Origin: Marsupella aquatica
Taxonomy: Eukaryota; Plantae; Marchantiophyta
Assembly (NCBI GenBank): GCA_973895155.1
Contig: OZ316891.1
Span: 23,249,899-23,313,898, forward strand
Direction: 5' to 3'
DNA: 64,000 nt
Shown here: positions 1 through 64,000 of the stretch, in pieces
Layout: the number at the start of each line of letters is the position of its first letter
Position numbering within the stretch: the first letter of the stretch is position 1
The notes under the pieces: model-generated
Seen by the model: only the letters and a program-made list of their open reading frames with translations
Told to the model about the DNA's origin: nothing
Databases searched by the model: none
Made by a program: the position numbers and the translations under genes

Positions 1-248
1 CTGAGTGAGTGCCATGAGACCAAATTATCCAAATTAATATTTTCTTTGCCAAAATTTACAAATTTCTAGGCCCAAACCTACATTTTATGCAACACAAATG
101 TTCATTTTTCTTCACCCGAATATACAATTCTTATGTCCAAAAGTGTGTATGTAAGTGCCCAAATGTACAAAGTTCTTTAAGGAACATAGTACGTGATGAG
201 AGGCGACTATAACATGACTGGAAAATCTTACTAATAAATTGTCAACAT

Positions 249-315
249 AAGCTAGAGTTGAGGCCCAGGCTTCTACAGTGAGACCTCTAGACAGTGACTC
301 TAGGTCCCACCAAAA
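249..315. repeat. Short dispersed repeat; inverted copy in last CYP intron at about 5540-5607
   Basis: aagctagagttgaggcccaggcttctacagtgagacctctagac...cccaccaaa matches the reverse complement of 5540-5607 with few mismatches. Confidence 0.75.
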
Positions 316-1353
316 TTTGCCCAAAATTTGCAAACGGAAAGAACCATGAGTAATCATTCCTATTGATGTCATTCCATCATTCCTGGCTAGCTCATGATGT
401 CAATTATGCACAAAACAATGACTTTAAATTCTTACCTACAGAATAATGGTTACAATGAATGCAAATTGAAAGTGAAGCCTGGATGGACCACCATGTTAGA
501 CATAGTGCTCCCATGGACCACATTTTGGTGGTCCCTGGGAATTTTGGGCTTGTATCTTGATGATTATAAATCTTAAAATTATTTTTAGTTTTCACCTGCA
601 AGGGCAACTAGAGAAGGAGGAGACAAAACAAAACATAAGCCCTAATATTTCATATTAACACAATGAAAATTAATATAATATAATTTACCCCTTGGCATTC
701 CATGATGAATACTTCAACCAAAATGGCCAAAAATTCAAGGTCACTTTCATGGAATTGTAGCTTACCTACCCCTCTAGCACATGCTCAAAACAAAAAAATA
801 TTGAATTTATGAGCATGAAGTTATTACAATTAGAAACGTGTTCCATGTGGTTTCAAAAGACCAACCTTTAGGTCCAAGGGAACCTCGTTTTCTTACAAAT
901 CAGGGTCCAAGGGAGCATCATTTTCTTACAAATGAGTACCGACAAACGAGGTCTGGCGGAATCGACAACATAATGTCAATGCAATTGTTGCGTTTGATTA
1001 TGGGTTGGTAATGACCGGTGCAATTATGCGACCAGCATGAAGGTTAGTCAAATAGTGCGATTGTGGATGCGTGGGTGACCAATGACAAAGGGGCTTAGGT
1101 AAGGTGTTAGCGGCTTTTTCTTCTTCGGTGTGACACCAGAGAGCTCTGGGTCCTGCGACGTCGGTGGGAGATAAAACACTGAAAACAATTCACATCTGAA
1201 GAAGAGCACACGAGAATTCTGTTTCAAGGATTGTGCTTCCAGAGTACATTCAAGCTACAAGAACTGTGGATTTAAAAATTGCACACACATCTCACTGACT
1301 TAGTCCAGCACCTGTGGCGAGTCTAAGTTCTCAAGCTTGAGACAGTCACAGCG

Positions 1354-4300
1354 ATGGGGGAGTCGGTGCTGTCCACATTTTGGAGATACGCAGAGATGGG
1401 GGACTCAGGGCTGTCGACATCATTATCGATAGTGCTGGCCGTGGTGCTGGGCGGGGCTATTCTGCTGTGGGCGCAGCGATCGTACACTCTGTACTCATTG
1501 CGAAGGACCGATGCCGTGCTGCCCAAAGGCTCGCTGGGCTGGCCTATCGTTGGGGAATCATTCGACTTGCTCCGTGATCCAAAAGAATTTGCTTATTCTC
1601 GCGTCAGCAGGTAATTAATCTCTTATTCATGAATTGAACAGTCATGGTCTTGAATTGGCTTCTGCAGGTAGATCTCTTGTTCATGTAATGATTTTGGCTT
1701 GGCGCCTGCTCAATGATGTCCCATCATTATCATTATGGATCTCTCCTTGCCTAAAATGGTACGTGGGCACTTAGACAAGGGCAAGCTAGCTAGCAACTCA
1801 ATCATTCCTGCAATATGTCCCTTCGGCATCTTGCTTTGTGGCTTGTCATCTCGCTTTCTAGCTTGTCACTCACTCTCTCCCAGTCGGGAGAAATGCGTCC
1901 AGTTCACTAGCGAAAGTGAAGGAAGAAATTTTGGTGGGCAATGTCCCTATGTAGGAGGATGCATGTCCCCCGTTCAAAGACTAGTCTGACATATTTAAGT
2001 GGACTAGTCTGAAATATCTAAGCGCCACGGCTTCGAATGGTCAACAGCTCGGGTTGATGTCAGACTATTGGGGGGCAGCGATTCAATTGCAAATTACAAA
2101 GGAACTGGTAGCAAGTGGGGATGTTTAGAACATCTTCAGCACTTGGCTGAAAGTTGTGACTTGATGAATGCAGGTATGGAAATACGTTTAAAACGAACGT
2201 ATTTCTACGGCCAACGATATGTGGAACAACTCCGGATTTCGTCAAATTCGTCAATACGAACCCTCACCTCTTCAAACGGGCATACCCCGAAAGCTTCAAG
2301 CGAAGCATTGGACCCGAGACGTTTATGCTCCAGGAGGGTCCACGGCATATGTCTGTCAAGAAGTTGATCCTGAAATCTGTTGGTCCAGAAGGTCTCCGGG
2401 ATCAGGTCCATAGTTTTGAGAGCATTCTTCTCGAACACATGGCCTCGTGGGTGCGCGCTGGGACTGTTGTTGCACGTGGTGCAGTGCAAAAAGTGGGCCG
2501 TTCATTTTCAATCCTTACTAGAGCTTTCTTTCTTTAATCACTCTGTTCAATTCATTTTCGTTATATATTCTTCAGCGCATTCGTTTTCTTTTTCGAGTGC
2601 TTAGTACTTCTGTGCGATTTCTCTTCTTGTTCAATTCGTCTGCGGTATTCTTCAAATTAACTCTCCCGTCTTAATTTTATTCTCTTAAGATTCTTGAAAT
2701 TTAACTTCGGCACTGATGTGTCGTTTATGTCAACTGGCAGCTTACGTGGGATGCTGCCAACTGGGTCCTATTCGGAGATAGGAACAGTAGTAGCTCACCA
2801 CAAGGAAGGAAGAATTTGGAAGACTTTAATAAGGCCTCGCGGACATTGACAGCAATGCCAGTGAATCTTCCAGGAACGACGTTTAGCACAGGCATGAAGG
2901 TACGAAAACTGTCGGATGCTTGGCCAGCAGTTTGGACTTGGAATTGAATCCTGCCGGAGGCTAAGTTTGGACTTGAAGTTGAGATCTTGCCCGAGGCTCT
3001 TGAACACTGCTCGGCCAACTGAAGGCTAAGTCAGATACAGGTAGATAGATTTCAACAACGAAGACTTTGTCAAATCTGAAATCATTCCCGGAGTATTCGA
3101 AAGCGAGGTCGAGAATGATAATTTTGGACGGGAACGAATCTGTGCATTTGTGTTGTCCTCAACACCTCATTTGATTGATTGGTTGTTGTCTTCATCAGGC
3201 ACGGGCAAATTTGGTAGCATACTTCCAAACTCTGATTGAGTCGACGAAGGGCCAGAAGACTTTCGAGGGCGTTTTCTTCGGAGCTCTACTGGCAGCTCGG
3301 GATGACCCTGAAGGGCTAGAAGAGCTGAAGCATCTCGATGATTTCACGCTTGCCGAGAACATGTTTTTGATAAACTTCGCTGCTTCTGACACTACCACGA
3401 CGACTCTTGTATGGATCCTTAAGTATCTGATTGACTATCCGGAGGTCTTTCGCCGTTGCCAGGTACGGAGCATGCTTTGCTTCTCGGTTTGAATCTGGCA
3501 TGGCCTTTCGGATATCTAGAGGTCTGGAGCTTGAAATGGCAGTAGAATATTTGAACGTCATAAATGGTATTTTGTTGAAATATTATAGCACAATGTCGTT
3601 CTCAGCTTTTATCTCTTCTATTCTTCTCAGATCTTCTACAATACTAACCCTCATACTATGTGAGCAGGCTGAGCACCAACAGATTCTCAAAAACAAGGAC
3701 CCTTCCGTAGAAGGGCCCAGGCTTACTTGGGACGATATGAGAAAAATGGTTTACACTCGTAAGGTAACATGCATGATTATCCCTGGACAACCAAACAAAG
3801 TTGATTCCCTAGTGTACTGAAAATATAATGAACACTAGTCTAATATGAAGTCATAAACGAAGTGGATTGCCATTGGTCGAATATGAAGCTATTTAGAAAC
3901 CGGGTCCATGCTTGCGGGTGTTAGAAGTTATAAACGAAGTGGATTGCCATTATACTGGGCTTTGGTCGAATATGAAGCTATCTAGAGACCGGGTCCATGC
4001 TTGCGCATGGTAGGCAGGTAAATTCCGCTACAATCCTACATAGAATTAGATGCATAGTTGACCAGAACTCTAGAAAGTTCAAGCGATTGGCATACTTAAA
4101 TAATTACTTCTGAACTACCGGATGCAGTTCTTCAACGAAGTCCACAGAACCACTACACTCCTCCCTGTTCTTTTTAAGGAGGCAACCGAAGACGTTAAGT
4201 TTGAGGGTGAGTGATTTGAGCTTGAAGGTGACTGATCCTACTATTGCAAGCTACGCGTGTTGTTCTTGAATGGGATTAATTGCTAATGCATAGCGTTTGA

Positions 4301-5830
4301 GTTCCCACGCACCCAGCCAGCAAAATTTGTCAGCTTCATGCATATCTAGGTTCGGATTCAATGTAGGTACGTTCAGATTAATCAAGCTCTAAAGGCCCTT
4401 GCCAGCACACGCTTCTCAAGAAATATAAGCTGATTCTTCGACAAAAACATGTAGTAGCTCTATGAGCGAGTCATGAAATTATACGTTCGAGAAGAAACTC
4501 GTGCCACGTTCACATATTAAGATCATAAAAGTCTATTGATTCATGCAGGTCATCTAATACCAAAGGGCTGGAGCGTGACCCCGTTGACTAATTTCATTCA
4601 CACGGATCCTGGCAATTATCCCGATGTTAGTTTCAACCCCGATCGGTTCGATGTGAGTACTGTACTACTACCTTCGTCCTCAGTCAGGTTTTGATTGAAA
4701 GATATGATGTTACTGACAACTAAACGATCACAGATTTAATTTGTTTTCCTCAATGAGTTGGTGTACCTGACCGGCCTGAAGACTTTCACTCAGTAGAATT
4801 GATCGACCTCTTTCGATTTGGGAAACTTCTGCAGGTGACTCCGAAACCATACAGTTACATGCCATTCAGTTCTGGGCCTCATATTTGTCCGGGGATTGAA
4901 ATGGCCAAGCTGATTTCGTGCATCTGCGTTCATCATCTCACTACGACTTACATGTAAGTACCCATATACTTGACCTTAATTTGACAGAGTTTGGTACAGC
5001 TAGTCCGTGCATTTGCCTTTGGAATGGAGCCTCTTATCCAGCCCAGTCTGAAGAATTCGAGCGAAGGGAGTCGACAGACTTGCCGAATGACATCTAGAAC
5101 TTGAGATTGATTTGCATCCATCCATGTCCTCTAACCTTTCTTGTGACCTTAGTTTGTATTTTCATTAAAGGTTATGCGACACAAGCCCCTCACAAAGCTG
5201 GCTCCAAACCTGGCTCGGGATTCCCTGATTTAAATCTTTGTGTTCGTGTCAGGATCTAGTCCCCAGCATATGTTTCTCAATATTCACTTGCCTGCTTACT
5301 CTAGGGGGGCATGGCCTGTGAACCCTTGGGGACTATAGCTAGCCCTCAAAGAAATGAGGAACCTAACTCAGGATACTCTCTACCAATGAGACTGCACAAC
5401 ATGTCTGTCTTTTGAATTGAATGACGAGCCTGAATGCTCATTCTTTGAATGGCAATAGAATGATAACAAAAATCAACTTGCATGATCCATTTTGATGTAC
5501 CATACATTAGATTCTCAATTCTGCTCTCCATACGCATACATTTGGTGGGGCCCTAGAGTTAGAGTCTAGAGGTTTCACTCTAGAAGCCTAGACCCAACTC
5601 TAGCTTGACTTCTGTTTGCTAATTAGTAGTAATATGTGAAAAACCCTTGCAACTTACCACCCAAGTATAAATTCCATGGTTTCAATTTTGACATTATTAA
5701 GTGTTCTTGGCTCGATTTATTGTGCAGGCATGAGAGAGCTGAACCTGATAAGGGTATAATGTATGAAACCCTTACCCCCAAGGTAAAAGGAGGATACCCA
5801 ATCAAATTGAGTCCTAGGAGACAGGTGTGA
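1354..5830 (+). CDS. Cytochrome P450, CYP85 clan (CYP707A/ABA 8'-hydroxylase-like, divergent); 9 exons, about 499 aa
   Basis: GT-AG exons 1354-1610, 2174-2492, 2741-2899, 3199-3462, 3668-3763, 4128-4206, 4549-4652, 4835-4953, 5728-5830 join in frame (1500 nt). Motifs: N-terminal membrane anchor, LPKGSLGWPIVGE, RYGNTFKT, PVNLPGT, I-helix FAASDTT, ExxR (EVHR), IPKGW, FNPDRF, heme motif FSSGPHICPG, HHLTTTY. Confidence 0.93.
3853..4006. repeat. Tandem duplication (about 65-77 bp unit) in CYP intron 5
   Basis: ataaacgaagtggattgccatt...ggtcgaatatgaagctat.taga.accgggtccatgcttgcg occurs twice. Confidence 0.8.
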
Positions 5831-6284
5831 TAGCGCAGAAGCCTGTTTTAGTTATGCACACTCTCGGTATATTACCACATTTTGATGTGTGATTACCGAC
5901 ACTGAACTAAATGTACCCATGTCAAACTAAATGTTGTTCCTAATGGCTATAATCTCCCGCAAAAAGTGTCTGGGATTTTCTCTATATAGACATGAATAGT
6001 CCTTTCCTAAAAATGATTTAGCAAGTGAGTTGACAAGTGCATTGTCAAGTTCCGCCTCATGACGTAAACTACATATACGGTGCTTTACATTCCAAGGGAT
6101 CTCATTGCTGTTGAGGTCCAACACACTATGTGTCAACTGTGACTTCCAAATTTTTGCTGCAAATCTCTTGCTAAGTTGATCATAAGTAATCTCATTTTTT
6201 GCCTTGTCTCTCTTCATGTGCAAAAGAGACCACTTTGGAGAGTTGAGAAGAAGATAACATCGAATGTCACTTGCATGTGATAGT

Positions 6285-6579
6285 CTCGGGGGTCTCACTA
6301 TATGGGGACCTCCCCATTGCCTGCGACGTTTTTAGGCCTTAGACCCCCTAAAATGTAAGAAAAAAAATTATTTTTTAACCCCTATAAAGTTGGAATATTC
6401 TTGGAATATTCTAAAAATTGGATTGAAAAGACGCTACTATTCTTATAAGTCTCAAAATTGAATTTAAAAGACCCTATTGTTCTTCTACAAAAATTCTTAA
6501 GTCTTTCCTTAGAACCAATAAAATGACCCTATCCTTTGTCGCACATGATATGCCATTTTTGTGGAAGTGAACCCCCGAG
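6285..6579. mobile_element. MITE, CTCGGGGG-TIR family, 8-bp TSD
   Basis: Starts ctcgggggtctcact, ends agtgaacccccgag; flanks gtgatagt/gtgataat (1 mismatch); close inverted copy at 41958-42253. Confidence 0.9.
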
Positions 6580-7189
6580 GTGATAATTTCTCAAGACATG
6601 GCCAAAGAATTGCTAGAAGAAAATTATCTCCATGATTGGCATGCGTGTAGGGCACTGGAAATAATCCGGTCATGTCTGGGTTGGCAAATGCCTTAAAGGG
6701 GGAGTCATCCACAATGAGGGTGTTGGTTTCATCATATAGATCTCCAAATGCATTCCATACCACCTGAAAATCCTTCAGTAGCACATTTGCCTTTCCGTTT
6801 GTAATGTCACATCTTTGAATGTCTGTGTCAAAAGCTTCCACGTGTGTGAATACAAACTGGAGTTTTGACCTCTCCTCATCAGTGAACATCATGTTCAACA
6901 TTTTTATTGTTCGCGGTATCCCAGCACATGTCCAACTTGCAACGTCAAATCTGTCAAAAACCAACTTTAGAAACTCATGGAGCCCTGGTCGTTCTGTATA
7001 CATGCGACTAATATCATTTTTTCTATCCCAATGCACTCCACTTGAGGTGACAATATTCCTGGATGTGCCCTTGCTTTGGAATTCAATAGAATCCCAAAGT
7101 ATTTTATTAAGGTCCAAAATCAGCAACTTCCGCTTGACGGGACCAGGTCTCGATTCTGCAAGTGCACCAAACACCATTCTCAGAGAAAA

Positions 7190-7496
7190 CTTGGGGGCCT
7201 CAATCCAAGGGGTGTCCCATATCACGCTCGAAGTTTTGGGGGAATAAACACCCTAAAAGTTAAGTCAATAAAATTTTTTTTAGGAATTGTTTTACCCCTA
7301 ACTTAATGGAATATTCCAAGAATATTCCCATATTTGATTTTAAAAAACCCTATGATTCTTATCATTCTGAAAATTGGATTAAAATAACCCTAATGTTTTT
7401 CAACAAAAATTTAAAAGTATTTCACTAAACCCAATAAAAAAACCCTATACTTATTCGCGCGTGATGGGTTGGAAGAAAAGAAGTGAGGACCCCGGG
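7190..7496. mobile_element. MITE, diverged member of the same family
   Basis: cttgggggcctca...tgaggaccccggg; perfect TSD agagaaaa; internal ggaatattccaagaatattcc shared with the family. Confidence 0.8.
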
Positions 7497-7635
7497 AGAG
7501 AAAAGACCAAAAGTGAACTTTGGATTAGGATTGTCTCAGTCCAAAAATACAAGACAATGGCTGACAAAAAAGAAAATTAACCTACTTACCGTTTTTAGAA
7601 GCCTCACAATCTATAGACGTATATGGAGACTTTAA

Positions 7636-7963
7636 CTCGGGGGGGTCACTTCCACGGAAGTGACACATCACGTGCGACAAAGTATAGGCCCATTTAAATG
7701 GGTGTGGCGGAAGACTTCCAAAGTTTGGTGGAAGAACACATAGGGCATGTTTTATTGATTGGTCGACTTTAAAGAACACATAGGCCTATTTAATTGCAAA
7801 AAATACTTTCTATAAAGTTTTTAGGGGTTTTTTAATAAAAAATGACAAAATTTTAAGAAAGAAAGGGCTTTGCAAAAAAATATTTTTCACTTTAAAGTTA
7901 GGGGGGTCAAACCCTAAAACGTCGCACGCGATGTATGACCCTCCATATAGTGACCCCCCCGAG
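7636..7963. mobile_element. MITE, CTCGGGGG-TIR family
   Basis: ctcgggggggtcact...agtgacccccccgag; perfect TSD gactttaa; related to 53631-53875. Confidence 0.92.
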
Positions 7964-8045
7964 GACTTTAATTGGTGAGCGCAGTCTATGAGACCGAGAA
8001 GTATTTTAGATTGATGTGAATAAATAGAAAGTCAAAGGCTGAATT

Positions 8046-11000
8046 TCATTCCGAAATAAGAGATCCGTATTCATCAATAATCATGTCAGCACCAAGCTCC
8101 TGTTGGATTTTAAAATTGACATTTGAAGTACTTTGTTCTACCCAATAAGGTGAAGTCCAAATAGGAGTTATCAACCCCAATTCTCCCCTCTTATACTCCT
8201 CCTTATTGAGAATTGAAGGAGCAGCATCCAATGATATTTCTTGGCCTCAATTTGATCCACTTTTCCACACGTAACATCGTGCGTCGCGTTCCAATGACCT
8301 CCATCTAGTTGATCCAACTCTATTTCCTTTCTTTTTTTAGAGCGGAAGGACAATAGGACTCCCCGAGTGTGTACGAACAAACACCAATTTGTCATCAAAA
8401 GCTGAAAAGAGTGTGTCAAGACAAGTTGAAGCACCTGCCTGGTTGTCAGCAGCCGTTGATGCATTTCCTCCTGGATTGATGGGAATGTCAGGCAATCTGC
8501 CAGTCTCCCCCAGAGTCAATTCTTTAGTTTCAGCTTCATTTGAATCTCCAAGCCTCGTTGCGCCTTCATTGATCAGATTGGTTGAAGAAAGATGATCAAA
8601 CGTATCAACCCTTGCTCCGTCCAGTTGCTCCATCTGTCGTCCCGGCGTTGTTGGATTGGGATCATCCTTGTCCAAGTTATCATCAACTTGAACTTCATTG
8701 GGCCCCAAAGGGATGTCATCTAAACGAGATGAACGGTTTGGTGCAAGTCCAATATCATCATCTACATCGTAAGGCTCACCTTGACCAACACGATCATCCA
8801 AATTCTTGACATATGCCTCCTCTGATGCCTCTACGCCTTTAGCCACTTTGTCAGCAACATCTTCAGACTCAGAACCATCAGATTCAACAGCAATAGCTAC
8901 AGCCGCAACAATGGTAGCCCATTGTTGAGAATTTTCAGCAAGTGATTCACAATGGGCTTTAAGTGAGGGAACTCTCTCGCAAAGGTAGGAAGCAAAAGCT
9001 TCCACAAAATGCCTCTCGGAGTGAGAGTCACAATAAACAAAGCATTCCCTATCGCAAAAAAATGATGTCTTCATGACTTGGCCACCGGAGAAAAAATCTA
9101 GAACCAAATCTCCCGGTTCTAACAAGGATTCAATAATCCTTCAAATCATCCGCATGGGTTTGGCATGAGGATTAACCCACCCTCCGCGACTGCCAACTAT
9201 CTCAAATCGAGGGGCCATATTCATAATCTTGACGGCCTCTTTCGGGTCCAAAACCACTTTTAGGTCGTCGTTTTGTGTCCCCTCATCTGATTCCTTAGCC
9301 TTCCCCTTTCCCTTGTCAATCCTGCATACTTCGTAATCAACATCCTTTGAAGTATACAAGAATTTTGGCTTTGGATAGTTGGGCTTGAAAACTTCATTCC
9401 AATTGACGTCTTCATCTCGAGAAATCCCCGCAAAGATAACTTCTTCAATCCCCCCACCCCAACATGAGTCATGAGGGTGCAGTTGATCATCTCGAGAATA
9501 ACTCCCATACTCAATGTGAATGGTCAAAGCTTTCTCTTGTCCCAATTTACGAAGGGCACCATGGACATTCAATGCAAGTTGTCCAGGATGAACTGTTATC
9601 GTCACAACAATCATGGGATTTTGTGGAAGCTCCACAATATATTCAAAGAGAACAAGAATCTCTGCTTCAGTCCATTGTTTTTGCGGAAGCCGGCTAAAAT
9701 CAACAATGGCAAGAGGGCAGGTCAAAGGAGCTTCTTGCAATGACTCTGGATCAATGGTCTTCATGAGATTGTCGCTAAAAATGTAACCCATGGTAGGGTC
9801 CGAGAACGTGATCCTTCGCCAAATTTCTGGCAGTATATATCATCTAGGCGGAATGCCAATGCCGTCGGCAAGATTGCGCTCTCCCGCGTATGATTTGGCT
9901 TTAAAAGGTTGGCAAGATAGACCTCGCCAGCGGCTCTTTGACACCTACTGAACTCTAAATCAATTGCTAGCGTAGGAAGAACCTCAACTACTTTCCCCCA
10001 ATTAGTATTTGCCAGGAAATTCACTGCATCCTTGGTGCAATAGTAGTCTTCAATAAGGGATTTCAGTTTCCGCACGATCTTCACATCTTTGGCCAACTCC
10101 TCTATAGATGGCATGTCTGACTTATTAGAGGCATCTTTCTTTAGCAATACCTTTCTTGACTTCACCCGCGTTAGTATTCTTGTGATGTCTCGTTGTGAGA
10201 TCAACTCACCATCAAAACAACGAAACATGGCAACAGTAATTGCTTTTTCAGACTTCTCATTTCCTTCTACCCCAGCTCCATTGGGAAGTTTCCCATCCAA
10301 CCACAACTGGCATACCAAACTCCATAACTCAAAAAGAGCATTGTCCGCAAACAGTTACCAGTAAACATTTCGACAATCTTTCCTTCCCATGGTCATTCTT
10401 GCAAGAGCCAACCAATCCTACAATTGCAAAGGAAAGTCTGTTAGTTCTCCATAACTCAATTGTTTGAAAGCCTCAGGTGCGAACTGAGACCATCCTAGTC
10501 CAACACAGATTTAGACAGTATCAGTGGAAATATTCTATTGAATGTGCATGATTTAGTTTGGACTGGGACCATCCCAGTCTAGAACAAAACTAGACGGTAT
10601 CAATGGAAAAATAATCTATTGAATGTGTATGAATCCATTTGGACTGGGACCATCCCAATCCAACGCAAAACTAGGCGATATCAGTGGAAATATTCTACTG
10701 AATGTGCATGAATCCATTTGGATTGGGACCATCACAGTCCAACACAAAACTAGACGATATTAGTGGAAATAGTCTATTGAATGTGCATGAATCCATTTGG
10801 ACTGGGACCATCCCAATCCAACACAAAACTAGGCGATATTAGTGGAAATATTCTACTGAATGTGCATGAATCTACGGTATTGTACCCATCAAGCAGTAAC
10901 ACTTCATACCTGAAATTTTTGATTGTCTTGAGCCTTTTTTGTTGTCCCCATGTTTTGGCTGGCCAGGTCTTCCACATTCCACAAATTCTCGCCTAGCATG

Positions 11001-12605
11001 AACGACTGTATTTTTGAAGCATGACTAAAACACCATCGTGCTATTGATCGCATTAGATTGCATTGAATGCTCAACTAATATTGATGATGGTGTTCGATGA
11101 GATAATATTCTTGACTTTCAAAATTCCAGCTTTTTTGCCAATGTTGTTAGCTTGGCATCCTTGTTTGCCCATTCTTGAATCCATCCGGCTGCTCTGGCCG
11201 AATGTTGACCGCTAATGGCAAGGAATTGAACCTCGCCCTTTTTCACGGCTGCTACAAAGTCCCTCCTATCTGATTCCGTGTTGTCATACTGCATTAGGTT
11301 TCTATGTTTTGCAGTGTAAGGAATCAAGTCTGCTATGTGTGGTTCATGCCCCGGATTTCTTATCATGGAATTGGCCACATCCTTTACATGGTCTGCATTC
11401 AACATTCTATAACAGAGTTTTGCCAACGTAGGGAAAATACTCTCTACGGGAATAGAAAATATCGAATTGATCCCAAACGTATAATATTGCTCCATTTGTT
11501 GCAGTACCTCACTACCTTCTAAGACCTTCTTCTCCTCAGGAGCGTCCAACTGCTCGTCCACATCTTGTGAATGCACTGTTAGGTTTTCTGTAGTGTCATC
11601 CATGATGGCACTGTCAATTTTCTGTTTCTTCTTCTGTCTTGGCCTCTTTTCACTTGCACTCGGCTTCCCAACCGGACGTTTCTTCTCAATTGGCTTCTCA
11701 ACTTGGCTTCTTGTACTCGGCTTCTCAATTGGCTTCTCAACTGGCTTCTCAACTCGGCTTCTCAACTGGAAGTTTCTTCTCAACCGGAGGTTTCCTTTGG
11801 CTTTGTTTTTGTTTTCCCACTGCTCTTTGAGAGGTTGCTGTTGTAGTTCCCGCGGTCTCTGTTGTAGGTTCTGGAGCTTTCTCTGGCACTTGCTCGGGCA
11901 CAGGGTTTGTATTCACCGCTGGAAGCTTCTTGTCTTGGACAAAGATTCTATCCATTGCTTTGCTTTGACTAAATCAAACTTGGGAGCAAATGCAACATCC
12001 TTATCAATTAAAACACCAGGCTCCTCCGACTCCAACGATAACAATCCAGCTTTCTCAAGTAAATTGCTTAACATCCACGTAGTTGCAAAAGAAAAATTGC
12101 CTTGGTGCTTCATCATGTTGAGTTTCAAATATTGAAACCCATACATAATGTTGACTGGAAGCATACCAGTTACCCCGGCGACCAACTTCTTTGTGTCATA
12201 GGTCTTTGGGAAAAATCCCATTGACAAAACGCTCAATTCCCCACTTGCGTGCCATTCAACATTGAATTCAAAGGAGTATGCCTTTGACAGAAGGTTAACT
12301 TTAACCCAACAAGACCTATCGTGCATCTCTAGAATGACCAAATTCATCCCTCTCCCTCCAATGCCAACAGAGACCACAGGTCCGCAAACAAAAGTCAGGC
12401 TATCATTTTCTCTGCACTTTAAGGTCAAAACAGGTTCAATCGTGCTTGATGGCACTTAATTATTAAGCGGGGTTCTTGAGAACTCAAGCCCCCATCGAAA
12501 GCGTGGGGATCTCTCATCTAGTAAGAATCCGTCTAGGCAGTGGGTCGGTGCAATCGCAGGTTTGAAACCAACAAGATCGCTCCCTGCATCATAAACGTCA
12601 TCCAT
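8046..12605 (-). pseudogene. ParB/Srx-like plus N4/N6 DNA-methyltransferase-like fusion gene (copy A), frameshifted
   Basis: ORF pieces 11118-11783 (DHVKDVANSM...FLAISGQHSARAA, ParB-like), 9761-10318, 9141-9791 and 8337-9125 (NPHAKPMRMI*RIIESLLEPGDLVLDFFSGG, matching motif X/I of beta-class MTases), acidic tail; VEKP repeats near 11700. Confidence 0.72.
10485..10870. repeat. About 79-bp tandem repeat (about 5 units) in a probable intron of gene A, units carrying palindrome TTGGACTGGGA-CCA-TCCCAGTCCAA
   Basis: Equivalent positions at 10520, 10599, 10680, 10759, 10838. Confidence 0.9.
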
Positions 12606-12642
12606 GTTAGACTTAAAATGTTTAAAACATTTGAATAACTCT

Positions 12643-12840
12643 TGTTGGATTAGGATGGTCCTAGTCCAACTTGAGATGGTTTTAGACTTGCTCCTACAAT
12701 CGGGGTTCAATCTCCTGGATGGATTAGGATCATCCGAGTCCAACTTTGGATTGGGATGGTCCAAGTCCAACTTATCCGAGTCCAAGTTTGGATTGGGATG
12801 GTCCGAGTCCAACTTTGGACCCGGATGGTCCCAGTCCTCT
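12643..12840. repeat. Short cluster of the element-A palindromic unit
   Basis: ttggattgggatggtccgagtccaa variants just upstream of gene A. Confidence 0.85.
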
Positions 12841-14039
12841 AAGACTTAGGGAGGATAGGTGATGGATACTTACTAGGGATTCGTGATTGAAATTGTCTGG
12901 AGTCTTTGAGTACCAGTTCTACACTGTTGCTCATAAAGGAGAGGTCAAACTCCTCTGTTTCTTCCACGTAGGACTTCACAAGGACGCGATTTGCTTCCAT
13001 CTTTCTAACACATGGCAGCATGACATGTGGCATCTTAGCAAGCATCCGATCTAGGGCAAAAAAAAGAATGGAGGTGGAGGCGGAAGGCGGAGGCAGGCGG
13101 AGGGGTGGAGGCGGAGAGAGAGCGGAGAGAGAGCAGAGAGCAGAGAGAGAGCAGAGAGCGAGAGGAGAGCGAGAGAGCGAGGAGGAGAGCGAGAGAGCAA
13201 GGAGTCTCGGAGTGAGAGAATGAGAATGAGGTCCTGGCTGGACCTCTCCGTCCCTTTACCCCCTCCTGCCTCACCCCGGCCTGCGTACGGCCGGTTGCCT
13301 CCTTCTCCTGCATACGGCCTGCTCCTGCGTACGGCCCGTTGCCCTCACCTTGCATACGGACCTCCTTTCTTGATGTTCTGCCTACCTAACAGCCTTGCAT
13401 GGTAGTCCCCGTGCAATTAGGCTCATGAAGATAAGGAGTGTCCGCAAGCTAGGGTGAACGCCTACTCAACCCTTATCTTCATGCAATTTCCGGTTGAGCC
13501 GACTCAAGCGAAGGGTATAATTTGGGAGACGCCCATTTTGGAGCTCATTCTTGTTCTAGTTTCCCAAATCTAAGCTCCATGTAATCCGGAGTTTCTCTTA
13601 ATGTGTTATGTATTGAGCCACTTACCTTCAATGGGTCAGCTTAGCCAGCTTCTTGACTTTTGGAGTCCTCTCAGTTTATCTTTTACAGACATGTGTGGTT
13701 TAGGGTTCAGTTTGTTTTTTACTCCCAAGATTTAGTGGCATATAGCTTGTATTTCAAAGGTTTTGGGAAGTTTTTACCAATCTACAAACAACAATGTATA
13801 CCCCTTGGATGTGATATTCATCTTCTACCAGATCTTAATACTAAGGTGAGTATAAGGTTAATGCATTCAAATATAAGGTTCCATTATTTCATGAAACTGT
13901 ATGCAGACATTAGGGTCTGCCTTAAGACCACGCAAACTTTAGGCTACACCATATAGGGAGATCCGTAAAATACGGAGTCTTCATAAATTTGGATTTTTCT
14001 TAGCTTAAGATGTTTGAAGTTTATCTCCCATTACATCAT

Positions 14040-15150
14040 GGATTGGTCTAGGATGGTCCTAGTCCAAGTTTGGATTCAGATGGTCCTAGTCCAAGTTTGG
14101 ATTAGGATCATCCGAGTCCAACTTTGCATTGGGATCATCCGAGTCCAACTTTGGATTGGGATCATCCGAGTCCAAGTTTGAACTTGGATGGTCCAAGTCC
14201 TAGTTTGGATTGGGATGGTCCGAGTCCAACTTTGGATTAGGATGGTCCGAGTCCAAGTTTGGATTCTCGTTTGGATTGGGATCATCTGAGTCCAAGTTTG
14301 AACTTGGATGGTCCGAGTCCAAGTTTGGATTGGGATGGTCCGAGTCCAAGTTTGGACTTGGATGGTCCCAATCCAAGTTTGGATTGAGATGGCCCAAGTC
14401 CTAGTTCGGATTGGGTTGACCCAAGTCCTAGTTTGGATTGGGATGGCCCGAGTCCTAGTTTGGATTGGGTTGGCCCGAGTCCTAGTTTGGATTGGAATGG
14501 TCCGAGTCCTAGTTTGGATTGGGATGGTCCAATTCCAACTTTGGACTGGGATGGTCCCAGTCCAAATCCAAAATTGAAGGATCGTAGTCCAAATCCAGAC
14601 TCAAAGGATTGCAATCCAAATCCGAACTTGGATGGTCCTGGTCCAAATCCGGACTCGGATGGTCCCAGTCCAAATCCAGACTTGGAGGATCGTAGTCCAA
14701 ATCCAGACTCAGAGGATTGCAGTCCAAATCCGGACTTGGATGGTCCCAGTCCAAATCCGGACTCGGATGGTCCCAGTCCAAATCCGGACTCGGATGGTCC
14801 TAGTCCAAATCCAGAATCGAAGGATCGTAGTCCAAATCCAGAATCGAAGGATTGCAGTCCAAATCCGGACTTGGATGGTCCCGGTCCAAATCCGGACTTG
14901 GATGGTCCTAGTCCAAATCTAGAATCGGAGGATCGTAGTCCAAATCCAGACTCGGAGGATTGTAGTCCAAATCCGGACTTGGATGGTCCCGTTCCAAATC
15001 CGGACTCGGATGGTCCCAGTCCAAATCCAGAATCGAAGGATCGTAGTCCAAATCCAGACCCGGAGGATTGCAGTCCAAATCCGGACTTGGATGGTCCCGG
15101 TCCAAATCCGGACTCGGATGGTCCTAGTCCAAATCCTGAATTGGAGGATA
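14040..15150. repeat. 27-bp palindromic minisatellite (about 40 units, two subtypes, higher-order structure in second half)
   Basis: Units such as ttggattgggatggtccgagtccaagt, then ccggactcggatggtcccagtccaaat; copy with perfect arms ttggactgggatggtcccagtccaa at 14541-14565. Confidence 0.95.
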
Positions 15151-15222
15151 GTAGTCTGAATCAAAATTTGCATGAGTTTGGTTTTAATCCATTTTTTCAG
15201 TGTGCAGGATAATAGGAAAAGG

Positions 15223-17106
15223 ATGTCTCAAAGGTTTTCTAGGGGCGATGATGTGACCTTGACAATGGATGGTTACAACGTTGGAAATGGGACAGTTCAA
15301 AAGACAGATCCACGAGAGAGTGTTCAAAATATTGTGCTGGGAGAGAATCAAATTGGGGTCATCGAGAAGGCCTTTGGTGAGACCAGGAAGCTCCCTTTTC
15401 CAATGCCTAGGGCGGAAAATCTTCATGATGCCATTGACTCATGTGTCATTTGGGATATGTCATGTGCATATCGATCTACAAATAAGATTACTCAAAAACG
15501 CATCAGTATTGGTAGTTGTTCGACTCAAAAAGATAACAACATCCATAATGTTGCAAATGTAGAGGAGAATGCTCCGACCAACCTAAGGCCAGGCGATGAG
15601 GTTGAAATGTTTGGTGTTCGCCAAACAAGACTGTGAAACAAAATTTGCCTTGTCCTTTTGCTTCTTAGAGGAAAATTTGTTGCTCCCATCGATATCAACA
15701 TTCCATACTTTAATGTGGACGTCAACCACATCCCATAGAACCCAGGAGCCCTTTGCCTCTTCAATTGTTGCAGCTCCACCATGTGCGTAAGGTAAAGTCT
15801 TACTACCATGAATCACATCTGTGATTTTTACACTAACCCGAGACTCACCGAGTAATATGTTATGACATCTCTCCATTGGATCGATCTTGAAAACAACTCC
15901 AAAGGCCACACAATGGCCAGAGATCACGGACACTAAGTGTGACTATTTTCATCGGGAAAACTGGATGTCAGAGTTGGTTGAACTCTACACTGGTTTGGAT
16001 CAAACCAAAATGGTTGCCACTGGAACGATCACTGTCCCTCAAGTGACGACAGCAGTTGATGATAAAATTCTTGGTGATGACCATGTTGGGATTGCTGTGA
16101 AAGATGTCGTGGCAGCACAATACTTTCCCAACATCCACAAGGGAGTAGTGAGTTTGATTTGATGGCGGATTGATTCAACAAAACTAGTTGCAAATGGAAA
16201 AATTTTGTCAGACATTTTGGTGGAAGGTTCTGAGAGGATGGACTCAATGGATAGGGATGAACTCAATGCGGATGTAAGTGACAGAGGAGTACTGCGTTCA
16301 AGGCCGTACAATTTTAACAAGAGGAATCAAGTAGATCCGAATGAAAAGAAGAGGAGGTTGTTGGAAACCAAGGCAATTTCAAAAACAACAAAGGCGTCAA
16401 TTGATGACGTGAAAAGAGAAAATTGTTGCAAGCAAAAATGTTGTCTCATTATGCCAAGGGAACACATCGAAGATATTAGGATGGAATTTCATGGGATGTC
16501 AAGTGAGTCAAAAACGTTACACATTTTCAACCTCTTTCACTATAGAGAGGATGATGTTTGTGATAAGGGACACCATGTTCTTAAGGGTATGGTCGTATGC
16601 AGACATGCATTGCAATTATCCACGGTTTTAGCCACACCAAATATTATGATTACAAAAGGAGATATGTGGAGGGTTGCAAAATTGGGTTCCATGGCAATAC
16701 GGGCTTGATGAAAACAAGGGCAAATACTTTGCATGCACGAGCTTTGTTGGAGGTTTTTTTGACTTGAAATGCAGAGCCCATGCCTCATATGCCTTATGGA
16801 GGGGCACATGGGACAGACTCTATTGAGTACCGTCTTCCGGCGTGTTACAAGAAGCTAGAGATTCTGGAAGATGTGAGAACAAAGATGAAGGAAGAAGGGC
16901 TTCCTCCTGTCACAGAGAATACTCTCTACAAGATCTGGAGCAACTCATTTGCAAACTTCAGTTTTCATAAAGATGGTGCATTTGCCAAGTGTACTCTTTG
17001 TTGTGAATACAAAGACAGTTTGATGCGAGAAAGAAGGAAAAAAGAACGTGCTGAAATTGAAGAAAAGCGAGCGCAACATCTTCGTGAGCAAATGTCACAT
17101 AGATAT
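15223..17106 (+). pseudogene. Transposase gene of element A: three Tnp1/En-Spm-like (DUF8039-type) small domains, then the N-terminal part of a Sola/DUF7869-like transposase; resumes 21842-21888 then truncated
   Basis: Three repeats of VAxGxV...LG...V...W; then CCKQKCC, VVCRHA, HGN, FAKCTLC, HLREQMSHRY|VYYAHQ across the 4.7-kb insertion. Confidence 0.6.
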
Positions 17107-20100
17107 TGTGGTGCTTCCCATGGCTCCCCAAACCCAAGAAACCCCCCGCACAAGCCGATTCCCGCAGGTTTCGTGCTCGGCGAGGCCATTTCCGCGGTTT
17201 AGCGGCATGGGATGCTACTAACTTCCTACTACTACTATTAACATTTTACACACATATACTGGATAGATTCTTCATCAGGTCATGAGATATGCAGTTGGCC
17301 TAATCTAGACCTTCTCTTGTCTTTCCCTCCTGTTGGTCAGGTATATTTGGATTCTGCCGCCGGAATGATCCCCAATTGGTTTGGTTAAGCCACTAAGACC
17401 TCTCTCAGCTCGACACATCCAACTCTCACTCCCTTGCTTACTTCCCTTCTACTTGTTGGTGTGGGCACTCTTCACACAAGTTAATGCGACACACAAATAG
17501 CAAAATGACTCCTTCTGACTGAGTTATACCATGCACTTGCAATACAAATAGTACATCTCATACACAAACTCTGCGAACTAAGCCGTGAGGCCAACTCTAT
17601 TCAGTTCTTAGGTATGAGGAAACATGAATATACACAAGAGTCACTGTATAACTAACCAAGAGCTTCTCTTACTACTTGATCCCAGCCCTGCTGGTGCAAC
17701 TAAAAACTTGCTAAAGAAGAGGCCCTAAACTCCCCGTAGCCCAAGTACTTATCCTGGTCGTGGATCCGCCTGATTCCTTGCAGCGTAAGCCTAATCTACC
17801 TACTGTAATCTACCTGACTGTAATCTACCTATGTACAGCGAGGCAGGAGCACAAGTGTTGCCCTCACCCGTGGATCCAAAATCCCACTAATCTAAATGTC
17901 AGGGCCGTCTCCTGGTCCTGATCCTAAGTCCAAACTTGGAGATTAGCGCCCGCCCTGCTCACTCACGCCTCCTACCTCCACGTCCGCCTTCCCTAAAAGG
18001 GACGGCGCCCTTACACCGTCACGACACCGGTGGCTGGTTCTCAATGGACGCCCCCAACGCTTCCTCCGCAGCCACTATCATTGGTCCATCTTCTGACAGA
18101 TTACCTGCCCTTGACCGAGTCAACTCTTCATTGGCCTGACTGGGTCCACCCTTGGCTTCGGCCTCAGCATTGGTCACGGCCTCCGATACGACTACGGCCT
18201 CCCCGACATGTTCTAGTGGAGGATCCGGTACATCAACATCATTACTGGTTCTCCCGACCTCAGCCTTGCCATCTCCACTTCCTAGGACTGGTGGATCCAT
18301 CGCCGTGCCGATGCCGAAGATTGGTGTCGGGTTTATCTTCTCGGTCACAACGGCTTGAGAAGCCGTATAACTCCCAGACCTAGAAGGTTTCTGCTTCTTC
18401 TTCTTCCCTATTTCGACAGCCGGTTCCTTCCCTTTGCCACTTACCTTTGGCACCGGGGTGAGTGTTTCGGCTTGTCCTGCGGCCAATACTACCCTTGGTA
18501 ACTGGGTTCCCCCAATTGGAGTTGGATCTGATGAAGCCAAGCATTTAAATACTGCGGCTTGTGTCTTCAGCCGCTCCGTTTGGTTGTCGGCCCGCCGCTG
18601 TAGGTTCTCCATCTTCCTTGTGATTTCCTCCAACTCCTCATGGGTCTCGTCCAGGTCCTTGCACGCCTCCTCCAGCTCCTTGTTGGCTTCCTCCAATTCT
18701 TTCTTTAAGGTGGCCCTCTCCTCCTGGGTTGCTCTTAGCTCCTTGTCGAGCTCTGCTACAACCACAGACTCCATCTTATTCATCTTGGCATAAGTCTGGT
18801 CGAGCTGGTCGTCCTTTTCATGTAGGTGAGCCTTGAAGCTGGCCGTTAGGGATGCAAGCTCCTGCTACAGCGCAATAATCCCTTGATAGGATTTCCCTAA
18901 CTCTGCTTCCTTCTGCTCAAGGGCTCCACGGATATCTTTGAGCTCTCCTTTCAACGCCCTCTCCCTTCTCTGGTTCTTTGCCATTGCCCGATTGTTGGTT
19001 GCTAAGTGGGCCTCCTCTGCATCCCTTAGCTCTCGCTTCCATTTCTCTCTTTCTTTGACTGCGCCGGCCAACTCTCCTTGGGTCCAAGTCAGTTTATCTT
19101 TGATAATCTGATTGTCAGACTGAGCGGTATCCAACTGCCCATGCATGATGTTTAGCTCATGCCGCTTAATCCGTAGCTCATCTTGGGCTTTCTTGGCCAC
19201 CTGCAGGACTTCCACCTTGGCTTCCTTCTCCCTAAGCCGTCGGATGACCTCGTCCTTCTTGCTTCTCTCCAAAGCCACCGCTTCTTCTAATTGATGCTTT
19301 TCCAACATCTCCCTCTAGAAAAAGGGTCCCTGCTCCAACTCCTCCCCAAAGATGCTGAGTGCCAGGTCCCCACACATCTCCCCGTACTCCATGGCTCTAT
19401 CCTTAGCATAGGTGGAGTAACTAGAAGTCATCGGCATCAACCATCGCGGCCTCCGCTCCCAAGCCGCCTTGCGGATTTCTTCAATGGTGGCAAGAGGGTT
19501 GCTTCTTTTTTCGGCAAGCCGCCTGATGTCCTCCGGCCAATCTCCTCCTGGTAAATCATTCTCCTTAGCCAAGGCTGCTTTTTCTTCCTCCCTAAGTCGC
19601 TCCTGAAATTCTTGTGCCGTCTGCTTTATGCCGTCAAAGCTTGGGGGAGCAATCTCTGGTGGGGAGACTCGGGGCTACTCTGCTGGGTGGGGTCCCCTCA
19701 AACTACTCTTGGAAGCGTAGGGATAAATTGGCCACAGGTCCTTACTCCTTGAACATGATGATCCGACCCATAGCCAGAGTTATCATTGCTGTAGTCCTCC
19801 ACCGCCTCCTCCACTATTGGGACTCCCGGCTTCTCCCTTTGTTCCCCTGGTCCAGTCGTGAAAATGGCCTCTAGTTCCTCTGGTTTCTAGGCTGTCGTCT
19901 CCCTCTGCTCTGCGCGGGAAGGAGCCTTAGGCTGCTCTCCCTCTGATTCGGGGCTTGAGGCTCCCACATACATTCGCACTCCCGGCTTGTGTTCTGGCCT
20001 CCTGGTCTCCTTGGCTCCGGTAAAGGGATCTTCCTTTCTGAGTTGGCTTAGGCCGACCTCTGGGGCAGCGTCCTATATCGGTGCCGTTGCCAGAACCGTT

Positions 20101-21836
20101 GCCGTTGCCGGAACCGTTCTCTTTTCCTTCTCCAGCAATTTCAGCAGATTTTGCATGCCTGGTTGCTGCATCGGCAAGTCTTCTTTCCTTGTCCTAAACA
20201 CCTGCTCGATCGTCAGACTGTCAGGCTGGTTGGGCTTCTCTGGTGCCAGCCCTTGCTCCGGAACCTCCTCCGGTGCCCTTGCCAATAGGGGAAGTACTGG
20301 GGCAAAGATTTGACTTCTGGCATACTGGCACAACAGCGGCATGTGATAGCCAAGCCGGGACACGCTTCCTACGCCGATCACCTGTTGTTCCTCCTTCAAG
20401 ATCTTCTTCAGTTGGTTGAGGAGGTACCCGTTGTAATCCCGGCTTGGGTGTGGCCTTTTTGCTAGGTAGACCTGAGCCTTGCCGATCTCTGCCCTCGGCA
20501 AGTTACAGTGCATGGTGACCCGCAAGAAATCGATCATCTCTCCGATGTGCGGGTTGGTGCAAGTGTTCCGGAAGAAGCCATTCTTTGTTGATGGTCATGG
20601 GAACGACCAGAACTCCTTGTCAGGTAAGGTCTTCCTGGTATCAACCTTGGTCTTATTACCCATCGGCAAGCCAAACACCTCAGCAATCACCCGGGGAGTG
20701 AGATAGAAATCCTTCCCATACACCCTCGTGGAATTGGTCTCGGGTTCCCATGATCCCACGAATTCTAATAAGTCTAAGTCCGGCACCTCCGGCTTCAGCC
20801 ATGGTAATCTTACAAAGGCTTCCAAGCCGGATCCGGCCATGAAGCCTTGGTACTTCTTGGTCTGCATGGCCGTAAAACATGCATCCTCCTCCTGTGCAAA
20901 GTGTAATTGCACTTCCTCCGGTAGGGTTGCCGCCCAGCCTTTCCAGATGTCATCGTTTGTTGGAATGGCCTTGATGGGATCAACCTCTTCCTCTTTGGCG
21001 TCTCCCCTTGTCCTGCTCTGCTGCTCTATTGGCTTCCTAGGTACCGTCGATCTCGTTCTTTTTGCCGGGGTGGCCTCTTCGTTGTTGTTTCCTTTCCTCT
21101 TCATCTCGGCTGCCGTGGATGTTTCTCCTAGCAAGGTTGCCTTCGTCCACCCCCTTTGTGTTACCTTTCAACTCCCAGTGTAAGTCATTGCAGCGATTGA
21201 TGGCTTCCCGGATGCCGACGATTCTGTTTTCGCAAAACAGAAGGTCATCGAGCTGATTGGCAGTAGGAGTCCACAAGAACTCGGCCTTGATAAGTTCTCC
21301 TCCTAAGAAAGCCGTCTTCTGCAGTTCCCAGAGCCAAGCAAGCTCCTGCCGTTCTCAAGCTGCTCTCTCCAATTCTTTGTCCTCATAAGTCCTGACGTAC
21401 TCACCTGCCCGTTTGAACAGGCATCCCCAAAAATGTGCCGCTTGATTGACGTTGCTCATAGCCTCCTTGAGTCGATCGTTGGTATCTGTTCCCACCTCGA
21501 GTGCTTGCCTAAGCAACTGACAACATTTGTCCTCCCGTAGTCGTCTGCCCAGTTTGTTCTTGCAAATGAGCCACTATTCCTTGTGAGCGGTCCTTACCCC
21601 TCTCCTCCTCTGGTCTTCCCTCCCGTTGGTCACCCTTAGCCGCCGACGCTTAGCGCGCCCTAACCCTAATTGTGTTCTCTCCCCCAACGTCCTTACTTCC
21701 GGCCTCGGCCCGGGTTCCATAGTCACCCTTAATTGTTTATAATTTCCTTGTTTTTGTTCCTATACTAAGGTGTTTCCAGGGTACACTCTTGCTTTACCAT
21801 GTAAACCGGGCTAGTGATTCCTGGCTAGGCATCACA
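17107..21836. mobile_element. 4.73-kb TG...CA element with 5-bp TSD (solo-LTR-like)
   Basis: Starts TGTGGTGC, ends GCATCACA, flanked by GATAT/GATAT; removal restores the transposase frame; no gag/pol or terminal direct repeats seen. Confidence 0.85.
18019..21134 (-). pseudogene. Retroelement accessory ORF (Athila ORF1/Transposase_32-like N-terminus plus long coiled coil), broken by stops
   Basis: LLEFVGSW...VYGKDFYLTPRVIAEVFGLP; E/K/L-rich heptads in ORFs 18019-18783 and 18865-19308. Confidence 0.6.
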
Positions 21837-21889
21837 GATATGTTTACTACGCTCATCAAGTGATGGCCAAACAACACCCAGGACAATAG

Positions 21890-23145
21890 GGCCCTTTATG
21901 ACCAATCACCCAATAACACGATGACGGACCAAACGAGAAGTGTGACGCCTAATGGAGAAGGGTGTTTTCAATTTTGATTGATTTTCGCCAATTTTCACAA
22001 TGTGCCCAACACATTTCTCGCAAAATCAAAGATTTTTGCAAAACCAACTAATTCATATCGTTCCCAACTTTGCAAGGAATGATGGCTTCATCCCAAATTG
22101 TGAATTTCAATATCCTCACTAACTTCAAATATTTTCATTGCGACAATAGAACCCATAAATATTTCCATTTTGGTTAGATTTTGAAAATAGAAATTTTGGT
22201 TACAAGGAAAATAGATCAAGAAAACAAAACTATTCTGATACCGGTATCGCTCCTCGAATTCCATTCAAATTTGTTTGCCGTTTCTTTCATAAAACGAAGG
22301 TTTTGAAATATTTACCACATTCTAATATTTTTTTACATCAAAGTTCACCACACAGTCAGCTGAAGTTACCTCACAGTGCACCACGTAGTATGCAAAATTC
22401 CATTGTCAACGTTGAAACAAGAATACAAATGGCAATGTCCATTTGTAATTGTTCCGGACTCATTTCTTAGTCCTTCCTCTAGCAAACCGGTGTCGCTCTT
22501 CCTCCCGGTTCACCTGTAATCCTCACTCAAATACAGTCCGCGATACTGGTATCGCTCTTCCTCCTTGACCACCTATAAACACCACTCCAATACAGACCGC
22601 GATACTGGTATCGCTCTTCCTCCTTGACCAACTGTAAACACCACTCCAATACAGACCGCGATACCGGTATCTCTCTTCCTCCTTGACCACTTGTAAACAC
22701 CACTCCAATACAGACCACGATACCGGTATCTCTCTTCCTCCTTGACCACCTGTAAACATCACTCCAATAGAGACCATGATACCGGTATAGCTTTTTCTCC
22801 CGACAACCTTGAATACCAATCCAATAAACATAACAATACCGGTATTTGTCGTCCTCTAGGATCACATTAACCATGGGTTAAGTTTCGTAGTCAACCACGC
22901 AGTTTATGCAATTTACCGCCTCAAGTGGATTTTTTTAACTGTTTGGTTGCGCAATGCAAAGAGCGATCCGCGTATCGCTCTTCACTTTCAAGACTCCAAA
23001 ACAAACGATATTCTCACTCATGGGCGTTTTGTATCGGAGATTTCTTTACTTAGCTGCGATTTTGCGATCGGGCAAAACGAGAAGGGTGGTCACACTTCTT
23101 GTTTGGTCCATCACTGTGTTCAATGATGGAGATGAATAAATGACC
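21890..23145. mobile_element. Non-autonomous element bounded by degenerate inverted repeats, with internal 59-bp tandem array
   Basis: About 21915-21947 (aacacgatgacggaccaaacgagaagtgtgac) is inverted at about 23088-23120; no convincing TSD. Confidence 0.6.
22480..22860. repeat. 59-bp tandem repeat (about 6 units) containing palindrome GCGATACCGGTATCGC
   Basis: Palindrome variants at 22540, 22599, 22658, 22717, 22776, 22833; isolated copy at 22237. Confidence 0.92.
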
Positions 23146-23606
23146 AAAATTTCTAATGACACAAAAAGAATGACAGGAGAATGACTGTCCACAATGACCA
23201 ATAGACTGAAATGACAAAATGTTCACTTTTGCGTCATTTTGTATAATGTTTGTAATGACTGATGCGACCAAAATGGAGGTATTCTATTGTGCGAGAAAAC
23301 ATGAGTTTTGCTAGCAAGGATAGCAGGATAGCGAGGCAAGTTTGTGCGTAACTTCAGGGTAGTTCAGGCGGATTCCCAAGTAAGATTGTCGATATATATT
23401 GTGAAACAATTACGGAAAACAAAAATGCAAATACTTAAATATTCACAAACGCAAAAATTGAGATCTTCACTACACTGAATAGAATGAAAAGGCATCATCA
23501 CTATGAACAAAACCAGGTCAAAAAACCTTTCACAATCCATCTTTTATAAAACTTTGGTATGACAAATATCTTCTGGAATGAGATTGCATCTGAAATTGAC
23601 CATGAG

Positions 23607-26600
23607 TCATTGAGAATCCTCTGATTCCAAATCATCTGAGGAATTACTAGGATCGCTACTCGACTCCCTATCAGTCTCCTTAGCCGAATTGTCAACATAC
23701 TGTGCTACAGTCCCAGCCTCATCATCTATGAACTGAGGGCAGTAAAGGGCTTTCCGAACACCCCTCACTAACCGCAGACCTTTCCCCTCCCAAGTCAAAA
23801 TGATGGGCGCTTCATCAACCTCCTTTGCAGTCTTTTCAGCATAGCATGGAAGCGCAAATCCCTTCTCCCGGGCCCTTCTCAGGGGTCACAAGAAAATGAT
23901 CCTCGATTTCTTTCCGAAGGCGGAATCTCTCCTCCGAAACCAATCCGAACGCCTATCACTGAAGAAATCACCAGAATTGGATCAATACTACACATCCAAA
24001 AATTCTCCAAACAAAAGAAAAACACCAAATAGGGAGTTCTACATCAAAGGCCAAGTGCTTTACTCCAGGTTGAATTTATCCTTCTCGTCTGAAGGTCCTC
24101 CCTGATCATCTCCTGGGATGGTGAACTCATCATCCAACCCTTCATCATTGGGATCATCATTTTTCGGGTCTACGGCCCCTTTCAACTTTTGGGCATGTCT
24201 ATCCAACACATTTGCCAAAGTTTTTTGCGCACACAGATGAAGAATGTCTCGATCTTCAACACCCACAACAAATCTCCCAGCGTATTCCCCAGCGGCAAAA
24301 GCACTTCCATCTCCAACAATCCAGTCAATGACAATGTCCTTTGGCAAAGTAAGGATCTCCATTACGGCTTGCATGAACCCAACTGACAATCTATTGGAAC
24401 CTGCAAAAGCCGCCTTGGGATTGGGATCAGTTTTTGGGTAGCAAACACTCAACATCGATTTATGGTGGGCATCCTCCGAGGAAGTCATTGGAACATATCC
24501 TGTATGTTTCGGGACTTTTGCCAAGAATTCCACCTTGCAAAAGACATCCATAATGAGAGTAACCACCTGAATTGAAAACGAGAATATGTAAGAAATGGGA
24601 ACTTTTGGTTAGCGAGCTCGCTAGCAAAAATTGCACGAAAATATTGAGGATATCTTACCTCAATGTCCATATCTGCCTGATACAAAGGAGATGAAAGCAA
24701 AATCGAATATTGCCGGACATGTTTAAATTTGTTCTTCTGCTCGACGGCAATTTTTTTTGTCTCATATGGTTATAGTCAGAGCTATGAAGAACTGCAACAT
24801 AACCATTGTTGGCAAGCATCGGACACATGACTCCAAAGAAATAATATGGTAATTTCTCACTCCAAACATTCCACTTTGGGACCTCCCGGTCTGTGACGCT
24901 CGTTCGATGACCAGTGGGAAGGAATATGAAACCCAAGTGAGCACCAATTCCAGCGTAATGTTTTAGGGTGTTCATTGATCATCACGGCGTTTGGGTGTTC
25001 GCTCGATTTGTTCATTCCAGACAACCACTGATCCGCATCGCCCATCCAGGGAGGTCTTACTTTCCTCTGGCTAATTGAGTTTGCAGTTTCCGTGAGATTG
25101 CTCTTTGCCAAGAAATGCCTCTCACCGTCCTTCTCAAGACCACACATTTGTGCTACTCCTTGCGCGACGCATGCTTCCTCCTCATCCGAGTCGGAGAGAA
25201 TTTGGACATTGCGCTTCCTCTTTAAATGCTTGATTGAACCCAGGTCCACAGCAGATTTTGTTGTGACCTCAACATCAGGAGACTTGGGTTCTTCTCCATC
25301 ATTCGCCCCACTCTTCAAACTCCCAGAGGCTGCAGCCTTTCTCTTCTCTGAAAAACATGTTAATGTCAGACAGGTGACTGAGACAAAATTACTCCGAATG
25401 AGGTATGAAAAAAAGAGGAGAAAAAGACTTACTTTGCTTCCCAGACAAGACTGATCCATCCTTGGACGGGTCCTTCACCGGCACCTTCCAAGGTCTCCTC
25501 GATCTACTCCGGTCGACAATGGCAGCTACACCAAGAACAACTTTCTCTATTGCCTCACATCCACCAGCCTCGGCTTCTGCAGGAGCTAATTTGGACTCTG
25601 TAATGTACGACTCTGGTATCAAGCCTTGATTTATCATATGAAATGTTGCCTTCTCTGCTGTGTCAAATGTCACTGTCCATTTGTCTGATTCTAAATACCA
25701 TGGACAGTGAAGGACTTCCCACTCACTCATCTTCCTTGGAGCCTCCACTCCCTCACATGGGTACATTGAGTACTCTCCATATTTAACGGAGGTTGGATCC
25801 TCTTTCACTCCTACTATCCAAGGCGAGAAGCAAGCAGGATAGGACCACCAATATGTTTTGTCAACAACTTCTTTATCCACAAAAAAATGATACGTATATC
25901 TCTTCGCCCTCCTCCGAAAAAGTGAGATGTCAATCTTCTCACCCAACTTTGGTGGCCAAATCTGTCTGAAAAAATGAGATTTCACTCTCGTTTGGAAATC
26001 TTCAAAGTCCTCCTCTATGTCAAGGATCAGCGATGGCTTTGTCTTCTTAGAGGAAGTAAGGATCCTTGCATCTGGAATAGTTGGGATCATCTCTGAAATA
26101 ATCTCAGACATGAGCGAAGAACAAATTGACTCAACCTGCTCCCATACAGCCCATCGATGAAGCCAAAGTTTTGTTTCGCTGTCCAAGAATTGACCAGGGT
26201 GGAAGTACTTCTTGCGAAGCTCAAGTCTGCATTGTACCTCGAGGAGTACACATCTGAGCTGCGGAGTCAACGACAAGACACCCATAAATAGCCTCGCACG
26301 ATTGAGACCACATGACACATTACCCCTTCCTTTATCGTCTGTTCGTTGGGCCTCCTTCCTCTCATGTTCGCAGTAGTTGTGCATCTCAACACACTTCTGG
26401 AAAAAGTCACCAAACTCAGGATTCAGGATAGGTCCAATCTTTGGCACCTTCACATTCCAATCTGCTAGTTGCTCCTTCATCATGTCTTTCACTGCCATGT
26501 CTTGCGTAGCTTTTGAAAGAAGTTCTCCTTGCGCTTCTTTCAACTGGAACTTCTTCAAATCTTCCGTCTGTGCTGCAATATTAGCAGCAGACAGAATGTA

Positions 26601-27020
26601 CGTGCAAGCATCGAGTGTCATGTTCTTCGAATACCAAGCCGGTTTCCTGATATTTGCCATCTTCTACTGGAAAAGTTTGTAGTTGTCTGCATCAATGATA
26701 TCTTTGTATACAGAAAGGTCATTACTGAGCACCTTCTGGACTCTCTTTGCTTCAAGGACCCAAGAATTCTCAACGTGACATTGAGTCAACCTGAACAAAA
26801 GAAACAGGTCAGCGAGATCGCTAACAAGAGGAACTGAAAGAATTTTATATACAATTCAGAGCTTGAAGGAAAAGAAACAAACCTATTCAGCACATGCATC
26901 GCCGACTCAATCTGAACAAATGAGTTCTTGTCACCCTTGAAAATTCGGCAAACAACTCGAGGATGATATTTGACATCATGGGGATTCTCGTCCGCAAGCT
27001 GCATCCATGAGTACAGACAA
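23607..27020 (-). pseudogene. ParB-MTase-like gene (copy B), 5'-truncated; homologous to copy C
   Basis: YHPRVVCRIFKG, 423-aa helical middle ORF, GFIFLPTG...VPKWN, LSVGFMQAVMEILTLPKDIVIDWIVGDGSAFAAGEYAGRFVVGVE; introns at about 26882-26791, 25432-25348, 24658-24568 at the same positions as in C. Confidence 0.8.
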
Positions 27021-28768
27021 TCCTCACCCAGCCCGCTTCAATGCACCCTGTACACCTCTCAGTGGCGCTGCTAGTCCCATCATACACTCAGATTGCCTCA
27101 CACACACACACATCCATGAGAGAAATGAGGCCTGAGAGGAAAACTCAATTAGATTCAAAGATGTGCACAATAGTTCACTGAGAACACTTGATCAAAAAAT
27201 AGGCCCGAAGGCTGTCTCCTCCAGATTGCGACATGCTTGCCCTGCAAGCCCCGTGCTTGCCATGCAAGCTCAATCCTGAACCTGAGCCCGGCTCACTCCA
27301 GATTGCGACGGCAGATTGGACTCAAACCAATCCCGTACTTGCCTTGCAAACTCAATCCTGAACTCAACCTCCTTCACTGCACTTCATCCTCGGGGGCACG
27401 TACAGATCTCACACCTCCATTTCAGAATGTCAAGTATGCATGCACGGTTGACTCGACTTCAAAGCTGGTACCAGGCCTAACGGCGATCTACCCCAGACTG
27501 CAATGAGGCCTGGCCTCATGCTTGCCTTGCAAGCTCAGCTCTGGCCATAGATCCCTTAGTGCTCTCTACCAGACAAAGGCCGGGACTCCCCATGGATCAC
27601 GTAGCCTTGCCAGACTGAACTGTAAATGCTCCTCCTGCTGCCCCTCAAATAGTGTCTCAGCCTCCCTAATGTGCTCACCACAAATCAAATTGAAATCCTC
27701 CCCACAGTTTACAATCACCAATACATCACCTATCACCAAGGCTCTGTATCGGGGGAAAAGAACCCAGTTGTGCTGCCCACTAGAAAGAGCCACAATCCAG
27801 CTTGCAAACCTAGCAACCCGTTGCTGTGAAGCTTGGCTGATTACTCCCTGAGTAATAGCACCACCAAGCTCTCCCCAACACGCAGCGTCCAAGTCCAGCC
27901 TTGCTTGCACAGAGCTCCTCCCTGCTGCTCAGTCTACGTGAGATCACACAACTGGAGTTCCCCCCCCCCTTGCCTCTACCGGGGGTTGCTCTATATACTC
28001 TCTCATTGAGCCCAAATGGGTGGATGCTACGCTGTTGGAGCCCCATCCCAGCCCTAACAGAGCCGCCACTATCTCTAACTACTGAACCCTAACTCGCAGC
28101 TTTATTTCTATCTCAAATTGGCTATGTACTTTGGATTTGGCCCTCCTCCATGGTTTTTGCAAGCTTGCGCCTCCTCTCCTGATTTCTCTATTCAACCATT
28201 TGTTGCGTGGATAGCAGCGTTGGAAGCGGCTTGAGCTCCTCTTTCCAACGAGGTCAATTATAGCCGATTTGGTCAAATACACAGAGAGTTATGCCCCCGC
28301 AACCAAGAGAGGGTACTCACTGCTCCGCTAACCCGAGTTACATAGCTAACCCGAGTTCGGCTAACCTAGCTATCCTATCTAACCCAAGTAGAGCTAACCC
28401 GTGGTCTCGGGTTAGGCCGCTACCCGCTATCCGCTATCCGCTAACCTAGCCTAAGCTGAGCCCGAACCCGAGCTTACCTATGCTAACCTGAGCCCGAGTT
28501 TAGGCTAACCCGAGTTAAGTCTAACCCGAGATCAATCTAGTCCGAACCCGGGTTAAGCCTAAGCTGAAGCCGTGTTTACTGAGCTAAGCTGAAGCCGCGC
28601 TGACGTGAGCTAAGTTGAAGCTGTGCTGACCTGAGCTAAGCTGAAGCCGTGCTGACCTGAACTAAGCTGAAGCCGTGCTCACATAAGCTAAGCCGTGGTC
28701 GAGCTTGGGTTAACCCGAAACTGAAGCCGAATCCGCTAATTCCGGCCATAAGTTAACCCGTCACACTA
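27020..28768 (-). mobile_element. Truncated insertion with hAT-like end and AACCCG-rich and 26-bp subterminal repeats
   Basis: 28320-28760 is packed with gctaacccgag and gagctaagctgaagccgtgctgacct units; minus-strand end reads TAGTGTGACGGG; other end not found. Confidence 0.45.
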
Positions 28769-29044
28769 ATCAGGCCGTATCTTTCTTAATACCCCTCCGT
28801 TTCTCGAGTGTTTTATATCGATTTTACTCGCCTTGACCAGATCTTTCCAATGCTCTTTACAGATCCGGATTTGGTGATATATTGAAAGAGATATGGTCAT
28901 CGACCACCCGCGACATAGCTTTTATTTCCCTACTCTTAACGCCATGATTGCCCTTATTCTTGCCATCTTGCTAATTGTTATGCAATATCAATAGCTACTC
29001 CTTGCATACAGCAACCTACTTAATCAGATTACAAAATAAGGACC

Positions 29045-29914
29045 ATGTCATTGGCGTCACACTATAAACTGTGGGAAAGGCAGAGAACAGCACCAACATA
29101 TGTTCAGGCCTACCGTGTTGCTGACAAAATCCATCGTTGGTGGAAGGAAGGAAACTGCTATGCTGGGAAATTGAAGTCTCTCCAAGGATGGTTATCTTGG
29201 TGGGTCGTGAGGTGGAGGCAATGGGGGAACTTCATCCGCGTTGTAAGTGTCCAATTTCATTTCTATTTGACGTCATTGTTTTTGCTAGCGACCTTGCTAG
29301 CATATTAGGTCTGACTGGGGACAACTTTTTCGCAGACGCAAACCGCAATGGAGTCAGCCTTGATGCCAAATTGTACTGGAGCGGAATCAGTCCATGCATC
29401 CATGAGATCTTGCCAAATGAAGAAACTAGTGGGATTGATTGAAGCATGTGAGGTGGACCAGAATCGTGTTGCGGGGCAAATTGCTGCTTTTACTGCCTAC
29501 AGTGAAGGTGTTCATAGAGGCCAAGGGCCAACCATTTTCGAATTAGCATATAGGAACGCCGATGCTATGGGATCCATGGATGCTTACGAAAAGGCCGCAA
29601 ATCTTTTGCTTGAGTCTTCAGCTAAGTATGAATTCTATAGAACAGTTCCATTACATAGGGATCTCCAAACAACATCCACGAAGAGGAAAGGGAAAGCTTC
29701 AATTGTAATCCACAAGAATGACTCCCACAGACATGACAAGGTGTCACGCACAACAGCTTCTCCTTCAGGACTAAAAAGGCGTAATCTCTATCCTAAATTT
29801 TGCTTCGTTAATGTTTCGGAGACTTCTGCAGACCCAGAAATAGCAAATAATACAACTTCGGGAACCCCTGTCGGAGGTTGTTCTGCTGGAGTTATCCATA
29901 TCTCAGATGACAAT
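29045..29914 (+). pseudogene. Mutator-like transposase fragment (element B)
   Basis: GWLSWWVVRWRQWGNFI and PNCTGAESVHAS align with the element C transposase, with the same intron position; cut by the insertion at 29915. Confidence 0.8.
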
Positions 29915-32900
29915 TGTGGTGGTTCCCATGGCTCCCCAAACCCAACAAACCCCCCCGCACAAGCCGATTCCTGCAGGTTTCGTGCTCGGCGAGGCCGTTT
30001 CCGCGGCTTAGCGGCATGGGATGCTGCTAACCTCCTACTATACCTATTAACATTTTACACACATATACTGGATAGATCCTTCATCGGGTCATGAGATACG
30101 CAGTTGGCCTAATCTAGACCTTCTCTTGTCTTTCCCTCCTGTTGGTTAGGTATATTTGGATTCCGCCGTCGGAATGATCCCCAATTGGTTTGGTTAAGCC
30201 GCTAAGACCTCTCTCAGCTCGACACATCCAACTCTCACTCCCTTGCTTACTTCCCTTCTACTTGTTGATGTGGGCACTCTTCACACAAGTTAATGCGACA
30301 CACAAATAGCAAAATGACTCCTTCTGACTTAGTTATACCATGCACTTGCAATACAAACAGTACATCTCATACACAAGCTCTGCGAACTAAGCCGTGAGGC
30401 CAACTCTATTCAGTTCTTAGGTATGAGGAAACATGAATATACACAAGGGTCACTGTATAACTAACCGAGAGCTTCTCTTACTACTTTGATCCCAGCCCTG
30501 CTGGTGCAACTAAAAACTTGCTAAAGAAGAGGCCCTAAACTCCCCGTAGCCCAAGTACTTATCCTGGTCGTGGATCCGCCTGATTCCTTGCAGCGTAAGC
30601 CTAATCTACCTACTGTAATCTACCTGACTATAATCTACCTATGTACAGCGAGGCAGGAGCACAAGTGTTGCCCTCACCCGTGGATCCAAAATCCCACTAA
30701 TCTAAATGTCAGGGCCGTCTCCTAGTCCTGATCCTGATCCTAAGTCTAAACTTGGAGATCAGCGCCCGCCCTGCTCACTCACGCCTCCTACCTCCACGTC
30801 CGCCTTCCCTAAAAGGGACGGCGCCCTTACACCGTCATGACACCGGTGGCTGGTTCTCAATGGACGCCCCCAACGCTTCCTCCGTAGCCACTGTCGTTGG
30901 TCCATCTTCTGACAGATTACCTGCCCTTGACCGAGTCAACTCTTCATTGGCCTGACTGGGTCCACCCTTGGCTTCGGCCTCAGCATTGGTCACGGCCTCC
31001 GATACGACTACGGCCTCCCCGACATGTTCTAGTGGAGGATCCGGTACATCAACATCATTACTGGTTCTCCCGACCTCAGCCTTGCCATCTCCACTTCCTA
31101 GGACTGGTGGATCCATCGCCGTGCCGATGCCAAAGATTGGTGTCGGGTTTATCTTCTCGGTCACAACGGCTTGAGAAGCCGTATAACTCCCAGACCTAGA
31201 AGGTTTCTGCTTCTTCTTCTTCCCTATTTCGACAGCTGGTTCCTTCCCTTTGCCACTTACCTTCGGCACCGGGGTGAGTGTTTTGGCTTGTCCTACGGCC
31301 AATACTACCCTTGGTAACTGGGTTCCCCCAATTGGAGTTGGACCTGATGAAGCCAAGCATTTAAATACTGCGGCTTGTGTCTTCAGCCGCTCTGTTTGGT
31401 TGTCGGCCCGCCGCTATAGGTTCTCCATCTTCCTTGTGATTTCCTCCAACTCCTCCTGGGTCTCGTCCAGGTCCTTGCACGCCTCCTCCAGCTCCTTGTT
31501 GGCTTCCTCCAATTCTTTCTTTAAGGTAGCCCTCTCCTCCTGGGTTGCTCTTAGCTCCTTGTCGAGCTCTGCTACGACCACAGACTCCATCTTATTCATC
31601 TTGGCATAAGTTTGGTCGAGCTGGTTGTCCTTTTCATGCAGGTGAGCCTTGAAGCTGGCCGTTAGGGATGCAAGCTCCTGCTACAGCGCAATAATCCCTT
31701 GATAGGATTTCCCTAACTCTGCTTCCTTCTGCTCAAGGGCTCCACGGATATCTTTGAGCTCTCCTTTCAACGCCCTCTCCCTTCTCTGGTTCTCTACCAT
31801 TGCCCAATTGTTGGTTGCTAAGTGGGCCTCCTCTGCATCCCTTCGCTCCCGCTTCCATTTCTCTCTTTCTTTGACTGCGTCGGCCAACTCTCCTTGGGTC
31901 CGAGTCAGTTTATCTTTGATAATCTGATTGTCAGACTGAGCGGTATCCAACTGCCCCTGCATGATGTTTAGCTCATGCCGCTTAATCCGTAGCTCATCTT
32001 GGGCTTTCTTGGCCACCTACAGGACTTCCACCTTGGCTTCCTTCTCCCTAAGCCGCCGGATGACCTTGTCCTTCTTGCTTCTCTCCAAAGCCACCGCTTC
32101 TTCTAATCGGTGCTTTTCCAACATCTCCCTCTGGAAAAAGGGTCCCTGCTCCAACTCCTCCCCAAAGATGCTGAGCGCCAGGTCCCCACACATCTCCCCG
32201 TACTCCATGGCTCTACCCTTAGCATAGATGGAGTAACTAGAAGTCATCGGCATCAACCACCGCGGCCTTTGCTCCCAAGCCGCCTTGCGGATTTCTTCTA
32301 TGGTGGCAAGAGGGTTGCTTCTTTTTTTGGCAAGCCGCTTGATGTCCTCCGGCCAATCTCCTCCTGGTAAATCCTTCTCCCTAGCCAGGGCTGCTTTCTC
32401 TTCCTCCCTAAGTCGCTCCTGAAATTCTTGTGCCGTCTGCTTTATGCCGTCAAAGCTCGGGGGAGCAATCTCTGGTGGGGGAGACTCGGGGCTACTCTAT
32501 TGGGTGGGGTCCCCTCAAACTACTCTTGGAAGCGTGGGGATAAATCGGCCACAGGTCCTTACTCCTGGAACATGATGATCCGACCCATAGCTAGAGTTAT
32601 CATTGTTGTAGTCCTCCACCGCCTCCTCCACTACTTGGACTCCCGGCTTCTCCCTTTGTTCCCCTGGTCCAGTCGTGAAAATGGCCTCTGGTTCCTCTGG
32701 TTTCCAGGCTGTCGTCTCCCTTTGCTCTGCGCGGGAAGGAGCCTTAGGCTGCTCTGCCTCTGATTCGGGGCTTGAGGCTCCCACATACATTCACACTCCC
32801 GGCTTGTGTTCTGGCCTCCTTCTCTCCTTGGCTCCGATAAAGGGGTCTTCCCTTCTGAGTCAGCTTAGGCCGACCTTTGGGGGAGCGTCTTGTATCGGTG

Positions 32901-33327
32901 CCGTTGCCGTTGCCATTGCCGGAACTGTTGCCATTGCCGGAACCGTTCTCTTTTCCTTCAGCAATTTCAGCAGATTTTGCATGCCTGGTTGCTGCATCGG
33001 CAAGTCTTCTTTCCTTGTCCGAAACACCTACTCAATCATCGGACTGTCGGGCTGGTTGGGCTTCTCTGGTGCCGGCCCCTGCTCTGGAACCTCCTCCGGT
33101 GCCCTTGCCAATAGGGGAAGTACTGGGGCAAAGATTTGACTTTTGGCATACCGGCACAACAGCGGCATGTGATAGCCAAGCCGGGACACGCTTCCCACGC
33201 AGATCACCTGCTGTTCCTCCTTCAAGATCTTCTTCAGTTGGTTGAGGAGGTACCCGTTGTAATCCCTGCTTGGGTCTGGCCTTTCTGCCAGGTAGACCTG
33301 AGCCTTGCCGATCTCTGCCCTCGACAA
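29915..33327. mobile_element. Second, truncated copy of the TG...CA element
   Basis: Highly similar to 17107-about 20502, starts TGTGGTG; similarity stops abruptly near 33327. Confidence 0.92.
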
Positions 33328-34936
33328 GGCGCTACTCAAAATGAAAAAACGTAATCATACCAGTTAACAAAACTCAAGCCAAAATGATTTTTACTAAATT
33401 GAAAACATTGTGTATACACGTCGCTTCTACTAATGAAGCACAATACAAAATTCCAAAATGAGGAGCCTAAAGTCCACCTCCAGCAATTCAAAATTATTCA
33501 CCGGATCATAGATCGCATCAGCGAAACAAGTATCTCCGGGAGGCCCAAGAGCCTAACCACAAGTCTATTCAAAATGCCGGATCATAGAAAGACCCAAATC
33601 CGTCGTTGAGCCCTGCAAACTATAATCAACCTCACTCTAACGGAGCAATCCACGGTGAAAAAACCCATTCACAAGCCTAACCTAACCCCAAAATGAAGCA
33701 GCAAGTTCACCTCCTCCAATTCCAAACTACGAACCGGATGTGGTTCTCCTCCATGAAATGAGTAGCGCCTGGCGCTACCCAAGATCATGACCACGATGAT
33801 CCTAGGATGATCCCGGATCAAACGAAGACTCACATTCGTCGATGAGCCCTGCCTTCTTGTGTTTTGGCTTCTGTCAAAAGCCAAATGTTCGAGTTGCAAC
33901 GTACCGTGCACTTGGAAGCCTTCGCAAAGGGTGCGATGAAGACTCAGGAAGGTTTGTATCATAGAAATTGATACGACCAAGAAATTCAGCAGACTGAATT
34001 TCCACATCCCAGAAGACATTCGATGGAGGATGTTCGGGAGTTGGATAATGAATTGAGAATCTCTACTGAAATGGCCTCGGAGGAGAATCAGGAAGCCAAG
34101 GAATGTTCCGTTCACCCGGGCTCATACCCTCGTCCACAGGCAGTTGGAGACGATTCCTTATGTCGGAAGTCTCGGTCAGGCGACTTTCGGTGTCTGCAAT
34201 CGATGTCGATGACCCAAAGTTGACCGTCTGATCGGTCTACTCCTCCGATGCTGGCACTTTCCTTTGGGGCCGCACAACGTTATCGACATTGAAACCAGGA
34301 CGCTCCATATCGTCCATCGATGGTTACTTTGATCGGGTTACTCAACGCATGTAGCGCAAGAAACAACCTTCAAGCGCAGAGTATACTTTCCAAACCGCAA
34401 GAGCACAATGTGAACAGCTTCGTATGGAGGGATTACTCGAATGTATGCCCCCTCAAAGTATCTCCGTTTTTTTGATTCAACGGACATACGACCAAACCAA
34501 CTCATGAGAATGGACCGACGGGGAATATTTCCCCAACGGGTGCTAACGTTCATTAATTTATGAACTTAACCGACAAAACTTCAACGGTAATACTACTTCC
34601 GGAAGGCATATTATTGGCTAACGCCTGGCGCTATCAAAAACAAAGTCATTTCCAAATCTTTTTCGTTCCTTGAAAATTCTGAAAGTTTAGGGTTATTTGG
34701 TTAACTCCAGGCGCTATACAAATACGAGTCACCCAGAGCATGTCCCACAAATATTCTGAATTCAATTTTTGCAATAGTCTCTGGCATGAAGCTAGGCGCT
34801 AAAGTGAAATATTGAACTTTCATATTTCTCCAAGCTCACTTGAGAACATAATATACCAACTTGACTACAAATATTTGTTCACGTCTGAACATTTATATAC
34901 GATGGAATTGATACAAATGGGGTTCTCATAACTGAT

Positions 34937-37900
34937 CTACTCAGATGACTCTGTCTCACTACTATCGGATCTATTGGTCGACTCCGCCTCGTCGTTCACA
35001 AACTCACTCCGGCACATGTCATCCACGAATTTGTTCACCAAAAACTTCCTATCAGAACCTCTTCTAAGTCTCAGACCTTTTGTTTCCCAAGATAATGTCT
35101 GAGCCCTCTCTACTTTTTGGGCGGCTTTCTCAGCATAGGATGGGAGAATAAATGGTTTTTCTGGTGTAACCTCCATAGCTTCAGCGATCGTTTTCCGGAG
35201 TTCAAACCTTCTCCGCGTATTCCACTCCGACCTGAAAGTTTCATCCATATTAAAACAAACACTAAGTTTACCAAAAATATGTTGCTAAAAACAGTCGTAC
35301 ATTTGGAGTGAGCTTACGAGCATTACTCAGAAGACTCCTCATCCTCGGAATCACTTTTTGATCTCGAGGGATTTCTTTTCTCTGCCTCGTCGTCTCCTAG
35401 ATTGACAACTGGAATCTCTTCTTCATCAGATTCCCTAGCAACATCCGGCTCGCTCTCTTCGGAATCAAAGTTCAAAATTGATCGTACTCTGTCCAACTTC
35501 TCTTTCCCTTTCCTTGACAATCTCTTCTCTGGAGTCAAAGCTGACTTTGGCTCCAAAAGGTCAGCTAAGGTAAACGTTGAAGCCGTGACAAACTCTGTTC
35601 GCCCTTCCACCCCAACAACAAATCTACCACAATAGTCTCCCGCCACGAATGAACTTCTTGAGCAACAAGTCCAGTCGATCACAATATCCCCTAGACAAGA
35701 GATGATCTCTATAACAGACTGCATAAAACCAACTGTGAGCCTCCCGTTTCCACAAGCCACAAGTTCTGGTATTGGATCCAACTTTAAAGATGGAAATCCG
35801 ATCAGATTTGTAATTGAAGGATCTTCGGAAGGCAACAATGGACGGAACTTGGGATCTTTCGGTATTGTTGATTTTCGCAAAACCCGACAGAATATATCCA
35901 ACCGCAGCGTGAAGATCTACAAAACAATAGAATAGTAAGACCATGAAACAAAAAGACACAGATTAGCGCCTGGCGCTGGCCAAAATTAAAGAGATACAAG
36001 ATTAGCGCCTGGCGCTGGCCAAAATGAATGACATTAATTACTTGAGTGTCAGACTTAGGTTTGTACATAGGAAACCCCATGACAACTGTATACGATGCAA
36101 TACAGTCAAACTTTTGCGACTGCTAGCATGCAGATATCACTTCCAAAATCTGGTCATATTCTCCAGTGTGAAGAATAGCCAGAACTCCGTCGTCCGATAG
36201 GAAAGGGTCCATTGCGCTAAAGAAAGCCCCAGGGAGAGAGTGGTCTTGCACATTCCATTTCGGGACTTTCTTGTCCAAAAGTGATGGCCTCAATCCGGTA
36301 GGCAAATACAGAAATCCTGCATCCACACCAAATGTCCTAACTTTTCCACCTCTAATAACCCCCTTTGATCGAGAACCCGACTTCACAAGATTCTTTCCCC
36401 AGGTTTCTACCTGAGAAACCCAAGATGGCTTCTCTTCCTTTTGAAACACACTATCGTAGAACTCTGCCAAGGTAGACTCCACGAATGTGTGCCTGGTTTT
36501 ATTTCCCTTGAAGTCCCCCACATTCCTCTGTAAACCAGTCGCCGCAAGCGTTTCCCTATGAGACCCACCGGAAGTAGAAACGTGACATTTCTTCTTCTTC
36601 CTAGTGCTGGTGGCATCCACTGGCGGAGCACTCACATCTTTCGGGGTCTCCGACCCCTCTGGTCGATCCTCATCCTTCCCAAGACTGTTGTCACGAGAAG
36701 GCTCCGGAGTTGCAGTCAAAGCATTACCCGACACCAACCCCGCATCTGATTTCCGAGATCCTGCTAGAGAAATTGTTGTATTAATAACAGCTCCTGGCGC
36801 TAGCAATATAGAAGACTGAAAATTACGAAGATTTGAAGCTACCAAATTAGGAACTCACTTTTTTGGTCTCTTTTTTAGATCCACTTGGGGTTGTTTCTTG
36901 CTTGGGTTTTGCTCTTGGTTTTCGACTCCTTGCAACTTGGACGACTTGCGTCTCACAAATCCGTTGGAGCTCTATCGCCGAGAGATCAATCTTGGCATCA
37001 ATTCCCTGCTTCATCTTTGACAAAATGTTTCTGGGCTCCAAATTCTTTGATAACTTGTGAAAAGCATCTTTCTCTATCTCATCAAATGGTGAATTCCACT
37101 TGTCTGTGTCAAGATACCACAGACAATGCACAACCTCCCACTTTGCCATTTTCCTTGGGGGAAATTTTCCCTCCGGTGGGTACATGGTGTACCCAAGAAA
37201 GTCTCCAGACACTTCGGACCTCATATTCACAACGGCCCATTTCTGGAAGGCACCAGGATAAGCCCAGAAATAGCCCGGGTCACTCCTCTCCATTTTCACA
37301 TAGTATCGATACAAATATCTCTTGGCTCTCTTGCGGTTAACTTCACTCAAATCCTCCTTGTCAGCGTACTTGGACTCCCAAATAGTGTTGAAAAACTTGG
37401 CCCTTACGGAATCCCCATACTTTCTAAAATCATCTACAATCAAAGCCTTCAACTTCTCAAAGGGAATCAGTTCTCCACCGAGTGTTGTAAGACGTTGTTC
37501 GGTGCATGAACCCATAGCCTCCTTCAAACATGCCTCGAGGAGAGCAGTTGCCATCCCCTCAATTGTGTTCCAAACATGCCAGGTGTGGCACCACTACTTC
37601 ACGGGGTCGTCCGATACTCCGAGCGGATGGAAAAACTGTTTCCTTAACTCGGGAGTACAATGTGCAACAAGCAATGTACTTTGCAATTTTGGATCTAATG
37701 CCAAATTGGCAGTGAACAAGCGAGCTCTATCCATGGTGCAGAATACAGCTTCAGGTACCTTTTCACGTTTGAGTCGATCTGTAAGACAATACATCTCAGC
37801 ACAAGTGTCCATGAAATCTTCAAACTCTGGGCTCAGCAAGGAAGTGAGCTTTGGAGTTTTCACAATCCACTCCTTAGTGGCTTCCTTCATCATCTGACTG

Positions 37901-39059
37901 TGACAAAGATTTGTCTCTTCGACCGACCATGGAGCGTCGGAACTGCTCGCCTGGTTCTTCATCACCTGAAATTGCTGCGAGTACAATTTGATCTTGTTTT
38001 CACACAAGATGTATACCAACGCCTCCATCGGCATCTTCTTGGTAAACCAAGAACCCTTTCGGGTTTCTTTCCTGGTCTTCTCGAATTTTGCATAATTTGC
38101 CTCATCAATTATGGGTTTGTAGTACTCCAGATCATGAGCCAAAATCCTCCTAATTCTGTCCGCATCCAAAATCCAAGAAGACTCTACCACTGCCTGTCCC
38201 GTCCTGTGCAATTGAGGACATTAGAAATAGCGCCTGGCGCTAACCTAACAATACAATCTGAAAAAGAGAGAAATTGTCGAAGGGAAACAATAAAATTTGA
38301 GAAGACTAGTCGGTGGTGAAAGAAAACTCACTGGTTAACAATATGCATCGCTGCCTCAATCTCGATGATTGATGCCTTCTCTCCTTTGAAAATTGTGCAT
38401 TGCACGCGAGGATGATACTTAGGATTCTCTGGACTCTCGTTTGTGACTTGAGTCCACGAAAACAACCGATGATTTCCATCAAAAACATAGAACATTTTGT
38501 CCTTGAGGACGTGGAAAGCGGGGTCTGATTCACATTCCGCTTCGAACAAGTCGTTCTCCATGATCCAAAGAGGATCCCAAGTACCGCGAATTTCATCTGT
38601 ACAAATCTGAGGATTACCTTCAGCGTTGGATGGTTGAACAAAAAAGCGCATGCCAATGGACGAATTGTATCCAGATGTCCGGAACGAGTCCTTCAGCTTC
38701 TCAATCGATTGACTGTTCCTCTGAAGAGTGCGCACAACCTCCATGTGAACGAGACAACATAAAGGAATTCTTGGAGGCTCCTTTGGTAACCCATTCGCAT
38801 CAACTCCAAATGACATCACGTGCTTTTCAATGACATCGACCACCAATTTCTCAATGTCATCGACATTCTGAACGGCAAACTCACCAACATGTTCCATTTT
38901 CAATAGCCTCGGTTTTGGACAGGGAAGCTCAACTTGACTGAGAGGATACTGCGCTATGGAACGAGTTACTCTTCGACTTGAAACACAACTGGAATACGAT
39001 GACTCTGAGGACTGGGAATGGTTTGGCGACCCACACCCCATTTTGATATACTCTCTCAA
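34937..39059 (-). pseudogene. ParB/Srx plus beta-class N4/N6 DNA-methyltransferase-like fusion gene (copy C), near full length with a few lesions
   Basis: IEKLKDSFRTSGY...FYVFDGNHRLFSW (ParB/Srx GxHR); intron 38331-38204; GFLYLPTG...VPKWN...FLSDDGVLAILH; LTVGFMQSVIEIISCLGDIVIDWTC...AGDYCGRFVVGVE. Confidence 0.85.
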
Positions 39060-40138
39060 CTGCGATGCGGAGATTTTTGCCGTTCAATTTTGTTTCATAC
39101 GGGATTTTGTTTGGGAGTTCGTACGCTTAATCGTGCGGATTCTCCTTACACGCATCCCTCAATGACACCAACGCAAATGAGAAGAATCTGCCTCAGCAGG
39201 AACAATTCCAAAGGAAGCAAAGTACCCTAAATGTACGATGACTGGACTTCTGGCGGCATGTGAGTCGGGGGACGTTGGACACCTGGAGCGAAATGCACCG
39301 TTGATTAAATCTGGGACTGACCAGTAGACCTCATAGTTCGTAAAGAGGTATCCGTTTAAGTTATCGTGGACCTGCTACTTCCATAAATATTATACTCGAA
39401 TCGACTAAAATGTCCGTTGAAGTTACCATTGAATAGCGAGTCGTTATTAGATAGCGCCCGACGCTATCATTGTTGTCCGTTGTGAAGGTTCCTTGAATCT
39501 AACATGAACATCATATTTAGCATATAAGTTTTTACTAGCGCCAGGCGCTAGTAAAAATTGGCAGTCTAGACCCTTCAAAACTTCACTCTAAGTTTTGTTA
39601 GCGCCTGGCGCTATCATAGGGAGATGTCGTTCTTGTCTCTTTATCCTCTCATATATAACACGGAAGATAATATTCCTTCAAGAACATAACATTTCTTTTC
39701 GAATACTTTACTAGCGTCGGGCGCTAATAAACATTAACCTGATTACCCTTTAAAGTTACCGTTTGATTATAGAGTACAACTTTGATAGCGCACGTAATCT
39801 AGCTTTGGGAGTTATCGTTACGGACCAGATATGCATGATACATATTTGCTAGCGCCTGGCGCTATCAAAGGTGTACTCGATACAATCTTGTCATCTGAGA
39901 TGATTCTTGGCAAACCATCCATCAATATGTGCATATGGAGCCTCAAGTTTTCATCTCCCTTACTTAGCGCCAGGCGCTATTATTTGTGTGCCTTGAAATT
40001 TATGTTCAAATTTTGATCAATAAGATTTTCTTGGTAGGTGCTGACATGTGTAATTCCGTTAGAATACGACAAGCATTCATTGCTAATAGGTCACTTTGTC
40101 ATATTCGTAACGGTTTTATTCAGCACAAATGAATTTAG

Positions 40139-43100
40139 GTGGCCTTACATTTCTGTACGCCATTTCCAATGGACTCGCGAATTGTAATTTCTCGCTGTCC
40201 GCCTGGTGACCTCGTGGCAATCCTGCTCGCCGCTCCTAAGAAAAATGATGAAGTTTCTGAGGAATATCTTGCCACCAGGTTTGGAATTCCCAGGGAAAGC
40301 GATGATGTTCTACATGTCCAGCGATGATGTTCTACATGTACGCATCTTCCAAAGTTGATGCCGAGTCTGCTAAGCATATGTCGCGGCTTGCCATTCACAT
40401 CGGACATCATAACCATCCGAGCAAGCAAGTTTTTTCAAGAGAGGCAGAGAAAGTTGCAAAGATGCACATGGAACAAGGTTTGACTTTGAATCCGCGTGCA
40501 ACTGCGGTGGGTATGAAGAACACCGTCACCTCGTCTCTTTTTAAGGCAATGTGTGAGTCGTCAGTTCAAGACATGATCCCAATAGAAGAGACCAAGATTT
40601 TTGAATCTCTTCAAGTCATCTCAACGCCTCAGAAATTTGTGAACCTTCTGAGGAGTATCCGTCAAGACCAGAAAGGCAGAGGTGAATTGGAATTTCTGGT
40701 AAGCATGTAGAAGAACATTTCATTCCCATTTCTGCAAAGGTTCTTGTTGCCGGGACAAGGGTCTAGAGATGAGAGTGCACATATTTTCAAGATGTCCACT
40801 AAGGGTGAAGGCTATGGTCTGGACCTTCTTTGAAAGATGAGTCCCGGAGGGCCTCTTGAGGGTTCGTGGGTAAGTTTTGATGTGATGCACCAAATGACAA
40901 AGGATTGGCTTACATTTAGTGTACATGTTTATGACCATAACTATCGTGCACTTTGCACGATATTCACTTGCGAGTTGCGAGCAGAAGATACAAAATCCCT
41001 TGAGAGGTCTTGGCGTTTAATGTTGGAGGTGGCTGATGAGAACGGTCTTCACGATGTCCACATTCATGGTTTTATGGCGGACAATGCTCAAGCTGGTTGG
41101 AATGCTGTGAGGAATGTGTTCTTTGGGGGACTTCCTCATCCCGAACGTGAGCGATCAGATGCATTTCACTTCTTTCAGTCATTTCGGAGACACTCAATTG
41201 AAGGCATTCCTGAGGGAAAGCAGAGTGAACATCGTGCCCTATGGGATAGGTTGCGGAATGCAAAGTCATTTATCAAGGCATATCGTATTTCTAGAGAAAT
41301 TGATTCATGGTGGAGGGCAGGGAATTGTTATCCTGGTAAATTACGAATGTTGCAAGGTTGGATTTCATGGTGGGTTGTCCGATGGCGCCAATGGGGAAAC
41401 TTTATTTGATTGGTAAGTATTCAAAACAATCGTTGGTCAGAGCCTGGCGCTACTCATACATGTTCAAAGTGATTACATATGCTATTGTTTCTATGTGTTC
41501 ATTGGCTAGCGCCTGGCGCTACTCATACAGGTTCAAATTGATCATATCTGCTATTATTTCTATATGTTCATTGGCTAGCGCCTGGCGCTATTCAAGTCCT
41601 AAATCTAACCTTGTCGGTGAATTCTGCAGAGCAAGAGTGCAGAGGAAGCGGCAATGATTCCAAATTGTGGTGGATCTGAGTCGTCTCACGCGTCAATGAT
41701 TGCCTGGCAATTGAAGAAGAAGGTTGGAGTCTTTGAAGGGTGTGAAACCGACCAGAATAGAGCGATCTCTCAAATTGCAGCCTATACGGCTTACAAGAGA
41801 GGATTGAACAGAGGGAATGGCCCAACTGTGTTTGGGCTGGCTTTTCGCTCTGCAGATCTAGCGGGTTCCCCAAGGTTGTTTGAAGAAGCTTCAAACCTTT
41901 TCCTTTCCAATGCGGCTGAATTCGATTTGGAAAGGAATTCCCCTTTGAACGGGGATGCTCGGGGGTTTCACTTCCACAAAAATGGCATATCACGTGCGAC
42001 GAAGGATAGGGTCATTTTATTGGTTGTAAGGGAAGACTTAAGAATTTTTGTAGAAGAACAATAGGGTCTTTAAATTCAATTTTGAGACTTATAAGAACAT
42101 TAGGGCCGTTTTAATCCAATTTTTGGAATATTCCAAGAATATTCCAACTTTATAGGGGTTAAAAAATAATAATTTTTTCTTGCATTTTATGGGGTCTGAG
42201 GCCTAAAAACGTCGCAGGTGATGGGGAGGTCCCCATATAGTGAGACCCCTGAGCGGGGATGTACAGACCCGGTCAATAAAGAGGAAGGGACATGCTACTG
42301 GAAATGTCTCTGCGCAAGACTCCCACAGGCATGACACTATCCTCATTACGACCCCAAACACCCGAGGTTTGAAGAGAAGAAATCTCAATAGAACGGAATT
42401 CTCTGCGATTCCTTCTGAACCAGGTCCCCAAGAGAGTGTAGTCGTCAATAGTTCAGAGAGCGATGCCTCAGCTAGTCTTGAAGAGCGGACACCTCCTCCT
42501 CCGATGGAGACGAGGTCATCTGCAACTCCAGTCACGACCCCAGTCCATGTTATTGAAGAAGTAACCCCATCCGTGTTGGAGTCCAATGTTCCTTCTGGAG
42601 CATGGCATATTAGGAGAACTTCGAAGCATGGTGCTGGCCCAGTCTACAATGGATCCCTTGGCGGACATGGAGATCGTGACGAATGTAGAAATCGATTGAA
42701 GAAAGTAGGCTACCGGACGTCAAACGGAGTCGTTGGTATCGCAGTTTGAGCAGCGCAAATTTTCAGAGGGGAACACCTCCAGAACTGATCTGGTTCTGTC
42801 CGAATAATGTTTTTTACAAAAGTCGTCCTCGAAAAGGTGTGGTGAATGTTCCACCACCTTGTGATCACTTGCCCATTGCATTGACTACAAATCTTTCTAC
42901 TGCGGAGGTAGAGTTTCTGAAGGGCAACGGAATATCGATCGGAGGTGAAGGTGATCGTGTAAGAAATGCACCAAGTGGACTAGATCTTCAAATCGATGTC
43001 AATGTTTTCCCGGAAAGGATCAATCTGCTTCAGTCGACAATTCGCTGTTTATCTCGAAACGGGAGGACGTGCCTACAGAGAGTGCATCTAACTAAATCGC

Positions 43101-43444
43101 ACTATAAGAAGATTGAGGCAGCTGATAAAGAAGAAATGAAAATAATCTGTTCAAGGGATGTTGCGACAGGAAATGGATGGGGCAAACAATTTTGCATCCA
43201 AACACACATTGGTCACCACTCTATCATTGCCTATTGGGTTCAGATTTGCTGCTTCCCGTGCTGTTCTTGCAAAGATTTCTATCGTCGTCATGCCCACTGC
43301 AAACCCTTCCTGCCTTGCAAACATCTGTATTGGATTTATAAGAATGTTTTCAAACTGGACCTTCGAGAATCAACGTTGTCGAGTCAGCCTATACTCACCG
43401 TTGGAGAAATACGTCTCTTGTTGGAACGACAAAGTTTAGGGTAG
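40139..43444 (+). pseudogene. Mutator (MULE)-like DDE transposase with C-terminal SWIM zinc finger (element C)
   Basis: SFDVMH (D), GFMADNA (D), DAFH at the CxxH position, PNCGGSESSH (E); SWIM YWVQI..CSCKDF..PCKHLYW; premature stops at 40708, 40831, 41408; intron from 41413; MITE insertion. Confidence 0.85.
41958..42253. mobile_element. MITE, CTCGGGGG-TIR family
   Basis: Perfect TSD cggggatg; removal gives NGD|VQTRSIKRKG, matching HRDLQTTSTKRKG in element B. Confidence 0.93.
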
Positions 43445-43959
43445 TATTTAAAGAGGTGTCTATTATGTAGTTAACGTTCCAATGGTCAGTACTTTGTCGT
43501 TTTCCAACAGCATTATCATATACAGAAGCTTATTGAGAATGAATGTATTAGACAATGTTTGGTTTCGTAAAATAGGGTTGAGTCATTGATAGCGCCTGGC
43601 GCTAGTATTATTTACATATTTTCCTCAAAATCTTCCTTTTGAGGTTAGGGAGGTGCCCCGTTTTGTTTTTAATTGGTTTTGAACATTTTCAAGTGGTTCG
43701 AGAGACTTGGCACTCCACTTTTCATGGAATTTTTTGAATGTTTTTTAATTGGTGTTGCTCACAACAGTACGGAGGATGACAATTCCTTGAATGTTTTTCC
43801 TGATGTGAGTAAAAACATTGCTGATAACAGGAAAACTCTCCTGATATGAGGAAAGTTTTTGCTCGTATCAGTAAAAAAATCTCCTATTTCCTGGCACGGT
43901 GTAAAGCCTCCATTTTTTTCACAAAACTCTATTCGGAGTGGATTCAAACTATCATGTGG

Positions 43960-44470
43960 CACTAGAAGAAAACAGGCACTACAACATATTTTGCCCTTTT
44001 GCGAAGCTCATTTGAGTCCGGACACACGTTTGCGATTCCAGATGCTTCAAACCGTTGATGACTCAATACGCATCGCAATTTGCGATACTTGTGGTATCGC
44101 AACTTTGGTCTTCCATGTGATTTGCATCGCAAACATTTTGCGAACTTTATTGTATCACAATAGTTTGCGAAACTACAGAGATTACAAAACACATTACGAA
44201 GGCTCCACGACCGCTCCGAAAGTCTGAAACCACGGTAACATTAATGATGCAAAACAATTAGTATTGGAGGATGTTTGCGAAAAGGTTAGCTTCAAACAAT
44301 TTGCGATGGGTTTGTATGGCAAATGTGCGAAACGATATGGATGGTAAAGGTGGGATGGTCTGGATATCGCAAAATAGTGAAGCGTATAGTATGGAATAAT
44401 TGAGAAACGGTTTAAATGGCAGAATTGCGATTTGGTTGGGATTTGTTTAGTTTCGCAAACAGTTCGCAAA
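43960..44470. mobile_element. CACTA terminus (two stacked TIR starts) with TTTGCGA/TCGCAAA subterminal repeats
   Basis: CACTAGAAGAAAA at 43960 and CACTACAACATA at 43977, followed by about 15 TTGCGA/TCGCAA motifs in both orientations. Confidence 0.75.
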
Positions 44471-44876
44471 CGTTTATGTTAGACTTGTGTGTGCATCTAG
44501 GTTAGAGTTTGAATGGGGGAGGAGGAGGGAGGGAGGTGAAAGGTGAAAGAGGGAGGAAGGGAGTTGGAAGGTGGATGAGGGACGGAGGAAGAAGGGAGTC
44601 CAAAGAGGGTTTACTAAAAATAGGAGAGACTTTAGCGAAGAGGGAGGGAGGAGAAAAAGCTATGGAGTTTTTGGAAGAGGAAGGAGTGTTTGGGTTCAAA
44701 GAGGGAGGAGGGATAAGGGAGGGAGTACCCATGTCACTTATATGCATGACCTCTTTTGAAAGTAGGAGTCCAAAATGAAAATACCTACCACACTAATGGT
44801 GTATGAAATATTAATTAAGAAACAACATGAACAATCCATGATATAGATTTTTGGTTTAAATATCCATAAGTGTCTC

Positions 44877-47800
44877 TCACACTTGGTCACCTTCAATGTC
44901 CTCTACATCTGACACAAAAATAGTGTCTGGCTTGTCTGAAACAATGGAATGAGACCGTGGCACATATGTGATGACAAGTGACCACTCTGGGTCTAAGGGG
45001 TATGGAACGTAGAAACATTGCTCCAAGTGAGATGGGAAAGTAAATGGCTCTGACGTTTGCCAATGAGATGCTTGAAAACTAGTGGCACTTGTCCTCAACC
45101 GTGTAAACCCACTCTCATCTTGGAGTACAGTGCGATTATTACCAACAAGGTTCACTTTGAACCACTTGCACTTGAAGACATACTCCTCACCTGGGCCCCC
45201 AGCATTATTAATAATGGGCTGGACGTGCGAACGGATGAAGGGTGCAAAAAATCTGATTTGAGATTAATTTTTATAATTGACTTAAAAATATCAAGGGATG
45301 TTTTTATTCAAAGAACCCTTTCTAACTAATATAGGCTTATATAAATGTGACCCAAGTTAATATGCTTCAAGAGGTGATGTAATATGGATGTGACACGCGT
45401 CACAATAGGATTGGTCCTTGTGGTCACCCTTTATTGGAACATGTGTATATGACATATAATTATGCTTGCAACATCTATGATTCAGAGTAGTTTAGGACTT
45501 TGGAGCTTTTGAACCCTGACTACCCTGCCCTGTGGTTCAAAAATGCCCCAAAGTTGAAGTTTGGGGTTAAAGGGTCACGAAAACAAAAATGTATGTACCC
45601 AAAACCCTTCCAAAACACTCCCGTCAGTTTTAGAACCGTTTGCACATGATGAGTTTATAACTTTTCAAGGCTTTCATAAATGGTGTAAAATGTGAAATTA
45701 TAATATCTCAAAGGGGCAGATTTATTCTCCAAAATTAAGTTTTTAAGAATAACAAGAAAATTTTTTATAGGCTTCCAAAAATAATAAGGGGTACTAGGGA
45801 GGGGGGTGTACGCACGTATACCTCTTTAGTTTACAAAGGCTGGGGGCCCAAGGACTCCTCAAACTTAGATTGGTTGTCATATGAGACCACCAAAATCTCC
45901 TCTATCTTCCCATAGTGTGGCACAACATCACGAACAATGTTCCTATCATGTCGGCTACTCCGGGAGTCCTGACAAAACTGCCCTTGAACTCCACAATCAA
46001 AAGTACGAGCCTCTTCTCATCAAGGGAAGAAATCCTGAAATTAACAAGACCCATATATTGTTACTACTACACAAAAAACACTAATCATGTTATGAGGAAC
46101 CTTTCATACCAAAAGAGAAAAACACACTTATCTTAAGTAAAATGATTACTATATCTTAAGTAGTAGTACATGAATATGGAAAACAAGGTTAGGAACTAGT
46201 GAAACCTGAAGTGTCTCCCTTGGGTCCACATGGCCGTCTTGGATGTTACCACTCTCAAAGGGCCATGAACAATGGTCCGAATGTCATTTGTCATAGTAGG
46301 AAACTGTGAGACATCTCCTCCTTGTGCCAAAATGCCATCCAACTCAACCAACTTTTCCTTCATAAACTCATGCAACTTAGGAAAAATCCTTGCCCTTTGA
46401 CTCATTCTTTTGGCATTGTCATAAAACTCCCTCCATTCATCCATGACATTGCTATTACTCAACATGAATGTATTCAACTGTGTCCACTCTGTTGATGTAA
46501 GCATGCGTGTTTTTGTTGCTCCTGTTAAACGGTCCTCCTCCTCTTGCCTCTCCTCCATCCAAGTACGTGGTAAAGTCCGATCAATGGTGGCCAAGATGTT
46601 ACTACAATAAAACATGCTCTTTGCAGCCAAGTATCCTGTAGCTATGCTTCCCTCCACTCGTGCACGGTTACGTACATAAGCCTTCAAGACTGACATGTAA
46701 CGCTCAAGCCAGTACATCCATCGACAATGAACTGGACCAGCAATGGCAACCTCCCTCACAAGATGCACAAGTAAATGAACCTGACAATCAAAGGAAGGAG
46801 GGAGGGCCTTCTCCAACTTGCAAACCACCTCAGCTGCCAATACCTCCATTCCAGGAATCTCTTCCACATATATCTCCTTTGAGCATATCCATCTCAACAA
46901 ACGACCCAATGACCAAATGGCATCTTGCACTTCTTTGGTCCCCAACCCTATAATTGCCACTGGCAATATATGCTACAATAAGCGGTGATAGTCATGTGTC
47001 TTGAGATACCGTGGCCATTTGTGATTGTCCTCCATCCCAAAAGCTTTCCTCAAATTGGCACCATAGCCTGTAGGAAACCGCATCTCCCCTATACGATTCC
47101 GGAATTCACGTCTTTGGCCAACACTAAGCACCCAAGGAGCAGAAGGATGATGTTCCAAACCTGTGGCAGGATCAACTTGTACCCATACATCTGGATGCAT
47201 TTCCAACTCTTCACATGCCTCCCTGAAGTTAGTGTCCTTCTCCCCATAAAAATGAGCTATCAACGCCTTCCCCACATTTCCCTCTATGTGCGTGGGGTCT
47301 AAAAGATGGCGGATCTTCAACTCTGACCAATAGGGCAAACTGGCTAGTATACTCCACCTCGTCAACCCAGTACCATCAAAGGTGAGGGGATCATCAGGGT
47401 CTGCCACCCTATCAGCTAGTGACTTCCAATGCCCAAAAGTTGTTGGTTCCGGAATTTCCCGCATATCACCAAGGGGCATGTCAAAGGAGGAAAATAAAAG
47501 TGGGTCAGACCTCATCTCATGCCCCATCGGAAGAAACTTTGTATGCCCAATGTAAACAATCTTCCTAAGCCATGGGGACCAAATTGCCATATCTTGCAAT
47601 TGTGGACCACAGGTGGAGCAAGCTTTGTACCCCTGAGTTTGCAATCCAGAGACAAAGCCAAACCCTGGTTACACCAAAAATAAAACCAGACTAAATGTTA
47701 GGGTTGTCACATGACAAACAAGTATATTAAAGAGCATATCAAAGAAGGGTGGCATATGGTCAAAAAGTCATCTTACCAAGATAGTCATGCATTGTCCAAC

Positions 47801-48863
47801 AAACTACCCCTCTCAATTTAAATACACGTGGAATGCCTCATGTATTTTTCCTGCCATCATATGCCCACACTCCACCCCACAGTTTTTGGAGTTCTCCAAT
47901 CAATAGTGCCAAATAAGTGTCAAAGTTCTTCACCTTTTTTGGACCTGGAATAATCAAAGACAGCAAGAGGAACCCCTTCTTCATGGATAGCCATGGTGGA
48001 AGGTTGTAATTCATAACAACCATAGGCCAAACTGATGTAGGTCTTCCCTTGCCTCCAAGGGCATGAGGACTAACCCCATCAGATGCCAATCCCAACCTCA
48101 CATGACGAGGATCATGTGCAAAGTCTGGCCATGTTTCCTCAATATGTTTGACTGCAGGAGAGTCAATTGGCAACCGCATAACACCAGGCTCTGATCGATG
48201 AGTCTTATGCCATACCATCAACTCTGCCAAATCAGAACACCTGTACATGTGCAACAACCGAGGAATGATGGGAAACCAACGAACAGCTTTTCTTGGCACC
48301 TTCTTTGTAATCATGTTGGGGTCATACCGTGGCTCATGACATTCAGTACACTGTGTCTTCTTCTCATCGGCCCCATGAAATAACATGCAATCATTCACAC
48401 ATGCATGAATGATATGATATTCCATGCCAATTGATGAGAGAACACGCTTGGCCTCCTTCCAAGTTCCTGGCAACACATTGCCAGAAGGTAACATAAGGTC
48501 ATGGCAAAGTGCAAACATATCAGATAACAAGGCATTGCTTGCCTTGTGTTTGGCCTGTAGATTCATCAACCCCAAGATAGCAGAAAGATGACTCAAACGA
48601 GCACCCTCATAGATAGGAGTTCGGGCATGTTCCTCTGCTTCCTCCCATTGGCGCTGTCCCTTGGGGGTATGTCTTGGTCGTGGATCATTGGGGGGCACAT
48701 GACCTCCTTGATCAGCAGACACCTCAGCATCATCACCAGGGACATCAACACCAAACCAATCAACCATAAAATCATCCATGGCTCTATCTTGGTCATCAAT
48801 AACCTGTTCATATGTTCTAGGTAGATTGCGATCAGGGTTGTTGCTTCCACTGTCACTTGACAC
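44877..48863 (-). pseudogene. CACTA/En-Spm TnpD-like transposase (Transposase_21, DUF4218, DUF4216), element D
   Basis: IHACVNDC, DSPAVKH..WPDF..DPRHVRLGLASDG, LKTHDYH, HLLVHLV..GPVHCRWMYWLERYM, FKCKWF..EPFTFPSHLEQCFY; internal stops. Confidence 0.92.
45190..45853. mobile_element. 664-bp non-autonomous TIR element, 8-bp TSD
   Basis: cctgggcccccagc...gctgggggcccaagg; TSD actcctca; removal restores KFEEYVFKCKWF. Confidence 0.9.
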
Positions 48864-49479
48864 AACTACATTATCAGGACTTTTTACGTGTTACATGAAG
48901 ACGTTAAGCCCGACGTCTCCTTGCTGCTAAAGAAAGGCGACATACTCGACGTGAATGACGACACGTTTTGTACGAAGTAACAAAGGTTACAGTTTACATC
49001 GTCCAAAACTACGTTACATACGTCAGTCCATACTACGTTACATATTAACATCGTAAATAAAGACGTTATTCTGGACGCAGATTGAACAGGGAAATCAGCT
49101 GATAACATCGTTTAAAACGATGTTAATTTCAGATTACGTAGTTTGTGACTTTGTTAATGATGAGTCTGTCCAAGACGTATGAGTAGTTAGTCGTGTGAGG
49201 CTTGGTAAAAATGGTGTTAACGAGAACGTTTGAAAATAGTACCAAGAATGGAGAGACGTGAATGGAGTGCCGTTTGTGGTAAACATTAATCTTGTATGGA
49301 ACATCCTTCCAGGCTACCTTAGTTGGGTGGGCTTTAGGTTTAGGTTCATATACACACGGAATACACATAAAATAGACATATGAAGTCCGGAATGCCACTA
49401 TAAATGGGTGGCGTCAAAAGTTTGTGCCAAAAATGTACAAAATGCAGGTGGACATCCACATAGTCATGCATGGTATACC

Positions 49480-51789
<2,310 letters not shown>

Positions 51790-52911
51790 TCACTATTAAG
51801 ATAGGAGGTCGAGAGGGGGAGAGGGGAAGTGTTGAATGTTGAATGTGAGTCACATTCAAGTCACTTCCCGATGTTTTGTTAGAGGAAAACAGCCGTAGCC
51901 CACAAACCTTGGAGACCCGCCGTTACCCTAATTTAACGTCATTAATCACAACGTTAACCAGGAGTGTAGGGTTTAGCGGCGACGTTACATATAATTACGT
52001 CATACCTAACGACGTTAACTTATTAAGTACGTCGTACATTATTACATAAACTAAATTCGGCAACCTCCCCACAACCTAAAAAACGACGTTAAGTTTAGGG
52101 GAACGTCGTGTGGATGGACGTTAGTTTGGTTAACGTAGCGGGATACGTTTATGCTTGGGGTTTAATATGTTGTGGGGGCCTTTGTAAATTTGATCACAGG
52201 GGACATGGCAACCTATGCATTGGACCATGATGGGGGCAGGCATCATCGGCACAGATACCATCATCATCATAGGGGGACGTATGATGAGTCGGATAGGCAA
52301 AGGGATGACTCGTGTGACGATGACAATGAGCATGGCGGTAGTTCTCACCGACATAGACACCATCATCGGCATAAGGGGAGTTCAGCTTCATCGGGCTATA
52401 GGAGCAATGATGAGCGGCAGAGGAGGAGGGATGATGAGGGAGGGAGGAGGAGGGATGACTCATCCTATGAGGACCATGGTGGGGGTACTTACACCCGACG
52501 CAGAGATGACCATCATCATAGGGGGAGGGACGACCTATCGGACCGGGAGAGAGATTACTCACCAGACATGTATGATCGATCTAGGCGTCACCGATCCAGG
52601 CGTCGTCGACGCAGACATGGTTCCGACGGTAGGAGAGGCCGGAGCCCCCATCATGCTGATGGATTTGGAGAGGCCATGGCTGCTCTTTAGGGGATTGGGC
52701 CAATTCGCAAGATGCCTTGCCCTTGCAGACGATGCAAGGGTGTTGTCTTACACGAGAGGACCACTGTCCTTAGCCATTTAGGGATCCATGGTCGTTACAC
52801 CCCCCCGACCCGAGAGGTAATACAATTTTGTTGGGTATTGCAATTATGATAACATCTCCTTCCTTGAATTGTTTTTTGATTGTCATATTCTGAACTTGTT
52901 TTGGTGAACAT

Positions 52912-53991
52912 GTGGAACAGATTCCTGTTGTAGTGCGATCTTCGCCTGTGGACCGCTTGAGAGACATTGCATATCGTGCACTCGCACCACTCGTCCATCC
53001 ATCCGATTTGCCAGCCACATTGAGGGAGATAGACCGTGTATTTCGGAGGAGGAGGAGAGTGTTTAGGATGCACCCTATTGAGAGGGGAGTAGTGGTGACC
53101 ACTAGACCCCGATCGATTGAGTCCCGTCCACCTAGGATTGTTCCGCCCCAATGCCCTTTTCTTGATGCATCCGTGTCCCGGGCACCGAGACAGTTGCGAG
53201 GGAGAGCCTTGGACATCTTAAAGGACTCCTTCCCAGCCCAGTTTGGACTCCCTATGGACCTCCCGCTTCGGGAGCCTATTATAGTTTGGGACCGCCCATG
53301 GGTCATCCTCCCCTCCACATTGGGGACTCATGTAGGACTTGGAGTATTTGCTCTTGTGGATATCGTGGTCCCTACCGGTTGTGCACCCGATGATTTGCCT
53401 CAGTTGTTTCCATTCTATGGGCCCAAGTATTCGGCGGCAAGATGGCGCATCTTGTCCCGACAGTGCCCAACCTTTAGTCGATATGGCATGTCACTAAAGT
53501 TGGACCCTAGGTATGCTCAATTGATGGTTACCCACCTTGCACGGGGAACTTGGCGGGTTACATCAATAGCACTATTGGTTCTCGGCGTTCAGGGTTTAGG
53601 CCAAATGCTGAGTGGCACGAGTTCCATGACCTCGAGGGGGTCACTTCCATGGAAGTGGCATATCATGTGCGACGAAGTATAGGGCCATTTAAATGGTTTT
53701 GGCGGAAGACTTATTAAGTCTTCTATGGAAATATAGGGTTGTTTAATTGCAAAATGCATACGTGTCATCACATGATTGGTGTCGTACAACTTTCTAGAAA
53801 GTGACTTAGGGGGGTCATAAATGACCCAAACCGTCGCACGTGATGTATGACCCTTCATATACTGATCCCCCCGAGTCCATGACCAGAGTCACCCTCGTTT
53901 GCCTGTAGCATGCACGCATTACATCTTGACACATGCTACCCGCACCATTAGAGCAGGGGAAGAGATTCTCGTAGATTATGATTGGCATTGA
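52912..53991 (+). pseudogene. SET-domain protein lysine methyltransferase-like gene inside CACTA E (frameshift near 53515, MITE insertion)
   Basis: HVGLGVFALVDI; shifted frame IDGYPPCTGNLAGYINS...PNAEW; after MITE removal ILTHATRTIRAGEEILVDYDWH*. Confidence 0.85.
53631..53875. mobile_element. MITE, CTCGGGGG-TIR family
   Basis: ctcgagggggtcact...tgatccccccgag; perfect TSD tccatgac. Confidence 0.92.
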
Positions 53992-54160
53992 TGTTTACAT
54001 GTGTACATGACATATTCATTATGGGGTGACCCTTGCATTTTTCATTATTGATGTTTCACTGTAAGCTTTATCACATAAACCCTTTCTCTAATTGTTATTT
54101 GTCATTGCATATTGAAAACTCTAGGATGGTGTACATATTACTCCCACACCTCACCCATCA

Positions 54161-57100
54161 ATGATGACTACATCAGCCCGTGCCTTTCACGTACGTGCGA
54201 CCTTACATTTCTCAGACGAGGAGGATGCTGAGGGTCAGCCCCTTGACCATGATGAGATGGACGATGAGGATGAGGAGTACCATGATGCATATGATGGAGA
54301 GTTGGATGATGATGGAGAGTTGGATGATGATGTTGACGATGAGGGAGATGAGGGAGATGAGGGAGATGACCCTGTCCTTGAAGAAGATGCCTTTGCCCAC
54401 CTTGTTGACGTTCACTTTGGACCTCATGCACCTGACGCCGAGCACCCTATCATGGAAGTGGATCAAGAAGATTGGGATCACTTGGAGACTGAAGCCAGAA
54501 CACCACTATTTGAGGGATCTCCATCCTCACGGTAAGGTTGTCCTAAAATTATCACAACTCTGGAATTTCATCCAGTGAATATTGGGCAGTCTAAATTGTA
54601 GTGCCAGGCATGCCATCTAGCTACTTGGACTAACTGCAAAAAGTCTGGTGTTTGTGGTTTTGCAAATCCAGGTTGGGTGCAACTTTGTTGATGTTGAATT
54701 TGCAAGGAGTTTTCAATGGTTCGGATGTCCATATAGATGCACTCTTCCAATTGTTCCACGGCAAACTCTTGCCCCAACCAAACACTCTCCCTGGATGTGT
54801 GAGGGAGGCTAAGAAGTTGTTAGCCTCAATTGGATTGGCTTTAGAGACTATCCACATGTGCCCAGGTGGGTGCATCTTGTATAGAGGGGTGTACAAGGAT
54901 CACACTCACTGCCTAGAGGAGCACTGTAGGCTTCCACGGTATCGACCAGACACCATTGGAGACAAGATTGCAGAAAAGGTAATGTTTTCCTCAACGCAAT
55001 GTGAGAACAAGAAAGTCCAACTTTTAACGTTGCATTCTTTCAAACAACGTCGTACATGACTATGTAATTGATTACTTTACGTCGTCCATCTCACTTTATG
55101 TCTTTCCACCTAACGTTTTTTTGTTTTTACGTCGTATGGGATGCAGTAACTAACGTCGCATGGTACATTAGGGTATGAAACGTCGTCCTTTACGATGTTA
55201 GTTTTAATAATACGTAGTGTGGAAGGACGTTTATTGTGATTGTCGTCAAATTGACGATGTTACATTGGATCTGGCAGGTTTTTTGTTATTTCCCAATCAC
55301 TCCCCGACTTCAGCATCTCTACCGATGAAAGCACTTATCCACACTACAGACTTGGCATGTGGAGAACAAATCCCCACCAGGGATAATGCAATACCACCAA
55401 GATAGTCCAGCGTGGAAGCACATTGATGCCACTTGGCCAAATTTTGCCCAGGAGCCAAGAAATGTTCGTTTGGGGTTGGCAATCGATGGAGTGAACCCAT
55501 ATAAACAACGACGGAAGCCTAAGTCCATCTGGCCTGTTCTTTTGATAAATAAAAACATCCCTCCATGGTTGGCAATGAAGAAGGGTCATGTGCTTCTATT
55601 AGCTATAATTCCTGGACCCAAGGCCTGTAAGAATCCTGATATCTGTTTGGCTCCAGCTTATGAAGAGCTACATAATCTATGGGAGGTTGGAGCAGTGACA
55701 ACAGATGTCACTCGTGAAGCAGGCAATGGTAGGACCTTCAATATGAGGGTGATGATCACTCATTGCACCACAGATGGTCCAGGTAATTCATTGGGCAACC
55801 CAATGACTATTGTTTGCACAATGTCATGTACAATGCAAGTGTTGGGGTTATTTGTGGTCTGAACATGGTTCAATGAAATGGCAGGTATGGGGACAATATC
55901 TGGCCTGAAGGTGGCAGGTTTTTCAGCTTGCCCTTCATGTGGCCCAGAGTTGCGTGGGAGGTACTCAAGACTACTGCACAAAACCACATATGAGGGCAGT
56001 AGGGTCCGGTTGGCAATGGATGACCACTTGCGACAAAACACAACACATTGGGCAGAGACTGAAGTGCGGCCATGTCCTAATGGCCCTTCAGCTGAAGGAC
56101 AAATTCAAATGGCAGAGAAGGTGGAAGCAAAGTTACTAAAACCCAAGGATTGTGGAGTAAACCGACGCTCAGCTATGTGGGACTTGCCTTATTGGAGGGT
56201 AAGTGATAGAAGTGCATGGTTCCTTTACAGCAAATTAGACCAATAAAATTCTTAATTTAGAGATTGCAATTGATTCAATATGTTATTTCAATTTCCAGAG
56301 ACTCCAGGTTCGATGGTTGTTGGACCCCATGCACATTGAAGTGAATGTTGCTAAGAACTTGGTGAAGCACATTTATGGGACGAATGACACTCGTGGAGTC
56401 CGAGAGGATGCTGAGAGGGTTGGAGTAGTGAAGAGTTGTTGGATAACACGTACTGGGGAGAAACCTCCTGGTCCTTGGATTTTGCCAAGAGAGGTTTTGA
56501 AGGACATGAATGGGATGATAAGCGAGATGAAGTTCCCTAGCCATTACGGAGCTGGTTTTTGTGGGTGCACTACAAGGAATGATCACATACCCCCAATAGG
56601 GTTGAAGTCTCATGATTATCACAAGTTGATACAGCATGTGCTACCAGCAGTCTTGCGTTGTTGTGATGATTCCCGGGAGCGTCGTTTACTCCGTCTGACT
56701 ATATATGAGATGTGCTCCATTTTTAGGTATGATAACGTACCCTCTCTTCCATTGCTCTCTTGCAAGTTCTTGTTACCGCTGAAGGAGCCATGTAATTCAA
56801 CAAGTATTTCAAACTCATTTTTCTATGGCCCTATGTGGATCTGATATACAAAATCTTTGATGGTTTTGAGGAGGAACATAGGTGGGTATGCGCTAAGGAG
56901 ATAAAGGAGTCTGAGATTCCTTTGATGAGAGAGAGGTCAGCTCGCGTGATGTGCAATATGGAGAAGGTGTTTCCCCCATGCATATTTGACATGCAATTGC
57001 ATTTACTATGTCACTTGGTGGATGAGGTCGCGATTGCTGGTCCTGTCCATGCACGTTGGATGTATTGGGTAGAGCGCTTCATGAAAGTGCTCAAGTCCAT

Positions 57101-57367
57101 GGTGCGTCAACCAGCTCGACCAGAGGGAAGTATGGCAACGGGGTATATCATGTCGGAGTGCCTCTTTTATTCCGGAGGGATGATAGGGAGTTTGGACACA
57201 GAAGCTCCCACAGCTTGGGAAGAGGCACAAGATGATGACAATGGTGGGTTGCGTTTGATGGGTGCATCAAAAAAGCGTTCACTACATGACAACATACTTC
57301 GCCTACAGATCCACAATTATGTGTTGGGAAATCGCCCAGAGATGTCTCAGTGGAGGGAGTTGCATAG
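54161..57367 (+). pseudogene. CACTA TnpD-like transposase (element E), multi-exon, 3'-truncated
   Basis: IHMCPGGCILY, DSPAWKH..EPRNVRLGLAIDG, LDPMHIEVNV, GLKSHDYH, GPVHARWMYWVERFM; GT-AG introns. Confidence 0.92.
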
Positions 57368-58284
57368 GTACATATATGCAACTCTATATAACTGTTAATC
57401 TAACAGTAGACGTTGTTCTACATTCTATGTGTGTAGAAGTTAGAGTGGGTTCAAGGAGCACTTCTTTGGATTGTGCAATATTCTCATCCAATCATATTTC
57501 AGTTTACAAGTTTCTATATATCGCGGATCGATGGCACTGGTCGTAATTGGCTTTTGTGTCGTCTTCAATGGCCAGTTTCTATGTTGAGGCCTGAACCCTA
57601 ATCTGTCCCATAAACTTCAAATGAATGTCGCCTAGGGAAATTAACGTTGTGAAGCTCAGCCGCTTCTCGAAAAGCCATCACGGTGACGTACATGGGAGCC
57701 ATATGATTGTTAGCTTAATCCCTGAACTCGCGGTCGACAGAGCTATGCATTTTTCCAGGAGAAAATCAGCATCCAAGTTGTTGATGTAACAAGAGGATGG
57801 AAATGAGTCAAAAGCTGAAGTTGGACACGTTGTCGTTTAAAAGGTCGTTGCCTTGCTGTATGTCTGAAACACAAAACTACTGGAACGAATGGTGAATTCA
57901 TCAGTGTTGGCTGGTAACTTGACTTAAAGACCATGGATCAAATCAACATGTAAGATGAAGCTGGACAGGTGAGAGAATGACGACCACGAGAAAATCTTTT
58001 TCTCACAACTCCATCATTATGTATGTGGTCGTGACTAGGGTTTGTTTCTCTTTTGCAGTGCTGTACTGCCTGTTTACGGTAAACTTCCTTCATTCCCAGT
58101 AGGTTTGTTGTCATGTGGGAAAGATGGAGATGGGGGAAAGTCAGGCCCTCTGTTTTAAGACTTGCCGAAAGTAAAACAATCCAATTCTGGATTTTGTTGT
58201 CCAGTGGTCTTCCACAACTCGCCATCCCATGACTGGGCAGTTTCAAAGTGCATCGCCTGACGAGTGATATCAACTTTGACAAGG

Positions 58285-61200
58285 TTATTCACATTTGGTT
58301 CTTTCATGAGTGGAGTTGAGGGAGAGGAGGACTTCCAGTGTCACTGCCTCCAAGATTTCTAGAAGTTCCGAGAGTTTGTGATCGAGACAGCAGAGGGGCT
58401 CTCTTTCGATTGCCATGGAATCTTGAGGAAGGCAGTTTCCAAAGCAAGTGAGAAGAGCGATTCTTAGATCTTGCATGGCGTAGAGAACTTCTTTGTTATC
58501 CGGGGTCAATGCTATCTTTGTAATAAGTAGGCAACGTGAAGCACTAATAAAAATTATGTCAACAAGGGCAAGAGCCTCAAGGGTCGGGATGTCTGCAAGG
58601 GGAGTACCCCACTCTGCTATTCCAGTGCTATCCCATAGCAATGAGCTTGGGAAAAAGATTACCTGCTCTCATAAATCGCGGCATCCAAATTTCGACAAAA
58701 ATTTATGCAGCATTTGTAACAAAGGTGAATTTTGTTTCCTATATGTCTAATGCCTTCAGTCTTCGAAACAGGTCCGAGTGTTCTTCCTTGCACAAAGAAG
58801 TCTTCATATGCCTGCATCCAAAAGCACGCAATGCTCAGTGGCCGAAGAAAGGCTTCGAATGTTTTTAAGATTCAGAAAAACAACTATTATCAAAGGTATC
58901 AAGACCTGAGGTGGCTATTCGAAGGGACATTCAAACCGCTAAAGACCCATGGGGTAGACCTTGTTCAATATCCAAGAAAAGGGCCAGAGACTAGCCCAAG
59001 GAGTAGGTACAGCGTCAGAAGGTACATCAGAAGAACAAAAGCAAATCGGGCTGACCTCTTTTTGGATTTCTTTTCCTAATGATGGTACCCGGTAGACCCT
59101 GTTGACCTCTCATGATTTTCGTTTCGCATCCTCTCACCATTGAAAAAGTTGTAATCCTTAACTGATGGACAAGATTATGCTTATCAAGGATGGAGTACAT
59201 CCTCTAAGCTGCATGTTTCATGTAAAAGACAATCTCAACTCAGTGGAAAGATTGCTTACTCATTCTCTCGCTCCAAAGTCTGAATCTGCCTTTGGAATTC
59301 TTGCACTGCATCATCCTGTCCAAATTCCTGAATGATGGACATCGGGCTTATCTGGATGCCCCCCATCACCTTACTGCCAACAACGGAGGGCATTGAAGCC
59401 TGAGAAATGGGCTCAAGTAGCTGGGAGAGGTCATGAACAGTCTGCGCTTGGCCGATCCTTGCATCCAGCTCAGTTGGTCTCTTACTTGGAGCACTCCTGG
59501 GCTTTCCCGCCTCCTCAAGCGCCCCGGGCAAGGATTTTGACTGTCGACTGGGGAACTCACTAATGTTTGAAACTGGCGGCACAACAGATACTCCCAATTT
59601 CTTGTCAAAGGGACCACCAATCGAACTTGAGAGAATGGGACTGCCAATAGCCACGGAACTATGGCGGAGAGAGCTATTTGCAGTAGTTACCAGACGGTCA
59701 TCCTTATCCAGCCACTCAGTAACAATCTGCATGAAAAGTTGAGTAGTACCGATTACAAAATTTCTTAGTTTGCCTCAATAAGTGCACTTTATAAGTATTT
59801 CCAAGAACTCATTAGGAGATGTGTTCAACAAAAATGAGAAATGGAAGGTACAAGAACAATCCAACAGCAAGGACCAGAATTTGCACGTCATCACGTTGAA
59901 AGATCATGGAAGACGTTTTACTTGTGAAATCCAGTTGTCCAACTCAGTCATGACAGCAGGCCAGGGCTTGATTGATGGCGATGTAGATCGACAAGTGCTG
60001 TGACTAGGGACTGTCAGAAGATGGCCGTCAAAGCTCGTCGGAAGTGGTAGCAGGGGTTTTCTTGGAGGTTGATTGTGAGAACTTGCTCTCCTGGTTTCTT
60101 CACTTGAGTTATCCGCAGACCTTGGGGGAGGGAGACTTTCTTCATCTGCTCTGCTAGTTTTTTGTACAAGGCATTTCCTTTGATGCGAGATAGTGCATAG
60201 TCTGGGGGTGTCTAGAGGAGGAGTGGTTCGGAAGACACATTTTCCAGCAATAATCAGCAATGGCCTGGCTTGGGCATCCACTACACCTGCCTCACCTGCC
60301 CCATGACACATGCTTCTCATTACTGATAAGGCTGTAGATAGACCTTTCCACTTAGGAGGCTTTGAAGGAAAAATCCGCTTCCTCTGCTCAGGATCATTGT
60401 TCTTCAAGAGCCTCTTTCTTCTCCTTTGAGAGGCAGCTGAGTTGATCTTCCTGTAAGGTGGACGAGCCCCATCGTAAGTAGGGAATGTGAATTTGACAGT
60501 TTGATTGTCTTCAGAAGATTGTAACCAAAGCATCGTGTCGTTGTTTGAGGCACAAGTGTAAACTCCATTATTTCGAGAGGAATGATAATCAGCGAAATGT
60601 GCAACTTCTTTTAGGACTTCTTCTCACTCAATTGCCAGAAATGTTCAATGTATTTAATGATGGCCACTGTTTGGGTGAGGTGAAAGGGCCATAAGACATA
60701 CACATGTAACAGCGCATGACTGACCCAATCTTTCGTTGAGTACTTCGACGGAGGACCTCGAAAGTCCAGAGCAGAAGAAAGCGTTAAAATGATGAAGAGA
60801 AGAAAATGGTTCCGTGAATGACTTTACCCACATGTAAATCTGAAGTTGTTCTCCTTTAGACCTTGTCGGAAGTCTCAATTCCCCTGATCTCTTCCCCTTC
60901 GGTGGGAGCATCTTGCAGCCTGATGATCTGGTCAACTCGGTCTGATTAGGCCTGTCCAGCGTGCCAGCAGTGCCACTTGTGGCATCCATTGTCTTCTCAG
61001 CGGAAGCTCTTCTACAGTCCCCGTCTGCTTCCCTCATGAACATATCTTGGGACACAGGACTGGAGAGTTCTTGACCACCGTACACAGCTCTCTCTCTCGG
61101 GGGACCATTCCACAACTTCCCTCTGGCATAATCGCTCGACTGGTCTTCCTCACATGTATTTTCTTTGACATTCAGGACGTTCAGGTGCTCTACCGACATT

Positions 61201-61574
61201 TTATCCATTGTGTCCTCCGGGGTCTTCGCCACAGTGGTGGACACTTTTACACCGTAATCCATATTGCTGTTAATCAGGTCCTTCAAAACCCGTGCTATGT
61301 CATTTTCAAGACGATTACAGCCTTTTGTTGTTGCTGCTCTTGTTAATTCTCCTCTGCGGCAGGAGTGAAGACTTTGTGATGTATCCGACTCGCGTGTCCT
61401 GTCAACCACCTCCGGCTCGCCCTTCTTAACCTCCCAGCCACCTCTTACTCGTGCCCAATGTGGGTAATCCGTGGTCATCCCAGATACACAAGATTTCAAA
61501 CTAGTCGAGCTTTCCAGAGCCTGCATACTGAAGACGTTGTTGCCGAACCACAGGGAATCCATAGAAACACCCAA
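58285..61574 (-). CDS. Probable multi-exon gene of unknown function
   Basis: Collinear long minus-strand ORFs (306, 209, 158, 118 aa); the exon at about 59727-59260 has a CAG acceptor and GTAAGC donor; no domain recognised. Confidence 0.35.
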
Positions 61575-63420
61575 TCAACCAAATAAAACCGTAACAACCA
61601 GAAACAAAATTGGACAACTGTGACAAAAACTTTCTTCAGAAAAAGTCATTTGCTGTGAATCTAGACCTGATCACTCCACCTAGCACGGAATAGTCTCACA
61701 ACAAGCATTTTGTCCAATCTATGTACACGAAACTCGTACAAGAAAGCGTATGGAGAAAAGTTCTGCAGAGTACAATAATTCCCATCTAACCAACACAAGC
61801 TTTGGAGAAGAAAAGCTCATCAGAACCAAATTTGAACCCATATAAACAAGCGAGGACAAAGTTCAGAGACCGACTGAACACCTCCATCAGGAACTTGTTC
61901 AGTGACATCCTACATCTACTGCATGCACACTTCTGAATCGACCTACATTCTAATACTATAACGTCCATCGATGTCAATTCTTCCGTAAGAACGCTTCCAA
62001 CTAAAGAAATGTTGTGATAAAATGTTAATGTAAACGCCATGTGCTCGAGCCCCGGAATTCAGTCACACACGATGCTTGTGGCAAAGAAGGAAGGGTGGGG
62101 GAGTAATCTCGCTCACCTTCTATCCAAGACTTCCACAGCCCTCAAATCCAGGCTTTCAAAAGAGCTTTGGTCTCTCGAGAGCCCCCTCTTCCGCCTTGCT
62201 GCTGCTGCTTCTCCTCTTCTTTCTCTTGCAATCTTACAGACTCCAGTTGCACTCCTCCACGCTCCGACCTTCCAATCATCATCAGCGGCATTGTCGTCAT
62301 CATTGTCACCAGGGACGGCTCGTCGTTGTGAGGCCCATTTGCGACTGCATGAAAATCTGTTCTCTTCCTCTTCCTCCTCGAAAAAAGAGTGGAATCGGAC
62401 TCTTTCTGTCATTTTCATCCCTCCTCTGCATTCGTTTTGTGCGTGCTCGGATTTCCGATTATCAGTCATTGCTTCTGTTTCATTGCTTCTGTTTCATTGC
62501 TTCTGTTTCAGGTACCGGTCCCGACACGGGCTGAATATATGAAGGTCTAGCCTGAATATATGACGGTCTAGCCGTGACAGGAAACACTCCCTATCTGTAC
62601 GCAGGCAAATGCTGCATTGTCGGGAAACTAGATTGCCTGAAGAGAAGGGAAGGGTAGGGAAAGGAGCAGTTCAAGCGCGCATATTTAATTTTAATTGCGC
62701 ATTTGCAAAAATATTACTGGAGTGATAATGCGTTTTGTAGGCACAGACCCTGTTTCTTCCTTGCGCTGAAGCTGGGCCTGCATGAAACATCGGAGAAGCA
62801 GTTTCTTAGCGCGAAATGCCTGCCCTGCGCAGAATGTTGAAGCAGTACTGCAAAATTCATTGTGTGCGTGAATGAGTAAAACAAGCAATCGATCAAGCAT
62901 GTGCAAGCACAAGGAATCAATCACATTGACCTGCTCGGGGATTCCATAAAGGTCTGGGACGTTGTGTGGAGATCAATATAAGTATGTTCCAAGGAGGAGA
63001 AATGTGCTTGTGTTCATCTTTCAGCTTCACAATTCTCCATAGAGATCAAAGGCCACGTGCAACATTGAAAGTTCTCATTGAAATTTCTGAATTTTGGGGG
63101 TGTTGAATTTCATCATTGTTGCTTATTTTCTCGAGACATGCCTGAAGCTTGAAGAAATTGGACAACCCTAAACCCTGAACTTGGTTTACAGATAGCGGTG
63201 GCGTGCAGGATCCAAAGGAATTGGTGTCATTGCTTAATTACCGGAGCAGAACGAAAATATAGACGGTTTCAAATCCTAACACAGCTACCTACTTGATTAT
63301 CGATTGCCTTGTATGGACCTACTTCAATCAAATCGATTGACAATGGATCTACTGAATGAAAAATCATCTACTTTCAATGTATCGACTGCATTGCATCAAG
63401 ATGAAATCGAGAATGTACCA

Positions 63421-64000
63421 TCAAGACTTGCTGTTAAGAGGAGAAGAAATCCGCCATCGAATCAAACTCACTACTCCCTTGTGGATGTTGGGAAAGTATT
63501 GTGCTGCCACGACATCTTTCACAGTAATCCCAACATGTTCATCATCAAGAATTTCATCATCATCAACTGCCGCCGTCACTTGAGGGACAGTGACCATTCC
63601 AGTGGCAACCATTTTGGTTTGATCCAACCAATGTAGAGTTCAACCAACTCTGACATCCAGTTTGCCCGATGAAAATAGTCACGCTTAGTGTCTGTGGTGT
63701 TTGCCGAACAAGACTGTGAAACAAAATCCACCTTGTCCTTTTGCTTCTTAGAGGAAGATTTGTTGCTCCCATTGATATCAACATTCCATACTTTATTGTG
63801 GACGTTAGCCACATCCCATAGAACCCATGCCAAGAGCCCTTTGCCTCTTCAATTGTTGCAGCTCCACCATGTGCGTAAGGTAAAGTCTTACTACCATGAA
63901 TCACATCTGTGAATTTTACACTAACCCAAGACTCACCGAGTAATATGTTATGACTTCTCTCCATTGGATCGGTCTTGAAAACAACTCCAAAGGCCACACA
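63421..64000 (-). mobile_element. Fragment of a second element-A-family transposase gene (Tnp1-like domains)
   Basis: High nucleotide similarity to about 15615-16170; runs off the window end. Confidence 0.9.

Follow-up and report, generated by a model that had tools for sequence, protein, structure and literature searches.

A plant DNA transposon that is present in many copies and exceeds 11 kb in length is represented by a broken, decayed copy, referred to as element A, which occupies positions ~5,860-17,106 of the window, that is, of the whole 64-kb stretch of DNA analysed, and its family is likely of the Sola type. In element A, a NIF-phosphatase-like gene and a cargo gene (gene A), both on the minus strand, are followed by a 27-bp repeat array and then by the divergent transposase on the plus strand (Table 1). 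Homologues of gene A are predicted to combine a ParB N-domain with the fold of a beta-class methyltransferase (MTase). With the odds judged to be about even, the cargo of this decayed Sola-like transposon might bind a palindrome of its own element, either to counteract silencing in a VANC-like manner or to regulate the element in a KorB-like manner.

Table 1. Coordinates of element A features within the window
Feature	Position	Strand	Content or basis
Left end of element, approximate	5852..5900	+	Depth step and loose-end consensus
NIF/FCP1-like HAD phosphatase-like gene, 5' end approximate	5927..8045	-	Pfam NIF E 1.6e-14
Single palindrome in phosphatase-gene intron	7520..7544	.	Palindrome match scan
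Gene A exon 2	8046..10417	-	Helical domain, MTase-fold domain, disordered linker, small C-terminal domain
Gene A intron with 79-bp array	10418..10909	-	GT..AG; spliced homologue P0030
Gene A exon 1	10910..12605	-	N-terminal beta-rich domain, basic linker, ParB/Srx N-domain with AISGQHS
Five-palindrome cluster upstream of gene A ATG	12645..12839	.	Palindrome match scan
27-bp array (54/81/108-bp higher-order), 32 palindromes	14043..15156	.	Between the divergent genes
Transposase 5' half, DUF7869 (Sola-like)	15223..17106	+	N-terminal repeated domains, Cys-rich region; 41-54% identity to P0079

The surrounding window is a nest of insertions. At the left end of element A, depth rises from host to repeat level between the bins 5,811-5,851 and 5,893-5,933, and a loose-end consensus places the end at 5,867/5,868, the terminus being approximate (~5,852-5,867). 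This end carries a subterminal motif common to a related higher-copy repeat, the end of which reads GAG.. following AT-rich flanks with a flank consensus ending in AAT; the motif occurs once in the 64-kb window, where only the left end of the element lies and accordingly neither a pair of terminal inverted repeats nor a target site duplication of element A is seen. The transposase is cut off by the window edge (17,107), ahead of its first catalytic Asp. It is decayed, its reading frame being broken by stops and by a frameshift, and the segment 15,612-15,924 lies inverted, with a joint that is seen in runs X1 and X2 and equally in comparison with a second copy at 63,448-64,000. Its identity to the full-length homologue P0079 holds over residues 1-652, and P0079 itself matches DUF7869 (E 2.8e-42) and possesses acidic motifs at 668, 862 and 899. 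The DUF7869-like nature of the transposase that had been proposed is likely in view of this homologue, from which alone the DUF7869/catalytic part, located outside the window, is known. DUF7869 presumably corresponds to the Sola transposase. The phosphatase-like gene has DLNK where a DxDx motif is usual, contains an intron delimited by splice sites (7,589-7,156) and has received three MITE insertions recognized by their target site duplications (TSDs); an acceptor at 7,253 for its intron was dropped because this position falls within a MITE.

Gene A diverges from the transposase as the original prediction had it, and the motifs that had been assigned to it, AISGQHS, PHAKP and PGDLVLDFFSGG, are found in minus-strand frames. 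Exon 1 has 62 homologues, and a homologue in Calypogeia fissa is spliced at the same point as gene A, between KFQ and DWQ. The 79-bp array that had been noticed inside gene A (10,483-10,872; 4.9 units with five palindromes) does lie within the span of the gene, but is intronic (GT..AG, 10,909-10,418), which rules it out as coding sequence. Exon 2 harbours a putative motif IV site (CPLAIVDFSR), the motifs X and I (NPHAKP..DFFSGG) and a palindrome at 8,651 in its disordered linker. In the present copy gene A is a pseudogene, with eight stops in the aligned parts, four in each exon, and one frameshift in exon 2.

The palindrome, with the consensus GGA(C/T)T-N-GGA-N3-TCC-N-A(G/A)TCC, was matched 25 times at up to three mismatches versus 0 times in each of 100 shuffles, and 44 times at up to six mismatches, the 36-44 copies considered here stemming mostly from tandem arrays and not being independent. 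All 44 lie at 7,520-15,132, the remainder of the 64 kb being free of matches, with one copy at 7,520, one at 8,651, five in the 79-bp array, five at 12,645-12,839 and 32 at 14,043-15,132. Of the 44, only the copy at 14,541 is perfect. Outside coding exons are 43 of the 44; the exception is the copy at 8,651 in the gene A linker, which had been omitted from the original prediction, while all the sites listed there were recovered. The cluster upstream of gene A may be situated in a 5' intron, as a GT at 12,873 and an AG near 12,612 suggest. Positions 8 and 18 of the palindrome are variable and complementary in only 8 of 36 copies, whereas on either side of them 32-35 of the 36 show pairing. This is the pattern expected if a dyad is bound, and not if a hairpin forms, and hairpin selection was rejected on account of the 8/18 count; at position 6/20, 15 of the 36 copies can pair, mostly as T:G.

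Such a site could be read by the transposase itself, with gene A being a passenger or a helper with another role, an explanation that is considered unlikely. TnpA binds subterminal repeats, and in element A the largest array is located directly upstream of the transposase, the N-terminal repeated domains of which, with a weak TNP1/En/Spm match (E 0.029), could bind the palindrome. On the other hand, no palindrome occurs less than 1.6 kb from the left end, the motif of which is different, palindromes cluster in the introns of the cargo genes, and in element B, where a cargo of this design stands beside an unrelated transposase, palindromes are scattered in like manner.

The comparison of gene A with the cargo genes B and C equally bears on the question whether one ParB-MTase-palindrome module has been swapped between transposon superfamilies in identifiable transfers. 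That one domain order and one divergent arrangement recur beside unrelated transposases would speak for such a swap, and the transposase of element A shows, as had been predicted, no relationship to the transposases of B and C (blastp E>=0.85). The distant similarity of gene A to B and C that had been proposed was, however, overstated, as blastp (E>1), hmmsearch and hhalign (best probability 1.3%) did not give significant similarity, the profile comparisons having used homologue alignments. The motifs differ, with SGQHS and DFFSGG in A versus DGNHR and DWxxxxxS in B/C, and so does the palindrome, which in element B reads TAGCGCC-N-GGCGCTA; its 13 relaxed matches all fall within 33,764-43,591, and element A is free of them. 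Furthermore, B and C resemble each other in the cargo protein (31% identity over 823 aa) as well as in the transposase (52% over 110 aa), as though the two genes had descended together within each lineage. A swap in identifiable transfers is accordingly regarded as hardly probable; since significant similarity of A to B/C is missing, the shared design is, as far as sequence comparison reaches, either ancient or arose twice by convergence. Of the portable module originally envisaged, cargo, palindrome and transposase as one unit stand by depth and confinement, while capture or exchange is unsupported given the dissimilarity of A to B/C. Equally, the Mutator label for the transposases of B and C is unconfirmed, with no Pfam family at E<=10 and no match in the PDB; their D..D..H spacing presumably resembles that of MULEs.

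The ParB domain of gene A was undetected by Pfam, NCBIfam, PHROGs and PDB sequence searches, and it was the predicted fold alone that pointed to ParB. A ParB N-domain fold is predicted in the model of the homologue P0009 (Z 9.8, rmsd 2.2 A over 95 residues, versus M. xanthus ParB), for which the top Foldseek rows are all ParB/Noc (best E 7e-3) and ParB/Noc/KorB matches range from Z 7.9 to 9.8. Equally, a permuted Rossmann fold of beta-class MTases, with the motif IV strand before X and I, is predicted in the model of the homologue P0003, with a mean pLDDT of 56 and built from 10 sequences (CcrM: Z 13.7, rmsd 4.0 A over 189 residues; M.RsrI: Foldseek E 1.7e-5); a profile match to M.RsrI has an E value of 3.7e-7. 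Both folds are predicted for homologues that are 30-40% identical to gene A. The helical domain had no convincing structural match (best Z 5.2, rmsd 6.1), with a viral library also searched. The canonical ParB motifs are GxRR/DGxHR. The arginine-bearing nucleotide motif is absent from the cargo, with DGxHR in 0 of 62 homologues and SGQHS in 30, close variants in seven and 25 unmatched (fragments or another preceding residue), and no ParA partner was present among the ORFs scanned.

Whether gene A deserves the MTase label is doubtful, the catalytic motif being absent: [DNS]PP[YFWH], searched anywhere, occurs in 0 of 8 sequences, and DF[SGT]R is present in 6 of 8. The SAM-binding motif I occurs as D[FL]FSGG in all eight, one residue shorter than in M.RsrI, and when fragments of gene A and its homologues were scanned against Pfam, the sole meaningful match was N6_N4_Mtase, the score of which (24.1-25.9) stays under the family cut-off (26.7). 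Gene A could nevertheless encode an active N4C/N6A methyltransferase with a non-canonical motif, the bacterial-type mark of which at the palindrome would shield from 5mC silencing or license transposition. The motifs X (NPxxKP) and I (DFFSGG) hardly vary among homologues of only 30-46% identity, 6 of 8 sequences retain the Asp with which the motif IV strand ends, bdelloid N4CMT and PvuII are among the nearest folds, and liverworts possess working N4C methylases, according to a preprint (bioRxiv 2021.02.12.428880). The absence of the PPY loop from all eight sequences, yet other residues at the motif IV site in two Riccia proteins and in genes B and C, the shortened motif I and the Pfam score below the cut-off make this explanation improbable.

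Whether cargo and transposase belong together was assessed by depth. Contig depth, which is not equal to true copy number, amounts in run X2 to 51 for a host P450, 364-431 for gene A (five contigs), 455 for the transposase and 344-346 for the phosphatase-like gene, and the shared-variant depth of gene A/transposase is 4,178/3,965 in X1 and 16,279/18,908 in X3. The depths of the two genes track across the three runs while the ratio to host DNA shifts several-fold; X1 and X2 may derive from the source organism itself. None of the 24 bins covering 5,868-17,075 is at host level in X1 or X2, bins of 467 bp being able to hide a narrow junction. It is supported that gene A, the palindrome and the DUF7869-type transposase behave as one repeated unit, and instead of tracking a separate repeat, the counter-case that the original prediction had set for itself, 44 of 44 palindrome matches are confined to element A. 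That gene A and its palindromes constitute a separate repeat which came to lie beside the transposase by chance is, in spite of the nest of insertions and of 0 contigs joining the two among those listed, very improbable because their depths match in three runs under a changing host ratio, no bin drops to host level and the divergent layout recurs in B and C. In other collections, 0 of 66 cargo homologues (62 + 4) could be placed beside a transposase, and 0 linked loci were confirmed among 41 and 155 pattern matches in metagenome contigs (MTase ORF and ParB alignment, respectively), 40 in viral contigs (transposase homologue) and 55 in GTDB genomes (ParB alignment).

In the favoured reading of a cargo that recognizes its own palindrome, the gene A product would bind this family-specific site as a dimer, with the helical domain as putative DNA reader and the MTase-fold domain possibly binding SAM without methyl transfer. 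This binding might keep the own family expressed against host silencing, as in VANC-like anti-silencing; alternatively, gene A might autoregulate its element in a KorB-like manner, in which case a eukaryotic transposon would still possess an operator system of an unusual, bacterial kind. Possible, though doubtful, is the wider interpretation that liverwort-type DNA transposons belonging to two or more unrelated transposase families carry a ParB-MTase fusion of bacterial origin, which in each family would load at its own parS-like palindrome, spread along the element, and block 5mC silencing or write 4mC/6mA via a non-canonical site. If true, a prokaryote-style centromere/operator device would have been reused as a eukaryotic anti-silencing tool. 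To our knowledge, the escape of plant transposons from methylation silencing is known in detail for few systems, such as VANC. A bacterial-fold protein beside an explicit family-specific candidate site makes anti-silencing directly testable, in plants with known 4mC. Furthermore, that a single window holds this design in two transposase families without mutual relationship suggests an accessory system that is widespread and undescribed, and sequence-specific epigenome-editing tools might be a possible outcome.

Among known systems, the ParB/Noc/KorB clamps share with the cargo the ParB N-domain fold and the many palindromic sites on the own element; unlike them, the cargo has SGQHS where a GxRR/DGxHR-type motif would stand, and no ParA accompanies it among the ORFs scanned. 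Sola transposons resemble element A in the DUF7869 domain and the acidic motifs of P0079 and in the related ends with GAG after AT-rich flanks, a kinship that depends on the presumed link of DUF7869 to Sola; element A differs by its length of more than 11 kb and its two accessory genes. For Sola1, the TSD is a 4-bp AT-rich AWWT (PMC3845634). The DUF3723 cargo of fungal Starships is an ESM Atlas look-alike of the ParB-like domain (score 0.95, given without alignment or E-value), and DUF3723 is a conserved accessory gene of this large mobile element (bioRxiv 2021.12.13.472469). Unlike element A, Starships use tyrosine recombinases, with no methyltransferase fold known there as far as the accessible text extends. 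Beta-class MTases (CcrM, M.RsrI, M.MboII, M.PvuII, bdelloid N4CMT, Marchantia DN4MT1) possess the permuted fold and motif order of the cargo (Z 11.9-13.7) as well as motif X/I similarity, whereas the cargo is without [DNS]PP[YFW], is fused to ParB-N and helical domains and is multicopy on a transposon, versus a domesticated host gene among these MTases. Phage MTases of ParB-terminase loci have been described as sources of other eukaryotic MTase clades, those linked to ParB being algal, chytrid or haptophyte and none residing on a land-plant DNA transposon in the available portion of that work (PMC4738411). A description of a ParB-MTase-like cargo on a plant DNA transposon was not found in a literature search outside which lay subscription journals, Repbase reports and the supplements of PMC4738411.

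Like gene A, VANC is an accessory gene on a DNA transposon (VANDAL, Mutator-like, Arabidopsis). VANC proteins bind family-specific motifs that occur as tandem repeats in introns and intergenic DNA of their own elements, with binding and demethylation shown (PMC5735166), while binding in element A is putative. Element A combines a ParB and MTase-fold cargo with a DUF7869-type transposase, the likeness to VANC being one of layout and not of protein comparison. The VANC motifs are 8-9 bp long and non-palindromic (PMC5735166), unlike the palindromic motif of element A. In both systems, family-specific arrays of short motifs reside in non-coding DNA and differ between families, as was found here.

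The palindrome of element A, a decayed multicopy DNA transposon whose cargo gene A joins a ParB-like exon 1 to a methyltransferase (MTase)-like exon 2, was borne out by motif searching, with 25 matches at up to 3 mismatches against 0 in 100 shuffles, and 44 matches in the 64-kb window at up to 6 mismatches, all within 7,520-15,132; the consensus of its copies is GGA(C/T)T-N-GGA-N3-TCC-N-A(G/A)TCC. In the 36 copies that have no more than 4 mismatches, those from arrays not being independent, mirror pairing is kept in 32-35 copies at positions 3-5, 7 and 9-11, in 15 at position 6/20 (mostly C>T) and in only 8 at position 8/18. Because the symmetric position 8/18 is free to vary, the palindrome looks more like a candidate site for a dimer to bind than like a hairpin. 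A 79-bp array had been placed inside gene A, which is correct in location, with the refinement that the whole array sits in the GT..AG intron; the splice junction of Calypogeia protein CAM6105388 is identical to this intron position. At 12,612-13,250 there is a (GA)n tract together with what may be a 5' exon that carries an upstream ORF; were an intron 12,873-12,612 used, that ORF would end 1 base short of the ATG of gene A. Protein A, the product of gene A, is predicted to dimerise through its ParB domain, and the dimer would recognise the palindrome and, once bound, act on the chromatin of its own family or on its transcription; this is the most likely reading, and we give it an even chance of being right. 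That the transposase is instead the palindrome binder seems unlikely.

Two further elements, B and C, carry ParB-MTase-like cargo genes and transposases of their own. The cargo of B has a DGNHR ParB-like region with a weak PHROG match (E 0.025), and that of C a weak DNA methyltransferase match (E 8.9e-5); the two are 31% identical over 823 aa and the transposases 52% over 110 aa, the Mutator label of the latter not being confirmed. All 13 relaxed matches of the element B palindrome, which we take to resemble the KorB operator loosely, fall inside the element B interval. In element C (24,060-29,914) the ParB region is decayed, and the palindromic repeats are different again: GCTTGC-N2-TGCAAGC, which occurs three times near 27,235-27,520, and an array of 26-bp units at 28,559-28,693. 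The distant similarity of gene A to B and C that was originally noted did not hold up, as blastp (E>1) and hhalign (best probability 1.3%, motif I only) gave nothing significant; equally, no similarity was found between P0079, a homologue of the element A transposase, and the B and C transposases. Since both comparisons set A apart, the ParB-MTase plus palindrome design, as read from sequence, recurs beside unrelated transposases. This much of the proposed portable module stands, whereas no sign of one module having been transferred was found, and exchange of a module between elements, which concerns history and is compatible with any reading of the mechanism, is improbable. The recurrence is explained equally well by a very old common origin and by prokaryotic ParB-MTase fusions having been captured independently.

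AlphaFold models were built on intact homologues of gene A rather than on the window copy, P0009 for exon 1 and P0003 for exon 2. The P0009 model (pLDDT 82, 52 sequences) resembles the N-domains of ParB and Noc (Foldseek best E 7e-3; Z 9.8, rmsd 2.2 A, 95 residues), with only weak PH-like matches of its N-terminal domain (Z <5), and the ParB part lies near fungal DUF3723 in the ESM Atlas, a Starship cargo gene of fungi according to bioRxiv 2021.12.13.472469. The P0003 model (mean pLDDT 56, 10 sequences) matches beta-class methyltransferases (Foldseek E 1.7e-5 for M.RsrI; Z 13.7 for CcrM, 12.1 for bdelloid N4CMT), and most of the proteins that resemble it in the ESM Atlas are phage N6_N4 methylases. 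Among eight sequences, two from one cluster, motif I is kept in all, [DNS]PP[YFWH] in none, and DF[SGT]R occurs in six on the strand inferred as motif IV; the ParB motif of gene A is SGQHS, without arginine. Both folds are predicted to be present, but neither carries the canonical catalytic residues, so that the protein may serve in binding or as a scaffold. Activity of protein A as a non-canonical 4mC/6mA writer is less probable than palindrome binding by the transposase; Marchantia DN4MT1 has TSPPY (bioRxiv 2021.02.12.428880). Exon 1 has 62 homologues among the 1.84 billion representatives searched and exon 2 has 4; the six named cargo homologues from 30 clusters looked up are all from liverworts (Riccia sorocarpa, Calypogeia fissa), and the host is probably liverwort-like.

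The stretch is present in six sequencing runs from four studies, which may include the source organism, and five were compared. Contig depth, which in all runs is not copy number, was in run X2 50-51 for the host, 364-431 for gene A (five contigs), 455 for the transposase and 344-346 for the phosphatase-like gene (two contigs), and variants common to other copies had depths for gene A versus transposase of 4,178 versus 3,965 and 4,104 in X1 and of 16,279 versus 18,908 in X3. None of the listed contigs joins gene A and the transposase. The matching depths are good but indirect evidence that the two are co-amplified, and their chance adjacency is very improbable.

The window is land-plant DNA with introns, a P450-like host gene being followed by nested repeats; the typical last exon of this gene was not found ahead of the left end of element A, and a short high-copy repeat flanks the P450-like gene as an inverted pair (249-314 and 5,541-5,606). 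Contig depth rises at ~5,852-5,893, which therefore marks the left end of element A, where related ends show GAG preceded by AT-rich flanks. P0079 (1,300 aa) contains DUF7869 (E 2.8e-42), presumably a marker of Sola transposases, and has three acidic motifs (668, 862, 899); the window transposase matches its residues 1-652 (41-54% identity) and ends ~18 residues ahead of the first of these motifs, at the start of a very high-copy repeat. This repeat forms a pair (17,107-20,507 and 29,915-33,328; 96% identical, beginning TG, LTR-like, unclassified), one copy cutting the A and the other the C transposase. Segment 15,612-15,924 is inverted relative to X1 and X2 contigs and to a second fragment of this transposase at 63,448-64,000. 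With 8 stops and one frameshift in gene A and 2 stops and one frameshift in the transposase, the window copy is dead; both frameshifts are absent from high-depth contigs, so other copies are better preserved. The phosphatase-like gene (NIF, E 1.6e-14), which comes after gene A on the same strand, is broken up by three MITEs with 8-bp TSDs that contigs from other copies skip or lack; another member of this family truncates the B transposase. Two decayed transposase genes (46,199-48,890 and 54,634-57,395) are, as we assume from motifs, CACTA-like.

Features of the window, with positions, strand and basis
Feature	Position	Strand	Detail	Basis
Cytochrome P450-like host gene	~1,360-4,960			motifs read directly
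Gene A	12,605 to 8,046	minus	GT..AG intron 10,909-10,418	
Element A transposase	start near 15,223, cut at 17,107	plus		similarity to P0079
Second fragment, same transposase	63,448-64,000	minus	93% identical; without inversion; upstream region outside window	
Palindrome, single	7,520		phosphatase-gene intron	motif search
Palindrome, single	8,651		coding linker of gene A	motif search
Palindromes, 5			79-bp array (gene A intron)	motif search
Palindromes, 5			upstream of gene A	motif search
Palindromes, 32			27-bp array	motif search
Element B palindrome TAGCGCC-N-GGCGCTA	33,764-43,591		9 perfect, 13 relaxed copies; introns and intergenic, scattered	
MITE family, CTCGGGGG-type ends	6,285-6,579; 7,190-7,496; 7,636-7,963; 41,958-42,253; ~53,626-53,875		8-bp TSDs	

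The CpG ratio of element A (0.52-0.57) is lower than that of the host gene (0.83), which is consistent with past methylation. Element A is placed among accessory-gene transposons with cognate motif arrays; no ParB-MTase cargo on a plant DNA transposon was described in the literature searched, most subscription journals and supplements lying outside it. The closest working parallel to protein A and its palindrome, a candidate binding pair, is VANC (PMC5735166): it binds motifs that are specific to its family and occur as amplified tandem repeats, both intronic and intergenic, and it removes methylation from its own element.

Follow-up and report, generated by a model that had tools for sequence, protein, structure and literature searches.

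Family-specific palindromes in two putative Mutator-like elements of the liverwort Marsupella aquatica, and a proposed element-encoded reader

Family-specific pairs of regulator and DNA motif have already been described for the Arabidopsis VANDAL and Spm transposons. In the passages cited here, VANC motifs lie in both genes, between them and downstream (PMC5735166). The bacterial proteins ParB and Noc recognise palindromes that are related to each other, each binding as a twofold dimer, and their specificity has been switched, according to the cited part of PMC7383237. Beta-class methylases linked to ParB occur in phages as well as in certain algae and fungi, and the passages cited make no mention of the element described below (PMC4738411). 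Marchantia DN4MT1 is an active host enzyme with the sequence TSPPY in the cited section of its report (10.1101/2021.02.12.428880).

Two elements, termed B and C, were analysed in a window of 64 kb, which is the whole stretch of Marsupella aquatica DNA under study. An earlier note on this DNA had proposed that palindromes in matching introns of B and C share their arms and differ in their cores. The pattern is real and is stronger than first described; the mechanism offered for it below is a proposal made from sequence. No description of such an element was found in listings of the open literature, and the supplement of PMC4738411 may list these proteins.

Layout and decay of the two elements

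The window consists of repeat-rich plant DNA. B and C are probably decayed copies of a Mutator-like transposon, the term Mutator-like being taken from a lead in the Atlas. Each has a transposase gene placed head-to-head with a second gene, the cargo gene, and stops or frameshifts are present in both copies. Introns were predicted from sequence. The features of the two elements are as follows.

23607-27028, minus strand: cargo gene B, truncated at the 5′ end
26883-27028: end of the ParB-like exon of cargo gene B
25433-26790: helical exon 2 of cargo gene B, with one in-frame stop
24659-25347: exon 3 of cargo gene B, frameshifted
to about 24060: methylase-like exon 4 of cargo gene B
23607-23885: last exon of cargo gene B
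27030-29060, ends approximate: higher-copy insertion that replaces the shared promoter of B and the 5′ parts of both genes
29054 to about 29800, plus strand: transposase remnant, which no contig bridges to gene B
34937-39041, minus strand: cargo gene C, pseudogenised, with predicted ParB/Srx-fold exon 1 (38332-39041), helical exon 2 and methylase-like exons 3-4
about 40130-43444, plus strand: transposase C, 5′ end approximate

Gene B had been called a diverged homologue of gene C with matching introns, and this is borne out. Exon 2 is 36% identical between the two, and introns 1 and 3 interrupt the same codon in the same phase (26791-26882 and 24567-24658 in B; 38204-38331 and 35917-36041 in C). 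Intron 2 occupies roughly the same position in both genes, and the reading frame of C breaks there.

The insertion at 27030-29060 has a summed depth about 10-fold higher in sequencing runs X1 and X2 and about 2- to 6-fold higher in X3 and X5, and its edge is marked by loose ends at 29060/29061. The transposase remnant next to it likely belongs to element B, given its C-like head-to-head layout and a depth like that of B. All four runs (X1, X2, X3 and X5, from three studies at most) show B as a multicopy family. No terminal inverted repeats were found for element C, whose ends were probably cut by other elements.

The closest relatives of the genes are metagenome fragments, and the named relatives are from liverworts. 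Seven of the ten cargo relatives looked up are Riccia sorocarpa proteins, and Calypogeia fissa has one transposase match and one match to the ParB exon.

The 3′ flank of B holds an inserted 1.2-kb element with 32-nt terminal inverted repeats (21915-23120), and a loose end at 23121 corresponds to the empty site. Its 59-bp tandem array (22486-22826) carries the palindrome AGCGAT-N6-ATCGCT, with four of the six matches in the window inside the element. A third, far-diverged cargo-like gene (8337-11912) shows, by eye, SGQHS instead of DGNHR and has a weak N6_N4_Mtase match; it has no TAGCG palindromes, and a 79-bp tandem array is found at 10483-10872. CACTA-type ends with Transposase_21 and DUF4218 genes are seen at 43977-52935 and to 57398, in two copies on opposite strands. 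A cluster of the word TCGCAAA at 43998-44464 resembles the TnpA motif CCVTCGCAAA given in the cited part of 10.64898/2026.08.24.746577. Transposase C carries a 297-bp insert (41958-42253) that matches 6285-6579 at 93%, adjoining an NIF-phosphatase-like open reading frame (6509-7252). A 27-bp satellite at 12645-15160 has higher-order periods of 54, 81 and 108.

Palindromes of the element families

The B motif is TAGCG-AGNT-CGCTA, 14 bp in length, with the oriented cores AGCT, AGAT and AGGT. The C motif TAGCGCCWGGCGCTA, or TAGCG-CCWGG-CGCTA, is 15 bp in length and has 17 matches with up to 3 mismatches, nine of them exact, where 0.43 are expected. The sites are distributed as follows.

24610-24623: B-type palindrome TAGCGAGCTCGCTA, exact, in cargo intron 3 (24567-24658)
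26810-26823: B-type palindrome CAGCGAGATCGCTA, 2 mismatches, core AGAT, in cargo intron 1 (26791-26882)
29286-29299: third B-type palindrome TAGCGACCTTGCTA, 2 mismatches, in transposase intron 29243-29335
38228; 36788; 35964 and 36003: C-type palindromes in cargo introns 1, 2 and 3
39452-39979: six C-type palindromes clustered between the two divergent genes
41430-41594: 69-bp tandem repeat bearing three C-type palindromes, in transposase intron 41413-41629
33763, 34619 and 34702 (span 33763-34716): C-type palindromes 3′ of the cargo gene
43590: C-type palindrome 3′ of the transposase

The two B sites in the cargo introns are where the earlier note placed them, and its description of the same arms with a different core and spacing (14 bp versus 15 bp) is correct, the core of B being better written AG-N-T. 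Its assignment of C palindromes to introns 1 and 3 was right as to presence and too narrow in extent: both intron-3 copies carry 1 mismatch, and intron 2 holds a 2-mismatch copy as well, where B intron 2 has none. The statement that only two copies are visible in B must be given up in view of the site at 29286. This third site is in an intron homologous to the C transposase intron (41413-41629) that is home to three C-type copies.

Chance is a poor explanation for the imperfect B sites. None of 5000 dinucleotide shuffles of its intron gave a match with 2 or fewer mismatches in the case of the 26810 site, and one of 5000 was as good in the case of the 29286 site. The motif scan found no site in B intron 2 (best match 7 mismatches) or in four flank stretches of B, the 3′ flank included (best 5-7 mismatches). 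B is thus much sparser in sites than C across comparable parts, the corresponding places in C being occupied. The scarcity had been attributed to loss of the B promoter. The insertion at 27030-29060 supports the loss, and the loss leaves the siteless intron 2 and 3′ flank unexplained.

In C, all 16 sites within 34500-43800 are outside the approximate exons, which cover about 70% of that span. Arm sites number 19 in the 64-kb window: three in B, all with spacer 4; 15 in C, 14 of these with spacer 5 and one with spacer 3; and one elsewhere. It should be pointed out that a host transcription factor could bind the sites, with the families having drifted between factors or spacings, and the cluster between the divergent genes (39452-39979) is promoter-like. 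Against a host factor, just one of the 19 arm sites is outside B and C, and a one-base change in spacing would better suit a private protein that changes together with its site. We regard a host factor as very improbable.

A 3.4-kb duplicate (17105-20502 and 29913-33328) is present at 96% identity. Its right end adjoins GCGCTA, just six bases that may be one half of a C motif severed at the junction.

Other copies of B bear on the intron-1 site. The same two deviations from the motif are found in these copies, and therefore the deviations are the family norm and not decay; the notion that the site is a decayed perfect palindrome was ruled out on this ground. The site varies at one of 14 positions, versus eight of 78 elsewhere in the intron together with 2 indels (Fisher p = 1.0), and its conservation is not measurably above that of its own intron. 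In each of three runs, three contigs part from the B sequence a short way inside intron 1. Only one of these runs has a loose-end consensus long enough to cover the site, and there the left arm is broken; in another run, a single contig has the first T of the site restored. For intron 3, each of two runs has one diverged contig whose alignment is confined to 24602-24630 and leaves out the intron on either side, a weak match of 29 letters, since joints with sides shorter than 30 letters are unreliable.

A third family, L001, is represented by one 2-kb metagenome contig without the cargo gene, the only true locus among the 89 stretches that a transposase-alignment scan of metagenomes matched. 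Its homologous transposase intron has three copies of TAGCG-CCGG-CGCTA (0, 1 and 1 mismatches). The TAGCG/CGCTA arms had been foretold before L001 came to light. Three arm sites are present in its 317-nt intron, a number reached in none of 3000 shuffles, and the remaining 1761 nt of the contig have no arm sites. The sites have symmetrical flanks of the TATTGC/GCAATA type. In B, C and L001, the donor of the transposase intron comes after the same WGN-x-I-x-x codon.

When nine introns are compared with the three motifs, the result is block-diagonal. Eight of the introns come within 0-2 mismatches of the motif of their own family and stay at least 4 mismatches away from either of the others; B intron 2, the remaining one, fits none of the three. 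C and L001 share the half-site TAGCGCC with spacing that differs by one base, and B and L001 have spacing in common with a different core. The arms are therefore conserved, and the core and spacing are family-specific, in three families, the third of which is a single outside contig. The divergence of the palindrome by family, as claimed in the earlier note, is now seen in the third B site, in L001 and in the matrix of introns and motifs. The introns of B and C are otherwise unalignable, as had also been said: with the motifs removed, the real score was equalled or exceeded by 136, 91, 155 and 314 of 500 shuffles in the four pairs.

The transposases of B, C and L001 are equidistant, with 93 of 173 residues identical in each pair, and thus no co-phylogeny can be read from them. 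The cargo diverges faster than the transposase (36% versus 54% identity).

In L001, positions 1172-1231 form a 60-nt near-perfect inverted repeat with 29-bp arms, centred on a palindrome. This repeat suggests fold-back copying as a route by which sites are multiplied.

Perhaps the palindromes act in RNA, as hairpins or as carriers of branch points that aid splicing or processing, with the core as the loop. The 26810 site shares letters with a predicted branch point (CTGAC) that lies 19 nt from the 3′ splice site, and four of 13 intronic sites overlap CTRAY. Each of the 13 intronic sites can form a short hairpin (-3.1 to -13.8 kcal/mol, flanks included), the long inverted repeat of L001 is centred on one of its sites, and a hairpin would predict a conserved stem with a free loop. 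The loop, however, is nearly fixed within a family and is itself palindromic. In addition, nine of the 13 intronic sites have no CTRAY overlap, the 3′ splice site is anywhere between 19 and 271 nt away, 10 of the 17 C sites are outside the four introns examined, and Rfam gave no match in 21500-44500. A role in RNA is improbable.

The palindrome might also spread neutrally, copying itself by slippage, fold-back or gene conversion and binding nothing of importance. Tandem duplications of 69 bp (41430-41594) and of 39 bp (C intron 3) do carry some of the copies, the flanks of sites are often extended inverted repeats, and the conservation of the B intron-1 site does not exceed background. However, the arms persist in three families that have otherwise unalignable introns, the family core is shared by dispersed single copies whose flanks are unrelated, and exons are avoided. 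Neutral spread is likewise improbable.

Candidate proteins and a proposed mechanism

The N-terminus of the cargo protein gives a model with pLDDT 87.6, and its best PDB matches in Foldseek are ParB-CDP (prob 1.00, E 0.033), ParB, sulfiredoxin, Noc and KorB. A ParB/sulfiredoxin fold is thus predicted, with a best E value of 0.033 that is above 0.001. The sequence DGNHRL, in which the GxxR motif is present, has each residue at least 90% conserved in 24 sequences and is a predicted nucleotide-binding motif. Weak matches to ParB and to phage methylase PHROGs were found for the cargo. The Atlas clusters nearest to the ParB-like exon of C (38334-39041) are those of fungal DUF3723 (0.94-0.95), and ParB_N clusters are look-alikes also. 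DUF3723 is a Starship cargo. No paper combining DUF3723 and ParB was found in the literature search.

The model of exon 2 (pLDDT 90.8) is helical, with a best structural match of Z 5.6 and rmsd 11.5. Queried whole, at 452 residues, exon 2 gave no clear match to a known fold in the PDB, BFVD or a wide search, which does not imply a new fold, and neither a helix-turn-helix nor any other DNA-binding fold could be recognised in it.

The C-terminus resembles N6_N4_Mtase (PF01555). Riccia relatives match at E 9e-6 and 5e-5, falling slightly short of the gathering score, and B exon 4 at E 0.048. Motif IV precedes motif I. The catalytic (D/S)PPY is absent and is replaced by DLPT, DMPS or DMPT in the five Riccia relatives that match the pattern, by YLPT in C and by FLPT in B. 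As motif IV is altered, the methylase-like domain is likely inactive. Active methylation of the palindrome cores was considered and set aside, on the grounds that most short palindromes are restriction-modification sites and that the catalytic motif is altered; we take the cores CCWGG, CCGG and AGCT to be such sites. VANC domains are DUF287/DUF1985, and no VANC Pfam family was found in the exons of the window or in eight cargo homologues, which have N6_N4_Mtase instead.

A profile of exon 2 gave 136 matches among representatives at 50% identity, many of them fragments. These sequences point to a cargo family with many branches or families. In a quick cargo tree, B and C fall into separate subclades, a placement that has no starred support. 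Exon 2 was found in none of 2944 candidate longer proteins, pattern searches gave no cargo relative in viral, metagenome or genome contigs and no transposase in viral or genome contigs, and PDB sequence searches gave nothing useful.

The transposase has no Pfam match. Its Atlas matches are to MULE / ZSWIM RNase-H-like clusters (0.86-0.91, with 117-149 shared features), to be read as a lead only, and by eye it has ES-x-H and a SWIM-type C/H motif near the end. The homologue P0190, also without a Pfam match, has a Cys/His-rich N-terminus, which may be GCM/WRKY-like.

Conserved arms in unalignable introns argue for selection. That core and spacing have shifted in concert across every site of a family suggests a reader that changes with the element. 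The twofold sites suggest a dimer. From sequence, the palindromes are probably functional binding sites, as the earlier note inferred. The reading favoured here, tentatively and with slightly less than an even chance, is that the family-specific 14-15 bp non-coding palindromes are likely bound by a dimer of the cargo protein, and that by this means each family would recognise its own copies and likely shield them from silencing. The cargo is the better candidate for the binder in view of the switching of specificity in the ParB family, the internal position of the sites and a divergence faster than that of the transposase. A cargo dimer would dock on the twofold palindrome and may spread along the element via the ParB domain. 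A change in the protein and a change in the site would be fixed together, and local duplication would then multiply the new site. The purpose, by analogy with VANC, would likely be to shield copies of the element from host silencing.

The transposase is an equally available candidate. Its N-terminal zinc domain might bind the sites, as a family-specific activator or an aid to synapsis, while the cargo does something else. L001 carries the motif with the transposase alone in view, and the N-terminus of P0190 would suit such a role. In the cited part of one report, the AtMu1 transposase activates cognate copies in a sequence-specific manner and the Spm TnpA motifs mirror the Spm phylogeny (10.64898/2026.08.24.746577). 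However, AtMu1 and TnpA are described there as binding termini, and the sites here are internal, intronic and intergenic; terminal repeats were not found for C, though its ends are probably cut. Binding by the transposase is considered unlikely.

Binding by the cargo dimer can be carried further, to a parS-like self-recognition in a radiation of bryophyte MULEs. A ParB-fold switch joined to a dead methylase would load, slide and keep the element unsilenced, with families retuning core and spacing. This extended version is doubtful. If true, it would be a case of a ParB clamp working on eukaryotic chromatin. The element points to an independent solution to self-recognition in early land plants, made from parts of prokaryotic type. 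As sites differ by one spacing base or by one base per half-site, and the cargo has many branches, co-evolution can be tested by a binding matrix. If the ParB domain spreads, short motifs would give coverage of a whole element, and the families an orthogonal set of DNA-targeting modules.

Comparison with described systems

The cargo C-terminus is like the beta-class N4/N6 methylases, as these appear in the cited passages (PMC4738411; 10.1101/2021.02.12.428880), in its PF01555-like sequence, motif IV before motif I, and liverwort relatives. In contrast with DN4MT1 as given in the part cited (10.1101/2021.02.12.428880), it has an altered motif IV, is likely inactive, and is fused behind ParB inside a transposon. 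The passages on enzymes of phage ParB-terminase loci (PMC4738411) differ also, in that here a methylase-like domain follows ParB within a transposon. The cargo lacks the catalytic motif of a methylase, and the ParB fold is predicted for it.

The predicted ParB/Srx nucleotide-binding fold, and related palindromes of similar length that differ between families, recall the ParB-parS and Noc-NBS systems as described in the cited part of PMC7383237. Unlike bacterial ParB and Noc, the protein is encoded by an intron-bearing eukaryotic transposon, with no known partition role and no helix-turn-helix found in exon 2 as queried whole.

An element-encoded protein with clusters of family-specific motifs that track element families is a property held in common with Spm TnpA and AtMu1, going by the passages cited (10.64898/2026.08.24.746577). 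Those proteins, in the same passages, bind termini and are transposase-derived, whereas the sites here are internal and the candidate binder has a predicted ParB and methylase architecture.

The likeness to VANDAL/VANC, as the cited passages describe that system (PMC5735166), lies in an element of Mutator type (putative here) with an accessory gene and short family-specific motifs in non-coding DNA, introns included, multiplied through tandem duplication. The sites studied here are likewise spread over both genes, the stretch between them and the downstream flanks. The VANC motifs of those passages are 8-9 bp in length, non-palindromic and in one orientation (YAGTATTAY, AGTTGTCC), and not 14-15 bp palindromes with shared arms as here (PMC5735166). 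Unlike VANDAL, the element has a cargo with predicted ParB-like and methylase-like domains and no VANC Pfam family. With an unrelated accessory protein and palindromic motifs, the element is therefore not a member of VANDAL/VANC or of Spm/TnpA, but it would work like the motif systems of both.

Follow-up and report, generated by a model that had tools for sequence, protein, structure and literature searches.

Escape of transposons from silencing has been shown in very few systems, namely VANC and transposase self-activation. In the VANDAL elements of Arabidopsis, the motifs of VANC are described as 8-9 bp long, non-palindromic and co-oriented, and binding and hypomethylation are reported as shown for VANC (PMC5735166). 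The element studied here, element C, shares with VANDAL as described there the combination of a Mutator with an accessory gene and family-specific intron and upstream motifs multiplied by tandem repeats; unlike the VANC motifs, those of element C are palindromic, and anti-silencing is proposed here by analogy. Pfam searches found no VANC-type domain in the element C proteins.

The design of a ParB-type accessory protein with sites on its own element appeared in 2025 as a hypothesis about algal transposons. The accessory gene of Sola1-1_Ec32 in Ectocarpus is described as being transcribed on the strand opposite to the transposase and encoding one protein of ~1100 aa with ParB-like and N4C/N6A methyltransferase domains, for which binding and modification of its own element were proposed (PMC12477816); the term 'palindrom' is absent from the main text of that paper. 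Judged by this described architecture, element C is alike in having ParB-like and amino-methyltransferase (MTase) domains in one protein opposite a transposase, but Sola1-1_Ec32 belongs to a brown alga and has a Sola-1 transposase, whereas the host here is a Mutator and the catalytic motif is degenerate. Similarly, the red-algal Plavaka elements are described as carrying PAG2 and PAG3, which occur also on Chondrus Mutators, and as having, like element C, an N6_N4_Mtase gene alongside a ParB-like accessory protein, whose parS-like sites were proposed to be the adjacent inverted repeats (10.1101/2025.02.11.637652). In that account the fusion partner of ParB is a 2OG oxygenase, the MTase, with SET, is encoded by its own gene and the repeats form tandem arrays, whereas element C has a ParB-MTase fusion and sites dispersed in introns and promoter.

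Regarding the two protein domains, the bacterial clamps ParB, Noc and KorB have the CTPase motifs GxxRxxA and EN(I/L)QRE (PMC11229316). The accessory protein resembles them in its N-terminal fold, its GxxR and the 14-16-bp dyad sites, and differs in having no EN(I/L)QRE, no detected HTH, no ParA and large domain insertions. The eukaryotic 4mC enzymes MpDN4MT1 (Marchantia) and N4CMT (bdelloids) are described as host genes with an intact SPPY and demonstrated activity; they too place a bacterial-type amino-MTase domain in a eukaryote (beta-class in N4CMT), but the protein considered here is element-borne, ParB-fused and without SPPY/DPPY. The self-recognition idea put forward in the first-pass annotation of this locus is preceded by the algal proposals. 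New are the land-plant (liverwort-related) Mutator host, to which element C extends the algal design of ParB-type accessory genes with repeats, the positional conservation of the palindromes and the probable pseudo-enzyme. No land-plant case was found in the literature, where Iyer et al. 2011 (ref. 50 of the Ectocarpus paper), Repbase entries and supplements may list such elements.

Extent and genes of element C

Element C is a Mutator-like DNA transposon copy at 33329..43665 of the window (the whole 64-kb stretch of DNA analysed), delimited by a junction and by contig coverage. A Mutator-like transposase gene lies head-to-head with a five-exon accessory gene of ~1220 codons; this previously noted layout holds, but the genes are not intact, as both contain stops, and element C is a dead copy with both genes broken. 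On the left, element C is cut short at 33328 by a fragment (3.4 kb) of a high-copy repeat, and the break runs through a palindrome half-site at 33329. The right end probably falls within 43605-43665: six to nine contigs per run cover position 43581 (four in run X1) and by 43665 only one or two, and a CACTA terminus at 43960 lies beyond it. Neither TIRs nor the 8-11-bp TSD of Mutators was found for this left-truncated copy, and comparison of its end regions gave the palindrome, one 16/18 match (33681-33698 vs 43632-43649, E 0.1-0.2) and nothing else; long TIRs are a Mutator trait that is missing in non-TIR MULEs (PMC6446971). The family is multi-copy, with many divergent contigs over the element in four runs, from which depth gives no copy number.

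The transposase pseudogene (40139..43444, + strand) has 10 relatives at 49-69% identity and comprises a DDE core (40834-41409), an intron (41413-41629) and, by eye, a SWIM-like CxC...CxH tail; there are three stops within 40306-41412, and about 220 N-terminal codons have apparently been lost. Conserved motifs are FDxMH, FMADNA, DxFH and, further on, ESxH. No Pfam MULE match was detected in 11 window pieces or eight relatives, no PDB profile matched and viral contigs contained no relative; however, the best named Atlas clusters of the relative P0138 are MULE clusters, at 0.95 (PF10551 in 61% of members) and 0.93 (78%), and on these sequence comparisons the transposase is assigned to the Mutator (MULE) superfamily, as it had been before. 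Two candidate introns were rejected, 40701-40740 because of an in-frame stop and 41958-42253 because this stretch proved to be a MITE insertion with its 8-bp target duplication (CGGGGATG). The MITE (41958..42253) is missing from other copies, with empty-site joints among contigs from four runs and the MITE-free joint 41949-42254 in all four, and further copies of it lie at 6285, 7636 and 53631 of the window.

The accessory gene and its product

The accessory gene, on the minus strand, likely starts at the ATG at 39041. Exon 1 (38332..39041) encodes a low-complexity N-terminus and a ParB/Srx-fold domain with the motif DGNHR, and exon 2 (36859..38203) a ~400-aa all-helical domain with 100 relatives at E<=1e-3. 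Exon 3 (36042..36761, its 5' splice junction placed to within 1-4 nt) contains a linker and the N-half of an MTase-like domain, exon 4 (35327..35916) its C-half, and exon 5 (34937..35231) a conserved C-terminal tail with 43% identity to paralogue B and a GT-AG model in frame. In-frame TAG codons are found at codons 440 and 898, and both are private to this copy: the exon 2 stop at 37594-37596 is CAG in runs X2-X4, and the exon 3 stop at 36123-36125 is removed by A>G at 36125 in four of four runs. A frameshift considered at 36122 was rejected, the in-frame stop being found instead.

Domain assignments rest on homologues, Atlas and structure rather than on direct Pfam matches: a Pfam scan of 11 pieces of element C detected no MULE, SWIM, ParB or N6_N4_Mtase, and nothing useful came from searching the window exons directly against Pfam, PHROGs and PDB sequences. 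The AlphaFold model of exon 1 has a pLDDT of 81.8, and its top VIA row is KorB (8qa8; Z 6.5 where the usual trust level is 8, rmsd 3.5, 95 aligned), with PadC and sulfiredoxin within 1 Z and SerK and SbnI matching about as well. Judged from their titles, ParB/Srx-fold proteins make up all 12 VIA rows at Z>=2; the top Foldseek rows have the same fold, none at E<=1e-3, and the Atlas clusters are DUF3723 / ParB_N. By these model-based comparisons, exon 1 is a ParB N-terminal/sulfiredoxin fold with GxxR, which bears out the earlier assignment from DGNHR. The GxxR reads GNHRLFS and the Ala of GxxRxxA is missing; EN(I/L)QRE is absent, with MHIVNQ or MHNLNA at the expected place (positioned by eye). 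The middle domain, at residues ~190-580 of a homologue model, has a pLDDT mostly >90; no Foldseek match (906-aa homologue model) and no PDB-profile match was detected, which is not evidence of a new fold. Neither search found an HTH or other known DNA-binding fold in it, and as a counterpoint the transposase family has, by eye, a Cys/His zinc-binding N-terminal region of its own.

Regarding the C-terminus, sequence comparison identifies it as derived from beta-class amino-methyltransferases, as suggested at first: exon 3 is linked to the MTase alignment by hhalign (E=7e-10) and exon 4 to Riccia P0104 by BLASTP (E=9e-11), the motif IV position precedes motif I in the permuted beta-class order, the domain has profile matches to DpnA (E=0.0015) and CcrM (E=0.0088), and the homologues P0110 (31.7 bits) and P0116 (27.0) exceed the cut-off of 26.7 of Pfam PF01555 (N6_N4_Mtase). 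P0104 is a full-length ParB-MTase fused homologue, aligned over 70-1062 (E=6e-77). The aromatic residue of motif IV stacks on the target base. The motif IV position reads YLPT in C and FLPT in B instead of the expected (D/N/S)PP(Y/F), and the aromatic fourth residue of the DPPY type was detected in none of 23 homologue motifs; one alignment, A4, includes a misaligned row, P0047. Motif I has lost its glycines in C (DWTCCSRSS) while B retains them (DWIVGDGS), and it is glycine-rich in all 21 pattern-matched homologues. The domain is thus likely a catalytically inactive pseudo-enzyme, which would change the mechanism assumed in the literature, and the 42-46% identity retained between the MTase-like halves of C and B without DPPY fits a non-catalytic role. 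Some family members could still methylate, since Riccia homologues keep the Asp and the glycine-rich motif I (Asp and DFAGGWG, 14 of 21).

Distribution and conservation of the palindromes

The palindrome TAGCGCCWGGCGCTA occurs 17 times in the 64-kb window at <=2 mismatches, with the same 17 copies at <=3 and nine of them exact; shuffled sequences gave means of 0.05 (<=2 mismatches) and 0.43 (<=3), and 17 copies were reached in none of 100 shuffles. All 17 lie inside 33763-43604, with none elsewhere in the window, and none touches a modelled exon; an enlarged transposase exon gains only 40701-40740, a stretch without palindrome. The first-pass annotation had counted about 16, which is corrected here to 17, and its statement that exons and surrounding DNA are free of them stands. 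Non-coding DNA makes up 32% of the element span, giving P ~5e-8 for 15 internal palindromes all being non-coding, or 1e-6 for 12 palindromes once tandem duplicates are collapsed.

In the accessory gene, palindromes are present in three of four introns, with an exact copy in intron 1 (38228..38242), a degenerate copy in intron 2 (36788..36802), two copies generated by a 39-bp duplication in intron 3 (35964..36017, starts 35964 and 36003) and none in intron 4. Six copies lie in the shared divergent promoter region (39452..39979, starts 39452-39965), where one extends to a perfect 29-bp palindrome (39529-39557), and three in the transposase intron (41438..41590) in a 69-bp tandem repeat (41438/41507/41576); both of these arrangements had been reported before and were confirmed. 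Introns and central promoter together hold 13 of the 17 copies, far from the element ends. Three further copies are found downstream of the accessory gene (33763..34716, starts 33763, 34619 and 34702), and an exact copy 3' of the transposase (43590..43604) is no more than about 60 bp from the presumed right end and is a possible transposase site. Local tandem duplication is the origin of some copies, while most sites have unrelated flanks (>=50% flank identity in four of 136 pairs).

The interrupted paralogous element B (23667..29912) has the same two genes and its own 14-bp palindrome, TAGCGAGNTCGCTA, at 24610, 26810 and 29286, in the introns orthologous to the palindrome-bearing introns 1 and 3 of the accessory gene and the transposase intron of C; intron 2 of the B accessory gene has no palindrome. 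A search of metagenome contigs, in which 126 candidate stretches came down to one locus, gave L001, a contig of 2078 bp that covers the transposase intron and is too short to show the accessory gene. The transposase intron holds a palindrome in all three relatives examined (C, B and L001), and palindromes are the best or only words shared between their otherwise unalignable orthologous introns; global intron identities are inflated by gaps and were left out of the argument. At synonymous sites the divergence between C and B has reached saturation (pS 0.77-0.96 across the four of six blocks that were in frame, the out-of-frame mid1 and mid2 being left out), and the retention of palindromes in the same introns despite this divergence indicates selection on the sites. 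The cores are specific to each family, CCWGG in C, CCGG in L001 and GAGNTC (GAGCTC/GAGATC) in B; the earlier link of CCWGG to targets of bacterial cytosine methyltransferases (Dcm) was therefore rejected. A further element, A, has a ParB-like ORF without match to the ParB alignment, and its ORF 9144-9839 did not match the MTase alignment.

Candidate functions of the palindromes

We propose, with a probability of roughly 45%, that the accessory protein binds the non-coding palindromes of its own element as a dimer and that the family may in this way be kept expressed and shielded from host silencing, by analogy with the unrelated VANC proteins of VANDAL. We infer which protein binds, its binding as a dimer (from the dyad symmetry of the palindromes), the anti-silencing effect and the inactivity of the MTase domain. 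The predicted ParB/Srx fold, the helical middle and the likely dead MTase domain would together form the binding protein, the six promoter sites would govern the two divergent genes, and the sites in introns would carry occupancy further along the element at no cost to coding sequence. Confinement of the sites to the non-coding DNA of the element favours binding by its own protein, and the family-specific cores, as with VANC targets (PMC5735166), argue for self-recognition by the accessory protein. In addition, red-algal inverted repeats stand beside the ParB-like PAG3 in elements with another transposase superfamily, so that repeats appear to follow the ParB gene. Non-catalytic self-recognition is favoured over methyl marking or CTP sliding because motif IV is degenerate, ENLQRE is absent and an HTH was not found.

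The transposase might instead bind the palindromes, for autoregulation or end synapsis, with the ParB-MTase gene as a passenger or in another role. The palindrome that C, B and L001 all retain in the transposase intron, the subterminal copy, the capacity of transposases to act as sequence-specific activators (10.64898/2026.08.24.746577) and the failure of Foldseek to find an HTH in the accessory protein would fit this reading, but most sites are internal whereas AtMu1 transposase binding peaks are located at TIRs, which points to the accessory protein as binder, and elements with other transposases likewise combine ParB-like genes with repeats; we consider binding by the transposase unlikely.

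The first-pass annotation had a CTP-dependent clamp load at the palindromes, spread and write 4mC or 6mA on its own element. The ParB/Srx fold, the beta-class motif order with its DpnA and CcrM matches, the Riccia members with Asp and DFAGGWG and the same proposal as described for Ectocarpus (PMC12477816) are consistent with it. Against methylation stand YLPT/FLPT at motif IV, the missing stacking aromatic, the motif I of C without glycines and a CCWGG core not conserved among relatives, and loading and spreading are doubtful with GxxR kept, EN(I/L)QRE lost and no HTH found, so that this mechanism seems rather improbable. A comparably small chance is given to nucleotide-gated clamp loading at family-specific intron palindromes with spreading over the element in transposon families of liverwort-related land plants, in which the MTase domain would be a non-catalytic base-flipping reader or shield; if true, this would be a eukaryotic site-and-clamp self-recognition code that co-evolves family by family and is testable in liverworts.

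It is likewise rather doubtful that the accessory protein binds the palindromes for transposition or copy control and not for chromatin protection, either by bridging the halves of a TIR-poor element or by repressing the divergent promoter as KorB does. No TIR was found, the sites, six of them in the promoter, run the length of the element, and the repressor KorB heads the VIA rows; however, the missing TIRs are judged on a copy with a truncated left end, PadC and sulfiredoxin score within 1 Z of KorB, and a common fold does not show function. That the palindromes are host-factor sites, RNA hairpins or neutral products of slippage or template switching is very improbable. Local tandem duplication explains some copies, and perfect palindromes extended to 29 bp in C and 60 bp in L001 point to template switching, but the mostly unrelated flanks, the lack of copies outside the element in 64 kb and the positions conserved across saturated divergence argue against it, as do the family-specific cores against a single fixed host factor.

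At least three related families have distinct, position-conserved palindromes, with which protein-site swaps could show specificity, and homologues occur in Riccia and Calypogeia, placing the system near transformable liverwort models.

Palindromes of element C and its relatives

Element C, the Mutator-like copy at about 33329-43665, carries a real and well-supported palindrome feature: a pattern scan of the 64-kb window for TAGCGCCWGGCGCTA gave one and the same set of 17 matches whether two or three mismatches were allowed (shuffle means 0.05 and 0.43, respectively), nine of them exact and every one within 33763-43604. None overlaps an exon of the predicted five-exon accessory gene or of the transposase; with 32% of the span non-coding and 12 internal sites counted as independent, P is about 1e-6. 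The exclusively non-coding set described by the first-pass annotation is thus borne out, and the 29-bp palindrome (39529-39557) and 69-bp tandem match its description. Long perfect palindromes have grown from single sites at 39529-39557 (29 bp) and at 1172-1231 (29-bp arms) of L001, a metagenome contig with a related transposase, which suggests template switching at the site.

Regarding related elements, B (23667-29912 in the same window; 33-53% identity to C) has a 14-bp palindrome, TAGCGAGNTCGCTA, at 24610, 26810 and 29286, in the orthologues of C introns 3 and 1 and the transposase intron, respectively; the pattern was built from these three sites themselves, and four matches elsewhere at three mismatches are at chance level. 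The interior of B (about 27030-29040) has been swapped for unrelated repeat DNA. In L001, whose transposase is 66% identical to that of C, the corresponding transposase intron carries three TAGCGCCGGCGCTA-type sites; one has expanded into a 60-bp palindrome, its 29-bp arms perfect. In local alignments of introns, the palindromes are essentially all that aligns between C and L001 and between B and L001, and nothing above chance aligns between C and B. Conservation thus covers the outer TAGCG...CGCTA and its position, and core and spacing are family-specific. The CCWGG core, noted earlier as a target of bacterial cytosine MTases, differs between families and is incidental.

The distant element A (about 7500-17100) has a 21-bp, GGACTNGGATNNTCCNAGTCC-like palindrome: 31 copies form a 27-bp array (about 14030-15200) and another 12 are dispersed, 43 in all, one of them within an ORF. 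Its minus strand holds MTase-like and possible ParB-like ORFs; the motif I region of the former gave a weak match (E=4e-5), the latter gave no match to a ParB alignment, and the neighbouring transposase fragment (16163-17105) is Sola-like by eye only. The layout resembles the Ectocarpus and Bostrychia elements, and the case for A as a third palindrome-bearing relative is suggestive, short of proof. The right-hand region of A (15612-16171) has a second, partly inverted copy (93%) at 63448-64000, and ORF 6509-7252 (minus strand), next to A, has a phosphatase domain of the NIF/FCP1 type (Pfam E=1.6e-14). Another palindrome, GCGATACCGGTATCGC, occurs in seven copies at 22235-22980, five of them in a 59-bp tandem.

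Domains of the accessory protein and the transposase

The accessory gene is predicted at 39041-34937 on the minus strand, with five exons, GT-AG introns, 1219 codons and two internal TAG; its exon-intron structure is a prediction, uncertain by a few bases at the intron 2 junction. In a slightly earlier version the model aligned with P0104, a fused protein of Riccia sorocarpa 1207 aa long, across residues 70-1062 (E=6e-77). Regarding exon 1, a search of 48,161 chains with its predicted structure (pLDDT 81.8) returned 12 chains at Z of at least 2, all ParB/Srx-fold proteins judging by their titles, with KorB (Z 6.5, rmsd 3.5, 95 aligned), PadC (6.0) and sulfiredoxin (5.7) the best. The top Foldseek rows (PDB, viral structures) were Noc, ParB, Srx and phage ParB, all falling short of E<=1e-3, and the Atlas clusters were fungal DUF3723, cnidarian and ParB_N (11% of members). 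The predicted ParB/Srx fold, as first proposed from a motif, is a sound call though the individual scores are modest. The CTPase motifs of ParB are GxxRxxA and EN(I/L)QRE (PMC11229316); GNHRLFS of C retains GxxR, and the ENLQRE position, placed by eye, reads MHIVNQ or MHNLNA. The helical domain of ~400 aa after exon 1 has a confident model in a homologue, which found no match in Foldseek or a PDB-profile search, so a HTH is not demonstrated.

For the C-terminal domain, a homologue profile matches DpnA and CcrM, two of three homologues in one test (P0110, P0116) pass the Pfam N6_N4_Mtase cut-off, three others fall narrowly below it, and window exons 3 and 4 are tied to this family (E=7e-10 and 9e-11). 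In D/SPPY catalysis the acid or serine touches the target amine and the tyrosine stacks on the base (PMC10406627); this position reads YLPT in C and FLPT in B. A pattern demanding Asp selected 23 homologue motifs; 19 of them read D[LM]P[ST]G, and in none is the fourth residue aromatic. The Tyr codon of YLPT has no majority difference among 40 of 61 rows listed from run contigs, which makes Tyr the probable state of the family. Motif I has no glycine in C but is retained in B and Riccia. The degenerate catalytic motif, together with 42-46% identity between the two MTase halves of C and B at saturated synonymous sites, argues that the domain is conserved but probably not enzymatic, at any rate in these two families. 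MpDN4MT1 and N4CMT, in contrast, are described as active SPPY enzymes.

The transposase core has ten relatives at 49-69% identity and no match in Pfam (window pieces, relatives) or a PDB profile search. Its relative P0138 is grouped by Atlas with MULE clusters (0.95 and 0.93), and the conserved acidic motifs agree with a MULE DDE consensus. The Riccia gene model P0047 combines the accessory middle domain with the N-terminus of this transposase (E=4e-18) and thereby links the two genes in Riccia too, in that model in the same orientation and in C head-to-head. The named relatives are liverworts: Calypogeia fissa has both genes, Riccia sorocarpa the accessory gene and, within a single gene model, the transposase N-terminus.

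Candidate readers of the palindromes

The dyad symmetry of the sites, their confinement to non-coding DNA and their family-specific cores suggest that the binder is a dimer encoded by the element. Ectocarpus Sola1-1_Ec32 encodes, opposite its transposase, a 1104-aa ParB-like and N4C/N6A MTase protein that, according to a published proposal, binds its own element and modifies it; the same paper (PMC12477816) cites similar proteins from green and red algae. The proposal has also been made for Bostrychia Plavaka PAG3, in which a ParB-like domain adjoins tandem inverted repeats (10.1101/2025.02.11.637652). VANC recognises family-specific non-coding motifs (PMC5735166), and ParB-HTH MTase fusions are listed for chlorophytes, land plants being described as having few N6A-MTases (PMC4738411). 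The design of C is a new variant of a kind so far only proposed, for algae; its land-plant setting is apparently new, a search of the literature beyond Iyer 2011, Repbase and supplements having turned up no such case in land plants.

The favoured reading, at a probability of about 0.45, is that the accessory protein would recognise, as a dimer and without catalysis, the palindromes of its own family and, so bound, would keep that family active. That the transposase is the binder (cf. 10.64898/2026.08.24.746577) is doubtful. Active clamping and methylation, as the first-pass annotation had it, is less probable still: the MTase ancestry of the fusion stands, and its catalytic motif speaks against a methylating enzyme. 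An accessory role in transposition or as a repressor is equally unlikely, and a host or neutral origin of the palindromes, with their family-specific cores, is very improbable. What gives the finding its value is its occurrence in a land plant, the matched families whose palindromes differ, so that specificity can be tested, and the signs that the MTase has decayed to a probable pseudo-enzyme.

State and surroundings of the copy

This copy of C is dead. Transposase exon 40306-41412 has three stops, a 19-bp duplication marks the apparent loss of ~220 N-terminal codons, and 41958-42253 is an inserted MITE of 296 bp, with its 8-bp duplication. Contigs of four sequencing runs hold many divergent copies of C, and joints without the MITE; where the accessory gene of this copy has its stop at 36125, all four runs read CAG, and for the stop at 37596 CAG is read in X2, in X3 and in most of X4, a change X1 does not show. 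High-copy MITEs of this ~300-bp family, with 8-bp target duplications, lie at 6285-6579, 7636-7745, 41958-42253 and 53631-53748.

On the left, a high-copy repeat, present as a 3.4-kb piece, truncates C at 33328; on the right, C probably ends within 43605-43665. No TIR or TSD of C could be placed, its left end being cut. The junction (33328-33334) falls mid-palindrome, leaving a half-site. The two 3.4-kb pieces of this very-high-copy repeat, probably an LTR retrotransposon (17105-20502 and 29913-33328), each break up a transposase gene; they are 96% identical and both begin TGTGGTG. CACTA/EnSpm elements (Transposase_21, DUF4218, DUF4216) occupy 43960-57400, with a terminus at 43960.
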